Program-made: the position numbers and the translations under genes
Shown here: positions 1 through 64,000 of the stretch, piece by piece
Numbering within the stretch: position 1 is the stretch's first letter
How the letters are laid out: the number at the start of each line of letters is the position of its first letter
Notes under the pieces: model-generated
What the model was told of the DNA's origin: nothing
The model's database searches: none
The model's input: the letters and a program-made list of their open reading frames with translations, nothing else
Assembly (NCBI GenBank): GCA_963772375.1
Contig: CAVYXG010000001.1
Span: 787,809 to 851,808 of the forward strand
Length of the DNA: 64,000 bases
Source: an uncultured Actinomycetes bacterium
GTDB taxonomy: Bacteria; Actinomycetota; UBA4738; JACQTL01
Direction: 5' to 3'

Positions 1-259
1 AAGTCCTAGCGCCAGACGTGGCCTTCGCCGTGACATGAGCGGCTCGGCTCTCCCGTTGTGAATCTGACGAGGCTGCAGGATTCACTTGATGTTGCGGCCC
101 GCGCTCTTGCTCCCCCCAGAGGGGCTCTTGACGCCACGCTTCGACCGGACGCCTCTCGACGCCGGCCGGTGGCCTGCTACCAGGCGCTCCGGCGCTTACC
201 TGGGCGGGACTTGCACCCGCTGGCTCGGTCCAGCTTTCAGGACGCGACACGGCGGGATT

Positions 260-733
260 CTACGCAGCGCTCCCGCCCCGGCCGAGGAACGCCAGCAGTT
301 CCGGCAGGTGCTCGGCGACGTGCGCCGGCCCCGACTCGACGAACCACTCCTCGGCGTCCGACGTGACCTCGGGCAGGGCGCCCCATTCCTGGAACATCCG
401 CGTCCGGGCCGACTCCATCTCCGCCCACACGTCCCGGAGCGGCTGGTCCTTCATGGCCTCGTAGAAGCGCGCGTTCATGGCGTCGACGTCGACGGGGGCC
501 GAGTCGAACGTGCCGAACCGGATCTGCTCGAGGACGTTGGCGGCCTCCGCCATCCAGCACCCCAGGTGGGCAATGAGGTCCTTGGCGGTCCAGTCCTCGG
601 TGACACCGGGCTCGAGCAGCCGGTCGCGGGGAACGGCTTCGAGCGCGGCGCACAGCTCACCCCACCGGGCGTCCTCCTCCGCGATCAGCTCGCGCTTGCG
701 ATCGGCCATGTGTGCGCTCCCCTTCCTACCCAT
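260..733 (-). CDS. DinB/ClbS-like four-helix-bundle family protein
   Basis: 157-aa ORF with the motif WTAKDLIAHLGCW and an EEDARWGEL N-terminus typical of the DinB_2/ClbS superfamily. An alternative start (MADRK, about 709) would remove the 8-nt overlap with obg. Confidence 0.55.
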   Translation of the reverse strand: MGRKGSAHMADRKRELIAEEDARWGELCAALEAVPRDRLLEPGVTEDWTAKDLIAHLGCWMAEAANVLEQIRFGTFDSAPVDVDAMNARFYEAMKDQPLRDVWAEMESARTRMFQEWGALPEVTSDAEEWFVESGPAHVAEHLPELLAFLGRGGSAA

Positions 734-1976
734 CCGGGTCCGGAGGCTCGTCCCCCGGGAAGAACTCGAACGCCCGGTCGCCGATGACGACCTCGTCGCC
801 CCGGCGGGCCCCGGCGGAGGCCAGCTTGCGCTCCACGCCCTCCTTCACCAGCCGGCGCTGGAGCGTCGTCACCGAGCGGGGGTCGTCGAAGTCGGCGGCC
901 GCCACCCATCGCTCGACGTCGCGGCCGACCACGCGGAACCGCTCGCCCTCCCGGCGGACGACGAACCGCTCCCGGGCGGGGCGGAGCACGACGTAGGGCT
1001 GGAGTTCCGGCTCGTCCGACCTCACGGCGGCGACCACTCCGGCGACGCGCCGCCGGAGCTCGTCGAGGCCCTCGCCGGTGACCCCGCTCGCGACGACGGC
1101 GTCGGGACCGAGCGGTGTGGCGGCATCGGCGTTCACGAGGTCGGCCTTGGTCCCCACGACGACCTGGGACCGCTCCGCGAGCGCCGGGTCGTAGGCGGCC
1201 AGCTCGGCCCGGACGGTGGCTAGGTCGGCGGCCGGGTCCTCGGCGGTGAGGTCCACGACCAGCACCAGCACGCGGCACCGCGAGACGTGCCGGAGGAACC
1301 GGTGCCCCAGGCCCCGGCCCTCGGACGCGCCCTCGACCAGGCCCGGGATGTCGGCCACGACGAACCGCTCCTCGTCGCCGGTCACGCCGAGGTTCGGCGT
1401 GAGGGTGGTGAACGGGTAGTCGGCGATCTTGGGCCGGGCCGCCGACAGCCTGGACAGCAGCGTCGACTTCCCGGCGTTGGGCAGACCCACCAGTCCGACG
1501 TCGGCCACGATGCGGAGCTCGAGCTCGAGGCGGTGTTCCTCGCCGGGCTCGCCGGCCTCCGCCGCGCGAGGCGCCCGGTTCCGGGCGTTGGCCAGGGCCG
1601 CGTTCCCCCGGCCGCCCCTGCCGCCCCGGGCCACGACCGCCCGGGCCCCCTCCCCCACCAGGTCGGCGACCAACCCCCGCTCGTCCCGCACGAGGGTCCC
1701 GTCGGGAACCTGGACGATGAGATCGGCCGCGGCCGAGCCGCTGGAGCGGCTCTTCCCGCCCGGCTGGCCGTTCCGGGCCCGCTGGTGGGGATGGTCGGCC
1801 AGCCACGACAGGTCGCGCAGGCCGGTCGAGACCTCGAGGACCACCGAGCCCCCGTGCCCGCCGTCGCCGCCGTCCGGACCGCCCCGAGGCGTGAACGGCT
1901 CACGCCGGAACGACGCGGCCCCGTCGCCGCCCTGGCCACCCCGCACGAACACCACGGTCTCGTCCGCGAACGCCAT
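726..1976 (-). CDS. obg: GTPase Obg
   Basis: 416 aa with an N-terminal glycine-rich Obg fold (GGDGG repeats), a G domain GLPNAGKST...DIPGLVEGA, and a C-terminal OCT-like domain. Confidence 0.9.
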   Translation of the reverse strand: MAFADETVVFVRGGQGGDGAASFRREPFTPRGGPDGGDGGHGGSVVLEVSTGLRDLSWLADHPHQRARNGQPGGKSRSSGSAAADLIVQVPDGTLVRDERGLVADLVGEGARAVVARGGRGGRGNAALANARNRAPRAAEAGEPGEEHRLELELRIVADVGLVGLPNAGKSTLLSRLSAARPKIADYPFTTLTPNLGVTGDEERFVVADIPGLVEGASEGRGLGHRFLRHVSRCRVLVLVVDLTAEDPAADLATVRAELAAYDPALAERSQVVVGTKADLVNADAATPLGPDAVVASGVTGEGLDELRRRVAGVVAAVRSDEPELQPYVVLRPARERFVVRREGERFRVVGRDVERWVAAADFDDPRSVTTLQRRLVKEGVERKLASAGARRGDEVVIGDRAFEFFPGDEPPDPDG

Positions 1977-2026
1977 GTCGGAACCGATTCTCCCGAAACC
2001 CCGCCCTGGTTGGATGATGTGCGCCG

Positions 2027-2470
2027 ATGGAACAGGACCGCTCCCCGAGCCGCGACGCCCCGGCCCAGCCGGCCGCGATCCCCGCGCGCGTGTGGCTCAG
2101 CCGGCTCGGCATGCCGGGCGGCGACATCGAGGGAACCCTCCGCCTCACCGCGACGCACCTCCGGTTCGAGCACCGTCGGGGCGCGGACCACGAGGTGGTT
2201 CCGCTCACCGCCGTCCGCCGGGTCAAGCGGCCTGTCGGCTCGCCGGTCCTCTACGTCGAGTACACGCGGGACGCGGAATTGGTTCGGCTGGCGTTCTTCT
2301 TCGCCCAGCCGCCGCCCATCGACGAGGACGTGTCGAAGGTGCGGGCCCGCCGCAAGCGGAGCGACAACGCCGGGTTCATGTGGCAGCAGAGCGGGGACGT
2401 GGCGGCCGTCGTCCGGTCGTGGCGGAACGCGATCCGGGAGGCCGTGAAGCGGGCCCGAACGGCCGATTGA
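2027..2470 (+). CDS. hypothetical protein (possible bacterial PH-like domain)
   Basis: 147-aa ORF between obg and rpmA with protein-like composition in its C-terminal 120 aa. The true start may be the ATG at about 2108 (MPGGDIEG). Confidence 0.4.
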   Translation: MEQDRSPSRDAPAQPAAIPARVWLSRLGMPGGDIEGTLRLTATHLRFEHRRGADHEVVPLTAVRRVKRPVGSPVLYVEYTRDAELVRLAFFFAQPPPIDEDVSKVRARRKRSDNAGFMWQQSGDVAAVVRSWRNAIREAVKRARTAD

Positions 2471-2475
2471 GGGGG

Positions 2476-2733
2476 CTACTCGGAGGGAGCGGTGATCGTC
2501 GCGAACCTGCGGCCGTTGGACTCGTGGAAGCCGACCGAGCCGGAGCGGCGAGCGTACAACGTGTCGTCGCTGCCCTTGCCCACGCCCTCACCCGGGTGGA
2601 TCCGCGTGCCACGCTGGCGCACGATGATCGTGCCGGCGGTCACGTCCTGACCGCCGAACGCCTTCACGCCGAGCCGCTTGGACTCGGAGTCCCTCCCGTT
2701 GCGTGAGGAGCCGCCGCCCTTCTTGTGAGCCAT
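2476..2733 (-). CDS. rpmA: 50S ribosomal protein L27
   Basis: 85 aa, [24 protein letters not shown], the canonical L27 N-terminus. Confidence 0.95.
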
Positions 2734-2755
2734 GGTCGCTCCAGGGTACCAGCCG

Positions 2756-3343
2756 CTACTCGCCCGCTTCCGCCTCGGCCTGTGCGTCGGACTCGCCGGG
2801 CTCGGCGGCGTCGGGGCCCGCCTCGGCCTCGGCCGCGACCTCGGCGACCTCCGCGGGCGGCGTCTCGGCCGGCGCGGTCTCGGCCGCGGTCTCCTCCGCG
2901 TCGGCCGCCGATGCCGGTTCAGCCGCTGCGGCCCTCTTCGCCGCCGCCGTCCTGGAGGCCGTGGACTTCGCCGACGACTTCGGCTTCGGTTCCTCGGACC
3001 CGACGTCGTCTGCAGCCTTCTTCGCGGCCGGCTGGCCGGGGAGCTTGATCTCGCCGATCTCCACCAGCGTGTACATCTGGCGGTGCCCGGTGTGACGGGC
3101 GTAGCCGGTCTTGTTCCGGTACTTGAAGACCTTGACCTTCTCGCCCTTCTGCTCGCCGACGAGCTTGCCGGTCACGACGGCCTTCGCGATCTCCTTGCCG
3201 ACGTGCGTCTTGTTGGCGTCGTCGACGACGAGCAGCGGCTGGAACTGCACCGCGTCGTCCTTCGCGTGCATCAACTCGACCTCGATGACGTCGCCGGGCT
3301 TCACCCGGTGCTGCTTTCCGCCTGCCTTGATGACGGCGTACAT
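2756..3343 (-). CDS. rplU: 50S ribosomal protein L21 with an acidic Ala/Glu/Pro-rich C-terminal extension
   Basis: Begins [23 protein letters not shown] (L21 signature). The start was fixed by counting 195 aa back from the stop, with ATG at 3341-3343. The C-terminal 90 aa or so are low-complexity A/E/P. Confidence 0.88.
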
Positions 3344-3405
3344 GTCGGTTGCCTCCTCGCGTTCAACGGGCGCCACCAGCCGGCGGCGCCCGCGAGCGTC
3401 TCGTG

Positions 3406-5916
3406 TCAGATCTCGTGCGTGATCAGTATGCCGCGCCCGCCGCAGGTCGGACACGTCTCGCTGAACGAGTCCAGCAGGCCCCCCGACACACGCTTGCGCG
3501 TGATCTCGAGGATCCCGAGCGGGCTGATGTCGAACACCTGCGAGCGCGTCTTGTCCTTGGCCATCGCGGTGTTGATCGTGTCGATGACCTCGCGCTTGTT
3601 CTTCTCGAGCAGCATGTCGATGAAGTCGATCAGGATCATGCCGCCGATGTCCCGCAGGCGGAGCTGCCGGGCGATCTCCTCGGCGGCCTCGAGGTTGGTC
3701 TTCGTGACCGTCTCCTCGAGGTTCGCCTTGCCGACGTGCTTGCCGGTGTTCACGTCGATGACGGTCATGGCCTCGGTCTTGTCGATGACGAGGTACCCGC
3801 CGGACGGGAGCCACACCTTGCGCTCGAGCGCCTTGTGGATCTGCTCGATCAGGTGGTACTGCTCGAACAGCGGCAGCCGGCCGTCGTGCATCCGGACCTT
3901 GTCGACGAGCTCCGGGGCCACGCCCCGCAGGTACTCGCGGATCGTGGCGAGCACCGGCTCGGAGTCCGTGACGATCTCGCGGAACTCCTCGTCGTTGAAC
4001 AGATCGCGGACCACGCGGACCGTGAGTTCGGGCTCCTCGTACAGCAGCGCCGGAGCCTTGGCCTTCTTCGAGCGCTTCGAGATCTGCTCCCACTCCGCGG
4101 CGAGCCGGCGGAGGTCGTCGGTGAGGTCCTGCTCGGTGGCGCCCTCGGCGGCGGTGCGGACGATCACGCCGTGCTGCTCCGGGTGGACCTTCTTGATGAT
4201 CGCGCGGAGGCGACGGCGTTCGTTGTCGGGCAGCCGCCGGCTGATGCCGAACACGTCGGAGTTCGGGACCATCACCACGTAGCGGCCCGGGAGGCTGATC
4301 TCCTGGGTGAGGCGGGGGCCCTTGCCGCCGATCGGGTCCTTCGTCACCTGCACCAGCGCGGCCTGGCCCGCCTTGATGACCTGCTCGATGCGCTGCTGAC
4401 GGCCGCCGATGTCCTCGTCGTAGCTCACCTCGCCGGCGTACAGCACGGCGTTGCGGCCCTTGCCGATGTCGATGAACGCGGCCTCCATGCCGGGGAGCAC
4501 GTTCTGCACGCGGCCGAGGTAGATGTTGCCGACCATCGACTTCGCGCCGACGCGGGTGATGTAGTGCTCGACCAGCTGGCGGTCCTCGACGACCGCGATC
4601 TGGTCGCGCTCGCCGTGCTCGGTGATGAGCATGAGCTTGTCGGTGCCGCGGGGAACGACCGGCATGGGCTCGCGACGGCGCATGGTGGCGCGGGACCGCC
4701 GGGTGCGCGTCGGGCCGCCGTCGTCGCCGGCCTCGGTGCTCTTCGCGGCCCGAGACCGCGACCTGGTCCTGGTCGGGGGAGCGGCCTCCGCCCTGCCGCC
4801 CGCCTTGGCCTTGGCCTCGGTCTTGGTCTTGCCACCCGCCTTGGCCTCGGTCTTGGCTCCTGTCTTGGCCTCGGCCTTGGCACCTGTCTTGGTGTCGCCC
4901 TTGGCTGCGGTCCTCGTTCCGGTCCGGGCGCTCTGTCGCTTGGCATGCTGCGGCTGCTTCGCCCCGGAACCGCCGGCGGTGGCGCCGCCGTCCCCGGCGT
5001 CATCGGCGGCCGCGGCCTCGCCGCCCTCCACCGATTGGGATCCGCTCCGGCGGCGGCGGCGGCGGCGGCGTTTGGCCGAGGCCGACAGGGGAGCGTCGTC
5101 GCCGGACGACGCCGGCCGGTCCAATTCGGCTTCCCCTTCCCCAGAGGGCTCCGACCCCGCCTCGGCAGGTGCGTCCGCGGCTGCCGAGGGCTCCCGTCGG
5201 GCGCGGGGCGGGCGAGGCATGGACGTATGCTCCTCGGCGGCCTCGCCGGACGCGGCCGCCTCGCCGGCGTTCGGTGGGGCCGGGGCCTCGTCGGAAGCGC
5301 CGGCCCCCGCGCCGCCCGACCGGCTCCGCCCGCGGCCGCGGCTGCCGCGATGGCGGCGCCTCGGTCCCGTGGCCGTCCCCGTCGACTGGTCGCCCGAGGC
5401 CGCTTCGGACCCGGCGCCCGTGGCCTCGGCGGACTCCGGCGTCCCGCCGCCCGACGACGTCTCACCGTCACCGACCGTGGCCTGCGATCCGGCGTCAGGG
5501 CTCGCGGGACGCGGCGTGGGACGCCTGGCCTGGCCACTCCGGCCGGATCCGCTTCGCGCGGGGGCGCCGTCGCCGTCCGCGGTCACGTCGGCCGTCGACT
5601 CCGGGGCGGCGCCGTCGGACGCCTCGTCGCCGTTCGCGGCGGCTCCGGTGGACGCGCCCGAACCGGACCGCCCCCTGCCACGGCCGCCGCGCCGGCGCCG
5701 GCGCCTCGCGGCGGTGGTCGTGCCGGCCCCGGCGCCGTCGGCGGGCGCGTTCGACCCCGGGCCGTCCTTCGCCGAGCCGGAGTCGGAGCCGGAGCTCGTG
5801 TCGGAACCCGTCGCGGATCCCACGGAGTCGGACCGGGGCTCGGATGCGGCGGAATCGGGTCCGGGCGCGTCGGCGCCGGCCCGCTCGGTGACGGCCCCCT
5901 GGGGCTCGTCGTTCAT
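3406..5916 (-). CDS. rne: ribonuclease E/G family endoribonuclease (RNase E)
   Basis: 836-aa ORF. The C-terminal ~430 aa carry an S1 domain (MLITEHGERDQIAVVEDRQLVEHY...) and an RNase E/G catalytic core (DVNTGKHVGK, DFIDM). The N-terminal ~400 aa are an Arg/Ser/Gly-rich disordered arm with poly-R tracts. Confidence 0.85.
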   Translation of the reverse strand: MNDEPQGAVTERAGADAPGPDSAASEPRSDSVGSATGSDTSSGSDSGSAKDGPGSNAPADGAGAGTTTAARRRRRRGGRGRGRSGSGASTGAAANGDEASDGAAPESTADVTADGDGAPARSGSGRSGQARRPTPRPASPDAGSQATVGDGETSSGGGTPESAEATGAGSEAASGDQSTGTATGPRRRHRGSRGRGRSRSGGAGAGASDEAPAPPNAGEAAASGEAAEEHTSMPRPPRARREPSAAADAPAEAGSEPSGEGEAELDRPASSGDDAPLSASAKRRRRRRRRSGSQSVEGGEAAAADDAGDGGATAGGSGAKQPQHAKRQSARTGTRTAAKGDTKTGAKAEAKTGAKTEAKAGGKTKTEAKAKAGGRAEAAPPTRTRSRSRAAKSTEAGDDGGPTRTRRSRATMRRREPMPVVPRGTDKLMLITEHGERDQIAVVEDRQLVEHYITRVGAKSMVGNIYLGRVQNVLPGMEAAFIDIGKGRNAVLYAGEVSYDEDIGGRQQRIEQVIKAGQAALVQVTKDPIGGKGPRLTQEISLPGRYVVMVPNSDVFGISRRLPDNERRRLRAIIKKVHPEQHGVIVRTAAEGATEQDLTDDLRRLAAEWEQISKRSKKAKAPALLYEEPELTVRVVRDLFNDEEFREIVTDSEPVLATIREYLRGVAPELVDKVRMHDGRLPLFEQYHLIEQIHKALERKVWLPSGGYLVIDKTEAMTVIDVNTGKHVGKANLEETVTKTNLEAAEEIARQLRLRDIGGMILIDFIDMLLEKNKREVIDTINTAMAKDKTRSQVFDISPLGILEITRKRVSGGLLDSFSETCPTCGGRGILITHEI

Positions 5917-6425
5917 GCGGTTCTCCCTTCCCTCGTCGGGAACCTCGGAGCGGAAGGGTGCGCGGGCGCTTCGATCCGGTCACCCGGAGCGCGCGCTGCG
6001 CGCGGGAACGTCTTCAGCACACCGTGCGCGGTCTCCCGGCGCCGGTCGGTACGCCCCTGGAGGGTCCAGGCGACGCCGTCGGCGGCCAGTGGCCGCAGCG
6101 CGGCCGAGGTTCTCCTCTCGCCTGGCTTCGGGCCTCGCTCTGGGGGAGCGCCGGCCCGATCAGCCGGCGAGCACGTCTTCGGTGGCGGCGGGACCGGCTC
6201 GGCACGCCGGGTCGCCGTCGGCCTCCCGCGTCGCACGCGACGCGGACAGCTACGGACAAGGATAGCAATGCGGGGGGCCACCTGCTTCGAAAGCGCCGAA
6301 CAATCGGATCACTGGAATCGGGCAATGGTCGATGCCCATTTCGGGGTCGGACTTCCGTCGTATCAAGAGGAGCGTCCGGACCGCCGATCCCACAGACGAC
6401 ATGCGCATGAATTGGTCGAACGGGC
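5917..6425 (-). promoter_or_regulatory. long 5' leader / promoter region upstream of rne, divergent from the REC-HK gene
   Basis: About 500 nt with no credible ORF between the rne start and the divergent gene. By analogy with the autoregulated E. coli rne 5'UTR. Confidence 0.3.
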
Positions 6426-6554
6426 GTGGCTGACGCGCACCTCCGTTCCTGGCTCGGCCCCGTCACGCCCGGCGGCGACGCCCGCCGGCCGGGGACGCTG
6501 TTCTCCGCGCCCGTCGCCGGCCCGGTGCCCGGCGAGCCACGGGCGCTCCGCGTG

Positions 6555-7670
6555 ATGGTCGTCGACGACAACGACGGATTCCGGGAGTCGCTGGTGGCCC
6601 TGCTGGCAGCCGGCGGACACCAGATCGCCGGCGAGGCCACCAACGGAAGGGACGCCCTCGAGCTCCTCGAGCGGATCGACCCCGACGTAGTGCTGATGGA
6701 CATCCGGATGCCGGTCATGGACGGCATCGAGGCCACCCGCCGGATGAAGGTCGCCCGACCGTCGCTCGGCGTGGTCGCGCTCACCGCGCAGGAGGACGAC
6801 ACGATCGTCCGCGAGATGCTGGTCGCCGGCGCCACGGGCTACGTGCTGAAGGACTCCGACGGCGACGTGATCCTGAACGCGATCTCGGAGGCGGCCGGCG
6901 GCGGCGCCGTGCTCTCCCCCACGGTCGCCCCGCGCGTGATCGACCAGCTGACCGAGGCCCTCGAACGGGAGCGCCACCGTGCCCGCGAGCTCGAGGAGGC
7001 CCACGTGGCCCTGGTGGAACGTGTGAGCCGCCGCCACGAGCTGGTCGCGCGGCTGGGCCACGAGCTCCGGACCCCGATCACCGTCATCCTCGGCGTCGCC
7101 CGGACGCTCGCCGGCGGCGGCCTCGAGACCCGCCAGCGCGACGAGCTGCTCGAACGCCTGGTCGGCCGGGCCACCGCGCTGTCCCACCTGGTGGAGCGGT
7201 TCGAATCGGCGCTCGACACGGGGTCGGAGGACCGCATCGACATCGCGGCGACGGCCCGCGAGCTGGCGACCGCGTGGCCCCGGGTGCGGGTGACGTCGGA
7301 GCCGGGCCTCCCCGCGGTCCTGGCCAACCGGGTCCTGGTCCAGCGGATCCTCGAGGAGCTGGTCGACAACGCGTGCAAGTTCTCCGACCCCGAGAGCCCG
7401 GTCGAGGTCTCGGTGACGCTCGGGGCCGGGGCGCTCCAGGTCCGGATCACCGACGCCGGGGAGGGCATCCGGCCCGAGGACCAGGACCGTGTGTTCGAAC
7501 CGCTGGAACAGGCCGAGGCCCTCGACGCGCGCATCCACCAGGGCGCCGGCGTCGGCCTGTCGCTCGGGCGCGCCGCGGCGCGGGCCATGGACGGCGACCT
7601 GGTGCTGGAGCGATCCGGGCCGAGCGGGTCGACGTTCCTGTGGACGGTGGCGCTGCCGCCGATGCGGTAG
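6555..7670 (+). CDS. hybrid two-component protein: N-terminal receiver (REC) domain fused to HisKA + HATPase_c
   Basis: VMVVDDNDGFRESL...VVLMDIRMPVMDG is a REC domain with its Asp. It is followed by a coiled coil, an H-box LGHELRTPITVILG and an ATPase domain (ELVDNACKFS, GAGVGLSLGRAAA). No transmembrane or sensor domain. Start at ATG 6555 (or GTG 6552). Confidence 0.8.
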   Translation: MVVDDNDGFRESLVALLAAGGHQIAGEATNGRDALELLERIDPDVVLMDIRMPVMDGIEATRRMKVARPSLGVVALTAQEDDTIVREMLVAGATGYVLKDSDGDVILNAISEAAGGGAVLSPTVAPRVIDQLTEALERERHRARELEEAHVALVERVSRRHELVARLGHELRTPITVILGVARTLAGGGLETRQRDELLERLVGRATALSHLVERFESALDTGSEDRIDIAATARELATAWPRVRVTSEPGLPAVLANRVLVQRILEELVDNACKFSDPESPVEVSVTLGAGALQVRITDAGEGIRPEDQDRVFEPLEQAEALDARIHQGAGVGLSLGRAAARAMDGDLVLERSGPSGSTFLWTVALPPMR

Positions 7671-7688
7671 CCGCGGAGTCGACGAGGC

Positions 7689-8852
7689 TCAGCCCATCGC
7701 GCCGACCGTCAGCCGGCGCATGTGGATGTTCAGCAGCAGCCCAACCGCCAGGTAGCTCGCGACCAGCGACGACCCCCCGTACGACACGAACGGCAGCGGG
7801 ATCCCCGTGATCGGCATGATCCCCACGGTCATGCCGATATTGACGAACATCTGGATGGCGAACATCGACGCGATGCCGGCGGCCAGGTAGGTCCCGAACC
7901 TGTCCTTCGACAGCATCGCGATCCGGATGGCCCGCCACAGCAGCACCGCGTACAGCAGCAGCAGCAGCGCCGACCCGACGAACCCGAACTCCTCCCCGAT
8001 GACCGTGAAGATGAAGTCGGTGTGCTGCTCGGGGACGAAGTTCAGGTTGGTTTGCGTCCCCTGCAGATAGCCGGTGCCCTCGAAGCCGCCGTTGCCGACG
8101 GCGATCTCCGACTGCTTCTGGTTGTAGGTGGCGGCGGTGGTCCCGCCGCCGGTGAACCCGGTCAGCCGGTCGATCTGGTACTGCCTGATGAGCCCGGCCT
8201 GGAACGCCAGGGCGATCAGCAGGATGCCGACCGCCATCAGCACGCCGATGTGCCGCGCCCTGGCCCCGGCGACGACCACGATCCCCCCGAGGATGGCCGC
8301 GAGCACGATGGTCGTGCCGATGTCCGGTTGGATGAACACGAGGATCATGGGGATGAGCGCGATGACGGAGGCCCGGATGAGGTCGCGGAGGGACAGCTCC
8401 GGCGTCTTCAGCTCCGACAGGAACGCCGCGAGCATGATCGCGACCGCGATCTTGGTCCACTCCGACGGCGTGAACTGGAACCCGCCCACGTAGAACCCGC
8501 GCTGCGCGCCCTTGGCGGCGGTGCCGAGCGGCGTCCGGACGAGCAGGAGCAGGAACAGCGTCGCCGCGTACAGGATCGGCGCGTACACCTTCGCCAGCCG
8601 GTAGTCGACGAGCGCCACCCCGCCCAGGATGAGCACGGCGATCACCCACGCCAGAATCTGCTTCTTGACGAACGCCCACGGGTCGCCGCCCACGGCCACC
8701 TGGTGTGTCGCGGAGAAGATGGCGAAGGCACCGACCAGGGTGAGCAGGAACGTCGTCGCCAGCAGCACGGGGTCGAGGTGGCGGACCGGCGCGCGGTCGC
8801 TGAGGGAACCGATCCCCAGGGAACCCCGGCCGCGCTCCGTCGTCACCTGCAT
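7689..8852 (-). CDS. rodA: rod shape-determining protein RodA (SEDS family glycosyltransferase)
   Basis: 387 aa, multi-TM, FtsW/RodA motifs (GEEFGFVGSALLLLLY, PFVSYGGSSL). ATG at 8850-8852 by residue count. Confidence 0.9.
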   Translation of the reverse strand: MQVTTERGRGSLGIGSLSDRAPVRHLDPVLLATTFLLTLVGAFAIFSATHQVAVGGDPWAFVKKQILAWVIAVLILGGVALVDYRLAKVYAPILYAATLFLLLLVRTPLGTAAKGAQRGFYVGGFQFTPSEWTKIAVAIMLAAFLSELKTPELSLRDLIRASVIALIPMILVFIQPDIGTTIVLAAILGGIVVVAGARARHIGVLMAVGILLIALAFQAGLIRQYQIDRLTGFTGGGTTAATYNQKQSEIAVGNGGFEGTGYLQGTQTNLNFVPEQHTDFIFTVIGEEFGFVGSALLLLLYAVLLWRAIRIAMLSKDRFGTYLAAGIASMFAIQMFVNIGMTVGIMPITGIPLPFVSYGGSSLVASYLAVGLLLNIHMRRLTVGAMG

Positions 8853-8857
8853 CCGAG

Positions 8858-10804
8858 TCAGTCCTTCGCGGTCCCGGTCGCCGGGTCGGTGAGCGGCAGG
8901 CCGAACAGCCCGTCGAGAATCCGGCGGACGATCGGCGCGGCCGACTGCGACCCGTGGCCGCCCTGCTCGACCAACGACACGACGACGTACTGGGGATCGT
9001 TGGCCGGCGCCATCGCCGCGAACCACGAGAAGGGCTGGAGGGAACCCTTCTCCGCCGTCCCGGTCTTGCCGGCCACCGGGATCCGGCTGAGGGGGAATCG
9101 CTGAAAGGCCTGGACGGCGGTTCCGTCGCCCCGCACGACCCCGGTGAGCGCGTTCCGCACGTAGTCCATCTGCCTCTTCGAGAAGGGGAGGTGCCCGTTG
9201 ACGTGGGGCTTCCCGGTGAGGACCGTCTGACCCTTCGCGTTCACGATCTTGTCGAGCACGTGGGGGCGGTACACCGTGCCGCCGTTGGCGAGCGCAGAGT
9301 ACGCCGTGGCGAGCTGCAGTGGCGTGACCGACACGTCGCCCTGGCCGATCGACATGTTGATGTAGTCGCCCGGCTGCCAGTTCCGGTCGGTGGCCACCGG
9401 GTCGTCCGCGTAGGCCTTCTGCTTGTACGCCGGGTCGGGGATGATCCCGCTGTTCTCGCTGGGGATGTCGATGCCGGTGAGGTGGCCGAACCCGAGCGAC
9501 ATCAGGTCGTGCTGCAGGTAGTCGTGCTGACCCTGGTGGTACCAGTTCAGCCAGTTGTCCCACCCCAGCTGGTAGAAGACGGTGTCGCACGAGACGACCA
9601 ACGCATGCGCCAGCGAGATCGAGCCCAGGTTCACCGGCTCCCAGTTCGAGTGCACGGCGTCGGTCCCGGGGACCTGGTACGTGGCGGGGCACGGGATGTA
9701 GGACTTTGGGCCCGACGTGTGTGCGAACTCACGGTGCAGCGCAGACAGGGCGATGAACGGCTTGAAGGTCGAGCCGGGCGGATAGTACGACTGCATCGCC
9801 CGGTTCACGATGGCACACCCCGTCGAGTTGCAGAGGTTGTGCCCCTTCGGCTGCGCGAACAGCCGGTTGATCTCCTCGTTGTTGCCGGTCGCGAACCAGT
9901 TGGGGTCGAACGTTGGGTTGGACGCCATGGCCAGGAGGCCCCCGGTGTTCGGATCCATCACGACCACGGCCCCGGCGTTCGCCGGGAGGCCGAATGTCCT
10001 GGCGGCCTTCATCCCCTTCGCGAGCGACTCCGCCGCCAGCTGCTGGATCTTCGAGTCGAGCGTCAGGTAGACGTCGCCGCCGGCGACCGGCGGCGTCGAG
10101 GCGCCGGGCACGGGCCCCACGTTCCTCCCGGCGGAGTTCACCTGGTCGACCACGTGCCCCTTGGTGCCCTGGAGGTAGTGCTCGTACGAGAGCTCGACGC
10201 CGGACTTCCCGACGATGTCGTCCTGCGAGTACCGGGACGGAGGGAAGCTGGGGTTGGCCGCCTCCGTCGGCGAGAACGGCCCCACGTAGCCGAGCACGTG
10301 CGCCGCGAGGGGACCCTCCAGGTAGTCCCGGATCGAGTCCTGGACGATGGCCACGCCGGGGAACTGCGGGCGGTGTTCCCCGAGGTAGAAGAACGTCTTC
10401 TTGGGGACGTCGAACGCGACCGGCACCGGCGTGAACTCGTAGTACCGCTTGGTGTCGATGCGGCTCTGCATCTCCTTCGTGGAGATGCCGAGCACGATCG
10501 CGAGCCGGCGGAGCTCGTTGGCCTTGCGCGACGGGCCGGTGGGGAGGTCCTGCCGGTTGACGGTGACGACGAGGCTCGTCCGGTTCCGCGCCAGCACGAC
10601 CCCATTGCGGTCGAGGATGCGACCCCGCGGCGCCGGGACGTCGAGCGTCCGCGTGGCGTTCGCGCTCCCCTCCTGCTTGAGCTGCGCGTGGGCGAGCACC
10701 TGGACGAACCACAGCCGCGTCCCCAACGCGGCGAACATGAAGGCGCACAGCAGCGCCAGCACCTTGAGGCGTGCGCCCGACTTGCCCTCCGTCATCGCGG
10801 ACAA
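8858..10804 (-). CDS. mrdA: penicillin-binding protein 2 (transpeptidase)
   Basis: 648 aa with an N-terminal TM helix, a PBP dimerisation domain and a transpeptidase domain with STFKPF (SxxK), SNW/SxN and KTGTA motifs. Lies immediately upstream of rodA. Confidence 0.9.
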   Translation of the reverse strand: MSAMTEGKSGARLKVLALLCAFMFAALGTRLWFVQVLAHAQLKQEGSANATRTLDVPAPRGRILDRNGVVLARNRTSLVVTVNRQDLPTGPSRKANELRRLAIVLGISTKEMQSRIDTKRYYEFTPVPVAFDVPKKTFFYLGEHRPQFPGVAIVQDSIRDYLEGPLAAHVLGYVGPFSPTEAANPSFPPSRYSQDDIVGKSGVELSYEHYLQGTKGHVVDQVNSAGRNVGPVPGASTPPVAGGDVYLTLDSKIQQLAAESLAKGMKAARTFGLPANAGAVVVMDPNTGGLLAMASNPTFDPNWFATGNNEEINRLFAQPKGHNLCNSTGCAIVNRAMQSYYPPGSTFKPFIALSALHREFAHTSGPKSYIPCPATYQVPGTDAVHSNWEPVNLGSISLAHALVVSCDTVFYQLGWDNWLNWYHQGQHDYLQHDLMSLGFGHLTGIDIPSENSGIIPDPAYKQKAYADDPVATDRNWQPGDYINMSIGQGDVSVTPLQLATAYSALANGGTVYRPHVLDKIVNAKGQTVLTGKPHVNGHLPFSKRQMDYVRNALTGVVRGDGTAVQAFQRFPLSRIPVAGKTGTAEKGSLQPFSWFAAMAPANDPQYVVVSLVEQGGHGSQSAAPIVRRILDGLFGLPLTDPATGTAKD

Positions 10805-10808
10805 CTCC

Positions 10809-11315
10809 CTACCATCTGAAGACCCGTTTCGCGCGGGACGACTCCGCCAGCCGCCTGACCAGCGGGAACACGAGCGGCGTGAGGATCGCGTTGTACAGCC
10901 CGGTCAGCAGCGCGATCTGCACCTGGTACCCCCACCCCGCGTCGAGCTGGCCCAGCAGGAACTTCACCAGCCCGTTGAACATCAGCCCGACCGCCGTCCC
11001 CGCCCCGACCATGATGACCGGCACGAGCGCCGACGGGCTCGCGATGTACTGCCGGACGGTCCCGACCGCGTAGCCGAGCAACGTCAGGGTGAGGGCGGTG
11101 ATGCCCTTCGGAGTGTTCAGCAGGAAGTCCTCCGCCATGCCGCCGGCGAACCCCAGCACCGCCCCCGACGCCGGGCCCTCCAGCAGGGCGACGAGCACCG
11201 TCAGCAGGTACATGAGATCGGGCCGTGCCTTCAGCAGGGTGATCTGCGCGAAGACGGTGCTCTGCAGCACCAGGGCGGCCACGACGACCGCCGTCCACAG
11301 GATTCCACGCCGCAC
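10809..11315 (-). CDS. mreD: rod shape-determining protein MreD
   Basis: 168-aa polytopic membrane protein located between mreC and mrdA. Confidence 0.75.
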   Translation of the reverse strand: MRRGILWTAVVVAALVLQSTVFAQITLLKARPDLMYLLTVLVALLEGPASGAVLGFAGGMAEDFLLNTPKGITALTLTLLGYAVGTVRQYIASPSALVPVIMVGAGTAVGLMFNGLVKFLLGQLDAGWGYQVQIALLTGLYNAILTPLVFPLVRRLAESSRAKRVFRW

Positions 11316-11324
11316 GGTCCGCCG

Positions 11325-12158
11325 TCATCCTCCGTTGAACTTGGTGATCACGTCGACCATGTCGAGGGAGGTGAAGTCGACGTTGGGCGTCACGGTGACC
11401 TGCTTGTCGCCGGTGGTGGGGTCCACGGTGATGCTGGAGACGTCGCCCACCGGGATGCCCGTGGGGAACAGCCCCCCGCTGTAGCCGCTGGTGACGACGG
11501 GTTCGCCCTTCGTGATCCTCGTCGCCAGGGCGATGTTGCTCATGATCATGTCCGCCCGCCCCTGGCCCTGCAGAAGGCCGGTCTGCTGCGAGTCCTCCAG
11601 GCGGGTGGCCACGTAGGACTCGAAGTCCGTGATCAGCAGGACCTGCGATCCGAACGGCGTCACGTGGATCACCTTGCCCACCAGTCCCGCCGCGGCGATC
11701 ACCGGCATGTCGACCTTGATGCCGTCGTTCGAGCCCTTGTCGATCTCGATCGTCCACTCGAAGTTCGACACCCCGTTGCCGATGACGCTTGCGCCGGTCG
11801 TGGAGAAGTCGAAGCTCTTCGCCACGCCGTCCAACGCCTGCAGCTCCTGGAGCTCCTTCAGGGCCTGCTGGTACTGGACCCGGTCCGCCCCGGCCGTGGC
11901 CAGCTGCTGCTTGAGGGAGTCGATCCGCTGCTGCTGCGACGGCAGGTGGGCGAGCGCCCCGAAGAACGCCGCCACCGGGTGGAACACCTTCGACACCGCG
12001 TTCTGCATCGGGATCACCACGGAGTGCAGGCCGTCGGAGAGCTTGGACAGCGGGCCGCCGGAGCCCTCGCGGAAGTCGACCGTGATGATCACGAGGGAGG
12101 CGACGACGAGCAGGATCACCAGCCCACGCGTGCTGCGGGTCCGTCCGCCGATCGCCAC
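11325..12158 (-). CDS. mreC: rod shape-determining protein MreC
   Basis: 277 aa with an N-terminal TM helix, a coiled coil (QQRIDSLKQQLATAGA) and C-terminal beta domains ending GGLFPTGIPVG. Confidence 0.85.
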   Translation of the reverse strand: MAIGGRTRSTRGLVILLVVASLVIITVDFREGSGGPLSKLSDGLHSVVIPMQNAVSKVFHPVAAFFGALAHLPSQQQRIDSLKQQLATAGADRVQYQQALKELQELQALDGVAKSFDFSTTGASVIGNGVSNFEWTIEIDKGSNDGIKVDMPVIAAAGLVGKVIHVTPFGSQVLLITDFESYVATRLEDSQQTGLLQGQGRADMIMSNIALATRITKGEPVVTSGYSGGLFPTGIPVGDVSSITVDPTTGDKQVTVTPNVDFTSLDMVDVITKFNGG

Positions 12159-12167
12159 GACGGCCTC

Positions 12168-13247
12168 CTACCGACGCGACGGGCTGACCAGCACCCTCTG
12201 AAGGACCTCGAACTCCTCCAGGCACTTGCCCGAGCCGATCGCCACCGAGGACAGCGGATTGTCCGCGATGTGCACCGGCATTCCCGTCTCGTGCTTCAGT
12301 CGCTCGTCGAAGCCGCGGAGCAGAGCCCCGCCGCCGGTGAGCACCATTCCGCGCTCCATGATGTCCGCCGCCAGCTCGGGCGGGGTTCGATCGAGGGTGT
12401 TCTTGATCGCGTCGATGATCGAGGAGACCGGCTCCTCGATCGCCTTGCGGACCTCCTCGGCGGTGACGTGGATCGTCTTGGGCAGCCCTGAGACGAGGTC
12501 GCGCCCCTTGATCTCCGCGATGAGCTCGTCCGGCATGGGGAACACCGACCCGACCGCGACCTTGATGGCCTCGGACGTGCGTTCGCCGAGCAGCAGCGAG
12601 TACTCCTTCTTGACGAACTGGATGATCGCGTCGTCCAGCCGGTCGCCACCGATGCGGAGGCTGCTCGAGGTGACGATGCCCCCGAGCGAGATGACGGCGA
12701 CCTCGGTGGTGCCGCCCCCGATGTCCACGATCATGTTCCCGGTGGGCTCGTGGATGGGGAGCCCGGCGCCGATCGCGGCGGCCATGGGCTCCTCGATGAT
12801 GAACGCCCTGCGCGCCCCGGCCGAGATCGTGGCCTCCTCGACCGCGCGCTGCTCCACGCCCGTGATGCCGCTCGGGACGCACACCACCACGCGGGGCTTG
12901 GCCAGCATCCGCCGCCGGTGCACCTTCTGGATGAAGTACCGGAGCATCTTCTCGGTCACGTCGAAGTCGGCGATGACGCCGTCCTTCAGCGGGCGCACCG
13001 CGCGGATGTGGCTGGGGGTCCGGCCGATCATGCGCTTGGCCTCGGCGCCGACGGCCAGGATGTTGCCGTTCAGCGTGTTGATGGCCACCACCGACGGCTC
13101 GTTCAGGACGATGCCTCTTCCGCGAACGTAGACGAGCGTGTTCGCGGTCCCGAGGTCGACAGCCATGTCGCGACCCAGGAACCCGGTCAAGCCTTCGTTG
13201 CTCGCGCCGGGGGACGACGCGAATCGTCGGTGTGTGCTCTCGGCCAT
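12168..13247 (-). CDS. mreB: rod shape-determining actin homolog MreB
   Basis: [19 protein letters not shown]...[11 protein letters not shown] are actin-fold ATPase motifs. The start is taken at MAEST; the track ORF extends to 13289. Confidence 0.9.
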
Positions 13248-13412
13248 GAGGGCGCCCCTGTTGTACCCGACGCCGCAGAGGCATGGCAACTCGCCGACAC
13301 GGCGTTCGGGGACATTTCGCCCCCGTTGACCTGTGTTTTTTCCTGAGGTCGAGTTGAGGTCGAGGGTTCACCTACTCTCGACCGGAACTTGCATGCCCAC
13401 AAGTGTCCAGAA

Positions 13413-14804
13413 TCAGGGGTACGCCGGGATCCCTCCGGGGGGCGGCGGTGGCCTGGACGGCGCGCGGACCAGGGCTCGGATCCCGCCGAGGACCACGAGC
13501 AGCCCGCCGGGGATCAGCGGGATCGCCTCGGGGGAGCCGTTCAGGGCCGCCCCGATCCCGACCACGACCGCGAACGCCCCGTCCAGCAGGGCGAGCACCC
13601 CGAGGGCGATCCGGAGCCCACGCCGGTGAGCGGCGTACAGCCCCACCGCCAGCGCTGCCGGGGGGAGGACGAACAGCAGCGCGACGGCCCCGTTGCCCTC
13701 GGAGATGATCGCCGCGCTGGCGGCCGAGACGAGCGCCCCGGCGCCCACCAGCGCCGCGGCCAGCCCCCGGCGGCGGCGGGCGACGATCGGGGCCACGGCG
13801 ACCGGGCCGGCCGGCGGCACCCACGGAACGGGTGGGGACGCGACGGACGCCGGCGGGGGCCGCCCGGCCACGGTGGGGACGGGCGGCGGCGTCATCGTCC
13901 GCGTGGGCGCCACCGGCGCCGGCGGGGGCGGGGCCACGGCCGTCCGGCCCGCCCGGTCCCGGACCGCGGCGTCGAGCTCCCTCAGGAACTCCCCGCACGT
14001 CGGGAACCGTTCCTCCGGCGTCTTGCCCAGCGCCCGGGCGAGCACCCGGTCCACGTCGGGGCCGAGGTCCGACCGCCTAAGCGACGGCTGCGGCGGCGGC
14101 AGCCACAGGTGGCCGAACATCATCTCGGCGTCGGAGTTCCCCGGATAGGGCGGGGCGCCCGCGAGGCATTCGTAGACCACGCAGGCGAGGGAGTACTGAT
14201 CGGTCCGTCCGTCGACCGCGCGCCCCTGGAACTGCTCCGGCGCCGCGTACCGGAACGTGCCCACGAACATCCCCGTCCGGGTCAGCCCGGCCGACTCGTC
14301 GGTGCGCTTGGTCAGGCCGAAGTCCGTGAGGAACACCCGTTCCGGCTCACCGGCGGAGGCGGGTTCGATCAGGATGTTCTGGGGCTTCACGTCCCGGTGG
14401 ACCAGGTGCCGCCGGTGGGCCACGTCCAGCGCGCCGGCCACTGGCGCGATCAGATGGACGACGCGCCCGGAGTCGAGCGGCCCCCGCGCGGCCAGCTCCG
14501 CCGCGAGGTCGCCGCCTTCCACTCGGCGCATCGCCAGGTACAGGACGCCGTTCGCCTCCCCGGCGTCGTAGATGGGGATGATCGCGGGGTGTTCCAGCGC
14601 GGCGGCCAGCTGCGCCTCCCGCAGGAACCGCTCCCGGAACGACGCGTCGGCGGCGAGGTCGGGCGCGACGACCTTGACGGCCACCGAACGCCCCAGCGCC
14701 ACGTGCTCGGCCGCGTACACGACGCCCATGCCGCCGTGGCCCAGCTCCCGGTCGATGCGATACCCGGCGAGCGTCGTCCCCGGCTCGAGCCCCCTCCCGC
14801 CCAC
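13413..14804 (-). CDS. Ser/Thr protein kinase with C-terminal transmembrane segments
   Basis: GHGGMGVVY (glycine loop), VAVK, HRDVKPQNIL, DFG and APE motifs. A proline-rich linker is followed by two hydrophobic helices. Confidence 0.85.
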   Translation of the reverse strand: MGGRGLEPGTTLAGYRIDRELGHGGMGVVYAAEHVALGRSVAVKVVAPDLAADASFRERFLREAQLAAALEHPAIIPIYDAGEANGVLYLAMRRVEGGDLAAELAARGPLDSGRVVHLIAPVAGALDVAHRRHLVHRDVKPQNILIEPASAGEPERVFLTDFGLTKRTDESAGLTRTGMFVGTFRYAAPEQFQGRAVDGRTDQYSLACVVYECLAGAPPYPGNSDAEMMFGHLWLPPPQPSLRRSDLGPDVDRVLARALGKTPEERFPTCGEFLRELDAAVRDRAGRTAVAPPPPAPVAPTRTMTPPPVPTVAGRPPPASVASPPVPWVPPAGPVAVAPIVARRRRGLAAALVGAGALVSAASAAIISEGNGAVALLFVLPPAALAVGLYAAHRRGLRIALGVLALLDGAFAVVVGIGAALNGSPEAIPLIPGGLLVVLGGIRALVRAPSRPPPPPGGIPAYP

Positions 14805-14909
14805 AGCGCGGTTTGTAGCACCGGCCGCGGGTGCGAGTACAGGGGCAGGAACGCCGGCGGCGCCCCCGTCAGGGGGCGCCGCCGAAGCGCGGGTGGACCC
14901 GGGTGCGGA

Positions 14910-15548
14910 CTACCCGGCGGCGTTCGCCGAGATCCAGGCGTCGAGCTCGGGGCCCGACTCGAAGCTCGTGATCAGCGCGTAGCGCGGCCGGTCGCCCGGG
15001 TGGTACACGGCGTGGTGCAGCCGCTCGGTGTCGACGACGAACTGGGTGTTCTTCGGGCACGGGATGTGGCTCTCCGTGGCCGGGTCGTCCTTGTCGTCGC
15101 GGACGATCATGTAGCTGTTCGGGTCGTCGGTGAGGTTGAGCCAGGCCCGGACGACCCAGCCCTCGCCGTCGGGGTTCATCCGGTTGTTGTCGTCGAGATG
15201 GAGGAACCGGTTGGCGACCTCCTCCTCGGAACTCGAGGGCTCGAGCTTGATGATGCGGACGCGGCCGTACCGCGCGCCGACGGACTCCACCCACTTCTTC
15301 AGGGTGGGAGCCTTCTCGATGTTGACGGTCCACACGCCGTCCTTGTCCGGCTTGCCGAACTCCCAGAACCCGCGGGCGTCGTCGTCGCCGTTGGCGGACG
15401 CGAGGACGGCGAAGTTGGTGTCGCCGCCGGACTTCCAGTCGAGGTACGTGAGCTGCTCCCACTCCGAGGGGTCGATCTCGCCCTCGTAGGGCGTGAGGAT
15501 CACGAAGCCCTTGTCCTCGAGCACGTCGAGCTTGCGGTGGTCGGCCAT
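14910..15548 (-). CDS. aspartyl/asparaginyl beta-hydroxylase-like (LpxO/OlsC-type 2OG-Fe(II) dioxygenase cupin) protein
   Basis: 212 aa with cupin-like features HLDDNNRMN...HHAVYHPGD...RYALITSF. The family assignment rests on motif recollection only. Confidence 0.5.
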   Translation of the reverse strand: MADHRKLDVLEDKGFVILTPYEGEIDPSEWEQLTYLDWKSGGDTNFAVLASANGDDDARGFWEFGKPDKDGVWTVNIEKAPTLKKWVESVGARYGRVRIIKLEPSSSEEEVANRFLHLDDNNRMNPDGEGWVVRAWLNLTDDPNSYMIVRDDKDDPATESHIPCPKNTQFVVDTERLHHAVYHPGDRPRYALITSFESGPELDAWISANAAG

Positions 15549-15680
15549 GACGAACTCCTCCGGGTCGATCGGGGACGGCGCGAGTATATCGGCTCGCCGC
15601 CCGATCCCGAGACACCGCGAACCAGCCGCCCCGGACCGATCGAGCAGGGCTACTGAGGCGGATGTAACCCCGGCGAGGCA

Positions 15681-16685
15681 ATGGGGGTCCAACCCTCCAA
15701 TGTTGCCGCACGCGCCGGGCGTGGAGCGGTAGCCGTGCGCGCGGCGGTGCTGTTCCCCGGCCAGGGTTCCCAATACGAAGGCATGGCCGACCCGTGGTCC
15801 ACCCACGAGGCCGGTGCGGCCGTGTTCTCCCGTCTGTCCGAGTCGTGGGGGCGCGACCTCGTCGAGCTGTGCCGCGACGCGGCCGCCCTGGCCACCACCG
15901 AGCTGGTTCAGCCCGCGCTGTTCGCATGCGACCTCGCCGCGTTCCGGGTGCTCCAGGCCGACGGCGTGCGGTTCGAGGCCGCGGCCGGCCACTCCCTCGG
16001 CGAGTTCGTCGCGCTGGTCGCGTCTGGTGTCCTCGCCGACGTCGACGCGTTCCACATCGTCATCACGCGGGGTCGCGCGATGCAGCAGGCCTCCGACGTC
16101 ACGCCCTCCGGCATGACGGCCGTCATCGGCCTCTCCTCAGCCGAGGCCGCCGAGATCTGCCGCGTGGCCGGCCGGGGCGACGTGCTCGAGGTGGCGAACG
16201 AGAACGCCGCGAAGCAGGTCGTGCTGTCCGGGTCGATCCCGGCGATCGAACGCGCTGAGGAGGCCGCGCGATCGAACGGCGCCAAGGCCATCCGGTTGCG
16301 GGTGGCCGGCGCGTTCCACTCGCCGCTGATGCGTCCGGCGCAGGAGCCCGTTCGCGAGGCGCTGTCCCGCGCGACGTTCCACCCGCCGACGATGGCGCTG
16401 GTCCCGAACGTCAGCGGGCGGGTCACCCGCGAGTCGTCGGCCCTCCGCGACCTGCTGTCGCGCCACATCGTCGCGCCGGTCCGGTGGGAGCGCTCGATGC
16501 GGGCGCTGGCCGAGACGGGCGCCGACACGTTCGTGGAGGCCGGGCCCGGCGACGTGCTGTCGAAGCTGGTGCGCCGCAACGTCCCCGGCGTCACGGCGGT
16601 CCCGGTGGGGTCGCCGGCCGACGCGGCAGCGTTCGCCGCGGGCCTCGGAACGACCGAGCCCGCCCTGTCGGAGGAGCGAGCATGA
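15681..16685 (+). CDS. fabD: malonyl CoA-ACP transacylase
   Basis: LFPGQGSQYEGMA...GHSLGEFVALVASG (active-site GHSLG). The start may instead be GTG at about 15735. Confidence 0.85.
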   Translation: MGVQPSNVAARAGRGAVAVRAAVLFPGQGSQYEGMADPWSTHEAGAAVFSRLSESWGRDLVELCRDAAALATTELVQPALFACDLAAFRVLQADGVRFEAAAGHSLGEFVALVASGVLADVDAFHIVITRGRAMQQASDVTPSGMTAVIGLSSAEAAEICRVAGRGDVLEVANENAAKQVVLSGSIPAIERAEEAARSNGAKAIRLRVAGAFHSPLMRPAQEPVREALSRATFHPPTMALVPNVSGRVTRESSALRDLLSRHIVAPVRWERSMRALAETGADTFVEAGPGDVLSKLVRRNVPGVTAVPVGSPADAAAFAAGLGTTEPALSEERA

Positions 16686-16993
16686 GCACGATGATCGAAG
16701 TGCCCGTCGACGAGGTCCTCGAGGTGGAGGTCCACCACGGCGAGCCGACCGACATCCCGATCCACCTGCTGGTGACCGCGGTCGGGGGCCGCCTCCGCGT
16801 CCTTCCTCCCGAGCGGTTCTGGCGCGGGCACGAGGTCGTCGAGCCCGGGCAGGCCGTGGCCGTCGTCGAGCCCGGCGACCGGACCGAGCACGTGGTGCGC
16901 TCCCCGGTGCGGGGTAGGCTTGGCGCCGTGCTGGGACGCGACGGCGAGCTCGTGAGGCCTGGCCAGGCAGTGGCCTGGGTGGAGCGGGAGTGA
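16682..16993 (+). CDS. small biotin/lipoyl-attachment-like domain protein lacking any lysine
   Basis: 103 aa. Its ATG overlaps the fabD stop (ATGA) and its stop overlaps the fabH GTG. The pattern PGQAVAVVEPGDRTEHVVRSPVRGRLGAVLGRDGELVRPGQAVAWVE resembles a lipoyl/biotinyl hybrid barrel. The sequence contains zero Lys. Confidence 0.5.
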   Translation: MSTMIEVPVDEVLEVEVHHGEPTDIPIHLLVTAVGGRLRVLPPERFWRGHEVVEPGQAVAVVEPGDRTEHVVRSPVRGRLGAVLGRDGELVRPGQAVAWVERE

Positions 16994-18021
16994 CCCCGGC
17001 CGGCGGGCGGTTCGCCGCCATCGCGGCCACCGGCTCCGCGCTCCCCGGCCGCGTCGTTCAGAACTCGTTCTTCGAGTCGCTCGTCGACACCAACGACGAG
17101 TGGATCGTCGACCGCACGGGCATCCGGGAACGACGGTTCGCCGGCGACGGCGAGACCACGGCCACGCTGTCGACGGACGCCGCGCGGTCGGCGCTCGAGG
17201 CGGCGGGGATGTCCCCGGACCGGCTCGACCTCATCGTGGTGGCGACGGTCACGCCCGACCGGCTGCTCCCGTCCGCCGCCGTGATGGTGCAGGACGCGCT
17301 CGGGGTGTCGTGCCCGGCGTTCGACGTCAACGCGGCCTGCGCGGGGTTCTCCTACGGAACGTCCGTCGCCCGGGCCATGGTGGAGTCGGGAGCGTCGGAC
17401 ATCGTGCTGGTGGTGGGCGCCGAGACGCTGTCGCGCCGGATCAACATGGAGGACCGCACGACCTGCGTGCTGTTCGGCGACGGCGCCGGCGCGGCGATCT
17501 TCGTTCCGTCGGAGGAACCGGGCCTCATGGCGACCAACCTGTTCGCCGACGGCACGGCCGCCAAGCTCCTGACGATCCCCGCGGGCGGAACCGCGCAGCC
17601 GGATCCCGACGAGCCGCCGATCGACGCGATCGTCATGAGGAGCGGGAGCGAGGTCTACAAGCGGGCGGTCGTCGGCATGACCGACGCCTGCCGGTCGCTG
17701 CTGGAGAAGGCCGGCGTGGCGGCCGAGGACGTGCGGTGGCTGATCCCCCACCAGGCCAACGCCCGGATCATGAAGACGGTGGCCGACCGGCTGGGGTTCG
17801 GCCCGGACCGCGTGATCTCCGACGTCGAGCGAATCGGGAACACCTCGGCCGCGTCCGTGCCCATCGCGCTGGACGAGGCGTGGCGGGACGGCCGGATCCG
17901 TCGCGGGGACCTGGTGCTGATGACGTCGTTCGGGGCCGGGATGGCGTGGGGCGCCTCGCTCGTGAAGTGGACGGCCGCGAACGTGCCGGCGCCGGCGGTG
18001 GCCGGGGGGACGACGGCGTGA
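16990..18021 (+). CDS. fabH: 3-oxoacyl-ACP synthase III
   Basis: Active-site environment CAGFSYG, plus HQANARI and [11 protein letters not shown] start. Confidence 0.9.
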
Positions 18022-18755
18022 CCTCGCGCGTGGCGGTCGTGACGGGTGGGTCGCGCGGCATCGGCCGTGCGTGCGCCCTCGCACTCGGCGACGCCGGGTG
18101 GTCCGTCGCGGTCGGGTTCCGGTCCGGCGAGGGCGAGGCCAAGGACGTCGCCGGCGCGATCGAGGACGGCGGCGGACGGGCCATGACGCTCGCGCTCGAC
18201 ACGTCCGACGAGGCCCGCATCGCCGAGGCGTTCCGGGAGGTGGCCGAGAAGATGGGGCCGGTCACCGGCCTGGTGAACAACGCCGGCATCAGCCGCGACG
18301 GGCTCACCGTGAAGTACCCGACCGACGAGTACGACCGGACGATGGCGGTGAACGCACGGGGGTCGTTCCTCTGCTCGCGGACCGCACTCCGGTCGATGCT
18401 CCGGGAGCGGTTCGGACGGATCGTCAACATCTCCTCCGCGGTCGCCCTGCACGGGAACGCCGGCCAGGTCGCGTACGCGGCGTCGAAGGCCGCGATGATC
18501 GGCATGACGCGGTCGCTGGCGCGCGAGGTGGGATCGAGGGGCATCACGGTGAACGCCATCTGCCCCGGCCTCATCTCGACCGACCTGACCGACGCGCTGC
18601 CGGACGAGGCGCACCGGTTCCTGCTGGACCGGACGCCGGCCGGCCGGCCGGGGACGCCGGAGGAGGTGGCCTCCTCCGTCCGGTTCCTGATGGGCGACGA
18701 GGCGGCGTACGTGAACGGGGCGGTGCTCACCGTGGACGGTGGGCTGACCGCGTAG
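18018..18755 (+). CDS. fabG: 3-oxoacyl-ACP reductase (SDR family)
   Basis: [12 protein letters not shown] (Rossmann fold), NNAG and the YAASKAA catalytic YxxxK. GTG start overlapping the fabH stop by 4 nt. Confidence 0.9.
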
Positions 18756-18817
18756 GCAACGGTGCAGGGCATGCCGGCGGTCGCCGGTACCCTCTCGGAG
18801 AAGGAGGAGGAAGGGAC

Positions 18818-19069
18818 ATGGACCGCAACGAGATCGAGGCGAAGGTTCGCAAGGTGCTGGCGGAGCAGCTGGCGGTGGACGAGAGCCAGGTGACGCCATC
18901 CGCGCGCTTCGCGGAGGACCTCAACGCCGACTCACTCGACCTGACCGAGGCCGTGCTGGCTCTCGAGGACGAGATGGGCATCGAGATCCCCGAGGAGGAG
19001 ATGGAGAAGGTCAAGACCGTCGGTCAGGCGATCGACCTCGTGGCCTCCAAGCTCGGGGTGGCGGCCTGA
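18818..19069 (+). CDS. acpP: acyl carrier protein
   Basis: 83 aa with the phosphopantetheine site [10 protein letters not shown] (DSL). A strong RBS GGAGAAGGAGGAGG lies upstream. Confidence 0.95.
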
Positions 19070-19103
19070 TCGCGGCCGCAACGACACGTCGGGCGACCAC
19101 CTG

Positions 19104-20360
19104 GTGGCTGCCGTGAGCGAACACGCCGAGCGCCGCCGCGTCGTCGTCACGGGCATCGGGCCGGTCACACCGGTGGGCATCGGCGTCGACGACTTCTGGA
19201 AGGGGCTGTCCACCGGGCGCAACGGCGTCCGGCGGATCGAGCGGTTCGATCCGTCCGGCCTCCCGGTCCAGCTGGCCGGCGAGGTCCCCGACTTCGAGCC
19301 GACCGACTTCCTCGAGCCGAAGGAGGTCAAGCGGACCGACCGCGTCGTGCACCTGGCGGTGTCGGCCGCGCATCTCGCGTACGAGGACGCCGGCAAACCC
19401 GAGATCACCGGCGAGCGGACGGGGGTGGTCATCTCGACGGGCATCGGCGGTATCGAGACCCTGCTCGACGCCCACAAGGTGCTGCTGGAGCGGGGGCCCG
19501 GCCGGGTGAGCGCCTTCATGGTCCCCGGCCTCATGGCGAACGCCTCCGCCGGACACATCGCCATGCACTTCGGCCTGACCGGGCCGAACATGTGCATCGT
19601 CACGGCGTGCGCGGCGGGCGCGCACGGCATCGGCGAGGCCTACCGCATGGTGCGCGACGGGATGATCGACGTGGCGCTGGCCGGCGGGACCGAGGCGGCG
19701 GTCGTCCCGCTCACGCTCGCCGCGTTCGCCCAGATGCAGGCGCTCACGAGGAACCCCGACCCGGAGACGGCCTCCCGGCCGTTCGACGCCGAGCGCGACG
19801 GGTTCGTCATGTCCGAGGGCGCCACCGTGCTGGTGCTCGAGTCCGAGGAGCATGCCCGCGCCCGGAGCGCGCGGATCTACGGCGAGATCGCCGGGTACGG
19901 CGCGTCGGCGGACGCGTTCCATATCACACAGCCCGAGCCCAGCGGCTCCGGCGCGGCGATCGCGATCCGCCTGGCCCTCCGCGACGCCGGCGCCTCCCCC
20001 GCGGACGTCGGATACATCAACGCGCACGGCACCTCGACGCCGCTCAACGACGCCGCCGAGACCGCCGCCATCAAGGCCGCGCTCGGCGAGGATGTTGCGC
20101 GCAGCATCCCGGTGTCGTCGACCAAGTCCATGACCGGCCACCTGACCGGCGCGGCCGGTGCGCTCGAGGCCGGGGCCACGGCGCTCGCCGTCCACAACGG
20201 CCTGCTCCCCCCGACCATCCACTACCATACGCCGGATCCCGACTGCGACCTCGATCCGATCCCGAACGAGGCCCGCGCCGCCGACGTGACGCTCGCGCTC
20301 TCGAACTCCTTCGGGTTCGGCGGGCAGAACGCCGTCCTCGCGATCCGACGCGCGTCGTAA
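19104..20360 (+). CDS. fabF: 3-oxoacyl-ACP synthase II (KAS II)
   Basis: 418 aa with the active-site triad TACAAG...HGTSTP...GHL and the C-terminal motif NSFGFGG. Confidence 0.9.
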   Translation: MAAVSEHAERRRVVVTGIGPVTPVGIGVDDFWKGLSTGRNGVRRIERFDPSGLPVQLAGEVPDFEPTDFLEPKEVKRTDRVVHLAVSAAHLAYEDAGKPEITGERTGVVISTGIGGIETLLDAHKVLLERGPGRVSAFMVPGLMANASAGHIAMHFGLTGPNMCIVTACAAGAHGIGEAYRMVRDGMIDVALAGGTEAAVVPLTLAAFAQMQALTRNPDPETASRPFDAERDGFVMSEGATVLVLESEEHARARSARIYGEIAGYGASADAFHITQPEPSGSGAAIAIRLALRDAGASPADVGYINAHGTSTPLNDAAETAAIKAALGEDVARSIPVSSTKSMTGHLTGAAGALEAGATALAVHNGLLPPTIHYHTPDPDCDLDPIPNEARAADVTLALSNSFGFGGQNAVLAIRRAS

Positions 20361-20576
20361 CGCCCGCCCCAACTCCCCCTGGGGCGCCTCCCGCCCCCGC
20401 CATTCGGTCGGGGACCGAACGTCGGGGTCGACCTCATCGGTCCTGATGTCCGGACCTTTCGGGTGACGTCAACATCGGCCGAAGGACCAGAAAGCGCCGT
20501 TCGGGGCCCCGTTTCGTCAGGCAACTCCTCCGTCCAGCCGATACCTCATTCGGAGACGTGAAGGGAGTCGAGAACG

Positions 20577-22097
20577 ATGCGGCATCACCCGGGAGCCCGA
20601 CCCGGTCCCCCCGCTGAACGACCGAACCGGCCGGTCCGCCGGACCGCCGCCGCCGCGGCCGGGCTGGTGCTCGCCCTGCAGCTCGCCGGCGCGGTCACGG
20701 CATCCCCGGCGCAGGCCTTCACCGGCAGGAACAGCGTCATCGCCTACGTCGGCCCCGGGACCTCGTCCAAGGACGCCACGGACCTGTGGGTATCCAACCC
20801 CGACGGGAGCAACGCCCGGGACATGACCCCGCGCGACGGCCGGTGGGAAGCCTCCCCGATGTGGTTCGTCGAGCCGGGCCGGATCCTGTTCGTGAGCGGG
20901 AAGAAGGGCGGCCCCGGTGATCTGTACGACATGTACCAGTCGGGGAAGGGCCTCGAGAACCTGACGAACACACCCGACGCGAACGAGGGCTCGCCCTCCT
21001 ACTCGCCCGGGGGTGGACGGATCACGTACTCGCGGTCGCTCTGGCGGAGCGGGCTGTTCGGGCCCGCCGACATCTGGCTGATGACGTGGACGGGCGACGA
21101 TCCGCAGAACCTCACCCAGAACGCGAACGGCAACCTATCCAACACCGACCCCGTGTGGTCGCCGGACAGCTCGCTCCTGGCGTACGTGCGGTGGACCGGA
21201 GGCGTGCCCGGGATCCGGCTGATGTCCTCGGGCGGGCTGAAGATCAAGAACGCCGTGGACCTCGCGGTGACGCCCGGGCAGGACCCCGCATTCGACTCGC
21301 ACCGGGTGGGCGGCAACTTCCAGCTCGTGTACTCGTACCAGGGCGACCTCTGGAAGGTCGTCATCCCGGACCCGGTGCACCCCACGACCGGCAGGCTCGA
21401 CGTGCACCCGGTGCAGCTGACGAACCCGGGCAAGGGCTTGCAGGACACCCACCCGATGTGGTCACCGGACGGCACGCGGATCGTGTTCCAGCGGGGAACG
21501 CACACCATGATCATGGTGGCCGCGCCCGGCAGCGGCGCCCGTCAGCTCACCTCGCACACCTCGACCGAGCCCGACTGGCAGCCCGGCTGCACCCGCGAGG
21601 GCGGGGACGGCAGCGACGTCCTGAGGGGAACGCCCGGTGACGACCTCCTCTGCGACTACAACGGGAACGACACGATCATCGGCCTCGGCGGCGACGACGT
21701 GATCTTCCCCGGCGCGGGCGCCGACATCGTGTACGCGGGGCCGGGCGACGACTACGTGCTCGGCGGCGTGGGGGACTACGGCGACGTCATCCACGGCGGG
21801 TCGGGCAACGACCTGCTGGACGGGCTGCTGGGCAACGACTGGCTGTACGGTGACGATGGGAACGACCGGCTGCAGGCGGGCGACGGCAACGACCACCTGT
21901 TCGGCGGGGCCGGGACCGACTCCATGATCGGCGGCCCGGGTTCGGACCTCCTCGACGGCGGCTCCGGTCGGGACCTGCTGAACAACCTCGACGCCAGGGG
22001 CGACGACACGAGTGACGGCGGCGCCGGGCAGGACACCTGCTGGACCGACGACGGGGACCTCCGGCTCGGCTGCGAGATGCCGGGCTGGGCCAACTAG
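20577..22097 (+). CDS. secreted TolB-like beta-propeller protein with C-terminal RTX (hemolysin-type) calcium-binding repeats
   Basis: N-terminal signal peptide with a possible Tat motif (VRRTAAAAAG). PD40-like repeats WSPDSSLLAYV and WSPDGTRIVF. C-terminal GGxGxD nonapeptide repeats GTPGDDLLCDYNGNDTIIGLGGDDVIFPGAGADIVYAGPGDDYVLGG. Confidence 0.8.
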   Translation: MRHHPGARPGPPAERPNRPVRRTAAAAAGLVLALQLAGAVTASPAQAFTGRNSVIAYVGPGTSSKDATDLWVSNPDGSNARDMTPRDGRWEASPMWFVEPGRILFVSGKKGGPGDLYDMYQSGKGLENLTNTPDANEGSPSYSPGGGRITYSRSLWRSGLFGPADIWLMTWTGDDPQNLTQNANGNLSNTDPVWSPDSSLLAYVRWTGGVPGIRLMSSGGLKIKNAVDLAVTPGQDPAFDSHRVGGNFQLVYSYQGDLWKVVIPDPVHPTTGRLDVHPVQLTNPGKGLQDTHPMWSPDGTRIVFQRGTHTMIMVAAPGSGARQLTSHTSTEPDWQPGCTREGGDGSDVLRGTPGDDLLCDYNGNDTIIGLGGDDVIFPGAGADIVYAGPGDDYVLGGVGDYGDVIHGGSGNDLLDGLLGNDWLYGDDGNDRLQAGDGNDHLFGGAGTDSMIGGPGSDLLDGGSGRDLLNNLDARGDDTSDGGAGQDTCWTDDGDLRLGCEMPGWAN

Positions 22098-22144
22098 CCC
22101 CGGCGCACCCCCCGCGAGGCCGCGCCCCAGGACCGACGACCCCG

Positions 22145-23839
22145 CTATCCCGTTTCGGGCGGCGGGATCGGAAGACACGGCAGGTGGTCGATCAGCGTGG
22201 ACGGGTAGGCGATCCGGAACGCGGGGTCGTTCGCCGTCCCGGGCGGGATCACGCTGTCGGTGGTGGCCACCTGCTGCTTCGTCAGCGTCATGATGTAGTT
22301 CGAGATCTCGGTGAGGTTCGCCCCGGCCTTCCGCACGTTGTCCATGTTCATGAAGAGCCAGGTCGGCTGGAACGACTGGATCAGGGGGCCCGACCCCGGC
22401 GTGCCGAACTTCTCCTGGATCAGCGGCTGGACGCGCGTCTTGGCGATGCGGATGGCGCCGGTGGTCCTCGGGTCCGGCGTGTGGCCGTGGTCGGCCGTGA
22501 GGACCATGACCCAGTTCCCCCGCCCGACGTCGGTGTTCAGGATCTTGACGAGCTGCGGCAGCTGGTCGTCCTGAACCTTCACCGTGTCGTGCATCTCCGG
22601 GCTGTCGAGGTTCCAGATGTGCCCGACCTCGTCGATCAGCTTGTAGTTCAAGTAGAAGAGGTCGGGGACGTCGTCGGCTCCGAATCCCTCGCGCTTGATG
22701 ACGGTGCGGACGACGTTTGTCTGGAACGGCAGCCGGGCCGGCGTGTCGAACCCCCCTCGGACCTTCGGGATGTCCTTGCCCCGCCACAGGCCGTCCATCT
22801 TCCCGTCGGCCGCGTCCGCGACCGGGAAGTACGTCGACAGGGCCGGGAGGTCGTTCACGTAGGAGGGGAACGAGTAGAACGGCCCGTTGACGCCGCCGAG
22901 GCCCCACTGGACGCTGCTCCGCCCGCCGTGCAGCACGGCGATGTCCTTGTCACCGCCCTGGAGCTCCGACCCGTGGCTCATCATCCCCAGGTGGAACGAG
23001 GCCGTCGCGGCGAGCCCGACCAGCGGCTTGTTCCCCATGGCCTTGTCGTATTCGTCCGCCAGCGTGGGGAGGAGGAGGTCCTTGGGTCCGTCGCCCCAGG
23101 GGGCCCGGACGTGTCCGTCCATCAGCATGTGGTTGCCGATGATGCCGTGCAGCCGGGGGTAGGCCCCCGTGCCGATGGTGGCGTGGATCTGGGCGGTGCT
23201 TGTGGGGTTCGAGCCCACCGTCGCATGGCTGAAGTACGTCCCCTCCTTCTCCAGCCGGTCCAGGTTGGGATGCTGCTTCGGCCACCGGTTGAGCACCACC
23301 AGGCCGCCCGCGTCGTACACCACGGTGAGGATCAGCCGGGGCGGCGTCTTCCGCTGCGCGGCCGGCACGAGCGCCTCGGTCATCGGCCTGCCGTCCGGCG
23401 CGTCGAACTTGAAGTGGAGCAGGTCGGCGACCGTCGGGGCGATGTCGGCCGAGGTCACCGGCCTCGTCACCGTCCCCTGTGACTTGATGTAGCCGGGTCC
23501 GTACCACAGCATCGGAACGTCCTCGAGGTACGGCCACGGGCCCGCGTGCGGATAGATGTCGTTGCCGGCGACGAAGTTCGGCAGGGTCGGAAGGATCTGG
23601 ATATGCCCGCTCCGGTCTTGGCGCCACCCCCGCCACGTCTCCACCAGCCACTGGTGGGGCAGCTTGCAGACCTTCGCCGCGAGGGCCGACACGGCGGCGG
23701 GATCGGAACCCCCGGTCGTGGCCCGTGCCGGGGAACCGTCGGTGGAACGCGGCCCACCCCCGGCGGAGGTGCACGCGGCTCCGAGCAGCAGGACGACGAC
23801 GATCGCCGCCGGCAGCGGGCGTAGGCGCATGGCGGACAC
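22145..23839 (-). CDS. alkaline phosphatase-superfamily lipoprotein (phosphodiesterase/pyrophosphatase-like)
   Basis: Lipobox LLLGAAC and the metal-site-like motif VLTADHGHTPD. The start may be 23830 (MRLRP). Confidence 0.65.
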   Translation of the reverse strand: MSAMRLRPLPAAIVVVLLLGAACTSAGGGPRSTDGSPARATTGGSDPAAVSALAAKVCKLPHQWLVETWRGWRQDRSGHIQILPTLPNFVAGNDIYPHAGPWPYLEDVPMLWYGPGYIKSQGTVTRPVTSADIAPTVADLLHFKFDAPDGRPMTEALVPAAQRKTPPRLILTVVYDAGGLVVLNRWPKQHPNLDRLEKEGTYFSHATVGSNPTSTAQIHATIGTGAYPRLHGIIGNHMLMDGHVRAPWGDGPKDLLLPTLADEYDKAMGNKPLVGLAATASFHLGMMSHGSELQGGDKDIAVLHGGRSSVQWGLGGVNGPFYSFPSYVNDLPALSTYFPVADAADGKMDGLWRGKDIPKVRGGFDTPARLPFQTNVVRTVIKREGFGADDVPDLFYLNYKLIDEVGHIWNLDSPEMHDTVKVQDDQLPQLVKILNTDVGRGNWVMVLTADHGHTPDPRTTGAIRIAKTRVQPLIQEKFGTPGSGPLIQSFQPTWLFMNMDNVRKAGANLTEISNYIMTLTKQQVATTDSVIPPGTANDPAFRIAYPSTLIDHLPCLPIPPPETG

Positions 23840-23963
23840 TCAACAGCACGAAACCCGGAAGGGCAACCTACGCACCCTGATCAGTCGGGGGGCGTCTTTG
23901 TCGGCCCTGGGGACTTCTGGAAGGATGGCGGGCTCTTCCGCGGAGCCAGGAGGCCAGGTTCGA

Positions 23964-25316
23964 ATGCCCGAGGAGAATCCGTTCCAGTACGTCCGGCTGC
24001 TCGGGAGCTGGATGGAGTCCAGGGGTGGCTGGTGGCACAGCTTCGAGCTGCCCGACGGGACGATCGTCGAGGGCGCCAACGACCTCACCGGGCTGCGGAG
24101 CCGCCTGGCCCGGTTCCCCATCCCCCAGGACCTCACCGGCAAGCGCGTGCTCGACATCGGGGCCTGGGACGGCTGGTTCAGCTTCGAGATGGAGAAGCGC
24201 GGCGCCGAGGTCCTGGCCATCGACAACTGGGACAACCCGCGATTCCACCAGATGCGCCAGATGATGGGCTCCTCGGTCGAGTACCGGATCATGGACGTCT
24301 ACGACCTCACGCCGGAGCGGATCGGACGGTTCGACCTGGTGCTGTTCCTCGGCGTCCTGTACCACCTCAAGCACCCCATCCTGGCCCTCGAACGGGTCGC
24401 GGCGCTGTCCACGGACATGGCGGCGGTCGAGTCGTTCGTGCTCCGGGAGGAGCACCGGCCCGGCGAGCGGGTCCTGGAGCGGCCGATCATGGAGTTCTAC
24501 GAGGTCGACGAGCTGGGCGGCCAGACCGACAACTGGGTCGGGCCGAGCGTGCCCACGTTGATGGCGTTCTGCCGCACGGCCGGCTTCGCACGGGTGAACC
24601 TCGAGGCCATCACTGAGTTCAGCGCGTGCGTGATCTGCTACCGCCGGTGGGACGACCGGGTCGACCCCGACGGCGCGGCGCCCCGGCTGGTGGCCGCGCA
24701 CCGCAACCCAGGCCAGGGCATCAACTTCTCCACCGAGCGCGACGACTACGTCAGCGTGTTCTTCGAGTGGGACCCGCCGCGGCGTCGGGACCGCGGCGAG
24801 CTGGGCCTCGACGACGTTCAGCCCGAGGTGGGCGGGTACGGCACGCGCCCGCTGTACGTCGGTCGCCCGGAGGCCGGGGGGATCCAGGCGAACTTCAAGC
24901 TGCCACCCGGGCTCGAGCCCGGCTGGCAGCCCGCGCGCGTCCGCGTGAAGAACGGCCCGGCCAGCAACGCCGTCGAGGTCGCCGTCGACGTGCCTCCCGC
25001 GACCGACCGGCTGACCATCCAGGGCGTTGCCGGCGACCCCGGCGGGACCGCGAACCACGTGGCCGCGGGCACCGGCCGGTCGCTCGCCATCACGGTCGAG
25101 GGGCTCCCGGAGAACGCCGACCTGGTGAACGTGTTCGTGGTGCTCGGCCCCGGACGGCTCACCGTGCGCTCGGTGGAGCCCACCGGGCGGGGCGCGCCCG
25201 GCCCGCGCACGGTCGTGGCCGAGGTGCCGGACGGCCTCGAGGCCGGGCCGTACGACGTGCGGGTCGCGGTGGGCTCGATGCAGAGCGAGCCCGTCTCGGT
25301 CGCGGTCGCCGCCTGA
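23964..25316 (+). CDS. class I SAM-dependent methyltransferase (DUF1698/TIGR04290-like) with ~250-aa C-terminal extension
   Basis: HSFELPDGTIVEG...GKRVLDIGAWDGWFSFEMEKRGAEVLAIDNWD (SAM-binding motif I). Start chosen at MPEENPF, which has an AGGAGG-like RBS and avoids overlap with the divergent gene. The ORF is open from 23556. Confidence 0.65.
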   Translation: MPEENPFQYVRLLGSWMESRGGWWHSFELPDGTIVEGANDLTGLRSRLARFPIPQDLTGKRVLDIGAWDGWFSFEMEKRGAEVLAIDNWDNPRFHQMRQMMGSSVEYRIMDVYDLTPERIGRFDLVLFLGVLYHLKHPILALERVAALSTDMAAVESFVLREEHRPGERVLERPIMEFYEVDELGGQTDNWVGPSVPTLMAFCRTAGFARVNLEAITEFSACVICYRRWDDRVDPDGAAPRLVAAHRNPGQGINFSTERDDYVSVFFEWDPPRRRDRGELGLDDVQPEVGGYGTRPLYVGRPEAGGIQANFKLPPGLEPGWQPARVRVKNGPASNAVEVAVDVPPATDRLTIQGVAGDPGGTANHVAAGTGRSLAITVEGLPENADLVNVFVVLGPGRLTVRSVEPTGRGAPGPRTVVAEVPDGLEAGPYDVRVAVGSMQSEPVSVAVAA

Positions 25317-25346
25317 CGGCGTTCCGTCCGGCGTTCGTTCCGGTCC

Positions 25347-26888
25347 CTACTGCTGCTCGCAGTTCGAATCGTGCTCCCCGGCGACGCAGATGTCGTCGCC
25401 CGTGCCGCCGTCGAGCGTGTCGATCTGGGGGTCGCCGTTGAGCAGGTCGTTCCCCGGGCCGCCCTCGAGGGTGTCGTTCGTATGGCCCCCGTACAGGCGG
25501 TCGTTCCCCGGGCCGCCGAGAATCACGTCGTCGCCGTCCCCTCCGTAGTCGGTGTCGTTCCCCGGCCCGAGGTCGAAGTGGTCGGGGGCGCCCCCGCTGT
25601 ACGCCGTGTCGTTCCCGGAGCCGCCGATCACCACGTGGGGCGTGGCGCTCTCGGCGATGAGGACGTCGTCGCCGCCGCCGCCGCTCAGGCGGTCCGGGCT
25701 GTGGTCGATGCCGCCGATCAGCACGTCGCCGTCGTCGCCCCCGAGGAGCGCGTCGGTTCCGTTGTCCCCCGACAGGTAGTCGAGGCCCGGGCCACCGTCC
25801 ATCCGGTCGTTGCCGTCGCCGCCGGTGAGGTCGTCCATCCCGGAGCTGCCGCAGATGAGGTCGTCACCGCCGCCACCGGAGATGACGTCGTCGCCCCCGA
25901 GGCCGACGATCACGTCGTCGCCCGGCGTTCCCGTGAGGACGTCGTTGCCGTTCGTCCCCACGATGGTCGGGGTCCGGCCGAAGCACATCGCTCCGGCCGA
26001 GCCGGCGCCACCGTTCGGGGAGGGCGGTGGGGGGGTCACCGGGGGCGCGCACCCCGGAGCGTTCGCCGGGTTCAGGCACTGGTTCTGCCCGGTGCCGGCG
26101 TCCATCCGGTTGACGCCGTCGTTGCCGTCCATCGCGTCGTTGCCGGGCCCGCCGCGCATGACGTCGTCGTCGCCGCCGCCGTACAGGCGGTCGTCGCCGC
26201 CGTTCCCGAACATGCGGTCCCTGCCGGGTTCGCCGATCAGGACGTCGGGGCCGTCTCCCCCGATCAGCAGGTCGTTGCCCTCCCAGGCGTGCAGGATGTC
26301 GGCGCCGGGACCGCCGTCGAGGACGTCGTCGCCGGGCCCGCCGGAGAGCGCGTCGTCGCCGGGCCCGCCGATCAGGTGGTCCTTGCCCTTGTCGAGCCCG
26401 CCCCCGGTCATCATGTCGTCGCCGGTGCCGCCGTTCTGGTAGTCGTTGCCCTTGACGCCGTAGACACCGTCGTCGCCCGGGCCGCCCCACAGCCGGTCGT
26501 TCCCGTCGAACCCCAGGACGTCGTCGTCGCCGCCCCCGCCGAGGATCACGTCGTCGCCGGTCCACCCGGACAGCACGTCGTTGCCGGGCCCGCCGCAGAG
26601 GGTGTCGTCGCCGCCCCCGCCCTCGATGTCGTCGTTGCCGCCGAGACCGACGATGACGTCGTCGCCCGTGGTGCCGACCAGGTGGTCGCCCTGTGGGGTT
26701 CCGACGATGGTCGCGACCTTGCCGCGGCAGGTGAGCTCGCCGGGCGTCGACGGGCCAACGGTTCCGCGGGAGCCGGACGACGGCGACGCGGACGCCGACG
26801 ACGACGCCGGCGGGGGCTGGGCGTTGGCCGTGCAGCCGGCGATCAGCAGGCCGACGGCGAGGATCGGGAGGAAGGTTCGCGAGCGCAT
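25347..26888 (-). CDS. RTX-repeat (hemolysin-type Ca-binding) lipoprotein with an internally duplicated module
   Basis: Lipobox LLIAGCT. Dozens of GGxGxDxL repeats. Two copies of the module CxGxxxTIVGTxGxDxLxGTxGDDVIVGLGGxDDI, at residues ~82-110 and ~330-360. Confidence 0.8.
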   Translation of the reverse strand: MRSRTFLPILAVGLLIAGCTANAQPPPASSSASASPSSGSRGTVGPSTPGELTCRGKVATIVGTPQGDHLVGTTGDDVIVGLGGNDDIEGGGGDDTLCGGPGNDVLSGWTGDDVILGGGGDDDVLGFDGNDRLWGGPGDDGVYGVKGNDYQNGGTGDDMMTGGGLDKGKDHLIGGPGDDALSGGPGDDVLDGGPGADILHAWEGNDLLIGGDGPDVLIGEPGRDRMFGNGGDDRLYGGGDDDVMRGGPGNDAMDGNDGVNRMDAGTGQNQCLNPANAPGCAPPVTPPPPSPNGGAGSAGAMCFGRTPTIVGTNGNDVLTGTPGDDVIVGLGGDDVISGGGGDDLICGSSGMDDLTGGDGNDRMDGGPGLDYLSGDNGTDALLGGDDGDVLIGGIDHSPDRLSGGGGDDVLIAESATPHVVIGGSGNDTAYSGGAPDHFDLGPGNDTDYGGDGDDVILGGPGNDRLYGGHTNDTLEGGPGNDLLNGDPQIDTLDGGTGDDICVAGEHDSNCEQQ

Positions 26889-26965
26889 CGGGGACCGGCC
26901 CACCCTATGCCGGATCCCCGGACTTGGGGCGGAGGCCGCGGGACCGGATCCGGGGGGTCGCGGAC

Positions 26966-27373
26966 TCACGAGCCGAAGAACAGCCGGAGCTCGCGTTCGG
27001 CCGACTCGGGGGAGTCGCTGCCGTGCACGGCGTTCTCCCCGATCAGCGTGGCGAAGTCACCCCGGATCGTTCCCGGCGAGGCCTCGATGGGATTGGTCGA
27101 GCCCATGAGCCCCCGGAGCGCGGCCACGGCCTGCTCCCCGGTGACCTTGGCCACGACGACCGGCCCGCTCGTGATGAACTCGACGAGCTCGCCGAAGAAC
27201 GGCTTGTCGCGGTGCTCGCCGTAGTGCTCCTCCGCGGTGGCGCGTTCGATACGGATCAGCCGCAGCTCGTCGATGCGGAGGCCCTTGGCCTCGATGCGGC
27301 GCAGGACCTCGCCGATCAGGCCGCGGCGGACGGCGTCGGGCTTGACGATGAGCAGGGTGGACTGTTCGGCCAT
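26966..27373 (-). CDS. ndk: nucleoside diphosphate kinase
   Basis: 135 aa, [15 protein letters not shown]...NAVHGSDS (active-site His). Confidence 0.95.
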
Positions 27374-27385
27374 GTTCGGGGTCCT

Positions 27386-28672
27386 TCAGGGTCGTTCGAC
27401 GATGGCGGTGCGGGCGTCCGCGACAGTGTACAGAGAGCCCGTCACCAGGATGAGGTCGCCCTCCTGGGCCTGGTCCTGGGCGGCCGCGAGCGCCTCGTGC
27501 ACGCCGGGATACGCGGTGGTCGGGACGCCGGCGGCGACGAGGGCTGACTCGATCACGTCGGCAGGGGCGCTCCGAGCGCTGGTGTTGCGCGCCGCGTAGC
27601 CGGCGTCGGCCAGCGGGGCCAGCCGGGCCGCGATGCCCTCCACGTCCTTGTTCGACGAACACGCCAGCACCAGGTGGACGCGTTCCGGCGTGAAGGCCTC
27701 CCGGATCGCCCTGGCGAGCGCCTCGGCCCCGGCGGGGTTGTGGGCGCCGTCGACGACGATGAGCGGGCGCCGGGCGAGCACCTCGAGCCGCCCGGGCGCC
27801 GTGAACGCCCCGAGCGTCTCCTCCACCGCCTCGTCGGCCAGCTTCCGGTCGACGAACGCCTCGAACGCCACCAGCGCCGCGGCCGCGTTTCGGGCGACGT
27901 GCTCGCCGAACAGCGGCAGGCGCAGCCCCTCGTAGCTGCCGAACAGACCACGGACGGTGACCGACTGGGCGCCGATCCCCTGGATGCGCCCGGCGAGCTC
28001 CCAGTCGCGCCCCTCGAGCAGCACCTGGGCCTGCATCTCCCGCGCCCGCGCCTCGATCACCGTGAGCGCCTCCGCGGACTGCTCCCGCACGACCGCGGTC
28101 TTCCCCGCCTTGATGATCCCGGCCTTCTCGGTGGCCACGTCCCGAACGGTGGAACCGAGCTCCGGATGGTCGAGCGAGATCGGGGTGACGACCGCCACGT
28201 CGCCCGCCACCAGGTTGGTCGCGTCCCAGGTCCCCCCCATCCCCACCTCGAACACGCCCACGCTCACCGGCTTGTCCGCGAACCACACGAACGCCAGCGC
28301 CGTGAGCGTCTCGAAGTACGTGACTGGCTGGTCGCCCGTGCGGTCGACCTCGAGCAGGAACGGCAGCAGCCGTTCGTACTCCTCGGCGAACTCCTCCGGC
28401 GAGATCGGCTCGTCGCAGAGCGCGAGCCGTTCGGTCACGTCGTGCAGATGGGGAGACGTGTAGACGCCGGCGGACAGGCCGTGAGCGCAGGCCAGGGCGC
28501 CGATCAGCCGCGTGGTCGTCGTCTTGCCGTTGGTCCCGGTGACGTGGATGGTCGGGTACGCCAGCTCGGGATGATCAAGCAGATTGACCAACGCGGTGAT
28601 GCGGTCGAGGTCGGGCACCATGCGCTGGGGCTGGCGGCCGTCGAGGTCCGCGATGGCGTCGCGAGCGTTCAT
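27386..28672 (-). CDS. folC: bifunctional folylpolyglutamate synthase/dihydrofolate synthase
   Basis: 428 aa with P-loop HVTGTNGKTTT and the Mur ligase family fold. ATG at 28670-28672 by residue count. Confidence 0.85.
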   Translation of the reverse strand: MNARDAIADLDGRQPQRMVPDLDRITALVNLLDHPELAYPTIHVTGTNGKTTTTRLIGALACAHGLSAGVYTSPHLHDVTERLALCDEPISPEEFAEEYERLLPFLLEVDRTGDQPVTYFETLTALAFVWFADKPVSVGVFEVGMGGTWDATNLVAGDVAVVTPISLDHPELGSTVRDVATEKAGIIKAGKTAVVREQSAEALTVIEARAREMQAQVLLEGRDWELAGRIQGIGAQSVTVRGLFGSYEGLRLPLFGEHVARNAAAALVAFEAFVDRKLADEAVEETLGAFTAPGRLEVLARRPLIVVDGAHNPAGAEALARAIREAFTPERVHLVLACSSNKDVEGIAARLAPLADAGYAARNTSARSAPADVIESALVAAGVPTTAYPGVHEALAAAQDQAQEGDLILVTGSLYTVADARTAIVERP

Positions 28673-28677
28673 CGAGC

Positions 28678-31332
28678 TCAGGCGCCGAGCGACTCGAGCA
28701 GCGAGATCTGATCGCGGAGGACGCCGGCATCGCGGCCGAGGTCCTCGCGCTTGGCGCGCTCCTTCTCGACGGCCTCGGGAGCGGCGCGCGACAGGAAGCG
28801 GTCGTTCTGCAGCTTGTCCTCGCTGGCGTCGAGCTTCGTCGTGGTCTCCGCGAGACGCTTGCGGCGCAAGGCGATCGCCTGGGTCGGGTCGAACGCCTCG
28901 GGGATCTGGAGCCTGGCCTCCCGGCCCCGCACGGACAGCCGCACGAACCGGCCCTCCGGCTCGGCCTCGCCCATGGCCACGAGCGCGGCGCCGGCCAGTC
29001 GTTCGACGGCCTCCCGGAGCGGGCCGAGCTCCTCGGCCAGCCCGTCCCCGACCACCAGGCGGTATTCCCCCGCGCCGACGATGCCCCGGATCTGGCGGAC
29101 GTTCGCCACCAGGTCCTGGACGAACCCGAACGCCTCCTCCGCCTCGTCGTCCCGATGATCCGCCTGAGCGCCCGGCCACGGCGCCACGACCACCGACTCG
29201 CCCGCGTCGAACCGCTGCCAGATGTCCTCGGCGACGAACGGCATGAACGGGTGCAGCAACCGGAGCGTCCGCTCGAGCACCCACGCCACCACACGAGAGG
29301 CGTCGTGGCGTTCCTCCGGGGAACCGGACGCGCGCCGCGACTTCTCCGCCTCGAGGCCCCAGTCGCAGAACTCCGTCCACGCGAACCGGTAGAGGGCATG
29401 CGCCGCCTCGTCGAAGCGGTACGCGTCCATCGCCGCGTCCACCTCCTCGAGGCAGGCCTGGTGCCGCGACAGCGTCCACCGCTCCGCGAGCGTCCACTCG
29501 GCCCGGTCTGGCAGCTCGGGTGCGCCCTCCCCCGCCCGGTACGAGCCGAACACCTGCCGCGAGGCGTTCCAGACCTTGTTCGCGAAGTTCCTGGCGGCCT
29601 CGATGCCCTCGCGGGACAGCGGGAGGTTCTGCTGCTCCGGGCCGGCCATCCGGGCGAGGGCGAACCGCAGCGCGTCCGCCCCGTAGGCCTCGATCATGTC
29701 GAGGGGGTCGATCACGTTGCCGAGCGACTTCGACATCTTGCGGCCCTGCGCGTCGCGGACGAGGCCGTGGATGAGGACGTTCCGGAACGGGACGTCCCCC
29801 ACCAGGTACATCCCGGACATGATCATCCGGGCCACCCACAGGTAGAGGATCTCGTACCCCGTGACCAGGACGGTCGTGGGGTAGTAGAAGTCCAGGTCGG
29901 GCGTCTCGTCCGGCCACCCCAGCGTCGAGTACGGCCACAGCTGCGACGAGAACCACGTGTCGAGGACGTCGGGATCCTGCTCCAGCCCGGCGCTCCCGCA
30001 CTCCGCGCACGACTCCGGGTCCTCCACGGCGGCGAACTCGTGCCCGTTCGGGCAGTACCAGACCGGGATGCGGTGGCCCCACCACAGCTGCCGGGAGATG
30101 TTCCAGTCGCGGAGGCCGCGCAGCCACTCGAGGTAGGCGTTGCGCCAACGCTCGGGATGGAACGTGATCCTGCCGTCCTCCGCGGCCTCGATCGCCGGGG
30201 CCTTCAGCCAGTCGACCGCGACGAACCACTGCTTGCCGGAGAGCCACGGTTCGATCTCCGAGTGACACCGGTAGCACTGGCCGACCGAGTGCCGGTACGG
30301 CCGTTCCTCGTGCACGATCAGGCCGAGCTCGCGGAGCCGTTCGGTCACGCGCGTCCGGGCCTCGTACCGATCGAGCCCCCGGAACTCCCCGGGCGCAGTG
30401 TCGGCGATGGTCGCGTCGGCGTTCAGGACGTTCCGGCGGAGCAGCCCGGTGCGCTCGGCGATCTCGTAGTCGTTGGGGTCGTGGGCGGGCGTCACCTTGA
30501 CCGCACCGGTTCCGAATGACGGATCGACGGCCTCGTCCGCGACGATGGGGATGTCGCGCCCGTCGAACGGGTGCCGCGCAGTGCGACCGACCAGATCCGC
30601 GTACCGCTGATCGGAGGGGTGCACGGCCACGCCGGTGTCGCCGAGCATGGTCTCCACGCGCGTCGTCGCGACGTCGACGTGGCCGGAGTCGTCGCTCAGG
30701 CGGTACCGGAACGTCACGAGCTCGCCGTCGACGTCCTCGTGCTCGACCTCGGAGTCGCTGAGCGCCGTGCGGTCCCGGGGGCACCAGTTGATGATGCGTT
30801 CGCCCCGGTAGATCAGCCCGTCGTCGTACATCCGGACGAACGCCACCCGCACGGCGTGCGACAGGCCCTCGTCCATCGTGAACCGCAGCCGGTCCCAGTC
30901 GCAGGAGTTCCCCAGCGCCTGCATCTGCCGGACGATGCGGTCGCCGTACCGGTCCTTCCACTGCCAGACCCGGTCGAGGAACGCCTCCCGGCCCATCTCG
31001 CGCCGGTCGAGGCCCTCCTTGGCCAGCTCCCGCTCCACGACCACCTGGGTCGCGATCCCCGCGTGGTCGGTCCCCGGGAGCCACAGCGCCTCCCGTCCCT
31101 GCATGCGGGCGCGGCGGGTGAGCGCGTCCATCAGCGTGTGGCCGAGCGCGTGCCCGACGTGCAGCGCGCCGGTGACGTTCGGCGGGGGCAGCACGATGCA
31201 GAACGGCTGCTTCGCGGGGTCGGGCTCGGAACGGAACAGTCCCCGTTCGAGCCAGGTCGCGTACCACCGGCGCTCGGCGGCGTGCGGGTCGTACTGGGGA
31301 GGCATGTCCGTGCGCTGGTCGGTCGATTCCAT
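28678..31332 (-). CDS. valS: valine--tRNA ligase
   Basis: 884 aa with HIGH motif PPNVTGALHVGH, KMSKS, and a C-terminal coiled coil. Confidence 0.95.
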   Translation of the reverse strand: MESTDQRTDMPPQYDPHAAERRWYATWLERGLFRSEPDPAKQPFCIVLPPPNVTGALHVGHALGHTLMDALTRRARMQGREALWLPGTDHAGIATQVVVERELAKEGLDRREMGREAFLDRVWQWKDRYGDRIVRQMQALGNSCDWDRLRFTMDEGLSHAVRVAFVRMYDDGLIYRGERIINWCPRDRTALSDSEVEHEDVDGELVTFRYRLSDDSGHVDVATTRVETMLGDTGVAVHPSDQRYADLVGRTARHPFDGRDIPIVADEAVDPSFGTGAVKVTPAHDPNDYEIAERTGLLRRNVLNADATIADTAPGEFRGLDRYEARTRVTERLRELGLIVHEERPYRHSVGQCYRCHSEIEPWLSGKQWFVAVDWLKAPAIEAAEDGRITFHPERWRNAYLEWLRGLRDWNISRQLWWGHRIPVWYCPNGHEFAAVEDPESCAECGSAGLEQDPDVLDTWFSSQLWPYSTLGWPDETPDLDFYYPTTVLVTGYEILYLWVARMIMSGMYLVGDVPFRNVLIHGLVRDAQGRKMSKSLGNVIDPLDMIEAYGADALRFALARMAGPEQQNLPLSREGIEAARNFANKVWNASRQVFGSYRAGEGAPELPDRAEWTLAERWTLSRHQACLEEVDAAMDAYRFDEAAHALYRFAWTEFCDWGLEAEKSRRASGSPEERHDASRVVAWVLERTLRLLHPFMPFVAEDIWQRFDAGESVVVAPWPGAQADHRDDEAEEAFGFVQDLVANVRQIRGIVGAGEYRLVVGDGLAEELGPLREAVERLAGAALVAMGEAEPEGRFVRLSVRGREARLQIPEAFDPTQAIALRRKRLAETTTKLDASEDKLQNDRFLSRAAPEAVEKERAKREDLGRDAGVLRDQISLLESLGA

Positions 31333-31565
31333 GGGCTCCGGGTTCTGGGGTCGGCGGAACTGGGTTGAGGCCGCGGCCGGCTACCGGGGCCGGCGCGGCG
31401 CGGCTACGCCGGCGCGTACGGGGAACGAGCGGTCCAGGCGGCGCATGGTCGGGCCATGATATCGAGCCCCGGAGAGGGCCCGCCGTGGCCCCAGCCCGTC
31501 CTCGCCGCTCGACCCGTGGACCGCCGGCGTGTAGGGTCGATCTGCCCGGGAGAGGACGATATCCG

Positions 31566-32495
31566 ATGCGCCGTTTCCTCGTGGTGACGTTCGTCGCGGC
31601 AATCCCGATCCTGCTCGCCGGGCCGGCCCGCGCCGCGCAGTCCCCCGGCCCCCGGGGCAACGTCGTCGTGCTCGACGGCCGGACGGTCATCGCCTCGGAC
31701 GAGATCGTCAACAGCGTGGTCGTGTTCCATGGCCGAACGATCGTGGACGGCTCCGCCCGGGGCAGTGTCGTCGTGTTCGACGGCGCCACCACGATCGGCG
31801 GGGACGTGCACGGGAGCGTGTTCGTGTTCCGGGGACAGGTCGAGGTCACGCCGGGAGCGCACATCGGCGGCGACCTCGTCACGACCGAGGCGCCGACCGT
31901 CGCCAAGGGCGCGACGATCGACGGCCGCATCCGGCACGTTTCGAACATCAACTTCACGGGGTACTCGTGGGCCTTCCACTTCCTCGTGTGGCTGGCCTAC
32001 TCGGTTTCCGTGCTGATCCTGGGGCTGCTGATGGTGGCGCTCCTCCCGGGGCCCATGGACTCCGCCGCGAACGCCGCCCGGACCATGGGCGCCACCGTCG
32101 GGTGGGGCCTGGTGATGCTGATCGGGCTGCCCCTCGCCGCGGCACTCGTGATGCTGACCCTGGTCGGGATCCCGCTGGGCCTGGCCGTGCTGCTGGCGCT
32201 GTGGTTGCTCTTCACCCTCGGGTACACGGTGGGCGAATATGCCCTCGGGCGGCTGCTCATCAAGCCGCCGGGCCGCCGGATGAAGGCGTTCTTCGCCGGG
32301 TGGGGCATCGCGCGCGCCGTGGCCCTCGTCCCGATCCTGGCCGGGCTCGCGTGGACCGTGCTCGCGCTCGCCGGCATGGGCGCGGTCACGGTCGCCGTGT
32401 GGCGGTCCCGGCGCGCGCTCCGGAGCGCAGAGCGGGGATCGCCGGACCCCGCGGTCCCGTTGGTGCCCGCGCCGCCACCGCCGGCCGGCGCCTGA
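31566..32495 (+). CDS. membrane protein with signal peptide, bactofilin-like beta-helical repeat region and C-terminal TM helices
   Basis: MRRFLVVTFVAAIPILLAGPARA signal. Repeats GRTIVDGSARGSVVVFDGATTIGGDVHGSVFVFRGQVEV. Three or more hydrophobic helices follow. Confidence 0.5.
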   Translation: MRRFLVVTFVAAIPILLAGPARAAQSPGPRGNVVVLDGRTVIASDEIVNSVVVFHGRTIVDGSARGSVVVFDGATTIGGDVHGSVFVFRGQVEVTPGAHIGGDLVTTEAPTVAKGATIDGRIRHVSNINFTGYSWAFHFLVWLAYSVSVLILGLLMVALLPGPMDSAANAARTMGATVGWGLVMLIGLPLAAALVMLTLVGIPLGLAVLLALWLLFTLGYTVGEYALGRLLIKPPGRRMKAFFAGWGIARAVALVPILAGLAWTVLALAGMGAVTVAVWRSRRALRSAERGSPDPAVPLVPAPPPPAGA

Positions 32496-32557
32496 GGTGG
32501 CGTTCCCGAAGCCGACCTAGAGGGCCGGCCGAACGGCCGAGGGAGGAGGCCGCCGCC

Positions 32558-34459
32558 ATGGTCGAACTGATCGGGATCCTGATCGTCGTCCTGGCCGTGA
32601 TCGTCGTCCGCCGCCTGCTCGGCATCCGTCGCGGGCGGTGGATCACCACCCTCGTCGCCGTGCTCATCGGCGAGCTCGGCGCCGGTCTCGTCATCAAGGC
32701 CGTCTACGGGAGCCTCTCCGGCGACCGGCGGGCGGGCGTGGCCCTCCTCGCGTGGGCGCTGGTGGTGCTGTTCGCGATGATCGTGGTCGTCCTGGTCGAG
32801 GTGCTGTCCCGGGGCCAGGTCCGCCGCCGGCGCCGCATCCCGCACCCGGTCCAGGGGCTCCGCCGCCTGTACCGACGCACCCGCCGGTACGCCCAGGTCG
32901 CACGGATCGTGATGCGCAGGCGCCTGTACGGCGCGGCCGGCGACCCGGCCGCGGGTCCCCGGCGGCTCCGGGCGGCGTTGGAGGATGCGGGCGGCCTGTT
33001 CGTCAAGCTGGGACAGGCCCTCGCCGACCAGCCGCAACTGGTCGGCCCGGCCGTGGCGGCGGAGCTCGCCGGGCTGCAGGACGAGGCCGTGCCGGCGGAT
33101 CTCGACGCCGCCCGGGCCGTGATCACGGAGGAGCTCGGCCCGTGGGACGAGGTGTTCGCCGAGATGTCGTCCACGGCGCTGGGCGCGGCCTCGATCGCGC
33201 AGACCTACCTGGCACGACTCCACGACGGGCGGGAGGTCGTGGTGAAGGTCCAGCGTCCCGGGGTGGCCGACGCGGTCCAGTGCGACCTCGACATCCTGCG
33301 CCGCCTCGTCGACCGGCTGGACCGCCGCACCACGTGGGCCCCGTCGATGGGCCTCAAGGAGCTGGTCGCGGGGTTCGACGAACGGACCCGCGAGGAGCTC
33401 GACTTCCGGATCGAGGCCGCGAACGCGATCGCCGCGCAGCGCTCCCTCGACCCCAGAGACCCCGTTCGGGTCCCCCGGATCATCGACACGTTCACCACCT
33501 CGCGGGTGATGGTCGAGGAACGGGCCGAGGGTCGCCCGGTGGGATCGCCGGGCATCTTCGAGGGATGGACGCCGGAGCGGCGGGGGGCGCTCGCCGACGG
33601 GTTCCTGACGTTCACCATGCGCCGCATGCTGGCCGGCGAGCCGTTCCACGCGGACCTCCACCCGGGCAACGTGTTCCTGCGGCCGGACGGCCTCCTCGAG
33701 CTCATCGACTTCGGTTCCGTCGGCACCCTCGACCCGTACGAGCGCTCCGGCCTCGTCGACATGCTCATCGGGGTCCAGCGCGAGGATCCCACGCTGCTGC
33801 GCCAGGGGCTGTTCCGCATCGGAACGCCGACCCGCCGGATCGACGAGGACGCGCTCGACCGGGAGCTCGCCCGCCTGCTGTCGTCCGGCAGGCAGCAGGG
33901 TGGGGTGGTCAGCGGACAGCTCTTCGACCAGGTGCTGCTCGTGCTGCGGGACTTCGGGATCCTGCTCCCGAGGTCGACGGCGACGCTGTTCCGCGCGCTG
34001 GTCACCCTGCTCGGAACCCTTCGCGTGATCGCCCCCGGCTACGACATCACGGCAGCCGCCGGCCGAGTCGGGGCCGACCTCTCGAGCGAGGACGGGGCGC
34101 CGGCGAACCTGTCCGACCTGGTGTCGAAGACCGCTCTTAATAACGCGCTGGTCCTGCGCCGGCTGCCGCAGCAGGTCGACGCGCTCGCCCGCAGTCTGCT
34201 CCACGGCGACCTCCGGACGCGGGTGAGCCTGCTCTCCGAGCCCGAGGACGTCCGCGTGGCCAGGGGAATGGTGAACCGGCTGGTCATGGGCATCATCGCC
34301 TCCGCGCTGGCCCTGGCCGCGGCGATCATGCTGTCGGCAGGTTCGGCTCCCATCCTCGGCGCGTTCCGCGTCGTCAATCTCATCGGTGCCGTGCTGCTGT
34401 TCTTCTCGGTGCTCCTGCTGCTGCGGCTGGTGGTGCAGATCCTCCGGGACCGCGAATGA
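32558..34459 (+). CDS. ABC1/UbiB-family atypical protein kinase with N- and C-terminal TM helices
   Basis: ABC1 motifs LGAASIAQTY, VVVKVQRPG, FHADLHPGNVF and IDFG. RBS GGGAGGAGG upstream of ATG 32558. Confidence 0.8.
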   Translation: MVELIGILIVVLAVIVVRRLLGIRRGRWITTLVAVLIGELGAGLVIKAVYGSLSGDRRAGVALLAWALVVLFAMIVVVLVEVLSRGQVRRRRRIPHPVQGLRRLYRRTRRYAQVARIVMRRRLYGAAGDPAAGPRRLRAALEDAGGLFVKLGQALADQPQLVGPAVAAELAGLQDEAVPADLDAARAVITEELGPWDEVFAEMSSTALGAASIAQTYLARLHDGREVVVKVQRPGVADAVQCDLDILRRLVDRLDRRTTWAPSMGLKELVAGFDERTREELDFRIEAANAIAAQRSLDPRDPVRVPRIIDTFTTSRVMVEERAEGRPVGSPGIFEGWTPERRGALADGFLTFTMRRMLAGEPFHADLHPGNVFLRPDGLLELIDFGSVGTLDPYERSGLVDMLIGVQREDPTLLRQGLFRIGTPTRRIDEDALDRELARLLSSGRQQGGVVSGQLFDQVLLVLRDFGILLPRSTATLFRALVTLLGTLRVIAPGYDITAAAGRVGADLSSEDGAPANLSDLVSKTALNNALVLRRLPQQVDALARSLLHGDLRTRVSLLSEPEDVRVARGMVNRLVMGIIASALALAAAIMLSAGSAPILGAFRVVNLIGAVLLFFSVLLLLRLVVQILRDRE

Positions 34460-34480
34460 CGCCCCTGCCCGGAAGGTGAC

Positions 34481-35044
34481 TCAGCCGGGGCAGCGCACTC
34501 CCGCTCCGCACAGGGTGAATCCCTGACGCTGCAGGAGCTTCACCCCGAGAGCCCGCGGGAAGAACTTGATCGCCCCGCTCGCCTCGAGGGCCTGTGTGAA
34601 GGTGGCACCCGGCTGGAACGAGAAGTGGTACGCGATGCACCCGCCGGGGAACGTGTAGAAGCGGTCTGCCGTGTAGTGCGGCGGGAGCGCCTCGGGCCGC
34701 TCGTACCGGGCGGTGCCGGCCTCGTTCGGGTCGACCGGGACCCGGACCGCGCCCCGCGTGTCGCAGGACCGGGCAAGGGTCACCGTCACGGCGCGCAATC
34801 CCGCCCGGTCCGAGTCCAGCCAGAACCGTGACCCACTCGATTCGATCTGTTCCCCTCCGAACGTCCATCCGGCCGGGAACTCGGTGATGCACGGGACGAA
34901 CGTCGCGGAGGGCACCGACTGCGCCATCAGGATCAGGACGCTGCTCTGGTTGCAGGTCGGGGCGTTCGGCGGCCCGGATGACAGGTCCACGCGACACGCA
35001 GTGAGCCCCACCGTCAACATGGCCGCCGCGACGAGCCGTCTCAC
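34481..35044 (-). CDS. hypothetical lipoprotein
   Basis: The GTG start overlaps the stop of the upstream gene (GTGA). Lipobox LTVGLTAC. Four Cys residues, no recognised domain. Confidence 0.45.
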   Translation of the reverse strand: MRRLVAAAMLTVGLTACRVDLSSGPPNAPTCNQSSVLILMAQSVPSATFVPCITEFPAGWTFGGEQIESSGSRFWLDSDRAGLRAVTVTLARSCDTRGAVRVPVDPNEAGTARYERPEALPPHYTADRFYTFPGGCIAYHFSFQPGATFTQALEASGAIKFFPRALGVKLLQRQGFTLCGAGVRCPG

Positions 35045-36771
35045 AGGGCCCCCGACTGGAGGTTCGCGAGGAGCAGGCCCCAGAGGATCAGCGCCCCGAA
35101 CACGACTCCGACGGTCAGCGCCATCCGCTGGAAGCTCCACCGCTGGATCGCGATCGGCTGGCGGGGCGGGGCGAGCTCCCGGTATCGCCGGAGGATGTCG
35201 TTCCCCTCCTTCCGCTGGCGACGCATCATGGAGCGCGACTGGCTCGGGATGGTGACGCTGCGGGTGGCGGCGAACGCCTCCCCGAGCTCATCCGGCGTGA
35301 AGATCTCGATCGCGCGGGCGTACACCAGGTCGGGGTCGGTGCGAAGGCCCAGCACGATCATCATGTTCGCGAGGTCGACGGCCTGCCGCCAGGGCGAGGG
35401 GCGGAGCTCTCCGAACGCCAGGTCGATCAGCACGACCCGGCCGTTCTGCACCATGATGTTCGCCGGCTTCACGTCGCGGTGCGCGACGCCCGCGTCCCAC
35501 ATCCGACGGACGGTGCGCAGGGCGTCGTCCACGATCGCCTCGTCGACCTCGGCGTCGGTGAACTCGACCGACCCCTCGAGGAACTCGGTGACCAGGAGAT
35601 ACTCGGCGTTCGGCGTGATCTCGACGAACCCGTAGGAGCGGGCCCCGGGGAGCCCGGCGTCGTGCACCACCCGGAGCACGTAGTCCTCGTACTGGACCAG
35701 CCGGCGAACCGATGCGTAGGCCTTCTCGTCCTCGAGCGACCCGTACAGGATGGTCCGCCCGAGCTTGTACCAGCGGTCGGCCCGGAGGTGGGTCTTCGCG
35801 TAGAGCTTCCCGAAGATTACCTGGTCGGGGTCACCGGCCACCGTGATCCGCATCGGCGTCGAGCCCCCCGACCCGCGCAGCCCGAACGGCTTGACGTCCA
35901 CGACGTCGAGACCCAGCTGCTCGGACAGCGCCTGGTGGATCGCGGCGCCCCGCGCCCCCCCGAGGTCGAGGTGCGCGGCACGGCCCTTCCGGAATGAGAC
36001 GGGGAACACGGAGTTCGGGAGGAACGTGCGGTAGGCGAGCAGCGGCAGCGCCACCCCCAGGACCACCGCGACCAGATCGTCGAACGGATGGTCGACCGCG
36101 AGGTACCACTTGGAGGCGACCAACAGCGCGATCAGCGCCCACCCCACCCACTTCCCCACCCGCCTCGGCTTCCCGGCCGGAAGCAGCGTGTACAGGACGC
36201 CGAGCAGCGTGATCGCGGCCGCCGCGACCGTGGCCGACGGGAACGAGAACTCGTGCCAGCTCCCGATGATCCGCACCCCGAGCGGCCGGGCGCGGGGCAC
36301 CGTCTGCTGGACGAGGGCGACGAGCCACGTGACGACGAGCACGGTGGAGACGAACACGAACAGATGCCGCCACCGCTTGAACAGGACGAGGGCCACGATC
36401 ACGCCCCACCGAGCGACCCGGTTGGGCCATTCGGCCCCGATCCCCGACAGGAATCTCGCGACGGACGTCAGCCATCCGGTGCGGATCCCCGACAGCCAGA
36501 TCAGGAACCTGTTCTCGCCATGGTCGAACCAGTCCCCGATCGGGACGGTGAACAGCAGCACCACGAATACGATCAGGGCCAGGATGGCGACGGTCCAGAG
36601 CCTCCCGCTCAGCCCGTACTCGCGGGGAAGCGGCGGCGGCTTTCCCGAGGGCCGGCGGCGGCGGCTCGTTCGCCGCAGTCCGGGGACCGCGACCGGGTCC
36701 CGCCACCGCAGGTGGTCGCCGGCCTCGCCCGACTCGTCGGCCGCCTGGGTGCCCGCGTCGACCTCCATCTC
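35041..36771 (-). CDS. membrane protein: PAP2-like transmembrane domain (degenerate motif 2) fused to C-terminal Ser/Thr-kinase-like domain
   Basis: The N-terminal 6-TM region carries PAP2 motif 1 (PRARP) and motif 3 SKWYLAVDHPFDD, but motif 2 is SFPSAT (Gly/His lost). The C-terminal half has ePK-like motifs: FGLRGSGGS, HRDVKPANIMV and IDLAFG. Start taken at MEVDAG, overlapping the upstream stop. Confidence 0.65.
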   Translation of the reverse strand, partial: EMEVDAGTQAADESGEAGDHLRWRDPVAVPGLRRTSRRRRPSGKPPPLPREYGLSGRLWTVAILALIVFVVLLFTVPIGDWFDHGENRFLIWLSGIRTGWLTSVARFLSGIGAEWPNRVARWGVIVALVLFKRWRHLFVFVSTVLVVTWLVALVQQTVPRARPLGVRIIGSWHEFSFPSATVAAAAITLLGVLYTLLPAGKPRRVGKWVGWALIALLVASKWYLAVDHPFDDLVAVVLGVALPLLAYRTFLPNSVFPVSFRKGRAAHLDLGGARGAAIHQALSEQLGLDVVDVKPFGLRGSGGSTPMRITVAGDPDQVIFGKLYAKTHLRADRWYKLGRTILYGSLEDEKAYASVRRLVQYEDYVLRVVHDAGLPGARSYGFVEITPNAEYLLVTEFLEGSVEFTDAEVDEAIVDDALRTVRRMWDAGVAHRDVKPANIMVQNGRVVLIDLAFGELRPSPWRQAVDLANMMIVLGLRTDPDLVYARAIEIFTPDELGEAFAATRSVTIPSQSRSMMRRQRKEGNDILRRYRELAPPRQPIAIQRWSFQRMALTVGVVFGALILWGLLLANLQSGAL

Positions 36772-37693
36772 AACCCATCCCTCGGGACGCAAGCCACCCG
36801 CTCGCCACGGCCGCGGGCGACAGGCCGGCCAGCACGGCCCGGTCGAGCGCGATGAGCTCGGTGGTGGTGAGCGCGGCGCTCACGGCGTCGACGGTCCCGG
36901 CGAGGCGTTCCCCGTACCTGCCCAGCACCGACCGGCTGACGAACGGCGTCACGTTGTCGGAGGGCTCCAGCCCGCGGTCGTCGGTCAGCATCCGGAACCC
37001 GCGCTGGGCGACCTGCGGATCGGTCGTGAACACCAGGGCCACGTCGACGTCCCCGCCGGACAGCGCCGAGACCGTGAGCGGCCCGCTCGCGTCGAGGGGA
37101 ACGAAGCTCTTGAAGTGCAGCCCGTAGACGCTCGTGAGGCCCCGGAGGCAGAGGGGGCGTTCGGGGCACTCGGGCGGACCGCCCAGGACGAGCTTCGACG
37201 CGACCGGCGCCAGGTCGGAGATGGTCCGGAGCCCGTACCGCTCCGCGATCGCCGCCGTCACGGCGAACGCGTTCGCGTTCTGGCCGGGGGCGCTCCGGAG
37301 CGCGGCCGCAGGCGTGCCGGCGAGCGCCCGAACGAGCGAGGCGTGCGTCGCCGCGGGATCGCCCGCGGCGTTCGTCGCCCTGGTCAGGAAGTCGAGCGCC
37401 GACCCCTGGTACTCGGGCACCATCTGGACCAGCCCCCGCATGAGGGCCGGATCGACAAGCTCCCGCGGGCCGAGTCCCAGCTGGAGCTGCACGGGGATGC
37501 CGTTGGCCAGGAGCGCCTGCCCGTAGACCTCGGCCAGCACCTCGGACTCGGGAAAGTCGAACGACCCCACGACCACCGTGCCGGGCGTGACGGAGGGCGG
37601 CGCCGGCCCACCGCCGCTCGTGCACGAGACGAAGCAGAGCGTCGCGACCACGGCCGCGACCCCCCGGGCACGTGTCGGGACCCGCCCCCCCAT
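36770..37693 (-). CDS. glycine betaine/choline-type substrate-binding lipoprotein (OpuAC/ProX-like), orphan
   Basis: Lipobox TLCFVSCTS. The segment VVVGSFDFPESEVLAEVYGQALLANGIPV is typical of the OpuAC fold. No permease or ATPase gene adjacent. Confidence 0.7.
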   Translation of the reverse strand: MGGRVPTRARGVAAVVATLCFVSCTSGGGPAPPSVTPGTVVVGSFDFPESEVLAEVYGQALLANGIPVQLQLGLGPRELVDPALMRGLVQMVPEYQGSALDFLTRATNAAGDPAATHASLVRALAGTPAAALRSAPGQNANAFAVTAAIAERYGLRTISDLAPVASKLVLGGPPECPERPLCLRGLTSVYGLHFKSFVPLDASGPLTVSALSGGDVDVALVFTTDPQVAQRGFRMLTDDRGLEPSDNVTPFVSRSVLGRYGERLAGTVDAVSAALTTTELIALDRAVLAGLSPAAVASGWLASRGMG

Positions 37694-37777
37694 AGCTCGA
37701 CCCTACGCCGACTCAGCCACCCTGGCCAACGGGTACGATGCGCCTCGCCCGTCCGAGCCAGGGGGAGCTGCGCGTCC

Positions 37778-38482
37778 GTGGCACGCAAGGAGCACGAACA
37801 CCCCCTGCTCGAGAACACCCCCAAGGACTTCGTGCTCGTGGCCTGTCTGGGCGGCCTCGCGATCGCGATTGCCGTCCTGGTGGCGAACCCATCGACGCTG
37901 CGGCAGGTTCAGCGCGCCGACGATGCGTTCCTCCGGTTCGTGCTCCGTCATCGGACAGGGTGGATGACGGTGATCGGGAGGGTGTTCAACGTCCTGGGAT
38001 CGTCGGTGGTCACGCTGCCGGTTCGGATCCTCGCGGCCGCGTACCTGGCCTTCCGGCGCCGATGGTGGCACTTCGCGGCGTTCGTCTCCGCGATCGCGCT
38101 GTCCGAGATCGTCTCCAACGTCATGAAGACCGCCTACGACCGGCAGCGCCCGCCCGGTTCGCTCGTGCACACCACGGCGTCGTCGTTCCCGTCGGGCCAC
38201 GCGGTCGCGACGTCGGTGACGGCCGTCGCGCTGGTGATCGCGTTCGTCCCGACCGGCCGCCAGCGGGCGATCTGGGGAACGGTCGCGGCGGTGTTCTCCT
38301 TCCTGATGGCGATCTCGCGGGCGTACCTGGCCGCGCACTGGCTGTCGGACGCCATCGAGGGAACGCTGATCGGCGTCACCTGCGCGCTGCTGCCGGCGAT
38401 CGCGATCGAGGCGATCCGCGAACGCCGGCAACGGAGGGCGGACCTCGCGGCGCCGTCGGTCGAGCCCTTGCCGTCCGGCTGA
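37778..38482 (+). CDS. PAP2 family phosphatase (phosphatidic acid / undecaprenyl-pyrophosphate phosphatase-like)
   Basis: All three PAP2 motifs are intact: [13 protein letters not shown] and [15 protein letters not shown] start. 6 TM helices. Confidence 0.7.
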   Translation: MARKEHEHPLLENTPKDFVLVACLGGLAIAIAVLVANPSTLRQVQRADDAFLRFVLRHRTGWMTVIGRVFNVLGSSVVTLPVRILAAAYLAFRRRWWHFAAFVSAIALSEIVSNVMKTAYDRQRPPGSLVHTTASSFPSGHAVATSVTAVALVIAFVPTGRQRAIWGTVAAVFSFLMAISRAYLAAHWLSDAIEGTLIGVTCALLPAIAIEAIRERRQRRADLAAPSVEPLPSG

Positions 38483-39417
38483 CCCGTCAGCGTTGGTCGA
38501 TGTTCATGGTCGACCAGCGTCGAGCCGAGCAGGACACCGTTGGCGAAATAGGTGTCGGTCGGGCCGGAGGGCAGCAGGTCGAAGGTGAACCCGCCGGAGT
38601 AGTGGACCCGCCGGGTGGACTCGACCGTCGAGCCTTCGAATGCCACCCCGGACCGGAGTTCGCCCACGGGAGTGCCGTCCGGTGTCGGGTGACCCGGCGA
38701 GACGAGCACGGTCCGGCCGTCGGCCAGCACCAGGCGGACCATCTCGTGGGTCGGGGGAACGGGGGTGCTGCCCACGCCTGTCACGGTGGCCCGGACGCGA
38801 CGGCCGTCGCGGTCGGTCGACCAGACCGTCATCCCAACGCGTACATCCTGCACCAGGACGAACCCGCCGGGCGTCGCGATCCGCGTGTTCCTCGCGAGGC
38901 AGACCGGACACGGAACGAACAGGTTCCGCTTGACGAAGTCGACCCGCACCGTCCCGCTCGGATCCACCGTCCCGGAGGCCCAGGTCACGGGTCCCGGTGA
39001 GGAGAGGGGACGAATCGTGAGATCGAAGCGGTACGCCACGCCGTCGCGTCCGGAGAAGCTCCACGTGATGGAGCCAGCGGCCGTCAGGATTCGTTCGCGG
39101 TCGTCGTCGCTCAGATCGGTTCCGACGAGATGCAGGTGGTGGAGGATCGCCGCAAGGTCCGCCGGACGCGATCGCGCGAGCTTCTCGATCTCGGTGACCA
39201 GCTCCTCATGGGTGGGGATCCGAACGACCGGCGGCCCGCACAGGTACCGCATGCCGCCGATCGCCTTCACCACGAGGAGCTTCAGCTCGGGGATCGGCAG
39301 CCTCCGGCCGGACGGGGACGGCGACGCGGAGGAACCCGGGGTCCCGGCACCCCCACCGCACGCGACCAGCATCGCGACAGACAGGAGTGCAATGACTGCG
39401 ACGCGGACGCGCGGCAT
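38134..39417 (-). CDS. lipoprotein with C-terminal Hint (bacterial intein-like, BIL) domain; 3' end uncertain
   Basis: Lipobox MLVACGG. Hint domain [33 protein letters not shown]...[26 protein letters not shown]...[17 protein letters not shown]. The frame stays open for ~350 nt of low-complexity sequence that overlaps the convergent PAP2 gene. The real end is probably near 38480. Confidence 0.45.
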
Positions 39418-39469
39418 GAAGGTGGGACGGGTGCGCGAACGCGCGGGGTTCCCGGCCGCGCCGCGCGGG

Positions 39470-40000
39470 TCAGGTGTGGAGCTGATCGCGGGGGGGATCC
39501 TCGGTGAACCGGCCGGCGGCCATGGCGTACGACCACCCGTCCAGGTCGGGCGGCTCCATGCCCAGCCCGGTCGTGATGACCGTGAAGATCTGCGCGCGGT
39601 GCTCGTTCCCGTGGTTCAGCGACTGCGCGACCAGGATTCCGGCCTTGGCCTCCGTGTGCGCCCCGCTCACGGCGGACGTCCACGACACGACGCGCTCCGG
39701 GTCGAACTCCCCGGCGAGGAACGACTCCCACACGCGAGCTTCGTCCTCCGACATCCGGGTGAGCTCGGCGAGGTCGTCGGTGTCCTCGGGCTCGGACGGC
39801 CAGGACGGGGAACCATCCGTCAGCCGCCGGAGGTACCGGGCCTCCGCCCCGAGCAGGTGCTGCAGCGTCGAGATGATCGAGCCGTACGTCCCCTCGGCCG
39901 ACGCGGACAGCTGCTGCGGGTCGAGCCGCGCGCAGAACGACAGCAGCCCGTGCGTGGCCCAGGAGTTGTGGCGGAGCGGATCGCCGAGCGGGTTGGGCAC
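39470..40000 (-). CDS. DinB family (mycothiol-dependent enzyme-like) protein
   Basis: [14 protein letters not shown] has the DinB_2-like His pattern. The GTG start lies 5 nt after the clpX stop. Confidence 0.55.
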
Positions 40001-40005
40001 CGCGC

Positions 40006-41271
40006 TCAGGCCGACCGTTCCTTGGGCGTTCGCTTCTGCTGCTGCTCGCGGGGGACGAGCGTGGGGTTGACGCCCTGCAGCACCACGTCGCCGTTGATCT
40101 CGCAGCGCGTGACGTCCTTGCGGGAGGGCAGCTCGTACATCACGTTGAGCAGCACCTCCTCCATGATCGCGCGCAGGCCGCGGGCGCCGGTGCCGCGGAG
40201 CAGGCACTGGTCGGCGATCGCCACCAGCGCGTCATCGGCGAACTCGAGCTCGACGCCGTCGAACTCGAAGAACTTCCGGTACTGCCGCACCAGCGCGTTC
40301 TTGGGCTTGGTGAGGATGTCGACGAGCGCCTGCTTGTCGAGGTTGTGCACATGGGTCAGCACGGGGAGCCGGCCGACGAACTCGGGGATGAGCCCGTACT
40401 TCAGCAGGTCCTCCGGGAGCACGTGGGACAGGATCTCGCCGACGTCCTTCTCCCCCGCCGGCCGGATCTCGGCGCCGAACCCGACGCCCTTCTTCCCGAT
40501 CCGCGACTCGATGACCTTCTCGAGCCCCGCGAACGCCCCGCCGCAGATGAACAGGATGTTCGTGGTGTCGATCTGGATGAACTCCTGGTGCGGGTGCTTC
40601 CGTCCCCCCTGCGGCGGTACGGAGGCCGTCGTTCCCTCGAGGATCTTCAGCAGTGCCTGCTGCACGCCCTCGCCGGACACGTCGCGGGTGATAGAGGGGT
40701 TCTCGGACTTGCGGGCGATCTTGTCGATCTCGTCGATGTAGATGATCCCGGTCTCGGCCTTCTTGACGTCGAAGTCGGCGGCCTGGATCAGCTTCAGCAG
40801 GATGTTCTCGACGTCCTCACCGACGTAGCCCGCCTCCGTGAGCGCCGTGGCGTCGGCGATGGCGAACGGCACGTTCAGCATCTTGGCGAGCGTCTGGGCG
40901 AGGAGCGTCTTGCCGCAGCCGGTCGGGCCGAGGATGAGGATGTTGGACTTCTGGAGCTCGACCTCGTCGTTCTTCTGGCCGACCTGGATGCGCTTGTAGT
41001 GGTTGTAGACCGCGACGGCCATGACCTTCTTGGCCTGTTCCTGGCCGATCACGTAGTCGTCGAGGAACGAGTAGATCTCCCGGGGCTTCGGCAGCTCCTC
41101 GAGCTTGAGCTCGGAGGTCTCGGAGAGCTCCTCCTCGATGATCTCGTTGCAGAGGTCGATGCACTCGTCGCAGATGTACACGCCTGGTCCGGCGATGAGC
41201 TTCTTCACCTGCTTCTGCGACTTGCCGCAGAAGGAGCACTTCAGCAGATCCGAGTCCCCGAACTTCGGCAT
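40006..41271 (-). CDS. clpX: ATP-dependent Clp protease ATP-binding subunit ClpX
   Basis: Zinc-finger CSFCGKSQ...CDEC, Walker A GPTGCGKT, and IYIDEIDKI. Confidence 0.95.
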
Positions 41272-41350
41272 CTCCCGCCCCGTTCCTCCCGGCTAGATTC
41301 GCACCACCGCGGTCCCCGGGCCTCGGGACCGCGTGAGTCCGCTTGGAATC

Positions 41351-41980
41351 CTACGAGCCTCCGGCGGCCGCCGCAGCGAGTTCCGGCTTGACTTTTCGGC
41401 TCGAGAAGACCTCGTCGATGACGCCGTATTCCTTGGCCTGCTCGGCGGTCATGATGAAGTCGCGATCGGTGTCGTGGCTGATCTTCTCGATCGTCTGGCC
41501 GGTGTGCTCCGCCAGGATCTCGTCGAGGAGCTTGCGGTACCGCAGGATCTCCTTCGCCTGGATCTCGATGTCGACCGCCTGGCCGGAGGCGCCTCCGTGG
41601 GGCTGGTGGATGAGCACCCGGGAGTGCGGGAGCGCGAAGCGCTTGCCCCTGGTCCCGGCGGCCAGCAGCACGGCCGCCGCCGAGGCGGCCTGGCCCATGA
41701 CGATGGTCGACACGTCGCAGCGGACGTACTTCATCGTGTCGTACACCGCGAACAGCGACGTGATGTCCCCGCCCGGCGAGTTGATGTACAGGTTGATGTC
41801 CTTGTCCGGGTCCTCGGATTCGAGGAACAGGAGCTGGGCCATGATCAGGTTGCCGACCTGGTCGTCGATCGGCGTCCCGAGGAACACGATCCGCTCCTTG
41901 AGGAGCCGGCTGTAGATGTCGAACGACCGCTCGCCGCGGTTGGTCTGCTCGACGACGACGGGAACCAGATAGTCCTTCAT
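41351..41980 (-). CDS. clpP: ATP-dependent Clp protease proteolytic subunit
   Basis: Active-site environment [12 protein letters not shown], plus IHQP and GQAVDIEI. Confidence 0.95.
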
Positions 41981-43347
41981 TCCTTCGCTCCGTGGTCGCT
42001 GGGAGTGGGATCGGTGGGTTCCTCGGTGCCTTCCGGTTCTTCTTCGGCGGGCGCCTCCGAGGTGGTCCCCTCGGCCGTCTCGACCAGGAGGTCGAGTGCC
42101 TTCGTTCGGATGATATCACCGGCCAGGGACGTGACCTGTCCGGAACGTTCGATGGACGTGGCGACCTCCTTGGGTTCGCGGCCGAGCGCCTGCGCGAGCT
42201 CGGCGACCGCCCCGGCGATCTCCTCCGGCGTGACGGTGATGTCCTCCTGGCGAGCCACCGACTCGAGGATCAGGTCCTGCTTGATCGCACGGATCGCGTG
42301 GGCGCGGGCGTCGGACCGAAACCGCAGCTCGTCCCAGTCCTGCGATGCGAGGACCTGGTCGAGCGTGAGCCCGGCCCGCTGGGCCCGCCGGGTGGCCTCC
42401 TCCACCCGGCGCTCGGTCTCGTGGTCGACCAGCCGGTCGGGCAGGTCCACGTCGACGTGGTCCACCAGCGCCTGGAGGATCCGGTCCCGGTACACCCCCC
42501 GGGCCTCCGCCGCCTTGGCGTCCGCGAGCTTCTCCCGGAGGTCGGCCCGGAGCTCGTCCATCGTGTCGAACTCGGACGCCGACTTCGCGAACTCGTCGTC
42601 GGCGGCCGGGAGGCGCTTCGCCTTGACCTCCTTCACGAGAACCTGGAACGTGACCTCCTGGCCGGCCCGTTCGCCGAACCGCTCCGGGAGCGCCGCGTTG
42701 AACTTCAGGATCTGTCCGGCGGCGGCGTTCACCAGCTCCTCGTCGAGCTCGGGCACGATCGAGCTCGAACCCACCTCGTACAGGTGGTCGATCAGCGTGA
42801 GGTCGGGCAGCTCCTCGCCATGGACGCTCGCCCGGATGTCGGCCAGCACGTAGTCCCCACGATGCGCGGGATGTCCGACCGTCTCGACCTCCGAGAACCG
42901 GTCGCGCAGCCGGTCGACGAACTGGTCGACGTCCTCGTCGGTCACCGCGGGGTCGGGCGGCTCGACACCGAGGACCACCTCGCGCCAGTCGTCGAGCTGC
43001 AGCCGTGGCCGGACCTCGACCGTCGCGCTGAATACCAGCGGACGGCCCTCGTCCGTGTTCTCGAGCGAGATATCGGGGTCGGCGATCGGCGCCAGCTCGT
43101 GCTCACGGACGGCCTTCGAGTAGTACTGCGGGATCGAGTCCTCGATGAACTCCTGCATCACCGCGTCGCGTCCGATCTGGGCGTCGATGATCCGGCGCGG
43201 CACATGCCCCTTGCGGAAGCCGGGGATCTTGACCTGCTGCGAGATGCGGCGGTACGCGCGGTCGAGGTCGCGGGCGAATTCCTCTGGCGGCACCTCCACC
43301 GTCAGCACGACGGTGTGGCGGCCGGATTCCTCGACGGTCGATTCCAT
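41977..43347 (-). CDS. tig: trigger factor
   Basis: 456 aa with a ribosome-binding N-terminal domain (GFRKGHVP) and a PPIase/C-terminal arm. 4-nt overlap with clpP. Confidence 0.9.
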
Positions 43348-43410
43348 GTCGCAACCGAGGGTAATCGAAATCCGCGCTTGCTCCGGCTTCGGTTGCTACC
43401 CTCGGCCTCC

Positions 43411-44172
43411 ATGTACGAACGGGAGCTCACGTTCGCGCACTCGCTGGCCGACCGGGCCGCGGAGATCGCCATGGGCTTCTACCAGGGCGAGTTCGAGGTG
43501 CACATCAAACCGGACTCCACGCCGGTGACCGAGGCCGACCTCGCCGTCGAGTCAATGATCCGGTCCCGGCTGGCGGAGGAATTCCCCTCGGATGCCGTGC
43601 TCGGCGAGGAGCACGGCCTCGTCGGCACCGGATCGCGGGTCTGGGTGGTCGATCCGATCGACGGCACGAAGAACTTCGCGGCAGGCATCCAGATCTGGGC
43701 CACACTGGTGGCGCTCCTCGTCGACGGCGAGCCCGTGCTCGGCCTCGTGGGTGCGCCGGCACTCGGCGAGCGCTACGGCGCCGCCTCCGGGGGCGGTGCG
43801 ACCCTCAACGGCGAGCGCATCCACGTGTCCGACCGGGCCTCCCTGTCCGAGTGTCTCGTGTCGCACGCGTCCCTCGACGAGTGGCGGACCGGGCCGAACG
43901 CCGCGGGGTTCGCCGCGCTGACGGCCGGCGCGGCGAGGACGCGGGGGTTCGGTGACTTCTGGGGGCACGCGCTGGTGGCCCGCGGCGCGGCCGACGTGAT
44001 GGTGGAGGCCGAGCTCCGGACGTGGGACTGGGCCGCCCTGGCTCCCCTCGTGCGCGAGGCCGGCGGAGCGGTGACGCAGCTCGACGGCACCCGCCCCGCC
44101 GATCGCGGGAGCGTCCTCACGACCAACGGCGCCGTCCACGACGAGGTCGTGCGCCTGTTCGGCGGCCGATAG
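43411..44172 (+). CDS. inositol monophosphatase family protein (possibly histidinol-phosphatase HisN)
   Basis: IMPase motifs EEHGLVG, WVVDPIDGTKNF and WDWAA. Confidence 0.8.
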   Translation: MYERELTFAHSLADRAAEIAMGFYQGEFEVHIKPDSTPVTEADLAVESMIRSRLAEEFPSDAVLGEEHGLVGTGSRVWVVDPIDGTKNFAAGIQIWATLVALLVDGEPVLGLVGAPALGERYGAASGGGATLNGERIHVSDRASLSECLVSHASLDEWRTGPNAAGFAALTAGAARTRGFGDFWGHALVARGAADVMVEAELRTWDWAALAPLVREAGGAVTQLDGTRPADRGSVLTTNGAVHDEVVRLFGGR

Positions 44173-44238
44173 CCCGCCCCACGGCGCGAAGGGCCGGGCG
44201 GCGGCCGCCCGGCCCTTCGATGAGCTCCTGATCCCCGG

Positions 44239-47200
44239 CTACGTCGTCGTTGTGACGATCGTCGGGGTCCGGGATGGCGCGTTGTCGGGGAACAGCACCA
44301 GGATGGAGGGGTCGTCGCCGGCCCCCGCCGACCCGGTCGCCACCTGCGCCGGGCTCCCGGCGTCGCACGCGTCGGTGCCCCAGAATCCGCCGCACACCAG
44401 GGTTCCGATGTCCAGCGCCGGGCTCGTGGCGTCCAGGGTCATGTCCCAGGTCCCCGTGGCGTCGTCGATCGACCCCACGCTGTCGCAGAAGGTCCCCGGC
44501 ACGTCGCCGGAGAACCGCCCGGTGCACGCCGTCACCTGGTACGCGAGCTCCGGAGCCGAGTCGTCCAGCCCGATCGCCGACGCGTCCACGGCGAGGCCGA
44601 CCAGGTTCGAGTTGTAGTTCGAGTAGTCGGCGAAGTAGTCGGCCGCGCACTCGTCGAACGGGCTCGGCAGCGACAGGTCGTACACGCAGACGACGCCACC
44701 CACGCCGGGCTGCTTCACGACCAGGTAGTCGGCCTGCATGTCCGGGTCGGCGAACACGCCGTCGGCGCCCGCGTCGACCTTCACGTCCACCTCGAGCGTC
44801 TCCGTCGTGTTGTGCACCGCCGCTGCCTGGACCCCGAACTCGACCGGCTCGGTGGGCGTGTCGTCGTTGGTCAGGAAGTCCTGCCACGAGATGCCGACGG
44901 CCGGGTCGGTTCCCGTCGGGACGCCCACCGCGTTGCCGTCGATCGTGTCGCCCGTGAACGACCGGGCGCCGACCGCGACGACATCCTCCTCACCGGTGCT
45001 CGCGACGGGGTCCGTGCCGCCGAGCAGGTACAGGTCGGCATAGTCCGTGCCGGCCGAGGGGGTCGACGTGACCGTCAGTCCCTGGGGACCGCCCGTCAGG
45101 TCGAGCGCCGAGGGCGAGACGCCCGTCTGCGACGCGGCGAGCGGCGACGTCTCCCAGGCCACCCCCAGGACGTCCTGATGCGGGCCGTCCTGGTGGATGA
45201 CCACGGTGCCGTCGACCGTCGGGTTGAAGTAGTACAGCCCGAACTCCTCCTCGGCCTGGTCGATCGCGGACGGGTCCAGCGAGAGCCGGGCCCACACCTT
45301 CCGGCTCTTCCCCGAGGCGAGGTGGAACGACCTGGTCGGCCCGAACGACGTCCCGTTCAGGGACACGTCGACGGATGCCAGGCCCGGATCCCCGAAGTCC
45401 GAGTACCGGACCACATCAGACACGTCGTAGTCGTGCCCGGCCGAGTCGTAGTTCTTCACCGTGAATGCCCGCACGACCTGCTCCGGTCCGGATGCGATCC
45501 GGAGACCGAACGACAGGCTCCCCGGCCACGCCAGCGAACGGGCGGTGGCCGACTGGAACACCCGCACCCGGCCGGCGCCCATGTCGATGGCCGGGACCGG
45601 CGCCGTGAGGTCGTTGTTCTTCATCTTCCGGGTGGCCTGGTTCATCAGGAGGGCCTTGATCCGGGCGGGACCCCACGTCGGATGGAGCTGGCGCAGGAGC
45701 ACCGCCGAGCCCGAGATGTGCGGAGCCGCCATCGACGTCCCCGACAGCAGCGCCGCGCCGTCGCCGGTCCCCACGCCGGCCGACGAGATGTCGAAGCCGG
45801 GCGCGGAGATGTCCGGCTTGAGGTCGTTGGTCAGCCGGGCCGGGCCCTCCGACGAGAAGTCGGTCATCGCGTCGGCGAACCCCGGGATCGGCGAGGGATC
45901 GGCGTGGAGCGTCGCGGTCACGGCCGCGGTGTTGAAGTTCCCGTTCGCCGCGTCCGGGCTCACGATGGCGCCGAGCGCCTCCGAGTCGTTCGTGCTGATC
46001 ATCACCGCGGGGATCGTGATCTGGTCGACGAAGTCCCCCGGGCCGAGCGCCGAGGGGAAGCCCCCGAAGCCGTTCCACAGGATGACGCCGCTCGCGCCCA
46101 TCTCCTGCGCGGTGAACACCTTCTCGCTGCCCGTGCAGTCGCCGGCCCCGGTCGACCCCTTGAACACCAGCGCGATGTGCCCCCCGAAGTCGCCGGGCGG
46201 CGGACTGGCGCCGTCGCACAGCTCGGCGTCGCTGGCGGCGGGGTTCGCGGGATCGGCGGGCGGGTCGAACTCCCGGGCGTCGATCACCGTGTCGGTCAGA
46301 TCGGCCGACAGCGGGGCCGCCCAGTCTTGGATGACGGCGATGCCGTTGTCCGGCAGCGTGGTCGGCGGGCTGTCGACCGAGATGGTGTTGGCCACGAACT
46401 CGTCGATCGACGCGGCGACCGAGATGACGCCGCGGGCGTTGGCGGGGGTCCCCATGATGTACGAGGAGGCGCCGCTCGGCTGGTTCCCCGAGTTCCCGGC
46501 CGAGGCCACGAACACCGTGCCGAGGTCGACGACCCGTTGCGCGGCAACGGCCTCGACCGAGTTCAGGGTCCCGTAGTCGACGCCGCCGGAGAACGACAGC
46601 ACGTCGGCGTGGTCGCTGGTGTCGCCGTCCTGGTTCGGGTCGACGGCGCGCTCGTAGCCTGCCACCAGCACGTCGTCGGTCGAGTTCCCGACGTCCCACA
46701 CCTTGTAGGCCAGAATCTTGACCTTGGGGGCGACGCCGGCCCCGACCTTGCCGGGCACGCCGATGCCGCAGCACGTCCCGCCGGTGTGGCTGCCGTGACC
46801 GTCCCGGTCGAGCGGGTCGAAGTCCGGCCGCGGGATGTCGTTGGTCGTGTCCGTGTCCAGCACGTCGTAGTTCGAGCCGACGAAGTCGAACCCGCCGATG
46901 ACCTTCTTGGTGGGGAACGTGCCCGGCTCGACGACGTTCGGGTCGTTGTTCGCGTAGTCGGCCGGGTCGCCCGACCCGCCGAAGTCCTTGTGCGTGTAGT
47001 CGATGCCGGTGTCGACGAGGGCGAGGGTCATCCCCTGGCCCTGGGCGCCGAACTTCTGCCACACCTTCGGCGCGCCGATGAACGGCACGCTGCTCTCGTT
47101 GTCGAGCTTCACGATCGAGACCGGCTGGACCGACGCCACGTCGGACCGCCGGGCCAGCGCCTCGGCTGCCGCCGGGGAGAGCCGGGCCGAGAACGCGTTC

Positions 47201-47556
47201 ACCAGCGTGCCGTACCGGAAGACGACGAGGCCGCCCATCGCGTTCGCCTGGCGCAGCGCGCCCGCCTGGGAGGCGAGGGCCGCGGCCTTGGCCTGGCGCT
47301 CCGAGGCGCCGGAGAGCGAGGAGCCGGACGCCCTGGCCGATCGGACGGCGTCGGCGACCGCCGGCGCCCGCATCACGACGAAGTACCGGGAGAGCCTGGC
47401 TGCCGCCCCCACCGCGGGTACGAAGCCCCGTTGCGGCGCGACGTGTTCCCGTGCGTCGATCCGATGGCCCGAGCCGACCCCGGCGCCGGAGAGCCCCGGC
47501 ATCGCGGCGATCAGCGTGAGCGAGAGCGCGAGCGCCCACGTCCAGCGCGACTTCAT
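44239..47556 (-). CDS. secreted subtilisin-like serine protease (peptidase S8) with PA and C-terminal beta domains
   Basis: Signal peptide. Catalytic triad contexts VDTGIDYTH (Asp), HGSHTGGT (His) and GTSMAAPHISG (Ser). 1105 aa. Confidence 0.85.
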   Translation of the reverse strand: MKSRWTWALALSLTLIAAMPGLSGAGVGSGHRIDAREHVAPQRGFVPAVGAAARLSRYFVVMRAPAVADAVRSARASGSSLSGASERQAKAAALASQAGALRQANAMGGLVVFRYGTLVNAFSARLSPAAAEALARRSDVASVQPVSIVKLDNESSVPFIGAPKVWQKFGAQGQGMTLALVDTGIDYTHKDFGGSGDPADYANNDPNVVEPGTFPTKKVIGGFDFVGSNYDVLDTDTTNDIPRPDFDPLDRDGHGSHTGGTCCGIGVPGKVGAGVAPKVKILAYKVWDVGNSTDDVLVAGYERAVDPNQDGDTSDHADVLSFSGGVDYGTLNSVEAVAAQRVVDLGTVFVASAGNSGNQPSGASSYIMGTPANARGVISVAASIDEFVANTISVDSPPTTLPDNGIAVIQDWAAPLSADLTDTVIDAREFDPPADPANPAASDAELCDGASPPPGDFGGHIALVFKGSTGAGDCTGSEKVFTAQEMGASGVILWNGFGGFPSALGPGDFVDQITIPAVMISTNDSEALGAIVSPDAANGNFNTAAVTATLHADPSPIPGFADAMTDFSSEGPARLTNDLKPDISAPGFDISSAGVGTGDGAALLSGTSMAAPHISGSAVLLRQLHPTWGPARIKALLMNQATRKMKNNDLTAPVPAIDMGAGRVRVFQSATARSLAWPGSLSFGLRIASGPEQVVRAFTVKNYDSAGHDYDVSDVVRYSDFGDPGLASVDVSLNGTSFGPTRSFHLASGKSRKVWARLSLDPSAIDQAEEEFGLYYFNPTVDGTVVIHQDGPHQDVLGVAWETSPLAASQTGVSPSALDLTGGPQGLTVTSTPSAGTDYADLYLLGGTDPVASTGEEDVVAVGARSFTGDTIDGNAVGVPTGTDPAVGISWQDFLTNDDTPTEPVEFGVQAAAVHNTTETLEVDVKVDAGADGVFADPDMQADYLVVKQPGVGGVVCVYDLSLPSPFDECAADYFADYSNYNSNLVGLAVDASAIGLDDSAPELAYQVTACTGRFSGDVPGTFCDSVGSIDDATGTWDMTLDATSPALDIGTLVCGGFWGTDACDAGSPAQVATGSAGAGDDPSILVLFPDNAPSRTPTIVTTTT

Positions 47557-47774
47557 GGCGATCCCCTCCCCGGGGCAGCGGACAGCAGCGGAATCTCGGA
47601 CTGCCCCTTCGATTCGGTGTGCGGCTGCTGGCTCGGATGCTTGTCCGGGTCGCTCTTCCTGTCAAACGCGCTCCGACACGTCGTCTGCCATGCGCAGCTG
47701 GCCGATCGGACCCGCCAACGCCGGGGGCCACCCGGGTCGAACCCGGATGGCCCCGCAGTACGTTTTGGTCGCGG

Positions 47775-48365
47775 CTACGCGGCCTCGGACCTGGCCTCCT
47801 CCACGAACTTCGCCTGGACGTCGATCTCGATCTGGACCTTCTTGCTGACGAGCACGCCGCCCCGCTCGAGGGCGACGTTCCACGTCATGCCCCAGTCCTC
47901 GCGGTCGATCTCGGTGGTTCCGGTGAACGCCACACGCATGCCGCCCCACGGATCGCCGGTCAGCCCGTCGAACTCCGCGTCGAGCGTTACCGGCCGGGTC
48001 ACGTCTCGGACGGTGAGCTCGCCCTCGAGCCGCAGCCCGGTCTCGCCGCTGCGTTCCACCTTCGTCGACCGGAACGTCATCACCGGGAACCGCTCGACGT
48101 CGAGGAAGTCGGGCGAGCGCAGGTGCTGGTCGCGATCCGGCGAGCCCGTGGTGATGCTCGCCGTGTCGACGCGCACCTCGACGGTCGAGTCCTCCGGACC
48201 CTCGCCGACCACGATCCTGCCGTCGAACACGTCGAAGCTGCCCCGCACCTTGGTCACCATCAGGTGCCGGGCGACGAACCCCAGCCGCGAGTGCGCGGGG
48301 TCCACCTCCCAGGTCCCCAGGGCCGGGATCTCGATCCCGTCGACGATCCTGGTCGCATCCGCCAT
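47775..48365 (-). CDS. YceI family protein
   Basis: 196 aa; the YceI-like polyisoprenoid-binding fold segment VDPAHSRLGFVARHLMVTKVRGSF. ATG fixed by residue count. Confidence 0.8.
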   Translation of the reverse strand: MADATRIVDGIEIPALGTWEVDPAHSRLGFVARHLMVTKVRGSFDVFDGRIVVGEGPEDSTVEVRVDTASITTGSPDRDQHLRSPDFLDVERFPVMTFRSTKVERSGETGLRLEGELTVRDVTRPVTLDAEFDGLTGDPWGGMRVAFTGTTEIDREDWGMTWNVALERGGVLVSKKVQIEIDVQAKFVEEARSEAA

Positions 48366-48403
48366 GGTCCTGCCTCCTTCCGATTCCGACCTCGCCAGAT
48401 TCG

Positions 48404-48451
48404 TTGTCTTGACAATGATTGCTGACGCAACGTTATCAGCAACTCGTTGCG
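48404..48451 (+). promoter_or_regulatory. divergent yceI/marR promoter-operator: consensus -35 TTGACA (48409-48414) inside near-palindrome TTGTCTTGACAA, plus inverted repeat TTGCTGA-N10-TCAGCAA (48419-48442)
   Basis: Read directly from the sequence. This is the classic arrangement for MarR autoregulation of a divergent gene pair. Confidence 0.45.
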
Positions 48452-48483
48452 CCGTCAACTGTTCTTGATAGACTTCCCCCCAG

Positions 48484-48984
48484 ATGGAGGAGCGAAACCG
48501 GTACCCGGGACTCGCGGCGTGGATCGCGCTGGTCGAGGCGCACGCCGCGGCCGTCGAGAGCGTCGAGGCCGACCTCGTGCGCGAGACGAACCTGCCCCTC
48601 TCCTGGCACGAGGTGCTCGTGCGCCTGTCCCGAACCGAGGAGGGTTCGATGCGGATGCAGGAGCTGGCAAGGGCCGTGCTCCTGTCGAAGAGCGGGCTCA
48701 CCCGGCTGGCCGACCGCATGCAGGTGGCGGGGCTCATCGAGCGCACGGCGTGCGACTCGGACCGCCGCGGGACCTGGGCGGTGATCACGCCGGCCGGCCG
48801 GGAGGCCCTCGACCGGGCGACGCCGTCGTTCCTCGCCGCCGTCGACCGCCACTTCTCCGGGCACCTTGACGCCGACGAGATCGAGTCGGTCGCGTCCTCG
48901 CTGCGGAAGGTCACCCACGCCCACGACGCCGGGCAGTGCACGACGCAGGACCTGACCGGCGCGGCCGAGCCCCAGCGGGTCTGA
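48484..48984 (+). CDS. MarR family transcriptional regulator
   Basis: 166 aa. The winged HTH ELARAVLLSKSGLTRLADRMQVAGLIER...DRRGTWAVITPAGREAL is the MarR recognition helix and wing. Confidence 0.85.
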   Translation: MEERNRYPGLAAWIALVEAHAAAVESVEADLVRETNLPLSWHEVLVRLSRTEEGSMRMQELARAVLLSKSGLTRLADRMQVAGLIERTACDSDRRGTWAVITPAGREALDRATPSFLAAVDRHFSGHLDADEIESVASSLRKVTHAHDAGQCTTQDLTGAAEPQRV

Positions 48985-49007
48985 ACCCGGTCACCGCCGG
49001 GGATCGG

Positions 49008-49081
49008 TCGGGGCGGCGGGATTTGAACCCGCGGCCTCTGCCTCCCAAAGGCAGCGCGCTTCCAAACTGCGCTACGCCCCG
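49008..49081 (-). tRNA. tRNA-Pro (anticodon TGG)
   Basis: Cloverleaf on the minus strand: acceptor CGGGGCG/CGCCCCG, anticodon loop TTTGGGA, T-arm GCGGGTTCAAATCCCGC. Confidence 0.8.
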
Positions 49082-49220
49082 CTGTCCGGCATTGTAGGCG
49101 CGTCACCGGCCGGAACCCGCGCAGCGCTGCGCCGGGGGGTAGGGAGGGGAGAGCCGGACGTGGCGGGCACGGCGGCGGATCGGCGCAGCGCGTTGCGATC
49201 ATTGCGGTACCCGGGGCTGC

Positions 49221-50204
49221 GTGCAACCAAACACGTCAGGCGCGGTGGCGCGGCGTTCGTTGGTCGCCGCTCGGCGGTTGCCGGGCCGGGTCCAGTTCGG
49301 ATATGACCTGTTCGTGCCGGGCGGCGTGGAGCTCTCACGACTCGACAAGATGTACTGGCCGGACGACGGCCTGACCAAGGGCGACCTGATCCGCTACGTC
49401 GAGGCGGTGGGGCCCCAGTTCCTCCGCCACCTCCGCAACCGGCCCCTCACGGTGATCCGGTTCCCGGACGGGATCTCGGGCGGCTCCTTCTACCAGAAGC
49501 AGACGCCCGACTACGCGCCGCCGTGGGTCCGGACCATCACGCTCCCCGCCGACTCCGGTCGGGGCAAGCGCAAGGAGGTCCGGTACGCGCTCTGCAACGA
49601 CCGGCGGACGCTCGTGTGGCTGGCGAACCAGGGCTCCATCGAATTCCACCCGTGGATCTCGCGGGTCGACCGCCTGTGGCGTCCGGAGTACCTGATCATG
49701 GACGTCGACCCGCCGGCCGGGCGGTTCGACCTCGCGGTGCGCACGGCGCTGGTGACGCGGGAGGTGCTGGCGCGGCACGGGCTCGAGTCCTGCGCGAAGA
49801 CATCCGGCGCGAAGGGCGTGCACGTGTACGTACCGCTCCAGCGACGCCACGGGTTCGACGAGGCCTCGCGAGCCGCCGGCGCCCTGGCCGCCGAGGCCGC
49901 CGCGGTGGAACCGAACCTGATCACGGTCCAGTTCATGAAGAAGGAACGGGGCGACCGGGTGTTCCTCGACGCGACCAGGATCGGGCCGGGCAAGCACGTG
50001 GTGAGCGCGTACTCGCCGCGCGCCCGGCCCGGGGGGACCGTGTCGTTCCCGGTGCCGTGGAAGGATCTCGAGCGCATCACGCCGCAGGACTTCACGATCG
50101 CCAACGTCCCGGACCTGATCGGCCGCGACGACCCGTGGCAGGCCTCGATGCCTCCGCTCCAGCGGCTCCCCGCCGAGCTCACCCGGGAGCCTCAGCCCGA
50201 CTGA
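49221..50204 (+). CDS. stand-alone NHEJ LigD polymerase/primase domain (PolDom) protein
   Basis: LigD-Pol hallmarks FPDGISGGSFYQKQ, IEFHPW, LIMDVDPPAG and KTSGAKGVHVYVPL. No ligase or nuclease domain. The start may be internal (about 49350). Confidence 0.75.
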   Translation: MQPNTSGAVARRSLVAARRLPGRVQFGYDLFVPGGVELSRLDKMYWPDDGLTKGDLIRYVEAVGPQFLRHLRNRPLTVIRFPDGISGGSFYQKQTPDYAPPWVRTITLPADSGRGKRKEVRYALCNDRRTLVWLANQGSIEFHPWISRVDRLWRPEYLIMDVDPPAGRFDLAVRTALVTREVLARHGLESCAKTSGAKGVHVYVPLQRRHGFDEASRAAGALAAEAAAVEPNLITVQFMKKERGDRVFLDATRIGPGKHVVSAYSPRARPGGTVSFPVPWKDLERITPQDFTIANVPDLIGRDDPWQASMPPLQRLPAELTREPQPD

Positions 50205-51061
50205 TCGGGCAGATCCCACTCCCCGCGGGCGACGATCCGCACTCCCCCGCCGACGAGCACCGACCATGTGTCGCCGTCCGGCTCGACGGTGACGTGCAGG
50301 CTGCTCGGACGGCCGGCCTCCTCGCCCTGGCGGATGACCATCGACCCGGGCATCCGCCCCAGCCCCCGCGCCGCCAGGTACGCCCCGCACGGGCCTGCGG
50401 CCGACCCGGTCGCAGGGTCCTCCGCCAGCGTGACGCCGGGCGCGAACAGCCGGGCCTTCGCGCCCTCCTCGGTCACCGCGAACAGGTACAGCGCATCGCA
50501 CTCGAGCTCCGCGTTGATCGCGCCGACCTCCCGCGGCCGCATCTCCGCCCGGGCGACGGCGTCCGGAGTGCGAACGGGAACCATGAGGTGCAGCAGGCCG
50601 GTCGACACCGCCTGGGGCGGGGTCGCGGGGTCGAGGTCGTCCTGGGTGAGGCCGATCGCGGCGGCGATGCGCTCTGGGTCGTTCAGCTCCAGGCCGAACT
50701 CCGGCGGGAGCTGCCGAACGCTCGCGGTTCCCTCCTCGAGGTCGACCTCCACGGCGAACTCCCCCGCCGCCACCTCCTGGGTGGCCTTCGGGCCGATCAG
50801 CCCATCGGCCGCGAGGACGAATGCCGTCCCGAGGGTCGGGTGGCCGGCGAACGGCATCTCGTAGCCGGGCGAGAAGATCCGCATGCGGTACCGGCCGGGT
50901 TCGGCGTGCGTGACGAACGTCGATTCGCTGAACCCGATCTCGCGGGTGAGCGCCTGCATCCTGTCGCCGTCGAGCCCAGCGGCGTCGGGAACGACCATCA
51001 GCTGGTTCCCGGCCAGCGGCCGCGGCGTGAACACGTCGGCGATGACGAACGGAACCCGCAT
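50192..51061 (-). CDS. PhzF family phenazine-biosynthesis-like isomerase
   Basis: MRVPFVIADVFT...GNQLMVV...ESTF are PhzF/DAP-epimerase-fold motifs. The ORF's upstream extension is translation of the antisense tRNA-Gly and was rejected. Confidence 0.8.
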   Translation of the reverse strand: MRVPFVIADVFTPRPLAGNQLMVVPDAAGLDGDRMQALTREIGFSESTFVTHAEPGRYRMRIFSPGYEMPFAGHPTLGTAFVLAADGLIGPKATQEVAAGEFAVEVDLEEGTASVRQLPPEFGLELNDPERIAAAIGLTQDDLDPATPPQAVSTGLLHLMVPVRTPDAVARAEMRPREVGAINAELECDALYLFAVTEEGAKARLFAPGVTLAEDPATGSAAGPCGAYLAARGLGRMPGSMVIRQGEEAGRPSSLHVTVEPDGDTWSVLVGGGVRIVARGEWDLPDQSG

Positions 51062-51109
51062 AGCGGGAGTATCGCAGGGGCACCGGCCGGTAGACTCAGA
51101 CGTCGCCAC

Positions 51110-51183
<74 letters not shown>

Positions 51184-51310
51184 CAGGTCAAGGCGCGTTT
51201 GCGCTGGTCAGAGGCCATGCGCGCTCCCCTCCCCGTTCCTCGTCCTTCCCCACCATTCGGCACAGCGTTGCGGCTCGCGGCCCGGACGCGGCCGGGTGTC
51301 GAACCCGTGG

Positions 51311-52615
51311 TCAGACCCGAATGAAGCGTGCCCACCGCGACCACGCCGGGGCGTTGCCCTCGCCGCCGCGCCAGCCGACCCGCACCCGGTACTTCGTTCC
51401 GTTCATTACTCCGGAGGTCATGAACACGGAGAGCCGGCTGTGCGCGTCGAGGGTGGCATCCTGCCGTAGGTAGGGGTGCCACCCGGCCGCATCCTTGCGC
51501 TCCCATATGAACACCGCCCCCCCTCCCGGGTGGACGGGGAGGACGGCGGCCACGTAGTGGGGTGTCGCCGAGCGTCCGTACCGGGCGTAGCCACGCTCCG
51601 TGGCCTGCGACCCCATCAGCCGGCCTGCCACCTTCGCCCGGACGGAGACCGCCGCCGTCGCGCTCGCCGCCGGCAGATAGCAGTTGTCGCCCGAAGAGCG
51701 CACGAGGAGCGAGGTCCGCTGCTCCAGCCGAACGTGGAACGAGATCGTTCCGTCCGCTTTCGGGTCCCCACGCCCGACCGCGGACCACGCGGACCCCGGC
51801 GTCTTCCGGTACAGCGTCAGGCTCGCCCCCGCGGCGAATCGGGAGAGGCGAGCGGTCAGCGAGAGCCGGTGGCGGTACGGCACGATCCGGGGAGGCGGTG
51901 CCAGGCGGAGGACGGTCTTCGTTCTCATCGTGTGAATGGCGACCGACGCCGTGGCCGGCTGGCTCCCGAGCTGCCCGTCCGAGGCTCGGTAACTGAACCG
52001 GTCGCTTCCGTTGCAGAGGATGGCCGGTGGCGTGTACGTCACCGGGGCGGCGCAGCCGTCCCCATCGCAGTGCCGCGGGCCGACGGTCCCGATGGAACCG
52101 CTCGACGGCTGGCTCGCCGTGAAGTTGAGAGCGTCCCCGTCGGGATCCGACGCGGAGAGCGTGAGCGTGACCGGTTGGCCACGTGATGTGGTGCCTGACG
52201 CCGGCGCGGCGTCCGGCGGGCTGTTGACGACGTCGACGGGCGCCGACGTGGCCGGCCGGCTCCTGGCGCCCCCGTTCGACGCGACCACCTTCACGGAGAT
52301 GCGGTCGCCCCGGTCGCCGTTGCCGGTCCCCGACAGGTCGAGCGTCCGGCCACTCCGTCCGGAGAGGAGAACGCCGTTTCGGAGCCACTGGTAGGACAAC
52401 GTGATGGCGTAGCCCTGCGGGTCGGTGGCATCGACCACCGCGGTCACGGTGGTATCGGTGGACGGATGGGCGGGCGCGACCGTGACCGACTGGATGACGG
52501 GGGGTCGAGGACGGCGCCCGGGGGCCGCCGCGGCTGGGGAGGAGAGCGAGACCACGACGAGCCCGATCAGGATCGACGGGAGGGAACGGTTCCGGGGCCG
52601 GAGAAGGCTCGTCAT
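51311..52615 (-). CDS. secreted protein with tandem Ig-like/cadherin-like beta domains
   Basis: Signal peptide LLRPRNRSLPSILIGLVVVSLSSPAAAAP. Repeated T/S/V-rich beta-strand segments. ATG by residue count (M90 of the track ORF). Confidence 0.5.
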   Translation of the reverse strand: MTSLLRPRNRSLPSILIGLVVVSLSSPAAAAPGRRPRPPVIQSVTVAPAHPSTDTTVTAVVDATDPQGYAITLSYQWLRNGVLLSGRSGRTLDLSGTGNGDRGDRISVKVVASNGGARSRPATSAPVDVVNSPPDAAPASGTTSRGQPVTLTLSASDPDGDALNFTASQPSSGSIGTVGPRHCDGDGCAAPVTYTPPAILCNGSDRFSYRASDGQLGSQPATASVAIHTMRTKTVLRLAPPPRIVPYRHRLSLTARLSRFAAGASLTLYRKTPGSAWSAVGRGDPKADGTISFHVRLEQRTSLLVRSSGDNCYLPAASATAAVSVRAKVAGRLMGSQATERGYARYGRSATPHYVAAVLPVHPGGGAVFIWERKDAAGWHPYLRQDATLDAHSRLSVFMTSGVMNGTKYRVRVGWRGGEGNAPAWSRWARFIRV

Positions 52616-52842
52616 CGGCACTCCACGAGCGGTGGCGCGGAGCACAGTATCGCAGGCGGCGCCGCGTGGGCAGCCCCGTTCGCACACTTGCCGGGTCCCC
52701 CGCCCGAGTGGATCCACGTCCGGCGTGGGGACGTGCGGGCTCCGGATAGGGGACCCCCGTCCGTGGGCTGGTCGGACGCGGGCGGCACCCGTAGCATGCG
52801 GCCCCCGGCGTCCCGCGCCGGCGTCGAGAAAGGAGGCCCGAC

Positions 52843-53679
52843 GTGCGCACCTCGACCCCACGCCGCGCTCCGATCGTCGCACTCGTGGCCGCGATCCTGC
52901 TGGCGACCGCCCCCGCGGTCGCCTCCGCCGTCGTCGCGTTCGCCAGGAACGCCGGGCGCGTGGACGGCTTCTCGGCGGTGAAGGCGACCGCGTCCCTCCG
53001 GGACCGGAGCGGCAAGCTCGTCGCCACGAGCCGGACCACGGGCCGGCTCCCGAACGACATCATCGCCGAGGCCCCCAACGCCAATCGCCTTGACGGCCTC
53101 GACTCCTCCGCCTTCGTGCGGAACCGGGGGTTCGTCGTGGTCTCGGTGCCCTGGACGGGCTGGAGGGCCGGCGGCGGTTCGGCTTCCGATTTCCACGTGA
53201 GCACGTTCGCCCAGGAGACCCAGGTCCACAAGGCGACCGCGGGCTCGAACCAGTTCGCCGAGGTGGGCCCCGAGCTGCCGGTGGCGATGTACGGGCGGAG
53301 GCTGGAGGTCCGGTCGGTTCAGGTCTGCTACGACGCCACCGACCCCAACGTGACCCTCGACGCCTTCTTCTTGAACGCGTTCGATGACACCGCGGGGGTG
53401 GGGAGCCCCGCGGTCGTGTCGCTCGTCGACGCGACGAACCGCCACGATCGCGCGTGCCGCCGGTACACCTTCGCCACTCCCGTGCTCATGACCCCGAGCC
53501 GGGTCATCGACATCGTCCTTCGGATCGACTTCGCGGGCCCCGGCACCATGCTGATCGGGCGAACGACCTTCGTCCTGCGGATCTCGGGTGCCGCCCCCGC
53601 CCCTCCCGCCGGCGGGCCGCGAACCGTCCTCTCGCCCGCAACCGGTGGTGGAGGCGGGACGGCTCCAACACCACCCTGA
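52843..53679 (+). CDS. hypothetical secreted protein
   Basis: Signal peptide APIVALVAAILLATAPAVASA. The Pro/Gly-rich C-terminal tail may be out of frame. Confidence 0.4.
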   Translation: MRTSTPRRAPIVALVAAILLATAPAVASAVVAFARNAGRVDGFSAVKATASLRDRSGKLVATSRTTGRLPNDIIAEAPNANRLDGLDSSAFVRNRGFVVVSVPWTGWRAGGGSASDFHVSTFAQETQVHKATAGSNQFAEVGPELPVAMYGRRLEVRSVQVCYDATDPNVTLDAFFLNAFDDTAGVGSPAVVSLVDATNRHDRACRRYTFATPVLMTPSRVIDIVLRIDFAGPGTMLIGRTTFVLRISGAAPAPPAGGPRTVLSPATGGGGGTAPTPP

Positions 53680-53852
53680 CCCGCCTTTCGCTCCCGAGCG
53701 CACGCGTCGCCGACGTCGGATCTCGAACTCACGGAACGGACAGCATCCGGGAGCGACTCGGCCACTCGAGCATCACGGTTGCGATGGACCGGTACGGAGG
53801 CCCGCTCCCGCGCCTGGACGAGGCCATGGCTCGAGGCGTCGGACGACCCTGA
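53667..53852 (+). pseudogene. tyrosine recombinase (phage-type integrase) C-terminal fragment
   Basis: ...RTHGTDSIRERLGHSSITVAMDRYGGPLP matches the conserved integrase C-terminus (LGHssi.tT.d.Y.H) containing the catalytic Tyr region. No N-terminal or core domain upstream. Confidence 0.5.
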
Positions 53853-53944
53853 TCGGCCGAGCTTCCGCCGGAGGCCCGTCTCTTGACAGCCCTGGCCGGA
53901 ACGGCGACATTCCCGCTCCAACAGCGGAACCAGGGAGGGAGGCC

Positions 53945-56070
53945 ATGCGCCACCGGCGCGGCGGATGCGACACGGTCGCCGCTCGTCCCGGCCGCGCTGC
54001 CCGAGCGATCGCCGTCGGGGTCGTCGCGATCGGGTTGGTCGCCGCGACCCCGGTGCCATCGCCGGCCGACCACCTCGACGCGACCCACGGATCCTCGCAG
54101 TGGCACCATCGGCAGTCCCACTCCAATTGGCGCGGTGGGGATGCCGTCCGCGACGGCACCCTCCGGTTGCTCCACCACCCCCCGCCGCCGGTGCGCCGGC
54201 GCGGGACGTTCGACTGCGGGCCGAACCGGACGCAACTCCCCCACCTGCTGTCCACGAGGCACTTCCAGATCCGGTACGGGACGATCGGCGGCGGGCTGAG
54301 GGCCGCCATGTACGGGGCTGCGTTGGAGCACGCCTACTCGGTGGAGGTCACCTCGTTCGGATGGGCGAAGCCGCCGGTCATGAGCGGTCACCACCTCCCC
54401 CAGGGGCGCTACCCGATCCGGATCGAGCGCCAGGCGCTCGGCGATTACGGGTTCACCAACTCAGTCGGAACGTGGGCGGGACCGGTCGGCGACAACCCCG
54501 CCACGCCCTGGCGCGAGGCGGACGCGGAGGCCTCGTGCATGTCGCTCCGCAACAACTTCTCGTCCTCGCTCGAGATGCGCGTGACGGCCGCCCACGAGTT
54601 CGTCCACCTGATCCAGTACGGACTGGGAGTGCTCGACGTCGACAGCGAGCCCGATGACTCGTTCATCGAGGGCACCGCGGCGTGGATGGAGGGTGAGGTG
54701 GTCCCCCCCGTCCCATGACGCAGAGCAGTATCTGTGGCCGGACATCACGAGGAGCATGGGGGACTTTCCGTCGAATGGAACCGACGAGTACGGGTACTGG
54801 CTGGCCTTTCGGGGGATCACGGAGCGGTTCGGGACGGGGAGGGCCGGCGGCGGCGAGGACGTCATGCAGGCCGCGTGGGAGGCCATGAGCAAAGGAAAGG
54901 AGGAGCTTCCCGCGATGTCCGTGGGCGTGGCGTCCAAGAGCGCCACCCTGGGGGCGGCCTACCACGGCATGGCGGTCGCCTACCGATTCTCGAAGAAATG
55001 CGAGGGTGGGTACGAGCATCCGTTCTGCTTCGTCGATGGCGACCGCTACGTCGCCAGTCCCGGCCGGACTCCCGTAACGGGGGTGGTCACCCTCGACACG
55101 CCGTACGACGGACACATCCGCGCCGACTACTCGGCGAACTGGGTCCGCCTGCCCTCGTCGGCGAAGCCGATCACGGTCACGGTGCGGAGCACGGGCCAGG
55201 GCAAGCTCCGCGCGAGCATCGACTGCGACACCGGGTCCAGGATCCGGGACGTGCCCATCCCCGGCGTCATCACGCCCGCGATCCGCCAGAGTGGCGTCCG
55301 CCTCAACCTGTCGAGCTGTGCCGGCCCCGCCTACGTCACGGTGACCGACGAGCGCGTGTCCGCTCCCAACCCCGACGACTCCCCACTGGACCCCTTCGAG
55401 GTGAGCGTCGACGTCCAGCCCGACCTCGACGGGACGTTCATCTGGTCGACGACGAGGCACCACGAGTCGTCGGACCCGCTCGACACGATCACGGAGGACG
55501 GGACGAACGAGGGCTCGGCGACGGTCCACCTGGTGCCCGCCGACCCGAACTCCGGCGGCTACGCGGTCAAGGACAGCGGGGCCTCGACGTTCACCTACAG
55601 CTACTCGTTCACCCAGGTGATCGAGAGCTCCGGGCCGAACGGCACCTGCACGACCACGAGCACCCAGACCGCGGGACGCCAACGGGAAGTTCTCGACCTA
55701 CTCGTCACCCGCCGGGGATGCGTTCCTGGACGCGAGTATCGAGCCCGGTCCCACTCTCGATGCGTCGACCGACATCATCGGGATTCAAATGACCATCCCC
55801 GTCGTGGTCGACATCCACAACGAAGGGCACGGGTCGGACCCGGACTGCCCGTTCACGTTCGACGACCAACGTGACGAGGACGGGCCGATCATCGACTTCG
55901 TCGGGTTCAAGTGCGAACCACAAGGCGTGGTGAACGGGCCGTACCCCTCCACGTTCGAGGGCAATTGGAGGGACCAGCAGCGGACGTTCCAGTTCGCCTG
56001 CAGCGTGGACGTGAACGACTCTGCCGGGACCGGCAACCTCACGCTCACCGGCCAGCTCGCCGCGAGCTGA
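53945..56070 (+). pseudogene. secreted zinc metallopeptidase-like protein (HEFVH) disrupted by two frameshifts
   Basis: Signal peptide. HEFVHLIQYG (HExxH). Frame switches at a C7 homopolymer (~54700) and at a G-run (~55677). Removing one base at each restores a continuous ~700-aa protein ending ...TLTGQLAAS. Confidence 0.55.
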
Positions 56071-56103
56071 CCCGGGCGGGCCTCAATACCCTCGGTGGTG
56101 GGC

Positions 56104-56352
56104 CTACCACCGAGTCAGGTCCCAGATGCCCTTCAACGCTCGGAGCGCGGCCACGTCCCGCTCCTCGGCCATTCGCACCCGGCGCGCGAGGGATCCCCCG
56201 GGGGTCCCTGACCGGTGCTCCTCCCACCAACGCTTGGTGACCCGGTCGAACCATACCGCCGCTCCGACCACGGCACCGACCACCACCACCGTCGTCACCG
56301 TGGTGACTCGTCGAGCCGTGGCCTCCGAGATCTGCGGGCCGGATTCCTCCAT
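56104..56352 (-). CDS. small single-pass membrane protein (hypothetical)
   Basis: 82-aa tail of a long spurious ORF, MEESGPQISEATARRVTTVTTVVVVGAVVGAAVWF. Weak support. Confidence 0.3.
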   Translation of the reverse strand: MEESGPQISEATARRVTTVTTVVVVGAVVGAAVWFDRVTKRWWEEHRSGTPGGSLARRVRMAEERDVAALRALKGIWDLTRW

Positions 56353-56541
56353 GGATGATCGAGGGCCCTCCTGCACGAGAACGATGTACCACGATCTCCT
56401 CCGGGCCGTCCTCCTGGGCACGCTCCTCCGCAGCCCGGGCGAAGTGTTCGGCCGCGTCTCGACGAACCCGTGGCACACTGGTGCACGTCGGGCATGCGGC
56501 CGCCGAGCACGTTGGTCGGTGGTCATGTTGCGGGAGGAACG

Positions 56542-57876
56542 GTGCGAAAGCTGGTGAACCTTCGCGGACGACCGACGGCAGTGATCGTCGGAACCCTGGC
56601 CACCCTCTGTCTGCTGGCCACCGCCTGCCAGTCGTCCGGCCCGACCGGCGGGCAGCACCAGGGCGGCGGGACGAGCGGCCCGGGCGGCGTGACCGGCGGC
56701 GGCACGAGCGGACCCCCGCCCAGCCCCCCCAAGCCGCACAGCGTCGCCCGGTTGCGGATCACCCCGGTGAGCGGCAAGCAGGCCGCGCTGCCCGATTCCG
56801 GGATCACCGTCACGGCGACGGACGGAAAGATCACCAAGGTCAGGGTGAAGACCGACGGCGAGCCGGTCACCGGCCACGTCGACGCCGGTCACACGACCTG
56901 GCAGAGCGACTGGGCGCTCGAGACCTCGTCGAAGTACACGGTCCGAGCCACGGCGGTCGACGCGAAGGGCCTGAAGGTCTCGAAGACGAGCACGTTCCAG
57001 ACCCTCACGCCGGACGACTCGTTCCGGACGGTCATCTTCGAGGGATACCAGAAGACGTACGGCGTGGGGATGCCGATCATCCTGAACTTCGACAAGCCCA
57101 TCGAGAACAAGGAGGCGGTCGAGCGCTCCCTCGTGCTGCAGACGTCGAAGCGGGTCGTCGGGGCCTGGTACTGGGACGGCGACTCGACGATGTTCTTCCG
57201 CCCGCGGGGGTACTGGCCGGACCACACGACCGTGAAGTTCACCGGGCATCTCGACGGCGTGCTGGGCGCACCCGGCGTGTACGGCGTGCACACGCTGACG
57301 CAGACGTTCCGCATCGGACGGTCGCTGGTGGCGGTGGCCAGCACCACCGACCACCACATGCAGGTCTTCCTCGACCGCAAGCTGCTCGGGGACTGGCCCA
57401 TCTCGACCGGCAAGCCCGGCGACGAGACGGCCAACGGGACCTACCTCACGATCACCAAGGCGAACCCCGAGGAGATGATCGGGGACGACTACGACATCCT
57501 GGTTCCGTTCTCGGTGCGGATCACGTGGTCGGGGGCGTTCGTCCACGCGGCGCCGTGGTCGCTGGGCGAGCAGGGTCGCGTGAACGTGAGCCACGGCTGC
57601 GTGAATCTCTCGCCGACGAACGCAGAGACCTACTACAACCTGGCCGTCCCCGGGGATCCCGTGACCGTGACCGGGAGTCCCAGGGGCGGCGAGTGGGACA
57701 ACGGCTGGACGGTGTGGTTCCTGTCGTGGAAGGACGTCCTGGACGGAACCGCCACCCACCAAGCGGTCAAGGCCAATGCGAAGGGGAGCACGTTCGTCGA
57801 CCCGTCGACGCTCCCCCAGGTCAAGCTCCACTCCCCGCTCGACGGGCCGCGCCCGGACAACTCGGTCTCGGCATAG
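56542..57876 (+). CDS. L,D-transpeptidase lipoprotein (LdtMt2/YkuD-like) with Ig-like domains
   Basis: GTG start 6 nt after GGGAGG. Lipobox LLATAC. Catalytic domain ...FVHAAPWSLGEQGRVNVSHGCVNLSP (His...SHGC). Confidence 0.8.
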   Translation: MRKLVNLRGRPTAVIVGTLATLCLLATACQSSGPTGGQHQGGGTSGPGGVTGGGTSGPPPSPPKPHSVARLRITPVSGKQAALPDSGITVTATDGKITKVRVKTDGEPVTGHVDAGHTTWQSDWALETSSKYTVRATAVDAKGLKVSKTSTFQTLTPDDSFRTVIFEGYQKTYGVGMPIILNFDKPIENKEAVERSLVLQTSKRVVGAWYWDGDSTMFFRPRGYWPDHTTVKFTGHLDGVLGAPGVYGVHTLTQTFRIGRSLVAVASTTDHHMQVFLDRKLLGDWPISTGKPGDETANGTYLTITKANPEEMIGDDYDILVPFSVRITWSGAFVHAAPWSLGEQGRVNVSHGCVNLSPTNAETYYNLAVPGDPVTVTGSPRGGEWDNGWTVWFLSWKDVLDGTATHQAVKANAKGSTFVDPSTLPQVKLHSPLDGPRPDNSVSA

Positions 57877-57969
57877 CACGGGCGTGCCGCCCCGCGTGGG
57901 CGACGATGAGGTCATGATCGGTCAGCTGGGGAAGCTCCTCCGCCATGACCGACTCGACAGGATGCTGCG

Positions 57970-58419
57970 GTGACCCGCTCGTACGGTTCAGACGACATCT
58001 CCATCACCAGGGGCCAGGCGCGCTACGTCTCCTGGGTGTCGGAGGTGCTGCTGGACATCGTCATCCTGAACCTCTTCGTCGAGTACATCCATACGATCGT
58101 CATCGACTCCTTCGCGATCTCGGTGCTGACTGCGCTCCTGCTCAAGCTGGCGATCGACGCGGTCAAGGGTCTGGAGCGTCGTGTCGCCGGGTACTTCCAG
58201 TCCAAGGAGGGCGCGGTCTGGAGAGCCCTCGGGCTCATGGCGGTGTTCTCCATCCTGTTCCTGAGCAAGTTCGCGATCCTCGAGGCGGTCAACATCGTGT
58301 TCGGGGACCACGTTCAGCTCGGTCACTTCGTCGAGATCGTCGCCATCATCCTCACGATGTTGGCGGCCAGCGCGCTGATGCGGTTCGTCTACCGGCGGCT
58401 GGGCCACCGCAGCGCCTAG
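57970..58419 (+). CDS. hypothetical small membrane protein
   Basis: 149 aa, 3-4 hydrophobic helices. GTG start. Confidence 0.45.
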   Translation: MTRSYGSDDISITRGQARYVSWVSEVLLDIVILNLFVEYIHTIVIDSFAISVLTALLLKLAIDAVKGLERRVAGYFQSKEGAVWRALGLMAVFSILFLSKFAILEAVNIVFGDHVQLGHFVEIVAIILTMLAASALMRFVYRRLGHRSA

Positions 58420-58480
58420 GGAAGTCGGGCTGCCCGGCTTCCGGCCGCATCCCTTCCCCTTGCTACAGTCGAACCCGCCG

Positions 58481-58555
58481 GCGCCGGTAGCTCAGTCAGG
58501 ACAGAGCGGCTGCCTTCTAAGCAGCGGGTCGGAGGTTCGAGTCCTCCCCGGCGCA
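58481..58555 (+). tRNA. tRNA-Arg (anticodon TCT)
   Basis: GCGCCGGTAGCTCAGTCAGGACAGAGC GGCTGC CTTCTAA GCAGC ... GGAGGTTCGAGTCCTCC CCGGCGCA. Confidence 0.8.
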
Positions 58556-58671
58556 CTCGTCCCGATTGTGGCTTTCGCAAGCCACGATCGGCCAGGCTTG
58601 CTCACGGCTCCGGGGAAGACCTCCCCGGACACTGTTCACATTCTGGCCGGCTCAGACCACTGTAAGGAAAC

Positions 58672-59151
58672 ATGAGTGCGCGCGTCGGCGAGGAAAGCGC
58701 CCAGGAAACGATCGAACGGCTCTTCTCGAGCCTGTCGCCCACCATGTGGCGGGCCGTCCTCGGCTATACGGGGGACCCGGACATCGCCGCCGATGCGGTG
58801 GCCGAGGCGTTCACCCTTGCTCTTGAGCACCCGGATGACATCCGTTCTCCGTCCGGGTGGCTCTGGCGCGTGGCTTTCCGCCTCGCCACCGAGGAGGTCA
58901 AGCGTCGTCGGAAGACGAGTGGGGACGTGCCTGACCGACCTCTCGTCTCGGAAGAGCCCGCGGTCGACATCCTCCAGGCTCTGAGCCGCCTTTCCTCACG
59001 TCAACGTGGAGCCATCGTGCTCCATTACTACGCCGACCAGCCGGTTGCCGAGGTCGCTCGAATCCTCGGCTCGACACCGGCGGCAGTCCGGGTCCACCTG
59101 ATGCGTGGCCGTAACCACCTCCGAGACCTGCTCGAGGAGCACGATGGATGA
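58672..59151 (+). CDS. ECF (sigma-70 family) RNA polymerase sigma factor
   Basis: Region 2 (DIAADAVAEAFTLAL, WLWRVAFRLA) and region 4 (LSSRQRGAIVLHYYADQPVAEVARILGSTPAAVRVHLMRGRNHL). Confidence 0.85.
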   Translation: MSARVGEESAQETIERLFSSLSPTMWRAVLGYTGDPDIAADAVAEAFTLALEHPDDIRSPSGWLWRVAFRLATEEVKRRRKTSGDVPDRPLVSEEPAVDILQALSRLSSRQRGAIVLHYYADQPVAEVARILGSTPAAVRVHLMRGRNHLRDLLEEHDG

Positions 59152-60265
59152 CTTGAGAGAACGTTTGAGGTCCCTCGACCAATTGGAGCCCCCCGATCTG
59201 AGGAGACGACTCGGGATCCATTCCATGCCACCTCCGCGCGAGCGGAGATCGGCGCGACTGCTCGTCGCCGCCGCCGTGCTGATCGTCGCCGCGGCTGCCA
59301 TCGCCGCGGCGTTCGTCGCCTTCCAGGGGACGGCCCGTCCGGCGGCCCCGTCTGTCGCGCCGACGCTCCGGCCGAACGGCCCAATCTGGTTCCTGGGAGG
59401 GGATCAGCCTGGGTCGATCTTCGGTCCCTCCTCTGTGAGCTCGATCGACGAGGACGGCTCCGGGCTCTCGACCCTCGACATCTCCCACCGCCTGCATTCG
59501 ATCACCGGGTTGGCTGTGTCGCCGAACGGGCAACTCATCGCCGTGTCGAACGGGGGCGGGGAGTTTCCGCCCAGGAACATCTTCGTCATGCATTCCGACG
59601 GCTCAGGACTCCGACAGATCACATCGGGAGAGTTCCAAGAGGTCGACCCCGCCTGGGCCCCCGACGGATCGCGCATCGTCTTCTCGAGCACTCGCTGCTG
59701 CGCTTCGGATCGATCCCAAAGCAACTACGACCTGTACACCATCCGCCCGGACGGTTCCGACCTCAGCCATCTGGTCAGCGACAGTGCAAGCGACCTGTCC
59801 CCCGCATGGTCCCCAGACGGGAGTCGCATCGCCTACATCCGTTACGAGGAGGGAGATGGCGGGTGGCAGATTTGGACTGTAAGCGCGGACGGGACCGATG
59901 CGCGTCTCCTGGTCGAGAACGACCGCTTCAACTCTGTCGTGGCATGGTCCCCAAGTGGCGACGAGCTCGCCTACGTTACCGAACTCGGCGACCGCGACTA
60001 TCAGATCCGAGTCGTCCGCGACGACGGGACCCATGAGCGAACCCTGTTCGAGTGCACCGAACCCTGCATCGCCACCGGCTACACGCTCGCTTGGTCGCCC
60101 GATGGAACAGAGATCGCGTTCACCCAGTTCTTCAACTCACCAGGTCACGCCAAGCAGAAGATCTCGCTGATACCGAGTTCCGGAGGCGGGGTGCGCATCG
60201 TGGAAACGACCGGAACAAGCGCGTGCTGCCTCTCCTGGGTTCCGAAGCACCCAGCCGTCAGCTGA
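59144..60265 (+). CDS. putative membrane anti-sigma factor with periplasmic TolB-like (PD40) beta-propeller
   Basis: The start overlaps the sigma stop (ATGGATGA). A short cytoplasmic N-terminus is followed by one TM helix LLVAAAVLIVAAAAIAAAFVAF. PD40 repeats follow: SPNGQLIAVSN, WAPDGSRIVFSS, WSPDGSRIAYIR, WSPSGDELAYV and WSPDGTEIAF. Confidence 0.65.
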   Translation: MDDLRERLRSLDQLEPPDLRRRLGIHSMPPPRERRSARLLVAAAVLIVAAAAIAAAFVAFQGTARPAAPSVAPTLRPNGPIWFLGGDQPGSIFGPSSVSSIDEDGSGLSTLDISHRLHSITGLAVSPNGQLIAVSNGGGEFPPRNIFVMHSDGSGLRQITSGEFQEVDPAWAPDGSRIVFSSTRCCASDRSQSNYDLYTIRPDGSDLSHLVSDSASDLSPAWSPDGSRIAYIRYEEGDGGWQIWTVSADGTDARLLVENDRFNSVVAWSPSGDELAYVTELGDRDYQIRVVRDDGTHERTLFECTEPCIATGYTLAWSPDGTEIAFTQFFNSPGHAKQKISLIPSSGGGVRIVETTGTSACCLSWVPKHPAVS

Positions 60266-60272
60266 GAGTCGA

Positions 60273-60719
60273 ATGGCGCGGGGTGTCGGAAGGCGCATCG
60301 TCTTCGTGATCGCCACTGCGCTCGTGGTCGTCATTGTCCTCCTCGCTGTCTCATGGTCCGAAGCCCGAACAGCGTTCCTGTGCATCGCCGCGGCGCTCCT
60401 GACCTTCTCGTGGTGGCTGCTTGGGCGCCTGCCCCGAGGCCGGGCGTCAGCCTGGGAATTGCGTGTCGACGCTGGCGTTTGCCTCGTCGTCGGCGGCGTC
60501 ATGGCGGTCGCGGTCCCGACGACTCGGATCTTCTGCGAGTGCCCGGCACCACGGGGCGTGCGCGCCGCCTTTGAATGCGGGTGCGCAGCTGTCGATCGGT
60601 ATGTCGGTCTGCGAGTCGGGATCGCCCTCACAGGATTGGTGCTGTCAATCGTCCTGGTGCTGTTGGCCCGCAGGCGGGACGCCCTCAGGGCCATGCGGCT
60701 CCACGGTGAAGGGGTTTAG
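60273..60719 (+). CDS. hypothetical membrane protein (Cys-rich loop CECPAPRG...ECGCAAV)
   Basis: 148 aa, 4 hydrophobic helices. Immediately downstream of the anti-sigma gene. Confidence 0.4.
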   Translation: MARGVGRRIVFVIATALVVVIVLLAVSWSEARTAFLCIAAALLTFSWWLLGRLPRGRASAWELRVDAGVCLVVGGVMAVAVPTTRIFCECPAPRGVRAAFECGCAAVDRYVGLRVGIALTGLVLSIVLVLLARRRDALRAMRLHGEGV

Positions 60720-61133
60720 TCGGTTCCGTGAACAGCATGGCGTGCAAGCGGGCGATCTCCTCTTGAACCGCGGGGTTTGAGTAAGGTCCGATTAAGGGCA
60801 CTCGCCTCTTGACGAATTCACCAGTAGATTGCCTGGTAGGCGGGCAGATCCGATGTCCGGTCGCTTGCCGGCTAGCCCCCACATCTTGGGGTTCGAATAG
60901 GCTACTCCGGTCCGAAGCCGTCCCCTTGTACCGCCCGGCGATCACCGAGGTGTCTCACCTCTGGGCTCGGTGACACGACGCGTTCATTAGGCGCGCCGCA
61001 AGGCGGCGACGTCGAATCGATCGCCGTCGGTGAGGCTCAGGCTGACGATGACGGCCACACCCTGCAGTGGCTGCCGCCTCGTAGCGATGCCCGTGAACCA
61101 GTTCGGTCGCATCGGCCAACTAGAGGTGGGAGG

Positions 61134-61700
61134 GTGAACCCTGTGCAGACGATGAGTGACAGCGAGATCATCCGACGGAGCCTGCACGACCCCGAACGCT
61201 TCGGGGAGATCTTCGATCGCCACTACGGTTCGATCTGTCGTTTCCTCCGCAGGCGGCTGGGCGCGGAGCTGGCCGAGGACCTCGCAGTGGAGACCTTCGC
61301 CACAGCGCTCGCCAAGGTACGGTCCTTCGACCTCGACCGAGCGGACGCTCGACCCTGGCTGTTTGGCATCGCGGCCAACCTCGCGCGAACCCATCAGCGT
61401 GCCGAGCGCAGGCAGCTCATCGCATACGCGCGTTCCGGTGTCGACCCCGTCGTTGAGGATGCGTTCGGCGACGTCCTGACCTGCGACGCAGAACGGGCCC
61501 TCGCCGCTGCATTGGCAGCACTCTCCACGATCGACCGCGAAGCGCTGCTGCTGTACGCATGGGCAGATCTGAGCTACCGGGAGATCGCCGAGGCCATGCG
61601 GATCCCCGTGGGCACGGTCCGTTCGCGATTGTCACGCGCCCGCAAGCAGATGAGGGAAGCCCTGGCCACGAACGGTCAATTGGCTTGGGACGAGGCCTGA
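61134..61700 (+). CDS. ECF RNA polymerase sigma factor (second copy)
   Basis: Region 2 (FGEIFDRHYGSICRFLRRRLG, PWLFGIAANLAR) and region 4 (LSYREIAEAMRIPVGTVRSRLSRARKQM). Confidence 0.85.
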   Translation: MNPVQTMSDSEIIRRSLHDPERFGEIFDRHYGSICRFLRRRLGAELAEDLAVETFATALAKVRSFDLDRADARPWLFGIAANLARTHQRAERRQLIAYARSGVDPVVEDAFGDVLTCDAERALAAALAALSTIDREALLLYAWADLSYREIAEAMRIPVGTVRSRLSRARKQMREALATNGQLAWDEA

Positions 61701-61709
61701 GGAGGAGTC

Positions 61710-62753
61710 ATGGACGAACTCGACATCATCAGACGCTTTCGGGCGGACGTCGCCGATCCGACCGATGATGAGGTGGCTGCGGCTCGCCGGCTACTCGCCC
61801 AGCGGATGGGCCCCACTAGCGTTCCCAGTCGGAGAGCCTCCTACCGTAGGATGTGGCGACTTGTCGCCGTGGTCGCGATCGTGGCGACGGCCGTTGCCGT
61901 GATCGTGCCCGTGCTGTTGCCTGGGGACGCTCCCGGTGGCGCCACGTCGGTTCAGGCCGCGGCTGCGCTCCACCGGTTTGCCCTGACGGCGAAGACCCAG
62001 CGCGCAGAGGCAGCTCCCACAATCGGGCAGTTCTACTACACGGAGGTACGAAGCTCCGGCACGATGCTCTACATCCCGGGCGGGCACTTCTCGCCCTTCG
62101 AGGTCACCTATCAGTCGTCCCAGCAGACCTGGCTCGGCCCAGACGGTTCGAGTCGCACCCGCACAAGCGCGAGCCGTGTCACGTTACCGTCACCGGCTGA
62201 TCGGGCGGCCTGGGAAGCGGCCGGATCACCTGAAGTCGCCGATCTGGCACCGCCGGTAGGAGATCAAACGTCGGCGCCAGGAGGGGACTTCCTCGATCTG
62301 TCCCAGCTTCCCACCGACCCGGGGAAGCTGAAGGCCGCTCTCGAAGAGCGGAAGATCGTGGGCGGACCGGACGGTGACTGGGAGACGTTAGCCATCATCG
62401 GACAGATGCTCCAGGAGACCTACGCGTCCCCCAGTTTGCGAGCGGCGCTATTCAATGTCGCGGCTGCCCTTCCCGGAATCGAGTACATCGGGAAGACGAC
62501 CGACGCGAGCGGTCGGCCGGGGGTGGCAGTCGCCTACACGCACGGAGGGATTCGCGACGAGCTCATCTTCGACCCACACACCGCTCAGTTGAACGCGACG
62601 AACAGCTGGCTCGTTGACCCTGGTGCCGTGGGGATCGATCCAGCCTCGGAGCCCGCAGGAACCGCCGTCGCCTATGCAGGCCGACCGGGCTTGGTCTACG
62701 CGAACGTGTACCTGAGCTCCGGTGTCGTTGACTCTGACGACGCAGATGCTTGA
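61710..62753 (+). CDS. putative anti-sigma factor (CU044_5270-like: cytoplasmic N-terminus, one TM, extracytoplasmic domain)
   Basis: Starts MDELDIIRRFRADVADPTDDEV 10 nt after the sigma stop. TM helix WRLVAVVAIVATAVAVIVPVLL. ~270-aa C-terminal domain. Confidence 0.6.
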   Translation: MDELDIIRRFRADVADPTDDEVAAARRLLAQRMGPTSVPSRRASYRRMWRLVAVVAIVATAVAVIVPVLLPGDAPGGATSVQAAAALHRFALTAKTQRAEAAPTIGQFYYTEVRSSGTMLYIPGGHFSPFEVTYQSSQQTWLGPDGSSRTRTSASRVTLPSPADRAAWEAAGSPEVADLAPPVGDQTSAPGGDFLDLSQLPTDPGKLKAALEERKIVGGPDGDWETLAIIGQMLQETYASPSLRAALFNVAAALPGIEYIGKTTDASGRPGVAVAYTHGGIRDELIFDPHTAQLNATNSWLVDPGAVGIDPASEPAGTAVAYAGRPGLVYANVYLSSGVVDSDDADA

Positions 62754-63131
62754 AGCCAGGTGCGAGAAGCGACGTGCTGAGTCCCAAGCTAGCGGCCTGC
62801 GCTATGGGCGGGCTGGAGGGGCCGGCTGACAGCTCGATGGGACAGGCGACGGTCATGTCATCGGACTGGCTCAGGCGGCATGGCTTTTCCTGGGCTCATC
62901 CCGAGAGGACCAGCCGGGTGATGAACACAAAGCGGACTTACCTCTCAGAAGCACCCGCGGAATCGGCCAGTGAGACGGGCGAGATGCGTGATTTGCTCCT
63001 GTACGTGTGGGTTCGAATAAGCTCCTGCCAGGGGCACTGACGGAGGCATGGCTCAGCCCGAGGTCAGACCCTCTTCGGCGGCGTATGCCTGGAGGCGGTC
63101 GCCCAACTCGATTGGGCGGCTCAACGCGGGG

Positions 63132-63350
63132 GTGTGTCCCGCCGTCGACCTCGTCGGGCGTGATGCCCAAGCGGTCCCGCGCGACGCGACGAAGGAACGC
63201 AACAGGGAACAGACGGTCGTTCCGACACAGCAGGACCCGTGTGGGGACTACGGGCCATGCTTGCATCGCTGACGGCTGGCCCATCCGAGCCTCGGACTGG
63301 GTCCGGCTCCGTCGCAGGGCCCAGGACACCAGCGCCGGATCAACGTCCTG
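63132..63350 (-). pseudogene. alpha/beta-hydrolase C-terminal fragment
   Basis: ...VVPTRVLLCRNDRLFPVAFLRRVARDRLGITPDEVDGGTH resembles the Asp-loop and terminal His of the alpha/beta-hydrolase fold. No N-terminal nucleophile region. Embedded in a long arginine-rich spurious ORF. Confidence 0.3.
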
Positions 63351-63561
63351 GTGAACAGGGCGATCGGGTCGTCGTATGCGGCGCGAACCTCCTCGGCGTA
63401 TCCCGTGTTCGTCGATTAGTCGTCGCACAGAAGACCCGGCGCCACTACGTCGCTTGCCCTCCCGACGCAGCTCTGCCTCCACGAGGTGCCAGTACCACCC
63501 GACGTCGCCCCTCCGTGGATCAGGACGATGTCGCCATCGCGGCCTCATTCCCTTCGCGGCG

Positions 63562-64000
63562 TCAGCTCGCCGCCACGTTGTGGTTCAGCCTGAACAGGTT
63601 GGTCGGGTCGTATCGGCGCTTGATCTCGGCGAGTCGGTCGTACGCTCCGTGCGGATAGGCGTCGCGGATGTGCGCCTGCCCATCGTCCCCGAGGAATCCG
63701 ATGTAGGCACCCGTCGCACCACGCTGGAGCTCGGCCGCAAGCGAGTTCACCCACTGCTCGTGCGCTGGCAGCTGGTCGGGCGACGTGACCATCGACGCGA
63801 TGTTGACCATGAACCGCCGGTCGCGGTGCGCGAAGGCAGTCGCGTCCTTCGGCACGCGGGCCATCGCGCCGCCGAGCGCACGGATCTGCGTCGCACGCAT
63901 CATGGCGGTCGACGGCTCCTGCAGCCGCCCCAGCAACGACGCGACCGACGCCGCGTCCACGTCGTCGACGAACATCGTCCGCCCGAGCGCGATCGGATGG
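63562..64000 (-). CDS. FAD-linked oxidase (berberine-bridge-enzyme-like C-terminal domain), 5'-truncated by window edge
   Basis: C-terminal BBE motif AYPHGAYDRLAEIKRRYDPTNLFRLNHNV. The gene continues beyond 64000. Confidence 0.7.
   Translation of the reverse strand, partial: HPIALGRTMFVDDVDAASVASLLGRLQEPSTAMMRATQIRALGGAMARVPKDATAFAHRDRRFMVNIASMVTSPDQLPAHEQWVNSLAAELQRGATGAYIGFLGDDGQAHIRDAYPHGAYDRLAEIKRRYDPTNLFRLNHNVAAS

Follow-up and report, generated by a model that had tools for sequence, protein, structure and literature searches.

The interval 20577-26888 of the window (the whole stretch of 64,000 nucleotides that was analyzed) carries four real genes, A, B, C and D, on alternating strands (+, -, +, -). 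Taking the locus as a whole, we think it probable, with modest confidence, that A and D encode exported RTX beta-rolls capped by cysteines, that B encodes a circularly permuted phosphoesterase, that A, B and D cooperate, and that C is a passenger. The layout is as follows.

20577..22097, + strand: gene A, 506 aa, an exported protein in which a PD40 beta-propeller precedes a capped beta-roll at the C-terminus (Pfam PD40 and HemolysinCabind; the exact protein is in a public collection)
22145..23830, - strand: gene B, lipoprotein, predicted circularly permuted PafA/PhoK-type enzyme of the alkaline-phosphatase superfamily, 561 aa
23831..23963: spacer of 133 nt between the divergent genes B and C; AGGAGG stands 9 nt ahead of the C start codon (ATG)
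23964..25316, + strand: gene C, cytoplasmic class I SAM methyltransferase, 450 aa, outside the set
25347..26888, - strand: gene D, lipoprotein with two capped beta-roll domains, 513 aa

As the strands alternate, the genes do not form an operon, and each would be transcribed separately. No sigma-70 consensus promoter was found in the spacer between B and C, and inspection of this spacer for a PHO-box-like repeat saw none; a promoter and terminator scan of 20300-27450 recognized nothing, and an Rfam search of the interval gave no match.

The earlier note singled out a cysteine-anchored module in the RTX proteins of this locus. To judge by its sequence, that module (C-x43-C) caps the N-terminal end of a complete beta-roll domain, at whose C-terminal end lies a cysteine hairpin. 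The N-cap follows the consensus C-x-G-x2-[AP]-T-I-V-G-T...C, with its second cysteine at +44, the last position of the fifth nonapeptide, and the C-cap is a hairpin of the form DGGxGxDxC-x(8-11)-C. The corresponding features of D and A are listed here.

26832..26888, - strand: D lipoprotein signal, MRSRTFLPILAVGLLIAGC, lipobox IAG then C19 (by-eye reading, PROSITE-type rule)
26049..26729, - strand: D domain 1, residues 54-280
26595-26729, - strand: D domain 1 N-cap, C54-x43-C98
26049-26105, - strand: D domain 1 C-cap, C271-x8-C280
25359..25985, - strand: D domain 2, residues 302-510
25851-25985, - strand: D domain 2 N-cap, C302-x43-C346
25359-25415, - strand: D domain 2 C-cap, C501-x8-C510
20577..20717, + strand: A signal peptide, residues 1-47, with RR in the n-region, a hydrophobic core, and AQA then F (read from the sequence)
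21588..22073, + strand: A beta-roll, with short N-cap C338-x20-C359 and C-cap DGGAGQDTC488-x10-C499

D was correctly recognized as an RTX lipoprotein, having 11 RTX stretches (212.4 bits, PF00353) and a lipoprotein signal with lipobox LIAGC (LLIAG then C19), judged by eye. The module occurs in it twice, at residues 54-98 and 302-346 (starts 81 and 329 in the numbering of a 540-aa ORF), in agreement with the two copies previously placed at about 82 and 330. With a profile built solely from 15 outside copies these score 69.6 and 80.0 bits, while ordinary repeats reach 29 bits at most, and C-terminal hairpins lie at residues 265-280 and 494-510. Domains 1 and 2 share 42% identity over 237 columns, with an alignment score of 442 against 105 +/- 15 for shuffles. 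The internal duplication proposed for the module is therefore real, but its unit is larger: as read from these alignments, the entire capped domain, from first to last cysteine, is duplicated in tandem in D. All 9 cysteines of D are kept in its orthologues.

The description of A as a propeller and RTX protein also holds, Pfam placing PD40 beta-propeller repeats before C-terminal RTX repeats (6 stretches, 89.9 bits, PF00353). The claim that A shares the module with D does not, as no stretch of A matches the module head (Cys-x-G-x2-A-T-I-V-G-T, profile positions 1-13), its best module-profile score is 19 bits, level with a generic repeat, and it has the C338-x20-C359 cap instead. The C-terminal hairpin of A spans residues 481-499. 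All 4 of its cysteines are kept in the orthologue at locus L001, and the same C-x20-C cap is present in the orthologue at L086. PD40 propeller repeats are common to A and TolB, but A scores 61.4 bits against an equivalog cut-off of 343, matches at the propeller positions alone, carries a fused beta-roll and lacks the N-terminal domain of TolB.

The module is not novel to this cluster, as had been suggested, because it caps a very widespread domain: a strict DNA pattern in a metagenome scan recovered at least 129 copies on at least 120 contigs. Among the matches listed, the second cysteine is present in 121 of 121 complete copies (at +44 in 108, +45 in 10, +48 in 2 and +55 in 1), and no copy has the first N-cap cysteine without the second. 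In 95 of 127 ORFs among these matches no more than 50 aa separate the module from a hydrophobic stretch resembling a signal, and in 20 the module stands behind another domain. Of their 98 complete ORFs, 94 (96%) have an even number of cysteines and 66 have exactly four, 69 have the last cysteine 12 aa or less from the C-terminus, and a loose pattern detects the C-terminal hairpin in 62. A homologue search with the 59-aa module matched proteins of similar length only, so the short metagenome proteins that it yielded serve as examples and not as a census; 22 of the 23 retrieved carry the module just past a signal-like N-terminus (one with a variant head), and the +44 spacing is found in 15 of the 17 that extend far enough. 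The N-cap cysteine was considered as a lipobox residue and rejected, the preceding residues not being lipobox-like and the cysteine standing several residues past signal-peptidase-I-type sites. Fusion partners of the capped roll include SpoIID, nuclease, PGA_cap, FG-GAP and DUF5122 propellers, and P-domain. A tblastn search of plasmids with the module gave no match, probably owing to the low-complexity filter. No Pfam or NCBIfam model and no solved structure covers the cysteine head or the cysteine hairpin. This cysteine-stapled variant of the RTX beta-roll is very common but apparently undescribed, and A and D are ordinary members of it.

RTX beta-rolls are textbook cargo of type I secretion and are said to fold from a C-terminal cap. 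Serralysin/alkaline protease, the RTX blocks of CyaA and the R-modules of AlgE (PF00353) share with A and D the tandem GGxGxDxUx nonapeptides, and classical blocks and the capped roll have the same block start, x-(I/V)-x-G-T-x-x-x-D-x-L-x-G. The possibility, raised beforehand, that the module is simply the ordinary start of an RTX beta-roll is thus correct for its non-cysteine part, but the cysteine head is absent from classical blocks. Neither cysteine occurs in any of 307 block-start-like motifs in giant RTX representatives (n=150), where cysteine makes up 0.05% overall, and RTX structures in the PDB match the module profile from position 9 or later (starts 9-12). An exhaustive profile search returned 177,220 representatives, a figure that is no count of the module because giant generic RTX proteins dominate it, and these were reused as a negative control. 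RTX proteins are reported to contain no cysteines and to depend on capping when Ca induces their folding (PMC6891781); the capped roll resembles them in requiring closed ends but has two conserved cysteine pairs per domain. Classical RTX proteins carry a C-terminal type I signal, whereas A begins with a signal peptide and D with a lipoprotein signal, and both end in a cysteine hairpin in place of an uncleaved C-terminal secretion signal. Among the 20 other large ORFs scanned in the window there were no genes for type I secretion (ABC or HlyD). Actinobacterial RTX genes are reported to occur without type I secretion genes, and the RTX-like actinobacterial proteins of Linhartova et al. 2010 (PMC3034196) likewise combine RTX repeats, a Gram-positive host and no type I components, but they are given as a list, in which no cysteine caps, signal peptides, domain duplication or enzyme fusions are described.

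The recognition of B as an alkaline-phosphatase-superfamily lipoprotein with the motif VLTADHGHTPD is borne out. Its start is most likely 23830 (561 aa), with an alternative GTG at 23839, and its lipobox reads LLLGAA then C (by eye, PROSITE-type rule) ahead of a Phosphodiest/PafA-like chain. Two features of this chain are central to its interpretation.

22472..22504, - strand: motif VLTADHGHTPD, with metal ligands Asp447 and His448, both invariant in 33 homologues
23369..23635, - strand: residues 66-154, equivalent to PafA 435-534 near its C-terminus, with metal ligand His95 and the DIAPTV helix

In a profile comparison with the PDB, positions 50-147 of B match PafA 435-534 (i-E 1.8e-7), positions 154-225 match PafA 16-89 and positions 373-520 match PafA 268-419, so that the last ~100 residues of PafA come first in B; residues 66-154 also match the last 45 positions of Pfam Sulfatase. 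H95, D173, D400, H404, D447 and H448, aligned to PafA motifs, are invariant in the 33 homologues, and T212, the Thr nucleophile, is at least 90% conserved. The structure model is confident (pTM 0.86), and the best matches in both sequence and fold are PafA (5tj3) and PhoK/SPAP (3q3q, 5xwk), whose Thr nucleophile region, DxxxH, DHG and last His ligand are present and invariant in the B family. In contrast to these enzymes, B carries a lipoprotein signal and Cys55 and Cys552, invariant in its family and near the new termini, and it reaches 108 bits against a PafA equivalog cut-off of 650. B is therefore predicted, from sequence and model together, to be a membrane-anchored phosphoesterase of the PafA/PhoK type with a circularly permuted chain and intact catalytic residues. 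The permuted alkaline-phosphatase-superfamily fold of this family, which comprises more than 1,300 sequence clusters, appears not to have been described. Neighbor-joining trees of the family are star-like at ~50% identity and resolve no RTX-linked clade.

Gene C starts at 23964 and encodes 450 aa, as indicated by AGGAGG 9 nt upstream, by the exact protein on record and by homologues that align from there. The earlier note was right in seeing a SAM methyltransferase with a C-terminal extension, but with this start the extension is ~210 aa, not 250.

24681..25313, + strand: C residues 240-450, two tandem Ig-like beta-sandwich domains (AF2 all-beta, pLDDT about 80-90)

Foldseek matches the N-terminal half of C to CmoB/ToxA/RebM and the C-terminal half to IPT, filamin, EpoR and BIg tandem domains. 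C shares the class I SAM fold with CmoB / DUF1698 and TIGR04290, its best sequence and fold matches being CmoB, ToxA and RebM, but it scores below the family cut-offs (TIGR04290, 95.2 against 300; CmoB, 49.8 against 209) and adds the two Ig-like domains, which are conserved across its own family. That family has more than 3,600 hits, and of 80 species-level loci 79 belong to Acidobacteriota. A signal peptide is lacking in C. No B homologue or RTX repeats lie within 10 kb of a C homologue in any of 80 loci of other species, one of which (L038) has a weak propeller match nearby; neighbor clustering across the 80 methyltransferase loci found no neighbor family in more than 9, and so gave no functional clue. 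In this locus C is an unrelated passenger, a cytoplasmic methyltransferase whose family is mainly acidobacterial.

All four genes occur together at L001 and L002, in relatives with proteins 78-93% identical that also retain the fab and valS flanks. Synteny of the four is therefore present, but in close relatives only. An initial view that there was no synteny outside close relatives was overturned by the module-bearing contigs and by L086, which gave links between A and B and between B and RTX genes. At L086 an A orthologue that shares the short cap lies 81 nt downstream of a B homologue (~50% identity), in the same orientation, and the flanking genes all differ from those of the window. L095 encodes a B-type domain (41% identity) as a fusion with a capped beta-roll, and two D-like genes come next in the array, all on one strand. 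C is absent from both. Elsewhere the association is infrequent: 9 of 10 other B-family loci picked irrespective of RTX have no RTX gene nearby, 7 of these 9 adjoining znuABC/zur or a gene for a ~1,100-aa MFS transporter, and among the matches listed a B homologue is found on 1 of 120 module-bearing contigs.

These neighborhoods bear on the proposal of the earlier note that all four genes, methyltransferase included, are a calcium-dependent extracellular set with a shared novel module, serving for example phosphate scavenging or surface-layer modification. The part concerning A, B and D draws support from L086 and L095, from the export of all three proteins and from recurrent links between RTX proteins and phosphoesterases, and the four genes do stay together at L001 and L002. 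The full set is nevertheless highly improbable, given that C lacks a signal peptide, is missing from L086 and L095 and was linked at 0 of 80 loci, that A is without the module, which itself occurs in hundreds of unrelated contexts, and that the strands alternate. A more substantial alternative, although we still judge it rather unlikely, is that A, B and D are independent and pure neighbors, common capped rolls meeting the B family by chance or as an ancestral remnant. The B-family loci without RTX genes, the single module-bearing contig, the tree without an RTX-linked clade and the lack of co-orientation in the window would all fit such a history, and since the capped roll is fused to many unrelated types of enzyme, the fusion at L095 may reflect general promiscuity. 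Against this, the neighbor at L086 is a specific A orthologue, with both PD40 and the unusual C-x20-C cap, lying close by on the same strand between other flanks; L095 adds two D-like genes to its fusion; and chance adjacency of a given single-copy family is expected at ~1 in 1,000 per genome. Joint action of A, B and D on the cell surface, as a phosphoesterase with Ca-stabilized partners or scaffolds, is plausible because members of the B family stand beside an A orthologue in one distant lineage and are fused to a capped roll in another; the two distant loci behind this functional link are L086 and L095.

The nature of the rolls themselves admits two further readings. Given their strong PF00353 scores and partial hits to models of RTX toxins and serralysin, A and D might be taken for classical RTX toxins, or for type I substrates with the secretion genes elsewhere in the genome, a view that is almost certainly wrong: the toxin-model scores all fall far under cut-off, the N-terminal signals and terminal cysteine hairpins are of another design, conserved cysteines number 9 in D and 4 in A against almost none in classical RTX proteins, and neither the ORFs scanned in the window nor reports on actinobacterial genomes with RTX genes (PMC3034196) supply the secretion machinery. 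The earlier statement that this is not a classical RTX toxin locus is upheld by the same export signals and the same 20 ORFs. It is also very unlikely that the conserved cysteines, rather than forming disulfides, have another role such as binding a metal, carrying a lipid or being recognized by an enzyme that sorts or processes the protein. The N-cap usually stands a few residues past the signal peptide, which could suggest processing or sorting, but 96% of proteins have an even number of cysteines, as a rule four per domain; N-cap cysteines come as pairs (121 copies with both and 0 with the first only, among the matches listed) or, in the 307 classical starts, not at all; no lipobox precedes the N-cap cysteine, D having a separate lipobox Cys19; and the export destination is an oxidizing compartment.

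Under the preferred reading, A and D would leave the cell unfolded by way of an N-terminal signal, a signal peptide or a lipoprotein signal, and not by type I secretion. Extracellular Ca2+ would then fold the roll while two disulfides lock its open ends, both the Ca2+ binding and the disulfides being suggested by sequence statistics, and the disulfides would replace the capping segments that classical RTX blocks require. Folding would probably start from the stapled N-cap, since the N-terminus is the first part to emerge in Sec export. A bolder extension, which we regard as speculative and quite unlikely, is that these proteins form a large uncharacterized class of Sec-exported, Ca2+-folding domains nucleated at the N-cap, mirroring the C-terminus-first folding of type-I-secreted RTX proteins, and that in some Actinomycetota the permuted PafA-type enzyme joins propeller-rolls of the A type and roll-only lipoproteins of the D type in a surface complex that scavenges organophosphate.

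For annotation, the message is that this locus is neither a toxin locus nor a four-gene system. The permuted B family matters both for annotation and for environmental studies of phosphorus cycling. In high-GC environmental bacteria the RTX repeat is also very common in the form of a roll that is exported by a signal peptide and has paired cysteines at both ends. If these pairs are disulfides, they would offer a natural system in which to test the roles of capping and export direction in Ca-driven beta-roll folding, as well as a compact stapled beta-roll for protein engineering.

The four genes lie within a housekeeping region of DNA with a GC content of about 70%, taken from a metagenome-assembled genome of Actinomycetota whose nearest relative is the actinomycetotal assembly GCA_036557505.1. 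An earlier note had proposed that the products of A and D share a novel cysteine module and that the four genes form a calcium-dependent extracellular set; the analysis confirms part of that observation and supports part of its interpretation.

Arrangement of the locus
One flank: obg, RNase E/G, PBP2, mreDCB, a Ser/Thr kinase gene and fabD-fabH-fabG-acpP-fabF
20577-22097, + strand: gene A, PD40 propeller and beta-roll protein
22145-23830, - strand: gene B, PafA/PhoK-like lipoprotein of 561 aa, with the same call in relatives and a Logan contig
23964-25316, + strand: gene C, methyltransferase of 450 aa
25347-26888, - strand: gene D, RTX lipoprotein of 513 aa
Other flank: ndk-folC-valS, with clpX and tig farther out

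The strands of A to D alternate (+ - + -), with gaps of 47, 133 and 30 nt, so the four genes are not an operon; 216 nt separate fabF from A, and 77 nt separate ndk from D on a shared strand. The public collection contains A and C proteins identical to the translation, while the exact 513-aa D protein was not found there. For C, a 586-aa ORF was rejected, as the AGGAGG 9 nt upstream, homologs aligning from this Met and the recorded protein all favor 450 aa. The D frame stays open through 26889-26969, and a GTG at 26969, in a 4-nt overlap with the ndk stop, would give a 540-aa version; the gene call of an ortholog agrees with the 513-aa form (start MRSRTF). At the window edge, Rfam places group II intron domains D1-D4 (RF02003, 94 bits; 87-222, - strand).

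Of the nine cysteines in protein D, Cys19 belongs to the lipobox and the other eight fall into the pairs 54/98, 271/280, 302/346 and 501/510; the motif of the earlier note corresponds to Cys54-Cys98 and Cys302-Cys346, a C-x43-C head referred to here as the N-cap. With a profile built from 15 outside copies only, these stretches obtain 69.6 and 80.0 bits across profile positions 2-52; the remaining D repeats reach at most 29 bits, all beginning at profile position 9 or later. Aligned from first to last cysteine, the halves of D share 42% identity over 237 columns (score 442 vs 105 ± 15 when shuffled), so that D is one domain in two copies, in each of which an N-cap is followed by RTX repeats and these by a C-terminal hairpin (GTGQNQC-x8-C and GGTGDDIC-x8-C). 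The module thus occurs twice, as had been claimed, but the duplication spans the whole domain rather than the module alone. Pfam and NCBIfam return only generic RTX models for D. Protein A does not share the module: no part of it matches profile positions 1-13, and it scores at most 19 bits, no more than a generic repeat does. It has a short cap, C-x20-C, in which Cys338 stands four residues ahead of the first repeat and Cys359 closes the second, and the C-terminal hairpin is common to it as well (DGGAGQDTC-x10-C, then seven residues and the stop). Orthologs in L001, a close relative, keep all 13 cysteines.

As a control, giant classical RTX proteins, the best 150 matches of an exhaustive profile search, were examined; they contain 307 block-start-like motifs, none with either cysteine, and only 0.05% Cys overall. 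Matches of the profile to RTX structures in the PDB (CyaA blocks, serralysins, lipases, AlgE R-modules) begin no earlier than position 9-12. TIVGTxGxDxLxG... is therefore the ordinary, generic start of an RTX block, whereas the cysteine pair is an extra feature that typifies a class exported by signal peptides and is ubiquitous within it. The module is not special to this cluster, since a metagenome scan with a strict DNA pattern for its head gave at least 129 copies on at least 120 contigs. Among the matches listed, the second Cys is present in 121 of 121 complete copies (+44 in 108, +45 in 10, +48 in two and +55 in one), and of 127 ORFs, 95 have their first module no more than 50 residues from a hydrophobic stretch resembling a signal, while in 20 it follows another domain. 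Fusion partners include SpoIID, an endonuclease/exonuclease/phosphatase domain, PGA_cap, FG-GAP and DUF5122 propellers and a proprotein-convertase P-domain. For the 98 complete ORFs among the matches listed, cysteines were counted from that of the N-cap to the end of the frame: the number is even in 94 and exactly four in 66, and in 69 no more than 12 residues separate the last Cys from the C-terminus. The contigs listed are mainly of high GC (median 68%), with a few at 40%. A sub-family of ~610-665 aa carries a one-residue N-cap insertion (GGPNGNDxIC) that places the second Cys at +45 (contigs L090, L110, L116, L125, L133, L164 and L191), with two adjacent paralogs in each of L116 and L164. 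A separate module search returned 23 proteins of 82-104 aa; C-x-G-x2-A-T-I-V-G-T stands behind a signal-like N-terminus in 21 of the 22 short proteins retrieved, the other having a variant head, and 15 of the 17 proteins of sufficient length show the +44 spacing of the second Cys.

The repeat register places the first Cys at position 1 of a degenerate unit, with its TIV as the first strand, and the second at the ninth position of the fifth unit, two strands farther along that face of the roll. The N-cap disulfide would then tie the N-terminal tail over the first two and a half turns. We propose that Sec exports the chain unfolded, that the roll would fold on extracellular Ca2+ and that two disulfides would then lock both of its open ends. 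The bonds predicted are C54-C98, C271-C280, C302-C346 and C501-C510 in D, and C338-C359 and C488-C499 in A. In type I secretion the C-terminus is reported to be delivered first; because Sec delivers the N-terminus first, the stapled N-cap may serve as the folding nucleus. The view that the RTX proteins are exported by a non-classical route holds, with no type I secretion components among 20 other large ORFs scanned in the window. Six Actinobacteria carry RTX genes without type I secretion genes (PMC3034196).

The methyltransferase C does not belong to the set and is a passenger. It has no signal peptide, and neither RTX repeats nor a B homolog lie within 10 kb in any of 80 species-level loci of its homologs, 79 of them in Acidobacteriota (mostly Bryobacterales) and one in Actinomycetota. 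A weak match to the A propeller lies near the C homolog in one of the 80 (L038), and clustering of neighbors found no other family in more than nine loci. In some acidobacterial loci several paralogous methyltransferases adjoin one another. The class I methyltransferase proper occupies the N-terminal half of C (top fold matches CmoB, ToxA and RebM). A C-terminal extension is indeed present, but it comprises 210 residues rather than 250 and consists of two Ig-like sandwiches that, in a fold search with the model, match IPT, filamin, EpoR and BIg tandem domains; the Solibacter C-terminal domain also gives a weak match. More than 3,600 proteins keep the full 450-aa architecture. The family is otherwise almost confined to Acidobacteriota, and its presence in this actinomycetotal genome, restricted to the window clade, suggests that C may have been gained by horizontal transfer.

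Pfam assigns B to Phosphodiest, and the NCBIfam PafA model gives 108 bits against a cut-off of 650. Its segments align with the PafA structure out of order (66-154 with 445-533, 164-234 with 18-90 and 376-519 with 270-418), and a 33-member family profile confirms the permuted order (i-E-values 1.8e-7, 4.6e-4 and 8.6e-20). The last ~100 residues of PafA, with the final His ligand and the DIAPTV helix, thus come first in B, directly behind the lipoprotein signal (23369-23635, - strand). The N-terminal segment alone matches the final 45 positions of Pfam Sulfatase, and C-terminal parts of sulfatases also match this segment of the profile. H95, D173, D400, H404, D447 and H448 are invariant across the 33 members, and at least 90% of them keep T212; in alignments these correspond to the His ligand, the Asp ligand, the DxxxH and DHG motifs and the Thr nucleophile. 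AF2 models B with confidence (pLDDT 85.9, pTM 0.86; 84-98 in the N-terminal segment), and the best solved matches of the model, PafA and PhoK/SPAP, reach a TM-score of only ~0.5, as expected when a permuted chain is aligned sequentially. B is thus a membrane-anchored phosphoesterase, probably active, of circularly permuted fold, and the permutation extends to its whole family of more than 1,300 clusters, mainly in Actinomycetota MAGs; a literature search found no report of circular permutation in PafA/NPP-type enzymes. Cys55 (~23666-23668) and Cys552 (~22175-22177), invariant in the 33 members, mark either end of the mature chain, where permutation made new termini, and a disulfide between them seems likely.

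Synteny of the four genes, with the fab and valS flanks, is found only in L001 and L002; these close relatives have proteins 78-93% identical, so the shared order is uninformative. That A, B and D are chance neighbors with no functional link is a reading we consider unlikely. Ten further B-family loci were picked regardless of RTX, and in nine no RTX gene is nearby. The tenth, L086 (GCA_046263085.1), has flanking genes all unlike those of the window and a B homolog ~50% identical; 81 nt downstream on the same strand stands a 445-aa A ortholog with a signal peptide, PD40 repeats 31% identical to the A propeller, the C-terminal hairpin and, as in A, a C-x20-C cap, ACTVSGTDHRDVLHGTDGSDLIC. One of the 120 module-bearing contigs listed, L095, encodes a fusion of signal peptide, canonical capped roll and a permuted domain of the B type (41% identical across 530 aa, catalytic motifs present); on one strand with short gaps (3919-10077) come next two roll proteins that resemble D in having two domains each, and a sulfatase; the array looks like a compact secreted-hydrolase cluster, and its sulfatase bears a CCPSR motif. 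The promiscuity of the roll weakens the argument from fusion and favors coincidence, against which stand the A-B pair kept at deep divergence and this Rosetta-stone fusion. Together they argue for a real functional link, if a facultative one, between the B family and capped-roll proteins, on counts too small for statistics, and the RTX-phosphoesterase association of the earlier note is upheld to this extent.

Seven of the ten B-family loci adjoin znuA/ABC/ABC-3/Fur-type genes or a gene for an MFS transporter of ~1,100 aa. Most of the distant B homologs (L084, L085, L087, L209, L210, L211 and L213) adjoin znuA/ABC/ABC-3 and Fur-family (Zur-like) genes and often lie upstream of a ~930-1,140-aa MFS transporter gene, and these neighbors suggest zinc-responsive regulation of the phosphoesterase family. 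Tandem arrays of three to four B-family paralogs occur in L211 (4756-11385) and L212 (10180-13713).

Overall, the locus represents an ordinary case of an RTX beta-roll variant that is widespread and that we found undescribed, no paper on the cysteine caps having come up in a literature search, and its most unusual item is the permuted phosphoesterase B.

Follow-up and report, generated by a model that had tools for sequence, protein, structure and literature searches.

A conserved actinobacterial gene set joining a PAP2-like/kinase membrane protein to exported lipoproteins, a candidate extracytoplasmic-sensor module

What role does a substrate-binding lipoprotein play when its gene lies beside a membrane kinase gene and no transporter gene? 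The question is raised by three minus-strand genes in the 64-kb stretch of DNA analyzed here (the window). They encode an OpuAC-family substrate-binding lipoprotein (36770..37693; Pfam OpuAC, 6.8e-40), a 575-residue fusion of PAP2-like and kinase domains (35041..36768), and a small Cys-rich lipoprotein of 187 residues, SML (34481..35044; lipobox LTAC). The initial annotation had described this gene set as chained by start/stop overlaps, and the set as such stood. The genes are tightly packed, and the stop codon of the fusion overlaps the GTG start of SML in a 4-nt GTGA, as described; this 4-nt overlap recurs in independent lineages. The ATGA overlap described for the first junction, on the other hand, is absent: the TGA of the binding-protein gene occupies 36772-36770 and the fusion ATG is at 36768, giving TGAgATG with a 1-nt gap. 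The codon at 36771, previously taken as the start, is GAG, and the database entry P0001, a protein of 575 aa, is consistent with a start at 36768. The labels 'betaine-type' and 'Ser/Thr kinase' also had to be loosened, for reasons given below. An intergenic region (37694..37777) separates the binding-protein operon from a divergent, intact PAP2 gene and presumably holds a shared promoter region; its sequence has no sigma-70-like match and no Rfam match, and no element was identified there.

We compared 83 loci from other species, with denominators of 76, 66 or 42 in the individual counts. SML lies directly downstream of the fusion in 72 of 76 loci, and in 21 loci the two share one ORF, so that in about a quarter of species they are one polypeptide in the order kinase, transmembrane helix, SML domain. 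Together, these findings indicate that the fusion and SML form one receptor. The binding protein adjoins the fusion in 45 of 66 loci (33 co-directional upstream, 12 divergent) and is not beside it in the other 21, about one-third of species, which excludes it as the only input of the module. Relatedly, 7 of 42 well-flanked loci keep the fusion and SML with neither the binding protein nor a flippase-like gene nor PAP2. The loci come from Acidimicrobiia, Geodermatophilaceae, Frankiaceae, Streptosporangiaceae and Nitriliruptoraceae and differ in genomic context; because the arrangement recurs in dozens of species and in unrelated contexts, it is far beyond chance. The initial annotation had made lack of co-conservation in relatives a test that would sink its three-gene module. 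The module survived this test, with the amendment that only the fusion and SML make up the invariant core, the binding protein being a frequent accessory. A literature search found no paper on this gene family.

The absence of transporter genes, another early claim, was borne out. A scan of all frames of the 64-kb window found no ABC-ATPase signature (LSGGQ plus Walker A), only 1 of 42 loci has an ORF with this motif 5 kb or less from the fusion, and no locus inspected has OpuA-type permease or ATPase genes. The one ABC_tran gene near a locus (L087) comes after a TetR gene and seems to be unrelated. Even at 53-55% identity, homologues of the binding protein are found in operons with LPG_synthase_TM and the fusion, not beside OpuA-type genes, which supports the view that the binding protein is no part of a local ABC importer. 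Since the genes are co-conserved and no ABC importer is encoded locally, a dedicated non-transport partnership between binding protein and membrane kinase seems the most economical reading of the sequences, with GlnH-GlnX-PknG (PMC8050422) as a precedent.

The binding protein (307 aa; lipobox FVSC, whose Cys24 is kept in orthologues) scores 137.7 bits against the OpuAC profile (PF04069; cutoff 21.2), with residues 39-302 and hence the two-lobe domain covered. Its best relatives among solved structures (PDB) are ProX (1SW1), EgtUC and OpuBC/CC. All annotation pipelines label it an osmoprotectant transport binding protein, and it matches the NCBIfam OsmF glycine-betaine profile (NF049931) at 81.2 bits, under the 400-bit equivalog cutoff. 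Residues Y63, Y111, Y190 and Y214 of Archaeoglobus fulgidus ProX (1SW1) form what we take to be the aromatic box for the quaternary ammonium head group. Pocket residues were mapped by low-identity pairwise alignment to ProX, and conservation was scored in 47 orthologues. The equivalents in the window protein, as placed by this low-identity alignment, are Y95, N141, R179, F222, D246 and F45. At the aromatic-box positions the same alignment gives Y95 (47/47), N141 (47/47), F222 (39 Phe, 8 Glu) and E/D246 (47/47), which is not a ProX-type aromatic box; ProX K13 is replaced by F/Y45, and ProX R149 is kept as R179. The pocket thus appears conserved yet distinct from a betaine box, with the ProX pocket kept only in part. 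'Betaine-type' therefore holds for the family and not for the pocket, and betaine, choline and carnitine, previously put forward as ligands, are poor guesses because the pocket is not a betaine box. The ligand probably carries both an anionic and a cationic group.

SML (lipoprotein MRRLVAAAMLTVGLTAC) has six invariant Cys residues; it has no Pfam membership and its family is unannotated. Structurally it is an extracytoplasmic alpha/beta sandwich of the Mog1/PsbP/LpqN type, and its fold matches lipid-binding LpqN. The binding protein likewise has an invariant pair, Cys176/Cys182 (47 orthologues), and the lipoboxes and invariant Cys pairs of the two lipoproteins indicate that both are exported.

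The fusion consists of a cytoplasmic N-terminal tail, a six-helix PAP2-like domain, the kinase domain and a C-terminal transmembrane helix. The tail, predicted to be disordered (pLDDT <50), carries a motif, RRRRPSGKPPPLPRE, located by alignment at approximately 36600..36660 (minus strand) and found by strict regex in 64 of 84 locus ORFs and visible in most others; its RRRRP[S/T]G looks like a basophilic Ser/Thr phospho-acceptor. The membrane domain (35986..36588, minus strand) has the six-helix PgpB fold and a PAP2 profile match, weak in the window protein (4e-4, under the Pfam cutoff) and present in 44 of 46 relatives. None of the three PAP2 catalytic motifs (K-x6-RP, PSGH, SR-x5-H-x3-D) is intact in the fusion: the C1 Lys is Gln, C2 PSGH is PSAT, and C3 is SKWYLAVDHPFD, in which the nucleophile His is replaced by Asp and an invariant His follows one residue later. 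In 169 of 169 matched fusion members the C2 His is missing. Asp or Asn takes the place of the C3 nucleophile, C1 has no conserved Lys, and R-x-RP and H-P-x-D are invariant. By its motifs this would be a dead lipid-phosphatase domain, which, having lost the catalytic histidines, is not expected to form a phospho-histidine intermediate, although the invariant His beside C3 could signify altered rather than lost chemistry. The C-terminal transmembrane helix (35059..35124, minus strand; alignment A1, model helix 553-575) runs straight into an SML-type domain in long-form homologues. The position of SML after this last helix places the kinase in the cytoplasm and the PAP2 motif loops outward, as in PgpB.

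The kinase domain (35137..35919, minus strand) has a GSGGST loop, a catalytic Lys in FGKLYA, HRDVKPAN and D-L-A-F-G. Its Gly-rich loop, catalytic Lys, HRD loop and D-x-A-F-G, the Hanks catalytic residues, are invariant in alignment A1, and the domain appears catalytically competent by these residues. Among 200 members, strict regexes found GSGGST in 174, [FL][FGA][AG]K[LI]YA around the catalytic Lys in 145, HRD[VIL]KP[ASG]N in 199 and ID-x-AF[GA] in 158. The initial annotation as a Ser/Thr kinase was right about a protein-kinase-like domain with catalytic residues and too specific about the class. The Pfam matches are to Kdo (1.9e-6) and Pkinase (2.7e-6). The latter (PF00069) scores 27.4 bits against a cutoff of 31.7 and covers only profile positions 86-144 of 263, and all 46 relatives match it weakly (best 3.3e-7). 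Kdo/WaaP (PF06293) scores 27.9 against a gathering score of 21.3, and the NCBI name for relatives is 'lipopolysaccharide kinase InaA family'. The profiles place the domain about equally far from Pkinase, RIO1, APH and Kdo; the best structural matches are RIO/Bud32, WaaP/Kdo and APH/choline kinases, and the weak profile matches to RIO1, Kdo, APH and Bud32 all stay under the NCBIfam cutoffs. By fold and profile, then, the kinase is no closer to the Hanks type than to the RIO/Bud32 or APH/ChoK/WaaP type. The next invariant block, SPWRQAVDLANM, follows D-L-A-F-G after only ~10 residues, so the activation segment looks absent; the modeled fold is RIO/Bud32-like and compact, without a long activation loop.

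Both neighbors named in the initial annotation are present. The divergent PAP2 gene (37778..38482, plus strand, start codon inferred; Pfam PAP2, 8.3e-19) encodes a lipid-phosphate phosphatase that keeps all three catalytic motifs, K-x6-RP, PSGH and SR-x5-H-x3-D. Among 42 loci, 17 have a PAP2 gene no more than 5 kb from the fusion, and such neighboring genes are intact in 30 of 32 cases. An ABC1/UbiB-family atypical kinase with transmembrane helices (about 32558..34459, plus strand, start inferred; Pfam ABC1, 5.1e-52) is convergent in the window, ending 21 bp from SML. Elsewhere ABC1 is directly downstream on the same strand (L011, L018, L027, L029, L050, L063), and with only 4 of 42 loci having it within 5 kb it is a loose associate; PPK2 sometimes adjoins the module. 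LPG_synthase_TM, an MprF-flippase-like membrane protein, is encoded within 5 kb in 26 of 42 loci, and it and PAP2 are often in one operon, with 4-nt overlaps. FHA, PP2C and transcription-factor genes are not conserved near the module in the inspected loci. The conserved neighbors (LPG_synthase_TM, intact PAP2 and sometimes ABC1 or PPK2) point to envelope-lipid biology, a theme absent from the initial interpretation.

The analysis establishes the gene order and its conservation, the natural gene fusion, the folds, the motif states and that no ABC system is close by. These features suggest, with a probability of about one-half, a conserved actinobacterial extracytoplasmic-sensor/kinase module analogous to GlnH-GlnX-PknG, whose physical contacts, ligand, signaling direction and substrates we infer as follows. 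The core would be a two-part receptor made up of the PAP2-like/kinase membrane protein and the SML ectodomain. Its dead PgpB-type domain would bind a phosphorylated ligand on the outer side of the membrane instead of hydrolyzing it, and is joined to a predicted RIO/Bud32-like kinase in the cytoplasm. The final transmembrane helix continues into, or its gene is translationally coupled to that of, a putative disulfide-rich LpqN/PsbP-like ectodomain, which in the window would be a lipoprotein of its own, SML (34481-35044). The OpuAC-type lipoprotein would be a dedicated accessory that feeds no transporter; its remodeled pocket would take a small ligand, and the liganded protein may dock to the receptor's outer face, as GlnH does to GlnX. 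The output would be ATP-dependent phosphorylation in the cytoplasm, perhaps beginning with the kinase's own RRRRP[S/T]G tail, and the controlled process is probably tied to the flippase-like protein and the active PAP2, that is, to outer-leaflet lipid or lipid-carrier homeostasis. Compared with the initial interpretation, co-conservation and the absence of a local importer remain, the betaine ligand and the central place of the binding protein do not, and the kinase has become RIO/Bud32-like. A more specific version seems unlikely: the PgpB-like domain would act as a pseudo-enzyme receptor of a lipid (pyro)phosphate in the outer leaflet, such as a polyprenyl-(pyro)phosphate carrier or phosphatidylglycerophosphate, wired to the RIO/Bud32-like kinase, with the LpqN-like ectodomain and the OpuAC lipoprotein providing a second, soluble or head-group, input, and would control the flippase-like protein and active PAP2. 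If true, it would represent a previously unrecognized class of bacterial receptor kinase reporting envelope-lipid status.

The sensor reading has a weak point in the kinase, which, lacking an activation loop, has no established protein substrate; moreover, the flippase-like, PAP2, ABC1 and PPK2 neighbors are as compatible with a metabolic lipid pathway as with signaling. It is possible, if somewhat doubtful, that the genes belong to a pathway of membrane-lipid or glycolipid modification, in which the kinase, anchored to the membrane through the PAP2-like domain and acting like WaaP/Kdo or a choline/aminoglycoside-type kinase, would work on the cytoplasmic face and phosphorylate a lipid, a polyprenol or a lipid-linked sugar; LPG_synthase_TM would flip the product, the intact PAP2 would dephosphorylate it or transfer phosphate outside, and in the wall zone both lipoproteins would deal with the lipid or its head group. 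The above-gathering Kdo/WaaP score, the InaA naming, the frequent proximity of LPG_synthase_TM and PAP2, often in one operon, the occasional ABC1/UbiB and PPK2 and the LpqN-like fold of SML all fit such a pathway, which nevertheless leaves unexplained why a full PgpB fold is retained without catalytic histidines, and why some loci keep the fusion and SML alone. The order kinase, transmembrane helix, ectodomain is, in addition, a receptor-kinase layout. The nearly universal HRD-x-K-P-x-N loop also argues against it: the Lys of this loop is typical of Ser/Thr protein kinases and, to our knowledge, is absent from the WaaP, KdkA, APH and ChoK loops.

Could the binding protein instead be an ordinary osmoprotectant ABC component with its permease and ATPase elsewhere, the kinase adjacency being hitch-hiking or a minor second role? 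Clear OpuAC membership, the pipeline labels and the kept Tyr95 and Arg179 equivalents agree with this, orphan binding-protein genes serving distant transporters exist (see also PMC8050422), and the absence of transporter genes was scored over the loci and the window alone. We nonetheless consider it quite improbable, for adjacency to the fusion survives rearrangement, distant lineages and divergence down to 53% identity, OpuA-type genes are missing from the inspected loci, with the L087 ABC_tran gene looking unrelated, and the replacement of two of four aromatic-box positions and of the Lys13 equivalent (by Asn, Glu/Asp and Phe) is invariant across the subfamily. Very improbable in our judgment is a kinase domain whose chief role, as in RIO and Bud32, is that of an ATPase or conformational switch and not of a phosphotransferase, its ATP turnover gating or driving the PAP2-like domain or the flippase-like protein in place of signal relay. 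The C-lobe is minimal, D-x-A-F-G is followed after a very short stretch by the next conserved helix, and no substrate gene is conserved nearby, all of which would suit a switch; the conserved basophilic tail resembles a phospho-acceptor, however, no known flippase or PAP2 enzyme requires such an ATPase, and a switch would overlap with the sensor reading rather than exclude it.

According to a review (PMC8050422), the only characterized Ser/Thr kinase system stimulated by a substrate-binding protein is GlnH-GlnX-PknG of Mycobacterium and Corynebacterium (see also PMC6069109 and PMC9769921). It too is an actinobacterial operon in which a transporter-less, exported binding lipoprotein lies beside a polytopic membrane protein and a kinase, as in 45 of 66 loci here, and the proposed logic, with ligand occupancy outside controlling phosphorylation inside, is alike. 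The components are not homologous: the binding protein is OpuAC (PF04069) rather than SBP_bac_3, the membrane partner has a PAP2/PgpB fold where GlnX has four-helix-bundle (4HB) domains, and the kinase is covalently fused and RIO/Bud32-like whereas PknG is soluble, Hanks-type and equipped with TPR and rubredoxin domains. The LpqN-like ectodomain is extra, the binding protein is dispensable in about one-third of species, and GarA/OdhI-type substrates belong to the GlnH-GlnX-PknG system, none being known for the fusion kinase. By protein family, the module thus appears to be an analogue of that system and not a member.

The mycobacterial receptor kinase PknH (PDB 4ESQ) shares the succession of kinase, transmembrane helix and extracellular disulfide-bonded sensor domain. 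Sequence identity to this kinase and to the LpqN, Mtc28 and LpqT lipoproteins is only 5-12%, and there is no Pfam membership. In most of the loci here the ectodomain is a lipoprotein in its own right, the kinase does not have a Hanks-type profile, and a six-helix PAP2-like domain is added N-terminally. Unlike the PAP2 phosphatases PgpB, LpxE and BcrC, the fusion lacks the C2 His and a conserved C1 Lys, has Asp or Asn for the C3 His, and carries a kinase. That kinase shares with RIO, Bud32/PRPK, WaaP/Kdo and APH/choline kinases a protein-kinase-like fold that is compact and has no long activation loop, but differs in its Hanks-like HRD-x-K-P-x-N loop, in being membrane-embedded at both ends, and in having no link to ribosome, KEOPS or LPS. 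The OpuA, OpuC and ProU importers have the same binding-protein family and fold, with permease and ATPase genes that the window and related loci lack and without the altered pocket. A further precedent is CosB-CosT of Halobacterium salinarum, in which an OpuAC-family binding protein signals to a transducer (PMC8050422) and, as inferred here, serves signaling rather than transport from a gene beside that of its partner. CosB, however, works with a chemotaxis transducer instead of a kinase and has betaine, choline and carnitine as its ligands, while the present subfamily has half of the aromatic box replaced. The gene set, widely conserved and unstudied in actinobacteria, looks like a new cell-envelope sensing device.

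The three minus-strand genes of the module lie closely packed head to tail, as the initial annotation had it, flanked by valS-folC and clpX-clpP-tig in a high-GC actinobacterial genome (about 70% GC). The first encodes a 307-aa OpuAC-type binding lipoprotein (36770-37693, minus strand; OpuAC profile match, 6.8e-40), the second a fusion protein (35041-36768, minus strand) that matches PAP2 weakly and, further along, several kinase families, also weakly, and the third a small Cys-containing lipoprotein, SML (34481-35044, minus strand), for which Pfam and NCBIfam searches returned no family. The GTGA overlap described at the fusion/SML junction is real; the ATGA overlap described at the binding protein/fusion junction is not, the sequence there being TGAgATG, with the binding-protein stop TGA at 36772-36770 and the fusion ATG at 36768, the same start as in the database entry P0001 (575 aa). 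Both further neighbours that had been described are present: an ABC1/UbiB gene whose 3′ end is 21 bp from the SML gene, and a divergent, intact PAP2 gene (37778-38482, plus strand) 84 bp from the binding-protein start. Consistent with the claim that no ABC ATPase is encoded nearby, the combination of an ABC signature and a Walker A motif is absent from the ORFs in every reading frame of the whole 64-kb window, and identifiable non-transporter genes take up the coding space between 27 and 44 kb. Rfam, promoter, and terminator scans at the module locus gave nothing useful.

A membrane protein gene with a DUF8173/bactofilin-like repeat region (31560-32495, plus strand) adjoins the ABC1 gene; its orthologue lies directly after the module in locus L001 from another genome, and locus L082 has a related ORF upstream. 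The ORF at 38134-39417 (minus strand) encodes a lipoprotein that matches Hint_2 weakly; it is homologous to its 266-aa L001 orthologue only up to residue 301, and its last ~125 codons overlap the convergent PAP2 gene in antisense at that gene's 3′ end. This tail is probably a stop-less over-extension and not real protein; because the ORF extends over PAP2 in this way, the ‘HINT’ matches seen opposite PAP2 genes in many loci were rejected as antisense translations of PAP2. At the very beginning of the window, positions 87-222 (minus strand) match Rfam group II intron domains D1-D4 (RF02003, 94 bits, 1.2e-19).

A PDB sequence search with the fusion gave marginal matches to the kinase catalytic loop only, so that fold searches were needed. 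The cytoplasmic domain matched Rio1 (13.1), Bud32 (12.4), aminoglycoside/choline kinases (~11-12), PknB (10.8), and WaaP (10.4), and Foldseek concurred, PRPK/Bud32 having the best target-normalised TM-score. Profile matches to the kinase region of the window protein were to Kdo (1.9e-6), Pkinase (2.7e-6), and also APH, RIO1, and Bud32; across 46 fusion members, Pkinase, RIO1, APH, and Kdo matched about equally weakly. Because fold and profile matches are spread over several kinase families, the domain is best described as an unclassified protein-kinase-like family. The catalytic loop HRD[VIL]KP[ASG]N is present in 199 of 200 members and the other kinase motifs (GSGGST loop, catalytic Lys, D-x-A-F-G/A) are complete and conserved; the long activation loop is absent. 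The original label ‘Ser/Thr kinase’ thus fits the complete set of catalytic residues but is too narrow as a family assignment, the Pkinase match being weak and about equal to those with RIO1, APH, and Kdo.

In fusion homologues of 730-760 aa, the C-terminal transmembrane helix is followed by a further domain that can be aligned with SML, the blocks QSVPSA..PC, PAGW.FGG, and FxGGC being common to both. By this alignment, SML is the kinase protein's ectodomain, encoded separately in the window as a lipoprotein, and the natural fusion indicates that genes two and three are a single unit. In 21 of 76 loci SML and the fusion share one stop-to-stop ORF. The SML-type domain, which has no Pfam model, is mostly stand-alone (~190 aa; 1041 representatives at 50% identity clustering). 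An apparent single-protein OpuAC-kinase fusion, P0111, was considered as a Rosetta stone for the binding protein and rejected, since its contig, L004, is fragmented: clpP, clpX, valS, and the binding-protein gene are all broken. L004 probably comes from a long-read assembly rich in frameshifts, which would make the OpuAC+Kdo fusion in P0111 an artefact.

With the ectodomain outside, the kinase, placed before the last helix, must be inside; it follows that the N-terminus is inside as well and that the motif loops of the six-helix PAP2-like domain face outwards, as they do in PgpB. The canonical PAP2 motifs have been lost from this domain. The C1 Lys is not conserved, the C2 ‘PSGH’ is PSAT in the window fusion and lacks its His in all 169 members matched, and at C3 the nucleophile His has given way to Asp or Asn, with an invariant His directly after it; R-x-RP and H-P-x-D are invariant. 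The stand-alone PAP2 genes in the neighbourhood keep all three motifs in 30 of 32 loci. Conservation of the fold and the phosphate-contacting residues with loss of the catalytic histidines suggests a pseudo-enzyme that binds but does not hydrolyse. The cytoplasmic N-terminal tail, predicted to be disordered, carries a nearly universal motif, RRRRP[S/T]G-x-PPPLPR (36600-36660, minus strand, in the window; L005-L084 among the homologues), which looks like the target site of a basophilic kinase with a polyproline stretch after it and may be a phospho-acceptor, or else an autophosphorylation or docking site.

The nearest solved relatives of the binding protein are A. fulgidus ProX, EgtUC, and OpuBC/OpuCC. 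ProX residues whose ligand roles we take to be those of the 1SW1 literature were mapped, in a low-identity alignment, onto 47 orthologues adjoining a fusion gene. Y63 (Y95) and R149 (R179) are retained in 47/47, and Y111 is replaced by N141 in 47/47; Y190 becomes F222 (39 Phe, 8 Glu) and K13 becomes F/Y45 (40 Phe, 7 Tyr). Y214 corresponds to E/D246, acidic in all 47, with an exact register that is uncertain here because of the low identity. The subfamily also has an invariant Cys176/Cys182 pair. Since the mapped positions are conserved but partly altered relative to ProX, the pocket is the subfamily's own and is not a betaine box; the binding protein is of the OpuAC family, as first described, and ‘betaine-type’ at that level only. 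The Arg and the acidic residue suggest a ligand with an anionic group as well as a cationic one.

Clustering at 90% identity gives at least 8000 protein clusters for the fusion family; each of the 8000 candidates that were scored reached significance, and nearly all come from Actinomycetota metagenome bins. Among 600 pattern-matching stretches listed from species-representative genomes, at least 223 were confirmed fusion relatives, and a scan of such genomes gave at least 80 fusion loci, in Acidimicrobiia, Geodermatophilaceae, Frankiaceae, Streptosporangiaceae, Nitriliruptoraceae, and others. Carriers in culture include Geodermatophilus saharensis DSM 45423 (L083), Trujillonella endophytica DSM 45413 (L054), and Blastococcus sp. 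KM273128 (L079). The window proteins were used to search the six-frame ORFs of 83 loci, L004 being left out because its assembly is broken. SML lies directly downstream of the fusion on the same strand in 72/76 loci, and the binding protein directly upstream in 45/66 (33 co-directional, 12 divergent). Where at least 5 kb was available on both sides (n = 42), genes within 5 kb of the fusion were SML in 41 loci, the binding protein in 30, an LPG_synthase_TM (MprF-flippase-like) gene in 26, an intact PAP2 in 17, ABC1 in 4, and an ORF with an ABC-ATPase motif in one. The surroundings of the module vary by lineage, so the linkage is not inherited synteny. The initial annotation had set its three-gene module against a binding protein kept in transporter operons and a trio not co-conserved in relatives; neither was encountered in these loci, because binding proteins diverged to 53-55% identity still occur in operons of the form (PPK2)-LPG_synthase_TM-SBP-fusion-SML-PAP2 (SBP, binding protein), often with 4-nt overlaps.

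No FHA, PP2C, or regulator gene was conserved near the fusion in the loci examined. Unsupervised ORF clustering within 6 kb of the fusion, a crude method whose output merged into a single huge cluster of spurious, GC-rich ORFs, pointed to no further partner, with no cluster exceeding 12 loci apart from those of the genes named above, and in the 21 loci without a binding protein the upstream ORFs (GC3-ranked) were heterogeneous. A PPK2 (polyphosphate kinase 2) gene directly adjoins the module in several unrelated lineages (L002, 5220-6026; L085/L086, 5044-5877), and a PPK2-like ORF cluster was present in six loci. Some loci (L076, L013, L021, L011, L047, L029, L063) have a second fusion copy or kinase-only paralogue a few kb downstream, with apparently two complete SBP-fusion-SML sets in tandem in L076 (9995-18510). 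The LPG_synthase_TM gene upstream of the binding protein in L087 (5082-7004) encodes 640 aa, compared with ~350 aa elsewhere, and has an extra region.

We read the module, with a probability of about 0.5, as an envelope-sensing receptor-like kinase module. Outside would be a seemingly dead PgpB-like domain and an LpqN-like ectodomain, plus, in about two-thirds of species, a dedicated OpuAC-type lipoprotein; inside, a RIO/Bud32-like kinase, competent to judge from its residues, may first phosphorylate its own tail. The recurrent neighbours (flippase-like protein, active PAP2, sometimes ABC1/UbiB or PPK2) suggest that what the module senses or controls is the homeostasis of outer-leaflet lipids or of a lipid carrier. 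Lipid-handling neighbours, along with the Kdo/APH similarities, would also suit a lipid or glycolipid kinase pathway, which we consider distinctly less probable given the HRD-x-K loop, the dead PAP2 domain, and the receptor-kinase layout. That the binding protein is an ordinary transporter component whose transporter is encoded far away is improbable, as its linkage to the fusion survives rearrangement and its pocket is altered; slightly less probable again is a kinase domain acting as an ATPase switch and not as a phosphotransferase.

Public annotations of the binding protein (‘osmoprotectant transport system substrate-binding protein’) and of the fusion (‘Bud32’, ‘lipopolysaccharide kinase InaA’, or ‘phosphatase PAP2’) are misleading, a systematic mis-annotation that the present analysis corrects. 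The module is coherent and widespread in soil and aquatic Actinomycetota, and the roles we infer for all its parts are testable because cultured carriers exist among the Geodermatophilaceae. The module is also a naturally occurring case in which the fold of a membrane enzyme (PAP2/PgpB) has apparently become non-catalytic, presumably for sensing. We found no paper on the fusion family in the literature on PAP2-kinase fusions or OpuAC-linked kinases; a 2026 preprint describes a ‘PAP2-PIK-like module’, but the kinase there is a soluble one from Bacteroidota and unrelated.

We classify the module as a putative receptor kinase of the binding-protein-associated kind, in which the combination of domains is unprecedented. 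PknH has an analogous kinase-TM-ectodomain layout, and Halobacterium CosB-CosT, in which an OpuAC-type protein serves in signalling (PMC8050422), is a precedent for such a role. The functionally closest system is GlnH-GlnX-PknG, according to a review the only characterised Ser/Thr kinase stimulated by a substrate-binding protein (PMC8050422). For the activation of bacterial eukaryote-like kinases the module would be a second, structurally unrelated solution: the proposed logic is common to the two systems, but the module's three components all come from other families and its kinase is fused to the membrane part.

What the first reader, a model, noticed from the sequence alone, without database searches (positions are those of the whole stretch)
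35041..36771. PAP2-like transmembrane domain with degenerate catalytic motif fused to an ePK-like kinase domain
The N-terminal 6-TM region keeps PAP2 motif 1 (PRARP) and a near-perfect motif 3 (SKWYLAVDHPFDD, matching SRxYLGVHxPxD). Motif 2 reads SFPSAT instead of PSGH, so the nucleophile His is lost and the domain is a likely pseudophosphatase or lipid-binding module. The C-terminal half carries FGLRGSGGS, HRDVKPANIMV and IDLAFG, which are ePK-like glycine-loop, catalytic-loop and DFG motifs. I do not recognise this fusion as a described architecture.
Basis: partly seen in the sequence, partly recalled or inferred. Interest (0 to 1): 0.6.

Follow-up and report, generated by a model that had tools for sequence, protein, structure and literature searches.

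The report
Dead lipid phosphatase fused to kinase
This gene encodes a membrane protein in which a catalytically dead copy of a lipid-phosphate phosphatase is joined to an intact protein-kinase-like domain; with a partner lipoprotein it forms a widespread, unstudied module of Actinomycetota that most likely carries signals across the membrane.

Summary
Window 35041..36768 (-) encodes a 575-aa protein with five parts: a cytoplasmic tail, a PAP2-like 6-TM domain, a linker, an ePK-like kinase and a C-terminal TM helix.

PAP2 homology is solid (family profile vs B. subtilis PgpB, E 6.6e-10; neighbouring canonical PAP2 gene, E 5e-13). The C1 Lys and C2 His are lost, and the C3 His is replaced by Asp, with a conserved His one residue later. 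This holds across the family. All kinase catalytic motifs are invariant.

The family is large (>7,600 clusters at 90% identity) and mainly in Actinomycetota. It sits in a translationally coupled operon:
- an OpuAC-like binding lipoprotein upstream (41/62 loci);
- a Cys-rich lipoprotein downstream (64/73 loci, and fused to the C-terminus in ~730-760-aa homologs);
- often a canonical PAP2 nearby.

Distant members carry N-terminal REC-LuxR or STAND-TPR modules.

Best reading (0.5): a receptor-like transmembrane kinase whose dead PAP2 domain, with the lipoprotein(s), forms the outward-facing sensor. The main rival is a lipid kinase. I found no paper describing it, and databases auto-label it Bud32/LPS kinase/PAP2. 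New variant of a known kind; moderately interesting.

The parts
35041..36768 (-). Target gene: 575-aa PAP2-like / ePK-like kinase membrane protein (ATG 36768, stop TGA 35043-35041)
   Evidence: ORF. Identical 575-aa public gene call P0001. Start context.
36622..36663 (-). Conserved motif RRRRPSGKPPPLPR (residues 36-49) in the disordered cytoplasmic tail
   Evidence: An 'RRPSG..PPLP'-type string precedes TM1 in 67/78 species-level homologs. pLDDT <50 in the AF2 model. Retained between the effector domains and TM1 in the REC-HTH and STAND-TPR fusions.
36019..36618 (-). PAP2-like six-helix transmembrane domain (residues ~51-250), catalytically degenerate
   Evidence: Family profile vs PgpB 5jki, E 6.6e-10. 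E 5e-13 to the neighbouring PAP2. Helices in the AF2 model. Hydropathy and positive-inside pattern.
36283..36297 (-). Vestigial PAP2 motif C1: PRARP (residues 158-162). The Arg-Pro is kept; the Lys seven residues upstream is Gln.
36229..36246 (-). Vestigial PAP2 motif C2: SFPSAT (residues 175-180) in place of SxPSGH. The His is lost family-wide (PS[R/A/L..][P/T]).
36076..36114 (-). Vestigial PAP2 motif C3: SKWYLAVDHPFDD (residues 219-231). The canonical His position is Asp, a conserved His follows at +1, and the final Asp is kept.
   Evidence: Alignments to PgpB and to the neighbouring PAP2. Family counts.
35164..35913 (-). ePK-like kinase domain (residues ~286-535): GSGGSTP loop, Lys321, HRDVKPAN (430-437), DLAFG (449-453). 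No activation loop or APE motif.
   Evidence: Invariant columns. Pfam/NCBIfam hits. Foldseek hits to protein kinases at E ~1e-5. Mean identity 73% vs 48% for the TM domain.
35053..35133 (-). C-terminal transmembrane helix (residues 546-572) that places the C-terminus outside the cell
   Evidence: AF2 helix 546-572. Hydropathy segment 546-575. In 730-760-aa homologs the lipoprotein domain is fused after it.
34481..35044 (-). Partner gene: 187-aa Cys-rich lipoprotein of unknown family. GTG start overlaps the target's stop (GTGA); lipobox LTAC; six invariant Cys.
   Evidence: Junction. Exact public gene call. Alignment A2. Present downstream in 64/73 loci. Fused to the target in P0085 and P0098. 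AF2 pLDDT 88.9, with only weak PsbP/Mog1-like fold hits.
36770..37693 (-). Partner gene: OpuAC-fold substrate-binding lipoprotein (307 aa). Its stop lies 1 nt before the target's ATG. No ABC permease or ATPase beside it.
   Evidence: Pfam OpuAC 6.8e-40. Closest solved structure is A. fulgidus ProX, E 1.9e-19. Adjacent upstream in 41/62 loci. Conserved but altered pocket.
37778..38482 (+). Divergently transcribed canonical PAP2 phosphatase (about 234 aa from GTG 37778) with intact KxxxxxxRP, PSGH and SRxxxxxHxxxD. It is a paralog of the target's N-terminal domain.
   Evidence: Pfam PAP2 2.2e-18. Weak NCBIfam matches to undecaprenyl-diphosphatases. Pairwise alignment. Start candidates. A separate PAP2 lies within the flanks in at least 18/45 loci.

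Best explanation
The gene encodes a receptor-like transmembrane kinase. I propose that its sensing or scaffolding module is a PAP2 lipid-phosphate phosphatase domain that has lost catalysis.

Shown:
- Topology is N-in. The vestigial PAP2 pocket (RxRP, PS, DHPxD) faces the outside of the membrane. The kinase lies in the cytoplasm, tethered on both sides by TM6 and a seventh TM helix.
- The downstream lipoprotein domain lies outside. It is encoded in a translationally coupled gene, or fused directly after TM7 in other species.
- The kinase has a complete catalytic apparatus.
- Some relatives carry REC-LuxR HTH or STAND-TPR regulator modules on the cytoplasmic N-terminus.

Inferred:
- The dead PAP2 pocket, together with the Cys-rich lipoprotein and in many lineages an orphan OpuAC-type binding protein, detects an extracytoplasmic or membrane cue. 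A lipid phosphate such as polyprenyl (di)phosphate, or the state of the neighbouring active PAP2, is the most natural candidate.
- The change is relayed through the conserved cytoplasmic loops and linker to the kinase.
- The kinase then phosphorylates a protein target. Candidates are its own conserved RRRRPSG tail or a transcription regulator, which is separate here and fused in some relatives.
For: Architecture and topology: AF2 model and hydropathy/positive-inside pattern.

Dead phosphatase:
- C1 Lys, C2 His and the canonical C3 His are absent in all 121 close homologs and in the 77 homologs recovered from the species-representative loci.
- The adjacent paralog keeps all of them.
- Distant branches lose even the shifted His.

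Live kinase:
- GSGGSTP, Lys321, HRDxKPxN and Asp449 are invariant in 56 sequences.
- The kinase is the most conserved region (73% vs 48%).
- HRDxKxxN is the Ser/Thr protein-kinase form of the catalytic loop (established knowledge).

Functional linkage with extracytoplasmic partners:
- GTGA and TGAnATG gene junctions.
- Lipoprotein downstream in 64/73 loci and SBP upstream in 41/62 loci.
- Natural fusions of the lipoprotein domain after TM7.
- The same lipoprotein gene overlaps by 4 nt downstream even in distant branches.
- The SBP is adjacent with no ABC permease or ATPase in the immediate window neighbourhood. Only a sporadic ABC ATPase cluster appears in about 7 of the related loci. It has a conserved, non-betaine-type pocket.

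Signalling role: N-terminal REC+GerE and AAA_16/nSTAND+TPR fusions are found on long contigs from independent assemblies.

Precedents in Actinobacteria: solute-binding protein GlnH signals through membrane protein GlnX to kinase PknG (PMC6069109, PMC9769921). Lipoprotein LpqB is encoded with sensor kinase MtrB (PMC5845573).
Against: - No substrate, ligand or phosphorylation event is shown.
- The kinase lacks an activation loop, APE motif and the usual peptide-binding elements. In this it resembles RIO/Bud32/Kdo-type minimal kinases, some of which act on sugars or lipids or mainly hydrolyse ATP.
- Its only Pfam hit above threshold is the Kdo/WaaP (sugar-lipid kinase) family.
- No FHA protein, PP2C phosphatase or regulator is conserved next to it in the 80 loci.
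- The RRRRPSG serine is not universal (absent in P0294).
- The vestigial pocket is well conserved in the main clade, which is also compatible with a residual or altered catalytic role.
Confidence: 0.5

Rival explanations
1. Lipid or glycolipid kinase. The kinase domain phosphorylates a membrane-embedded small molecule (polyprenol, a polyprenyl-linked sugar or another glycolipid) held by the PAP2-like bundle. It would work with the neighbouring active PAP2 in a phosphorylation/dephosphorylation cycle of a carrier lipid.
For: - The best Pfam match, and the only one above threshold, is Kdo/WaaP (54/56 members at E <=0.01).
- The kinase is a minimal fold without an activation loop.
- It is welded to a lipid-phosphate-binding fold and sits near a canonical PAP2 whose weak best matches are undecaprenyl-diphosphatases.
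- One distant locus also has an LPG_synthase_TM membrane protein plus a PAP2 next door.
- Many invariant Arg/Lys residues lie on the cytoplasmic loops and on the N-lobe helix HLRADRWYK.
Against: - The PAP2 pocket faces outward while the kinase is inside, so they cannot act on the same head group without a flip.
- The catalytic loop is HRDxKxxN, as in protein Ser/Thr kinases. To my knowledge the known sugar and small-molecule kinases have a different form.
- Kdo, RIO, Pkinase and APH scores are all similar and weak.
- Fusions to REC-HTH and STAND-TPR regulators and the tight link to two extracytoplasmic lipoproteins fit signalling better than metabolism.
- No lipid-carrier or glycan biosynthesis genes are conserved nearby.
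Confidence: 0.2
2. Nucleotide-driven switch or regulator of the neighbouring PAP2. The kinase domain works mainly as an ATPase or ATP-binding switch (as proposed for RIO and Bud32). The dead PAP2 domain pairs with the active paralog to control its lipid-phosphatase activity.
For: - The dead domain is a paralog of the adjacent active PAP2 (E 5e-13), and a separate PAP2 recurs in the neighbourhood.
- Weak RIO/Bud32-like matches.
- Pairing of a dead paralog with an active enzyme is a common pseudoenzyme theme (general knowledge).
Against: - A separate PAP2 was found in only about 40% of loci with enough flank, whereas the lipoprotein is nearly universal.
- All phosphotransfer residues, including the HRD Asp and the Lys two residues later, are invariant.
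- There is no evidence of a heterodimer.
Confidence: 0.12
3. Bifunctional enzyme. The PAP2-like domain is still catalytic through a non-canonical Asp-His pair (DHPxD), so the protein is both a lipid phosphatase or phosphotransferase and a kinase.
For: RxRP, PS and DHPxD are strongly conserved on the outer face in the main clade (117/121 His, 120/121 Asp). This means the pocket is under selection.
Against: - The residues to my knowledge needed for the phosphohistidine mechanism (C3 His at its canonical position, C2 His, C1 Lys) are all missing.
- Distant members replace the shifted His with Arg or Tyr and the final Asp with Gln.
- The TM domain evolves much faster than the kinase.
Confidence: 0.08
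4. The public labels are right: it is a Bud32/KEOPS tRNA-modification kinase or an LPS core (Kdo/WaaP/InaA) kinase.
For: JGI and NCBI automatic names. Pfam Kdo hit just above threshold. NCBIfam Bud32 domain at E 2.8e-7.
Against: - The Bud32 score is 30 bits against a cutoff of 125, and every NCBIfam hit is far below its cutoff.
- The protein is an integral membrane protein with seven TM helices.
- No Kae1 or other KEOPS genes and no LPS genes are in the conserved neighbourhood.
- Actinomycetota do not make LPS (established knowledge).
Confidence: 0.02

Closest known systems
GlnH-GlnX-PknG signalling system of Mycobacterium and Corynebacterium (PMC6069109, PMC9769921)
   Same: An actinobacterial operon in which an extracytoplasmic solute-binding lipoprotein without its own ABC transporter reports through an integral membrane protein to a cytoplasmic ePK-type kinase.
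   Different: There, the membrane transducer (GlnX, 4 TM) and the kinase (PknG, a soluble Hanks kinase with TPR) are separate proteins unrelated to PAP2. The SBP is an amino-acid binder, not OpuAC-fold. There is no second Cys-rich lipoprotein. No homology was detected here; the resemblance is in logic only.
MtrB-LpqB (sensor kinase with a lipoprotein encoded immediately downstream; PMC5845573)
   Same: A membrane kinase followed in the same operon by a lipoprotein that acts on its extracytoplasmic side. The arrangement is conserved across Actinobacteria.
   Different: MtrB is a histidine kinase, and LpqB is a large unrelated lipoprotein. Here the lipoprotein domain can be covalently fused to the kinase.
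PAP2 lipid-phosphate phosphatases (B. subtilis PgpB/YodM 5jki; BcrC/YbjG-type undecaprenyl-diphosphatases)
   Same: Homologous six-helix bundle with the motif-bearing loops on the outer face. RP of C1, PS of C2 and Asp of C3 are retained. A canonical paralog sits 1 kb away.
   Different: The C1 Lys, C2 His and the canonical C3 His are absent family-wide, and a kinase plus a seventh TM helix are appended.
Vertebrate PLPPR/PRG (plasticity-related) proteins and other PAP2-family pseudophosphatases (from my own knowledge, not tested here)
   Same: PAP2-fold membrane proteins that have lost catalytic residues and act through binding and signalling rather than hydrolysis.
   Different: They are eukaryotic, have no kinase domain, and lost activity independently.
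Minimal ePK-like kinases: RIO, Bud32, KdkA/WaaP (Pfam PF01163, PF06293; NCBIfam TIGR03724)
   Same: Small kinase fold with a Gly-rich loop, beta3 Lys, catalytic loop and metal-binding Asp, but no activation loop or APE. Weak profile matches to all of them.
   Different: The catalytic loop is HRDxKPxN, as in Hanks Ser/Thr kinases. Scores are far below the family cutoffs, except a marginal Kdo hit. The domain is embedded between TM segments. The genomic contexts (KEOPS, ribosome biogenesis, LPS) are absent.
M. tuberculosis MviN/MurJ (Rv3910), a polytopic membrane protein fused to a cytoplasmic kinase-like domain and an extracellular domain (from my own knowledge, not tested here)
   Same: An actinobacterial polytopic lipid-handling membrane domain, followed by a cytoplasmic kinase fold, a further TM helix and an extracytoplasmic domain. 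This order matches the fused 730-760-aa homologs.
   Different: In MviN the membrane domain is an active flippase and the kinase domain is a pseudokinase. Here it is the reverse: a dead membrane enzyme and an apparently live kinase.

Membership tests
PAP2 superfamily (PF01569) | Sequence and fold homology of the six-helix membrane core | tested here: met
   Family profile vs PgpB/YodM 5jki, E 6.6e-10 over profile positions 54-232. BLASTP E 5e-13 to the canonical PAP2 in the window. PF01569 hit in 52/56 members. The window protein itself scores 20.5 bits, below the 27.2 cutoff.
PAP2 superfamily (PF01569) | Motif C1 KxxxxxxRP | tested here: not met
   Arg-Pro is kept (R 117/121, P 119/121), but the Lys position is Gln here and variable in the family.
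PAP2 superfamily (PF01569) | Motif C2 PSGH (catalytic His) | tested here: not met
   PSAT here and PS[R/A/L/..][P/T] in all 121 close and 77 species-level homologs. No His at this position.
PAP2 superfamily (PF01569) | Motif C3 SRxxxxxHxxxD (nucleophilic His, Asp) | tested here: not met
   The canonical His column is Asp/Asn. A conserved His follows at +1, and the final Asp is kept. The His is lost altogether in the distant members P0282 and P0294.
Hanks-type Ser/Thr protein kinases (PF00069) | Gly-rich loop, beta3 Lys, HRDxKxxN catalytic loop, DFG Asp | tested here: met
   G299-S-G-G-S-T-P305, K321, H430-R-D-x-K-P-x-N437 and D449 are invariant in 56 sequences. DFG reads DLA.
Hanks-type Ser/Thr protein kinases (PF00069) | Activation segment ending in APE, full-length match to the family model above threshold | tested here: not met
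   Only about 8 residues separate DLAFG from the next helix. The Pkinase match covers model positions 86-144 only, at 27.4 bits against a 31.7 cutoff. Foldseek hits to kinases are weak (E ~1e-5, rmsd >8 A).
Kdo/WaaP lipopolysaccharide kinase family (PF06293) | Profile match above the gathering score | tested here: met
   27.9 bits against a 21.3 cutoff, covering residues 333-476 of the 583-aa ORF. 54/56 members match at E <=0.01. The match is marginal and no better than RIO1/Pkinase/APH in other members.
Kdo/WaaP lipopolysaccharide kinase family (PF06293) | LPS-core biosynthetic context (waa/kdt genes, Gram-negative outer membrane) | tested here: not met
   The hosts are Actinomycetota. The conserved neighbours are two lipoproteins and a PAP2, with no LPS genes. 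NCBIfam Kdo kinase scores 21.3 bits against a 142 cutoff.
Bud32 / KEOPS kinase and RIO kinases | Equivalog-level profile match and association with Kae1/KEOPS or ribosome biogenesis | tested here: not met
   TIGR03724 scores 30.2 bits against a 125 cutoff, and the RIO models fall far below their cutoffs. No Kae1 neighbour. The protein is an integral membrane protein.
APH / choline-kinase small-molecule kinases (PF01636) | Profile match above threshold | tested here: not met
   22.6 bits against a 23.2 cutoff, a local match to the catalytic-loop region only.
SBP- or lipoprotein-assisted transmembrane sensor kinases (functional class; GlnH-GlnX-PknG, MtrB-LpqB) | Extracytoplasmic binding protein or lipoprotein genetically coupled to a membrane-linked kinase, without a cognate transporter | tested here: met
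   Overlapping or abutting genes. Conservation in 64/73 and 41/62 loci. Fusion forms. No ABC permease or ATPase adjacent.
SBP- or lipoprotein-assisted transmembrane sensor kinases (functional class; GlnH-GlnX-PknG, MtrB-LpqB) | Ligand-dependent change in kinase activity and a defined phosphorylated target | not testable with these tools
   Needs biochemistry or genetics. The only indirect support is the fusion of relatives to REC-HTH and STAND-TPR regulators.

The most novel reading that the evidence does not exclude
A PAP2 phosphatase that lost catalysis but kept its lipid-phosphate pocket has become the receptor of a transmembrane Ser/Thr kinase. The module would read the pool of a carrier-lipid phosphate, such as polyprenyl diphosphate, at the outer leaflet. 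It would do so with a dedicated Cys-rich lipoprotein and an OpuAC-fold co-sensor, and report to cytoplasmic regulators. That would be a previously unrecognised class of cell-envelope sensor, widespread in Actinomycetota.
Probability: 0.25. Interest if true: 0.75.

Novelty: new variant of a known kind. Interest (0 to 1): 0.6.

Why it matters
How bacterial Ser/Thr kinases sense their signals is largely unknown beyond PASTA-domain kinases and the GlnH-GlnX-PknG relay. This family offers a defined and very common module (over 7,600 sequence clusters, many soil, marine and freshwater Actinomycetota). Its candidate sensor is recognisable: a dead lipid-phosphate phosphatase with two genetically locked extracytoplasmic partners. 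Natural fusions point to the outputs (LuxR-type response regulator, STAND-TPR regulator).

If the sensor reads a carrier-lipid phosphate, it would link cell-envelope precursor supply to phosphosignalling in a new way. It is also a clean bacterial example of an enzyme turned receptor. In addition, it corrects misleading public annotation (Bud32, LPS kinase, PAP2 phosphatase). The family has cultured members (Geodermatophilus, Blastococcus, Trujillonella), so it is experimentally accessible.

Tried and rejected
- Foldseek of the lipoprotein model gave no hit below E 1e-3. Only a weak PsbP/Mog1-like resemblance appeared (BT_1490, Apa, LpqN, DcrB, Tsi3, RseB), so I do not assign a fold family.
- I looked for further conserved neighbours by clustering all ORFs in 80 loci. 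Beyond the four-gene module nothing recurs in more than 9 loci. What does recur is housekeeping (nrnA-like DHH, ribF, pnp, infB, truB). No FHA, PP2C or regulator gene is conserved.
- The promoter/terminator scan of 34000-38600 was uninformative.
- Four literature searches found no description of the fusion. The lipocone paper (PMC12419801) and a 2026 preprint on a PAP2-neighbouring PIK-like kinase in Segetibacter (10.64898/2026.09.18.752743) concern different proteins. The bacterial STK atlas preprint does not mention PAP2.
- I considered and rejected the Bud32/KEOPS and LPS-kinase labels on cutoffs and context.
- I considered whether the long fused forms were gene-calling artefacts. I rejected this because identical proteins occur on several long contigs from independent assemblies.


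Full report
**1. The observation**

The minus-strand ORF at 35041..36792 is real. Its codon-position GC pattern (0.70/0.49/0.93) is that of a genuine gene in this 70-74% GC window. The true start is ATG 36768, giving 575 aa. This equals the public gene call P0001 on a 1.98-Mb contig and lies one base after the stop of the upstream gene. All residue numbers below use this 575-aa protein.

Pfam finds:
- Kdo/WaaP: 27.9 bits, above its 21.3 cutoff;
- Pkinase: 27.4 bits, below its 31.7 cutoff;
- APH, PAP2 (20.5 bits, below the 27.2 cutoff) and RIO1.

NCBIfam gives only far-sub-threshold matches, led by the Bud32 domain (30 bits against a 125 cutoff).

**2. The N-terminal domain is a PAP2 homolog with a dead active site**

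A profile of 56 family members matches B. subtilis PgpB/YodM (PDB 5jki) at E 6.6e-10 across the membrane domain. PF01569 is hit in 52 of 56 members. Residues 48-244 align without large gaps to the canonical PAP2 encoded about 1 kb away in the same window (25% identity, E 5e-13).

That neighbour has intact [15 protein letters not shown] and [12 protein letters not shown]. The target reads QQTVPRARP, SFPSAT and SKWYLAVDHPFD. Four catalytic positions are therefore affected:
- the C1 Lys is Gln;
- the C2 His is Thr;
- the C3 Arg is Lys;
- the canonical C3 His is Asp.

The PgpB alignment gives the same register.

The pattern is family-wide. In 121 close homologs and 77 homologs from the species-representative loci, C2 is PS-x-[P/T] and C3 is [SA]-R/E-x-Y-L-[GA]-x-[D/N]-H-P-x-D. 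No member has a canonical His at either site. In distant branches even the shifted His is replaced (DR in P0282; DY..Q in P0294). To my knowledge of the PAP2 mechanism, the C3 His is the nucleophile and the C2 His the general acid. The domain has therefore lost both.

**3. The C-terminal domain is a minimal but catalytically complete ePK-like kinase**

Invariant in 56 sequences are G299-S-G-G-S-T-P305, K321, H430-R-D-x-K-P-x-N437 and I448-D449-x-A-F. The domain is the most conserved part of the protein (73% mean identity to the query, against 48% for the membrane domain).

The AF2 model (pLDDT 79) shows a five-strand N-lobe with two helices and a helical C-lobe. Only about eight residues separate DLAFG from the next helix, so there is no activation loop or APE. 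Foldseek against the PDB returns ordinary protein kinases at E ~1e-5 with poor rmsd.

Family-wide, Pkinase, Kdo, APH and RIO1 all match at similar weak levels. The domain is thus an unclassified member of the minimal-kinase part of the superfamily, carrying a Hanks-type HRDxKxxN catalytic loop.

**4. Topology**

Hydropathy, the AF2 helices and the distribution of Lys/Arg give the following arrangement:
- The N-terminal tail is inside (8 K/R in residues 30-52).
- The C1/C2 loop (157-178) and C3 (222-230) are outside.
- The loops at 128-136 and 195-207 and the post-TM6 linker are inside.
- The kinase is inside.
- A seventh TM helix (546-572) puts the C-terminus outside.

Invariant residues lie on both faces. 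On the outer face they form the vestigial pocket. On the inner face they are R134, H135, G199, R202, K206, R247, P251, F255 and P256, plus the linker AHLD..G.RG.AI. This is what would be expected if the bundle and the kinase communicate.

The disordered N-terminal tail carries a strikingly conserved RRRRPSGxPPPLPR motif (67/78 species-level sequences). It combines an RRxS-type basophilic-kinase consensus with a polyproline stretch. I flag it as a candidate autophosphorylation or docking site. This is inference only, and the Ser is absent in P0294.

**5. Genomic context: a conserved module**

- *Operon structure.* The three minus-strand genes are translationally coupled. The SBP stop TGA (36772-36770) is followed after one base by the target ATG. 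The target stop overlaps the GTG start of the downstream gene (GTGA, 35044-35041). All three gene models match public calls exactly.
- *Downstream lipoprotein.* It is a 187-aa lipoprotein (lipobox LTAC) with six invariant Cys and no Pfam or NCBIfam family. Its AF2 model is confident (pLDDT 88.9) but has only weak PsbP/Mog1-like fold matches.
- *Upstream SBP.* It is an OpuAC-fold lipoprotein (Pfam 6.8e-40). Its closest solved relative is A. fulgidus ProX (E 1.9e-19). There is no ABC permease or ATPase beside it.
- *SBP pocket.* Aligned to ProX, one box tyrosine is kept (Y63 = Y95). The others are replaced (Y111 to N141, Y190 to F222, Y214 to D246 here and Glu in the relatives), and K13 is F45. 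The replacement residues are themselves conserved in 46 cluster-associated SBPs, together with a Cys176/Cys182 pair. The ProX residue roles are from my memory. The SBP is therefore a real binder of something other than a classical betaine.
- *Conservation across 80 loci from species-representative genomes*:
  - the lipoprotein gene follows the target in 64/73 loci with enough flank;
  - the SBP precedes it in 41/62, sometimes inverted but still adjacent;
  - a separate canonical PAP2 lies within the flanks in at least 18/45.
- *No other conserved neighbour.* Nothing else recurs.
- *Canonical PAP2 in this window.* It is divergently transcribed from the SBP gene, about 84 nt apart.

**6. Natural fusions**

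Homologs of 730-760 aa are the target joined, after TM7, to the lipoprotein domain (P0085, E 2e-24; P0098, E 9e-32). About 20 of the 77 species-level sequences are of this length. This fixes the lipoprotein domain outside the cell and shows that it works with the target.

A search of 1.84 billion representatives with the PAP2-like domain alone found 841 relatives at E <=1e-3, 398 at <=1e-10 and 57 at <=1e-30. Among the top 150 were proteins with extra cytoplasmic N-terminal modules:
- REC + LuxR/GerE HTH (P0282, P0294);
- AAA_16/nSTAND + TPR (P0263 and P0287 by Pfam; P0276 inferred from matching length and domain position).

These are not artefacts. P0282 occurs identically on five contigs of up to 1.59 Mb, and P0263 on a 2.37-Mb contig. 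Both keep the RRPSG..PLP motif before TM1. Both are followed by a lipoprotein-domain gene overlapping by 4 nt (hhalign 98.1% and 99.3%). The P0263 locus also has an LPG_synthase_TM protein and a canonical PAP2 next door.

The invariant core is therefore the dead PAP2 bundle, the kinase, TM7 and the Cys-rich outer domain. The SBP and the active PAP2 are frequent accessories. Transcription-type regulators are occasional covalent outputs.

**7. Mechanism**

The best-supported reading is a receptor-like transmembrane kinase. The outward-facing vestigial PAP2 pocket, with the lipoprotein domain and often the SBP, forms the input. The cytoplasmic loops, the linker and the double tether (TM6 and TM7) transmit the change. 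The kinase is the output and acts on protein targets.

The architecture, topology, dead phosphatase site, intact kinase site, genetic coupling and fusions are shown. The ligand, the relay and the substrate are inferred.

The logic parallels two actinobacterial systems:
- GlnH-GlnX-PknG, where an SBP signals through a membrane protein to a kinase (PMC6069109, PMC9769921);
- the MtrB-LpqB kinase-lipoprotein pair (PMC5845573).

The domain order of the fused forms mirrors M. tuberculosis MviN (my own knowledge), but with the live and dead domains exchanged.

The main rival is a lipid or sugar-lipid kinase working with the active PAP2. Its support is the marginal Kdo/WaaP match, the minimal kinase fold and the lipid-handling neighbours. 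Against it are the opposite sidedness of the pocket and the kinase, the Hanks-type catalytic loop and the regulator fusions. Other rivals are given in the Rival explanations section: an ATP-driven regulator of the neighbouring PAP2, residual non-canonical phosphatase activity, and the Bud32/LPS-kinase labels.

**8. Novelty and verdict**

The family is large: 7,605 clusters at 90% identity scored at E <=0.001 among the 8,000 candidates examined. It is found mainly in Actinomycetota, including Acidimicrobiia, Geodermatophilaceae, Frankiales-like lineages, Streptosporangiaceae, Nitriliruptoraceae and Nanopelagicales. Cultured hosts include Geodermatophilus saharensis, Trujillonella endophytica and Blastococcus. 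A few loci are labelled as other phyla. Most of these are short MAG contigs and may be binning errors; I did not check this.

Public annotation is automatic and contradictory: 'Bud32', 'lipopolysaccharide kinase InaA family', 'phosphatase PAP2 family', 'glycosyltransferase 2 family'. I found no paper describing the protein or the module.

It is not categorically new. Membrane-tethered ePK-like kinases with lipoprotein or SBP co-sensors are a known kind, as are pseudoenzymes. However, a dead PAP2 as the integral membrane module of a live kinase, with a dedicated new lipoprotein domain, is a new variant. Interest 0.6.

Noticed in passing
window 31967..34459 (+): An ABC1/UbiB-type atypical kinase (Pfam ABC1 8.7e-52; TM segments at both ends of the ORF) lies convergent to the operon. 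An ABC1 homolog also sits just downstream of the lipoprotein gene in 6 of 80 related loci (L008, L014, L024, L026, L046, L059). This puts a second atypical kinase in the neighbourhood in some Acidimicrobiia-type genomes.
   Followed up: partly
window 38134..39417 (-): A 427-aa ORF with a lipoprotein signal and a weak Hint_2 domain runs about 350 nt antisense into the 3' end of the canonical PAP2 gene (37778..38482 +). tblastn 'hits' of its tail in 8 other loci coincide with the antisense strand of their PAP2 genes. The tail is therefore probably an open antisense frame or a genuine convergent overlap, not a conserved domain.
   Followed up: partly
window 25347..27056 (-): A 569-aa protein with 9 matched stretches of RTX (HemolysinCabind) calcium-binding repeats (E 2.8e-63), unusual next to housekeeping genes (valS, clpX, clpP, tig) in an actinobacterial-type genome.
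   Followed up: no
L072 13941..17586: This locus holds a second copy of the module (SBP, lipoprotein and PAP2 hits) about 6 kb downstream of the first target gene, so the module can be duplicated within one genome.
   Followed up: no
L084 8940..10907: Next to the STAND-TPR-fused family member are an LPG_synthase_TM (MprF-type flippase-like) membrane protein and a canonical PAP2 on the opposite strand. This is another hint of a link to membrane-lipid head-group chemistry.
   Followed up: no
window 36770..37693 (-) and 46 related SBP genes: The OpuAC-fold binding protein has a conserved pocket that differs from the four-Tyr box of A. fulgidus ProX (N141 and E/D246 replace two Tyr; invariant R179; a conserved Cys176-Cys182 pair). 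This suggests an unknown ligand and an orphan (transporter-less) sensor role.
   Followed up: partly
P0110 (576 aa, 50-kb ENA contig): One homolog is called as a fusion of the C-terminal part of the OpuAC SBP with the target (OpuAC residues 2-82, then PAP2-like plus kinase, truncated). It may be a real SBP-kinase fusion or a gene-call run-through of the 1-nt junction.
   Followed up: no
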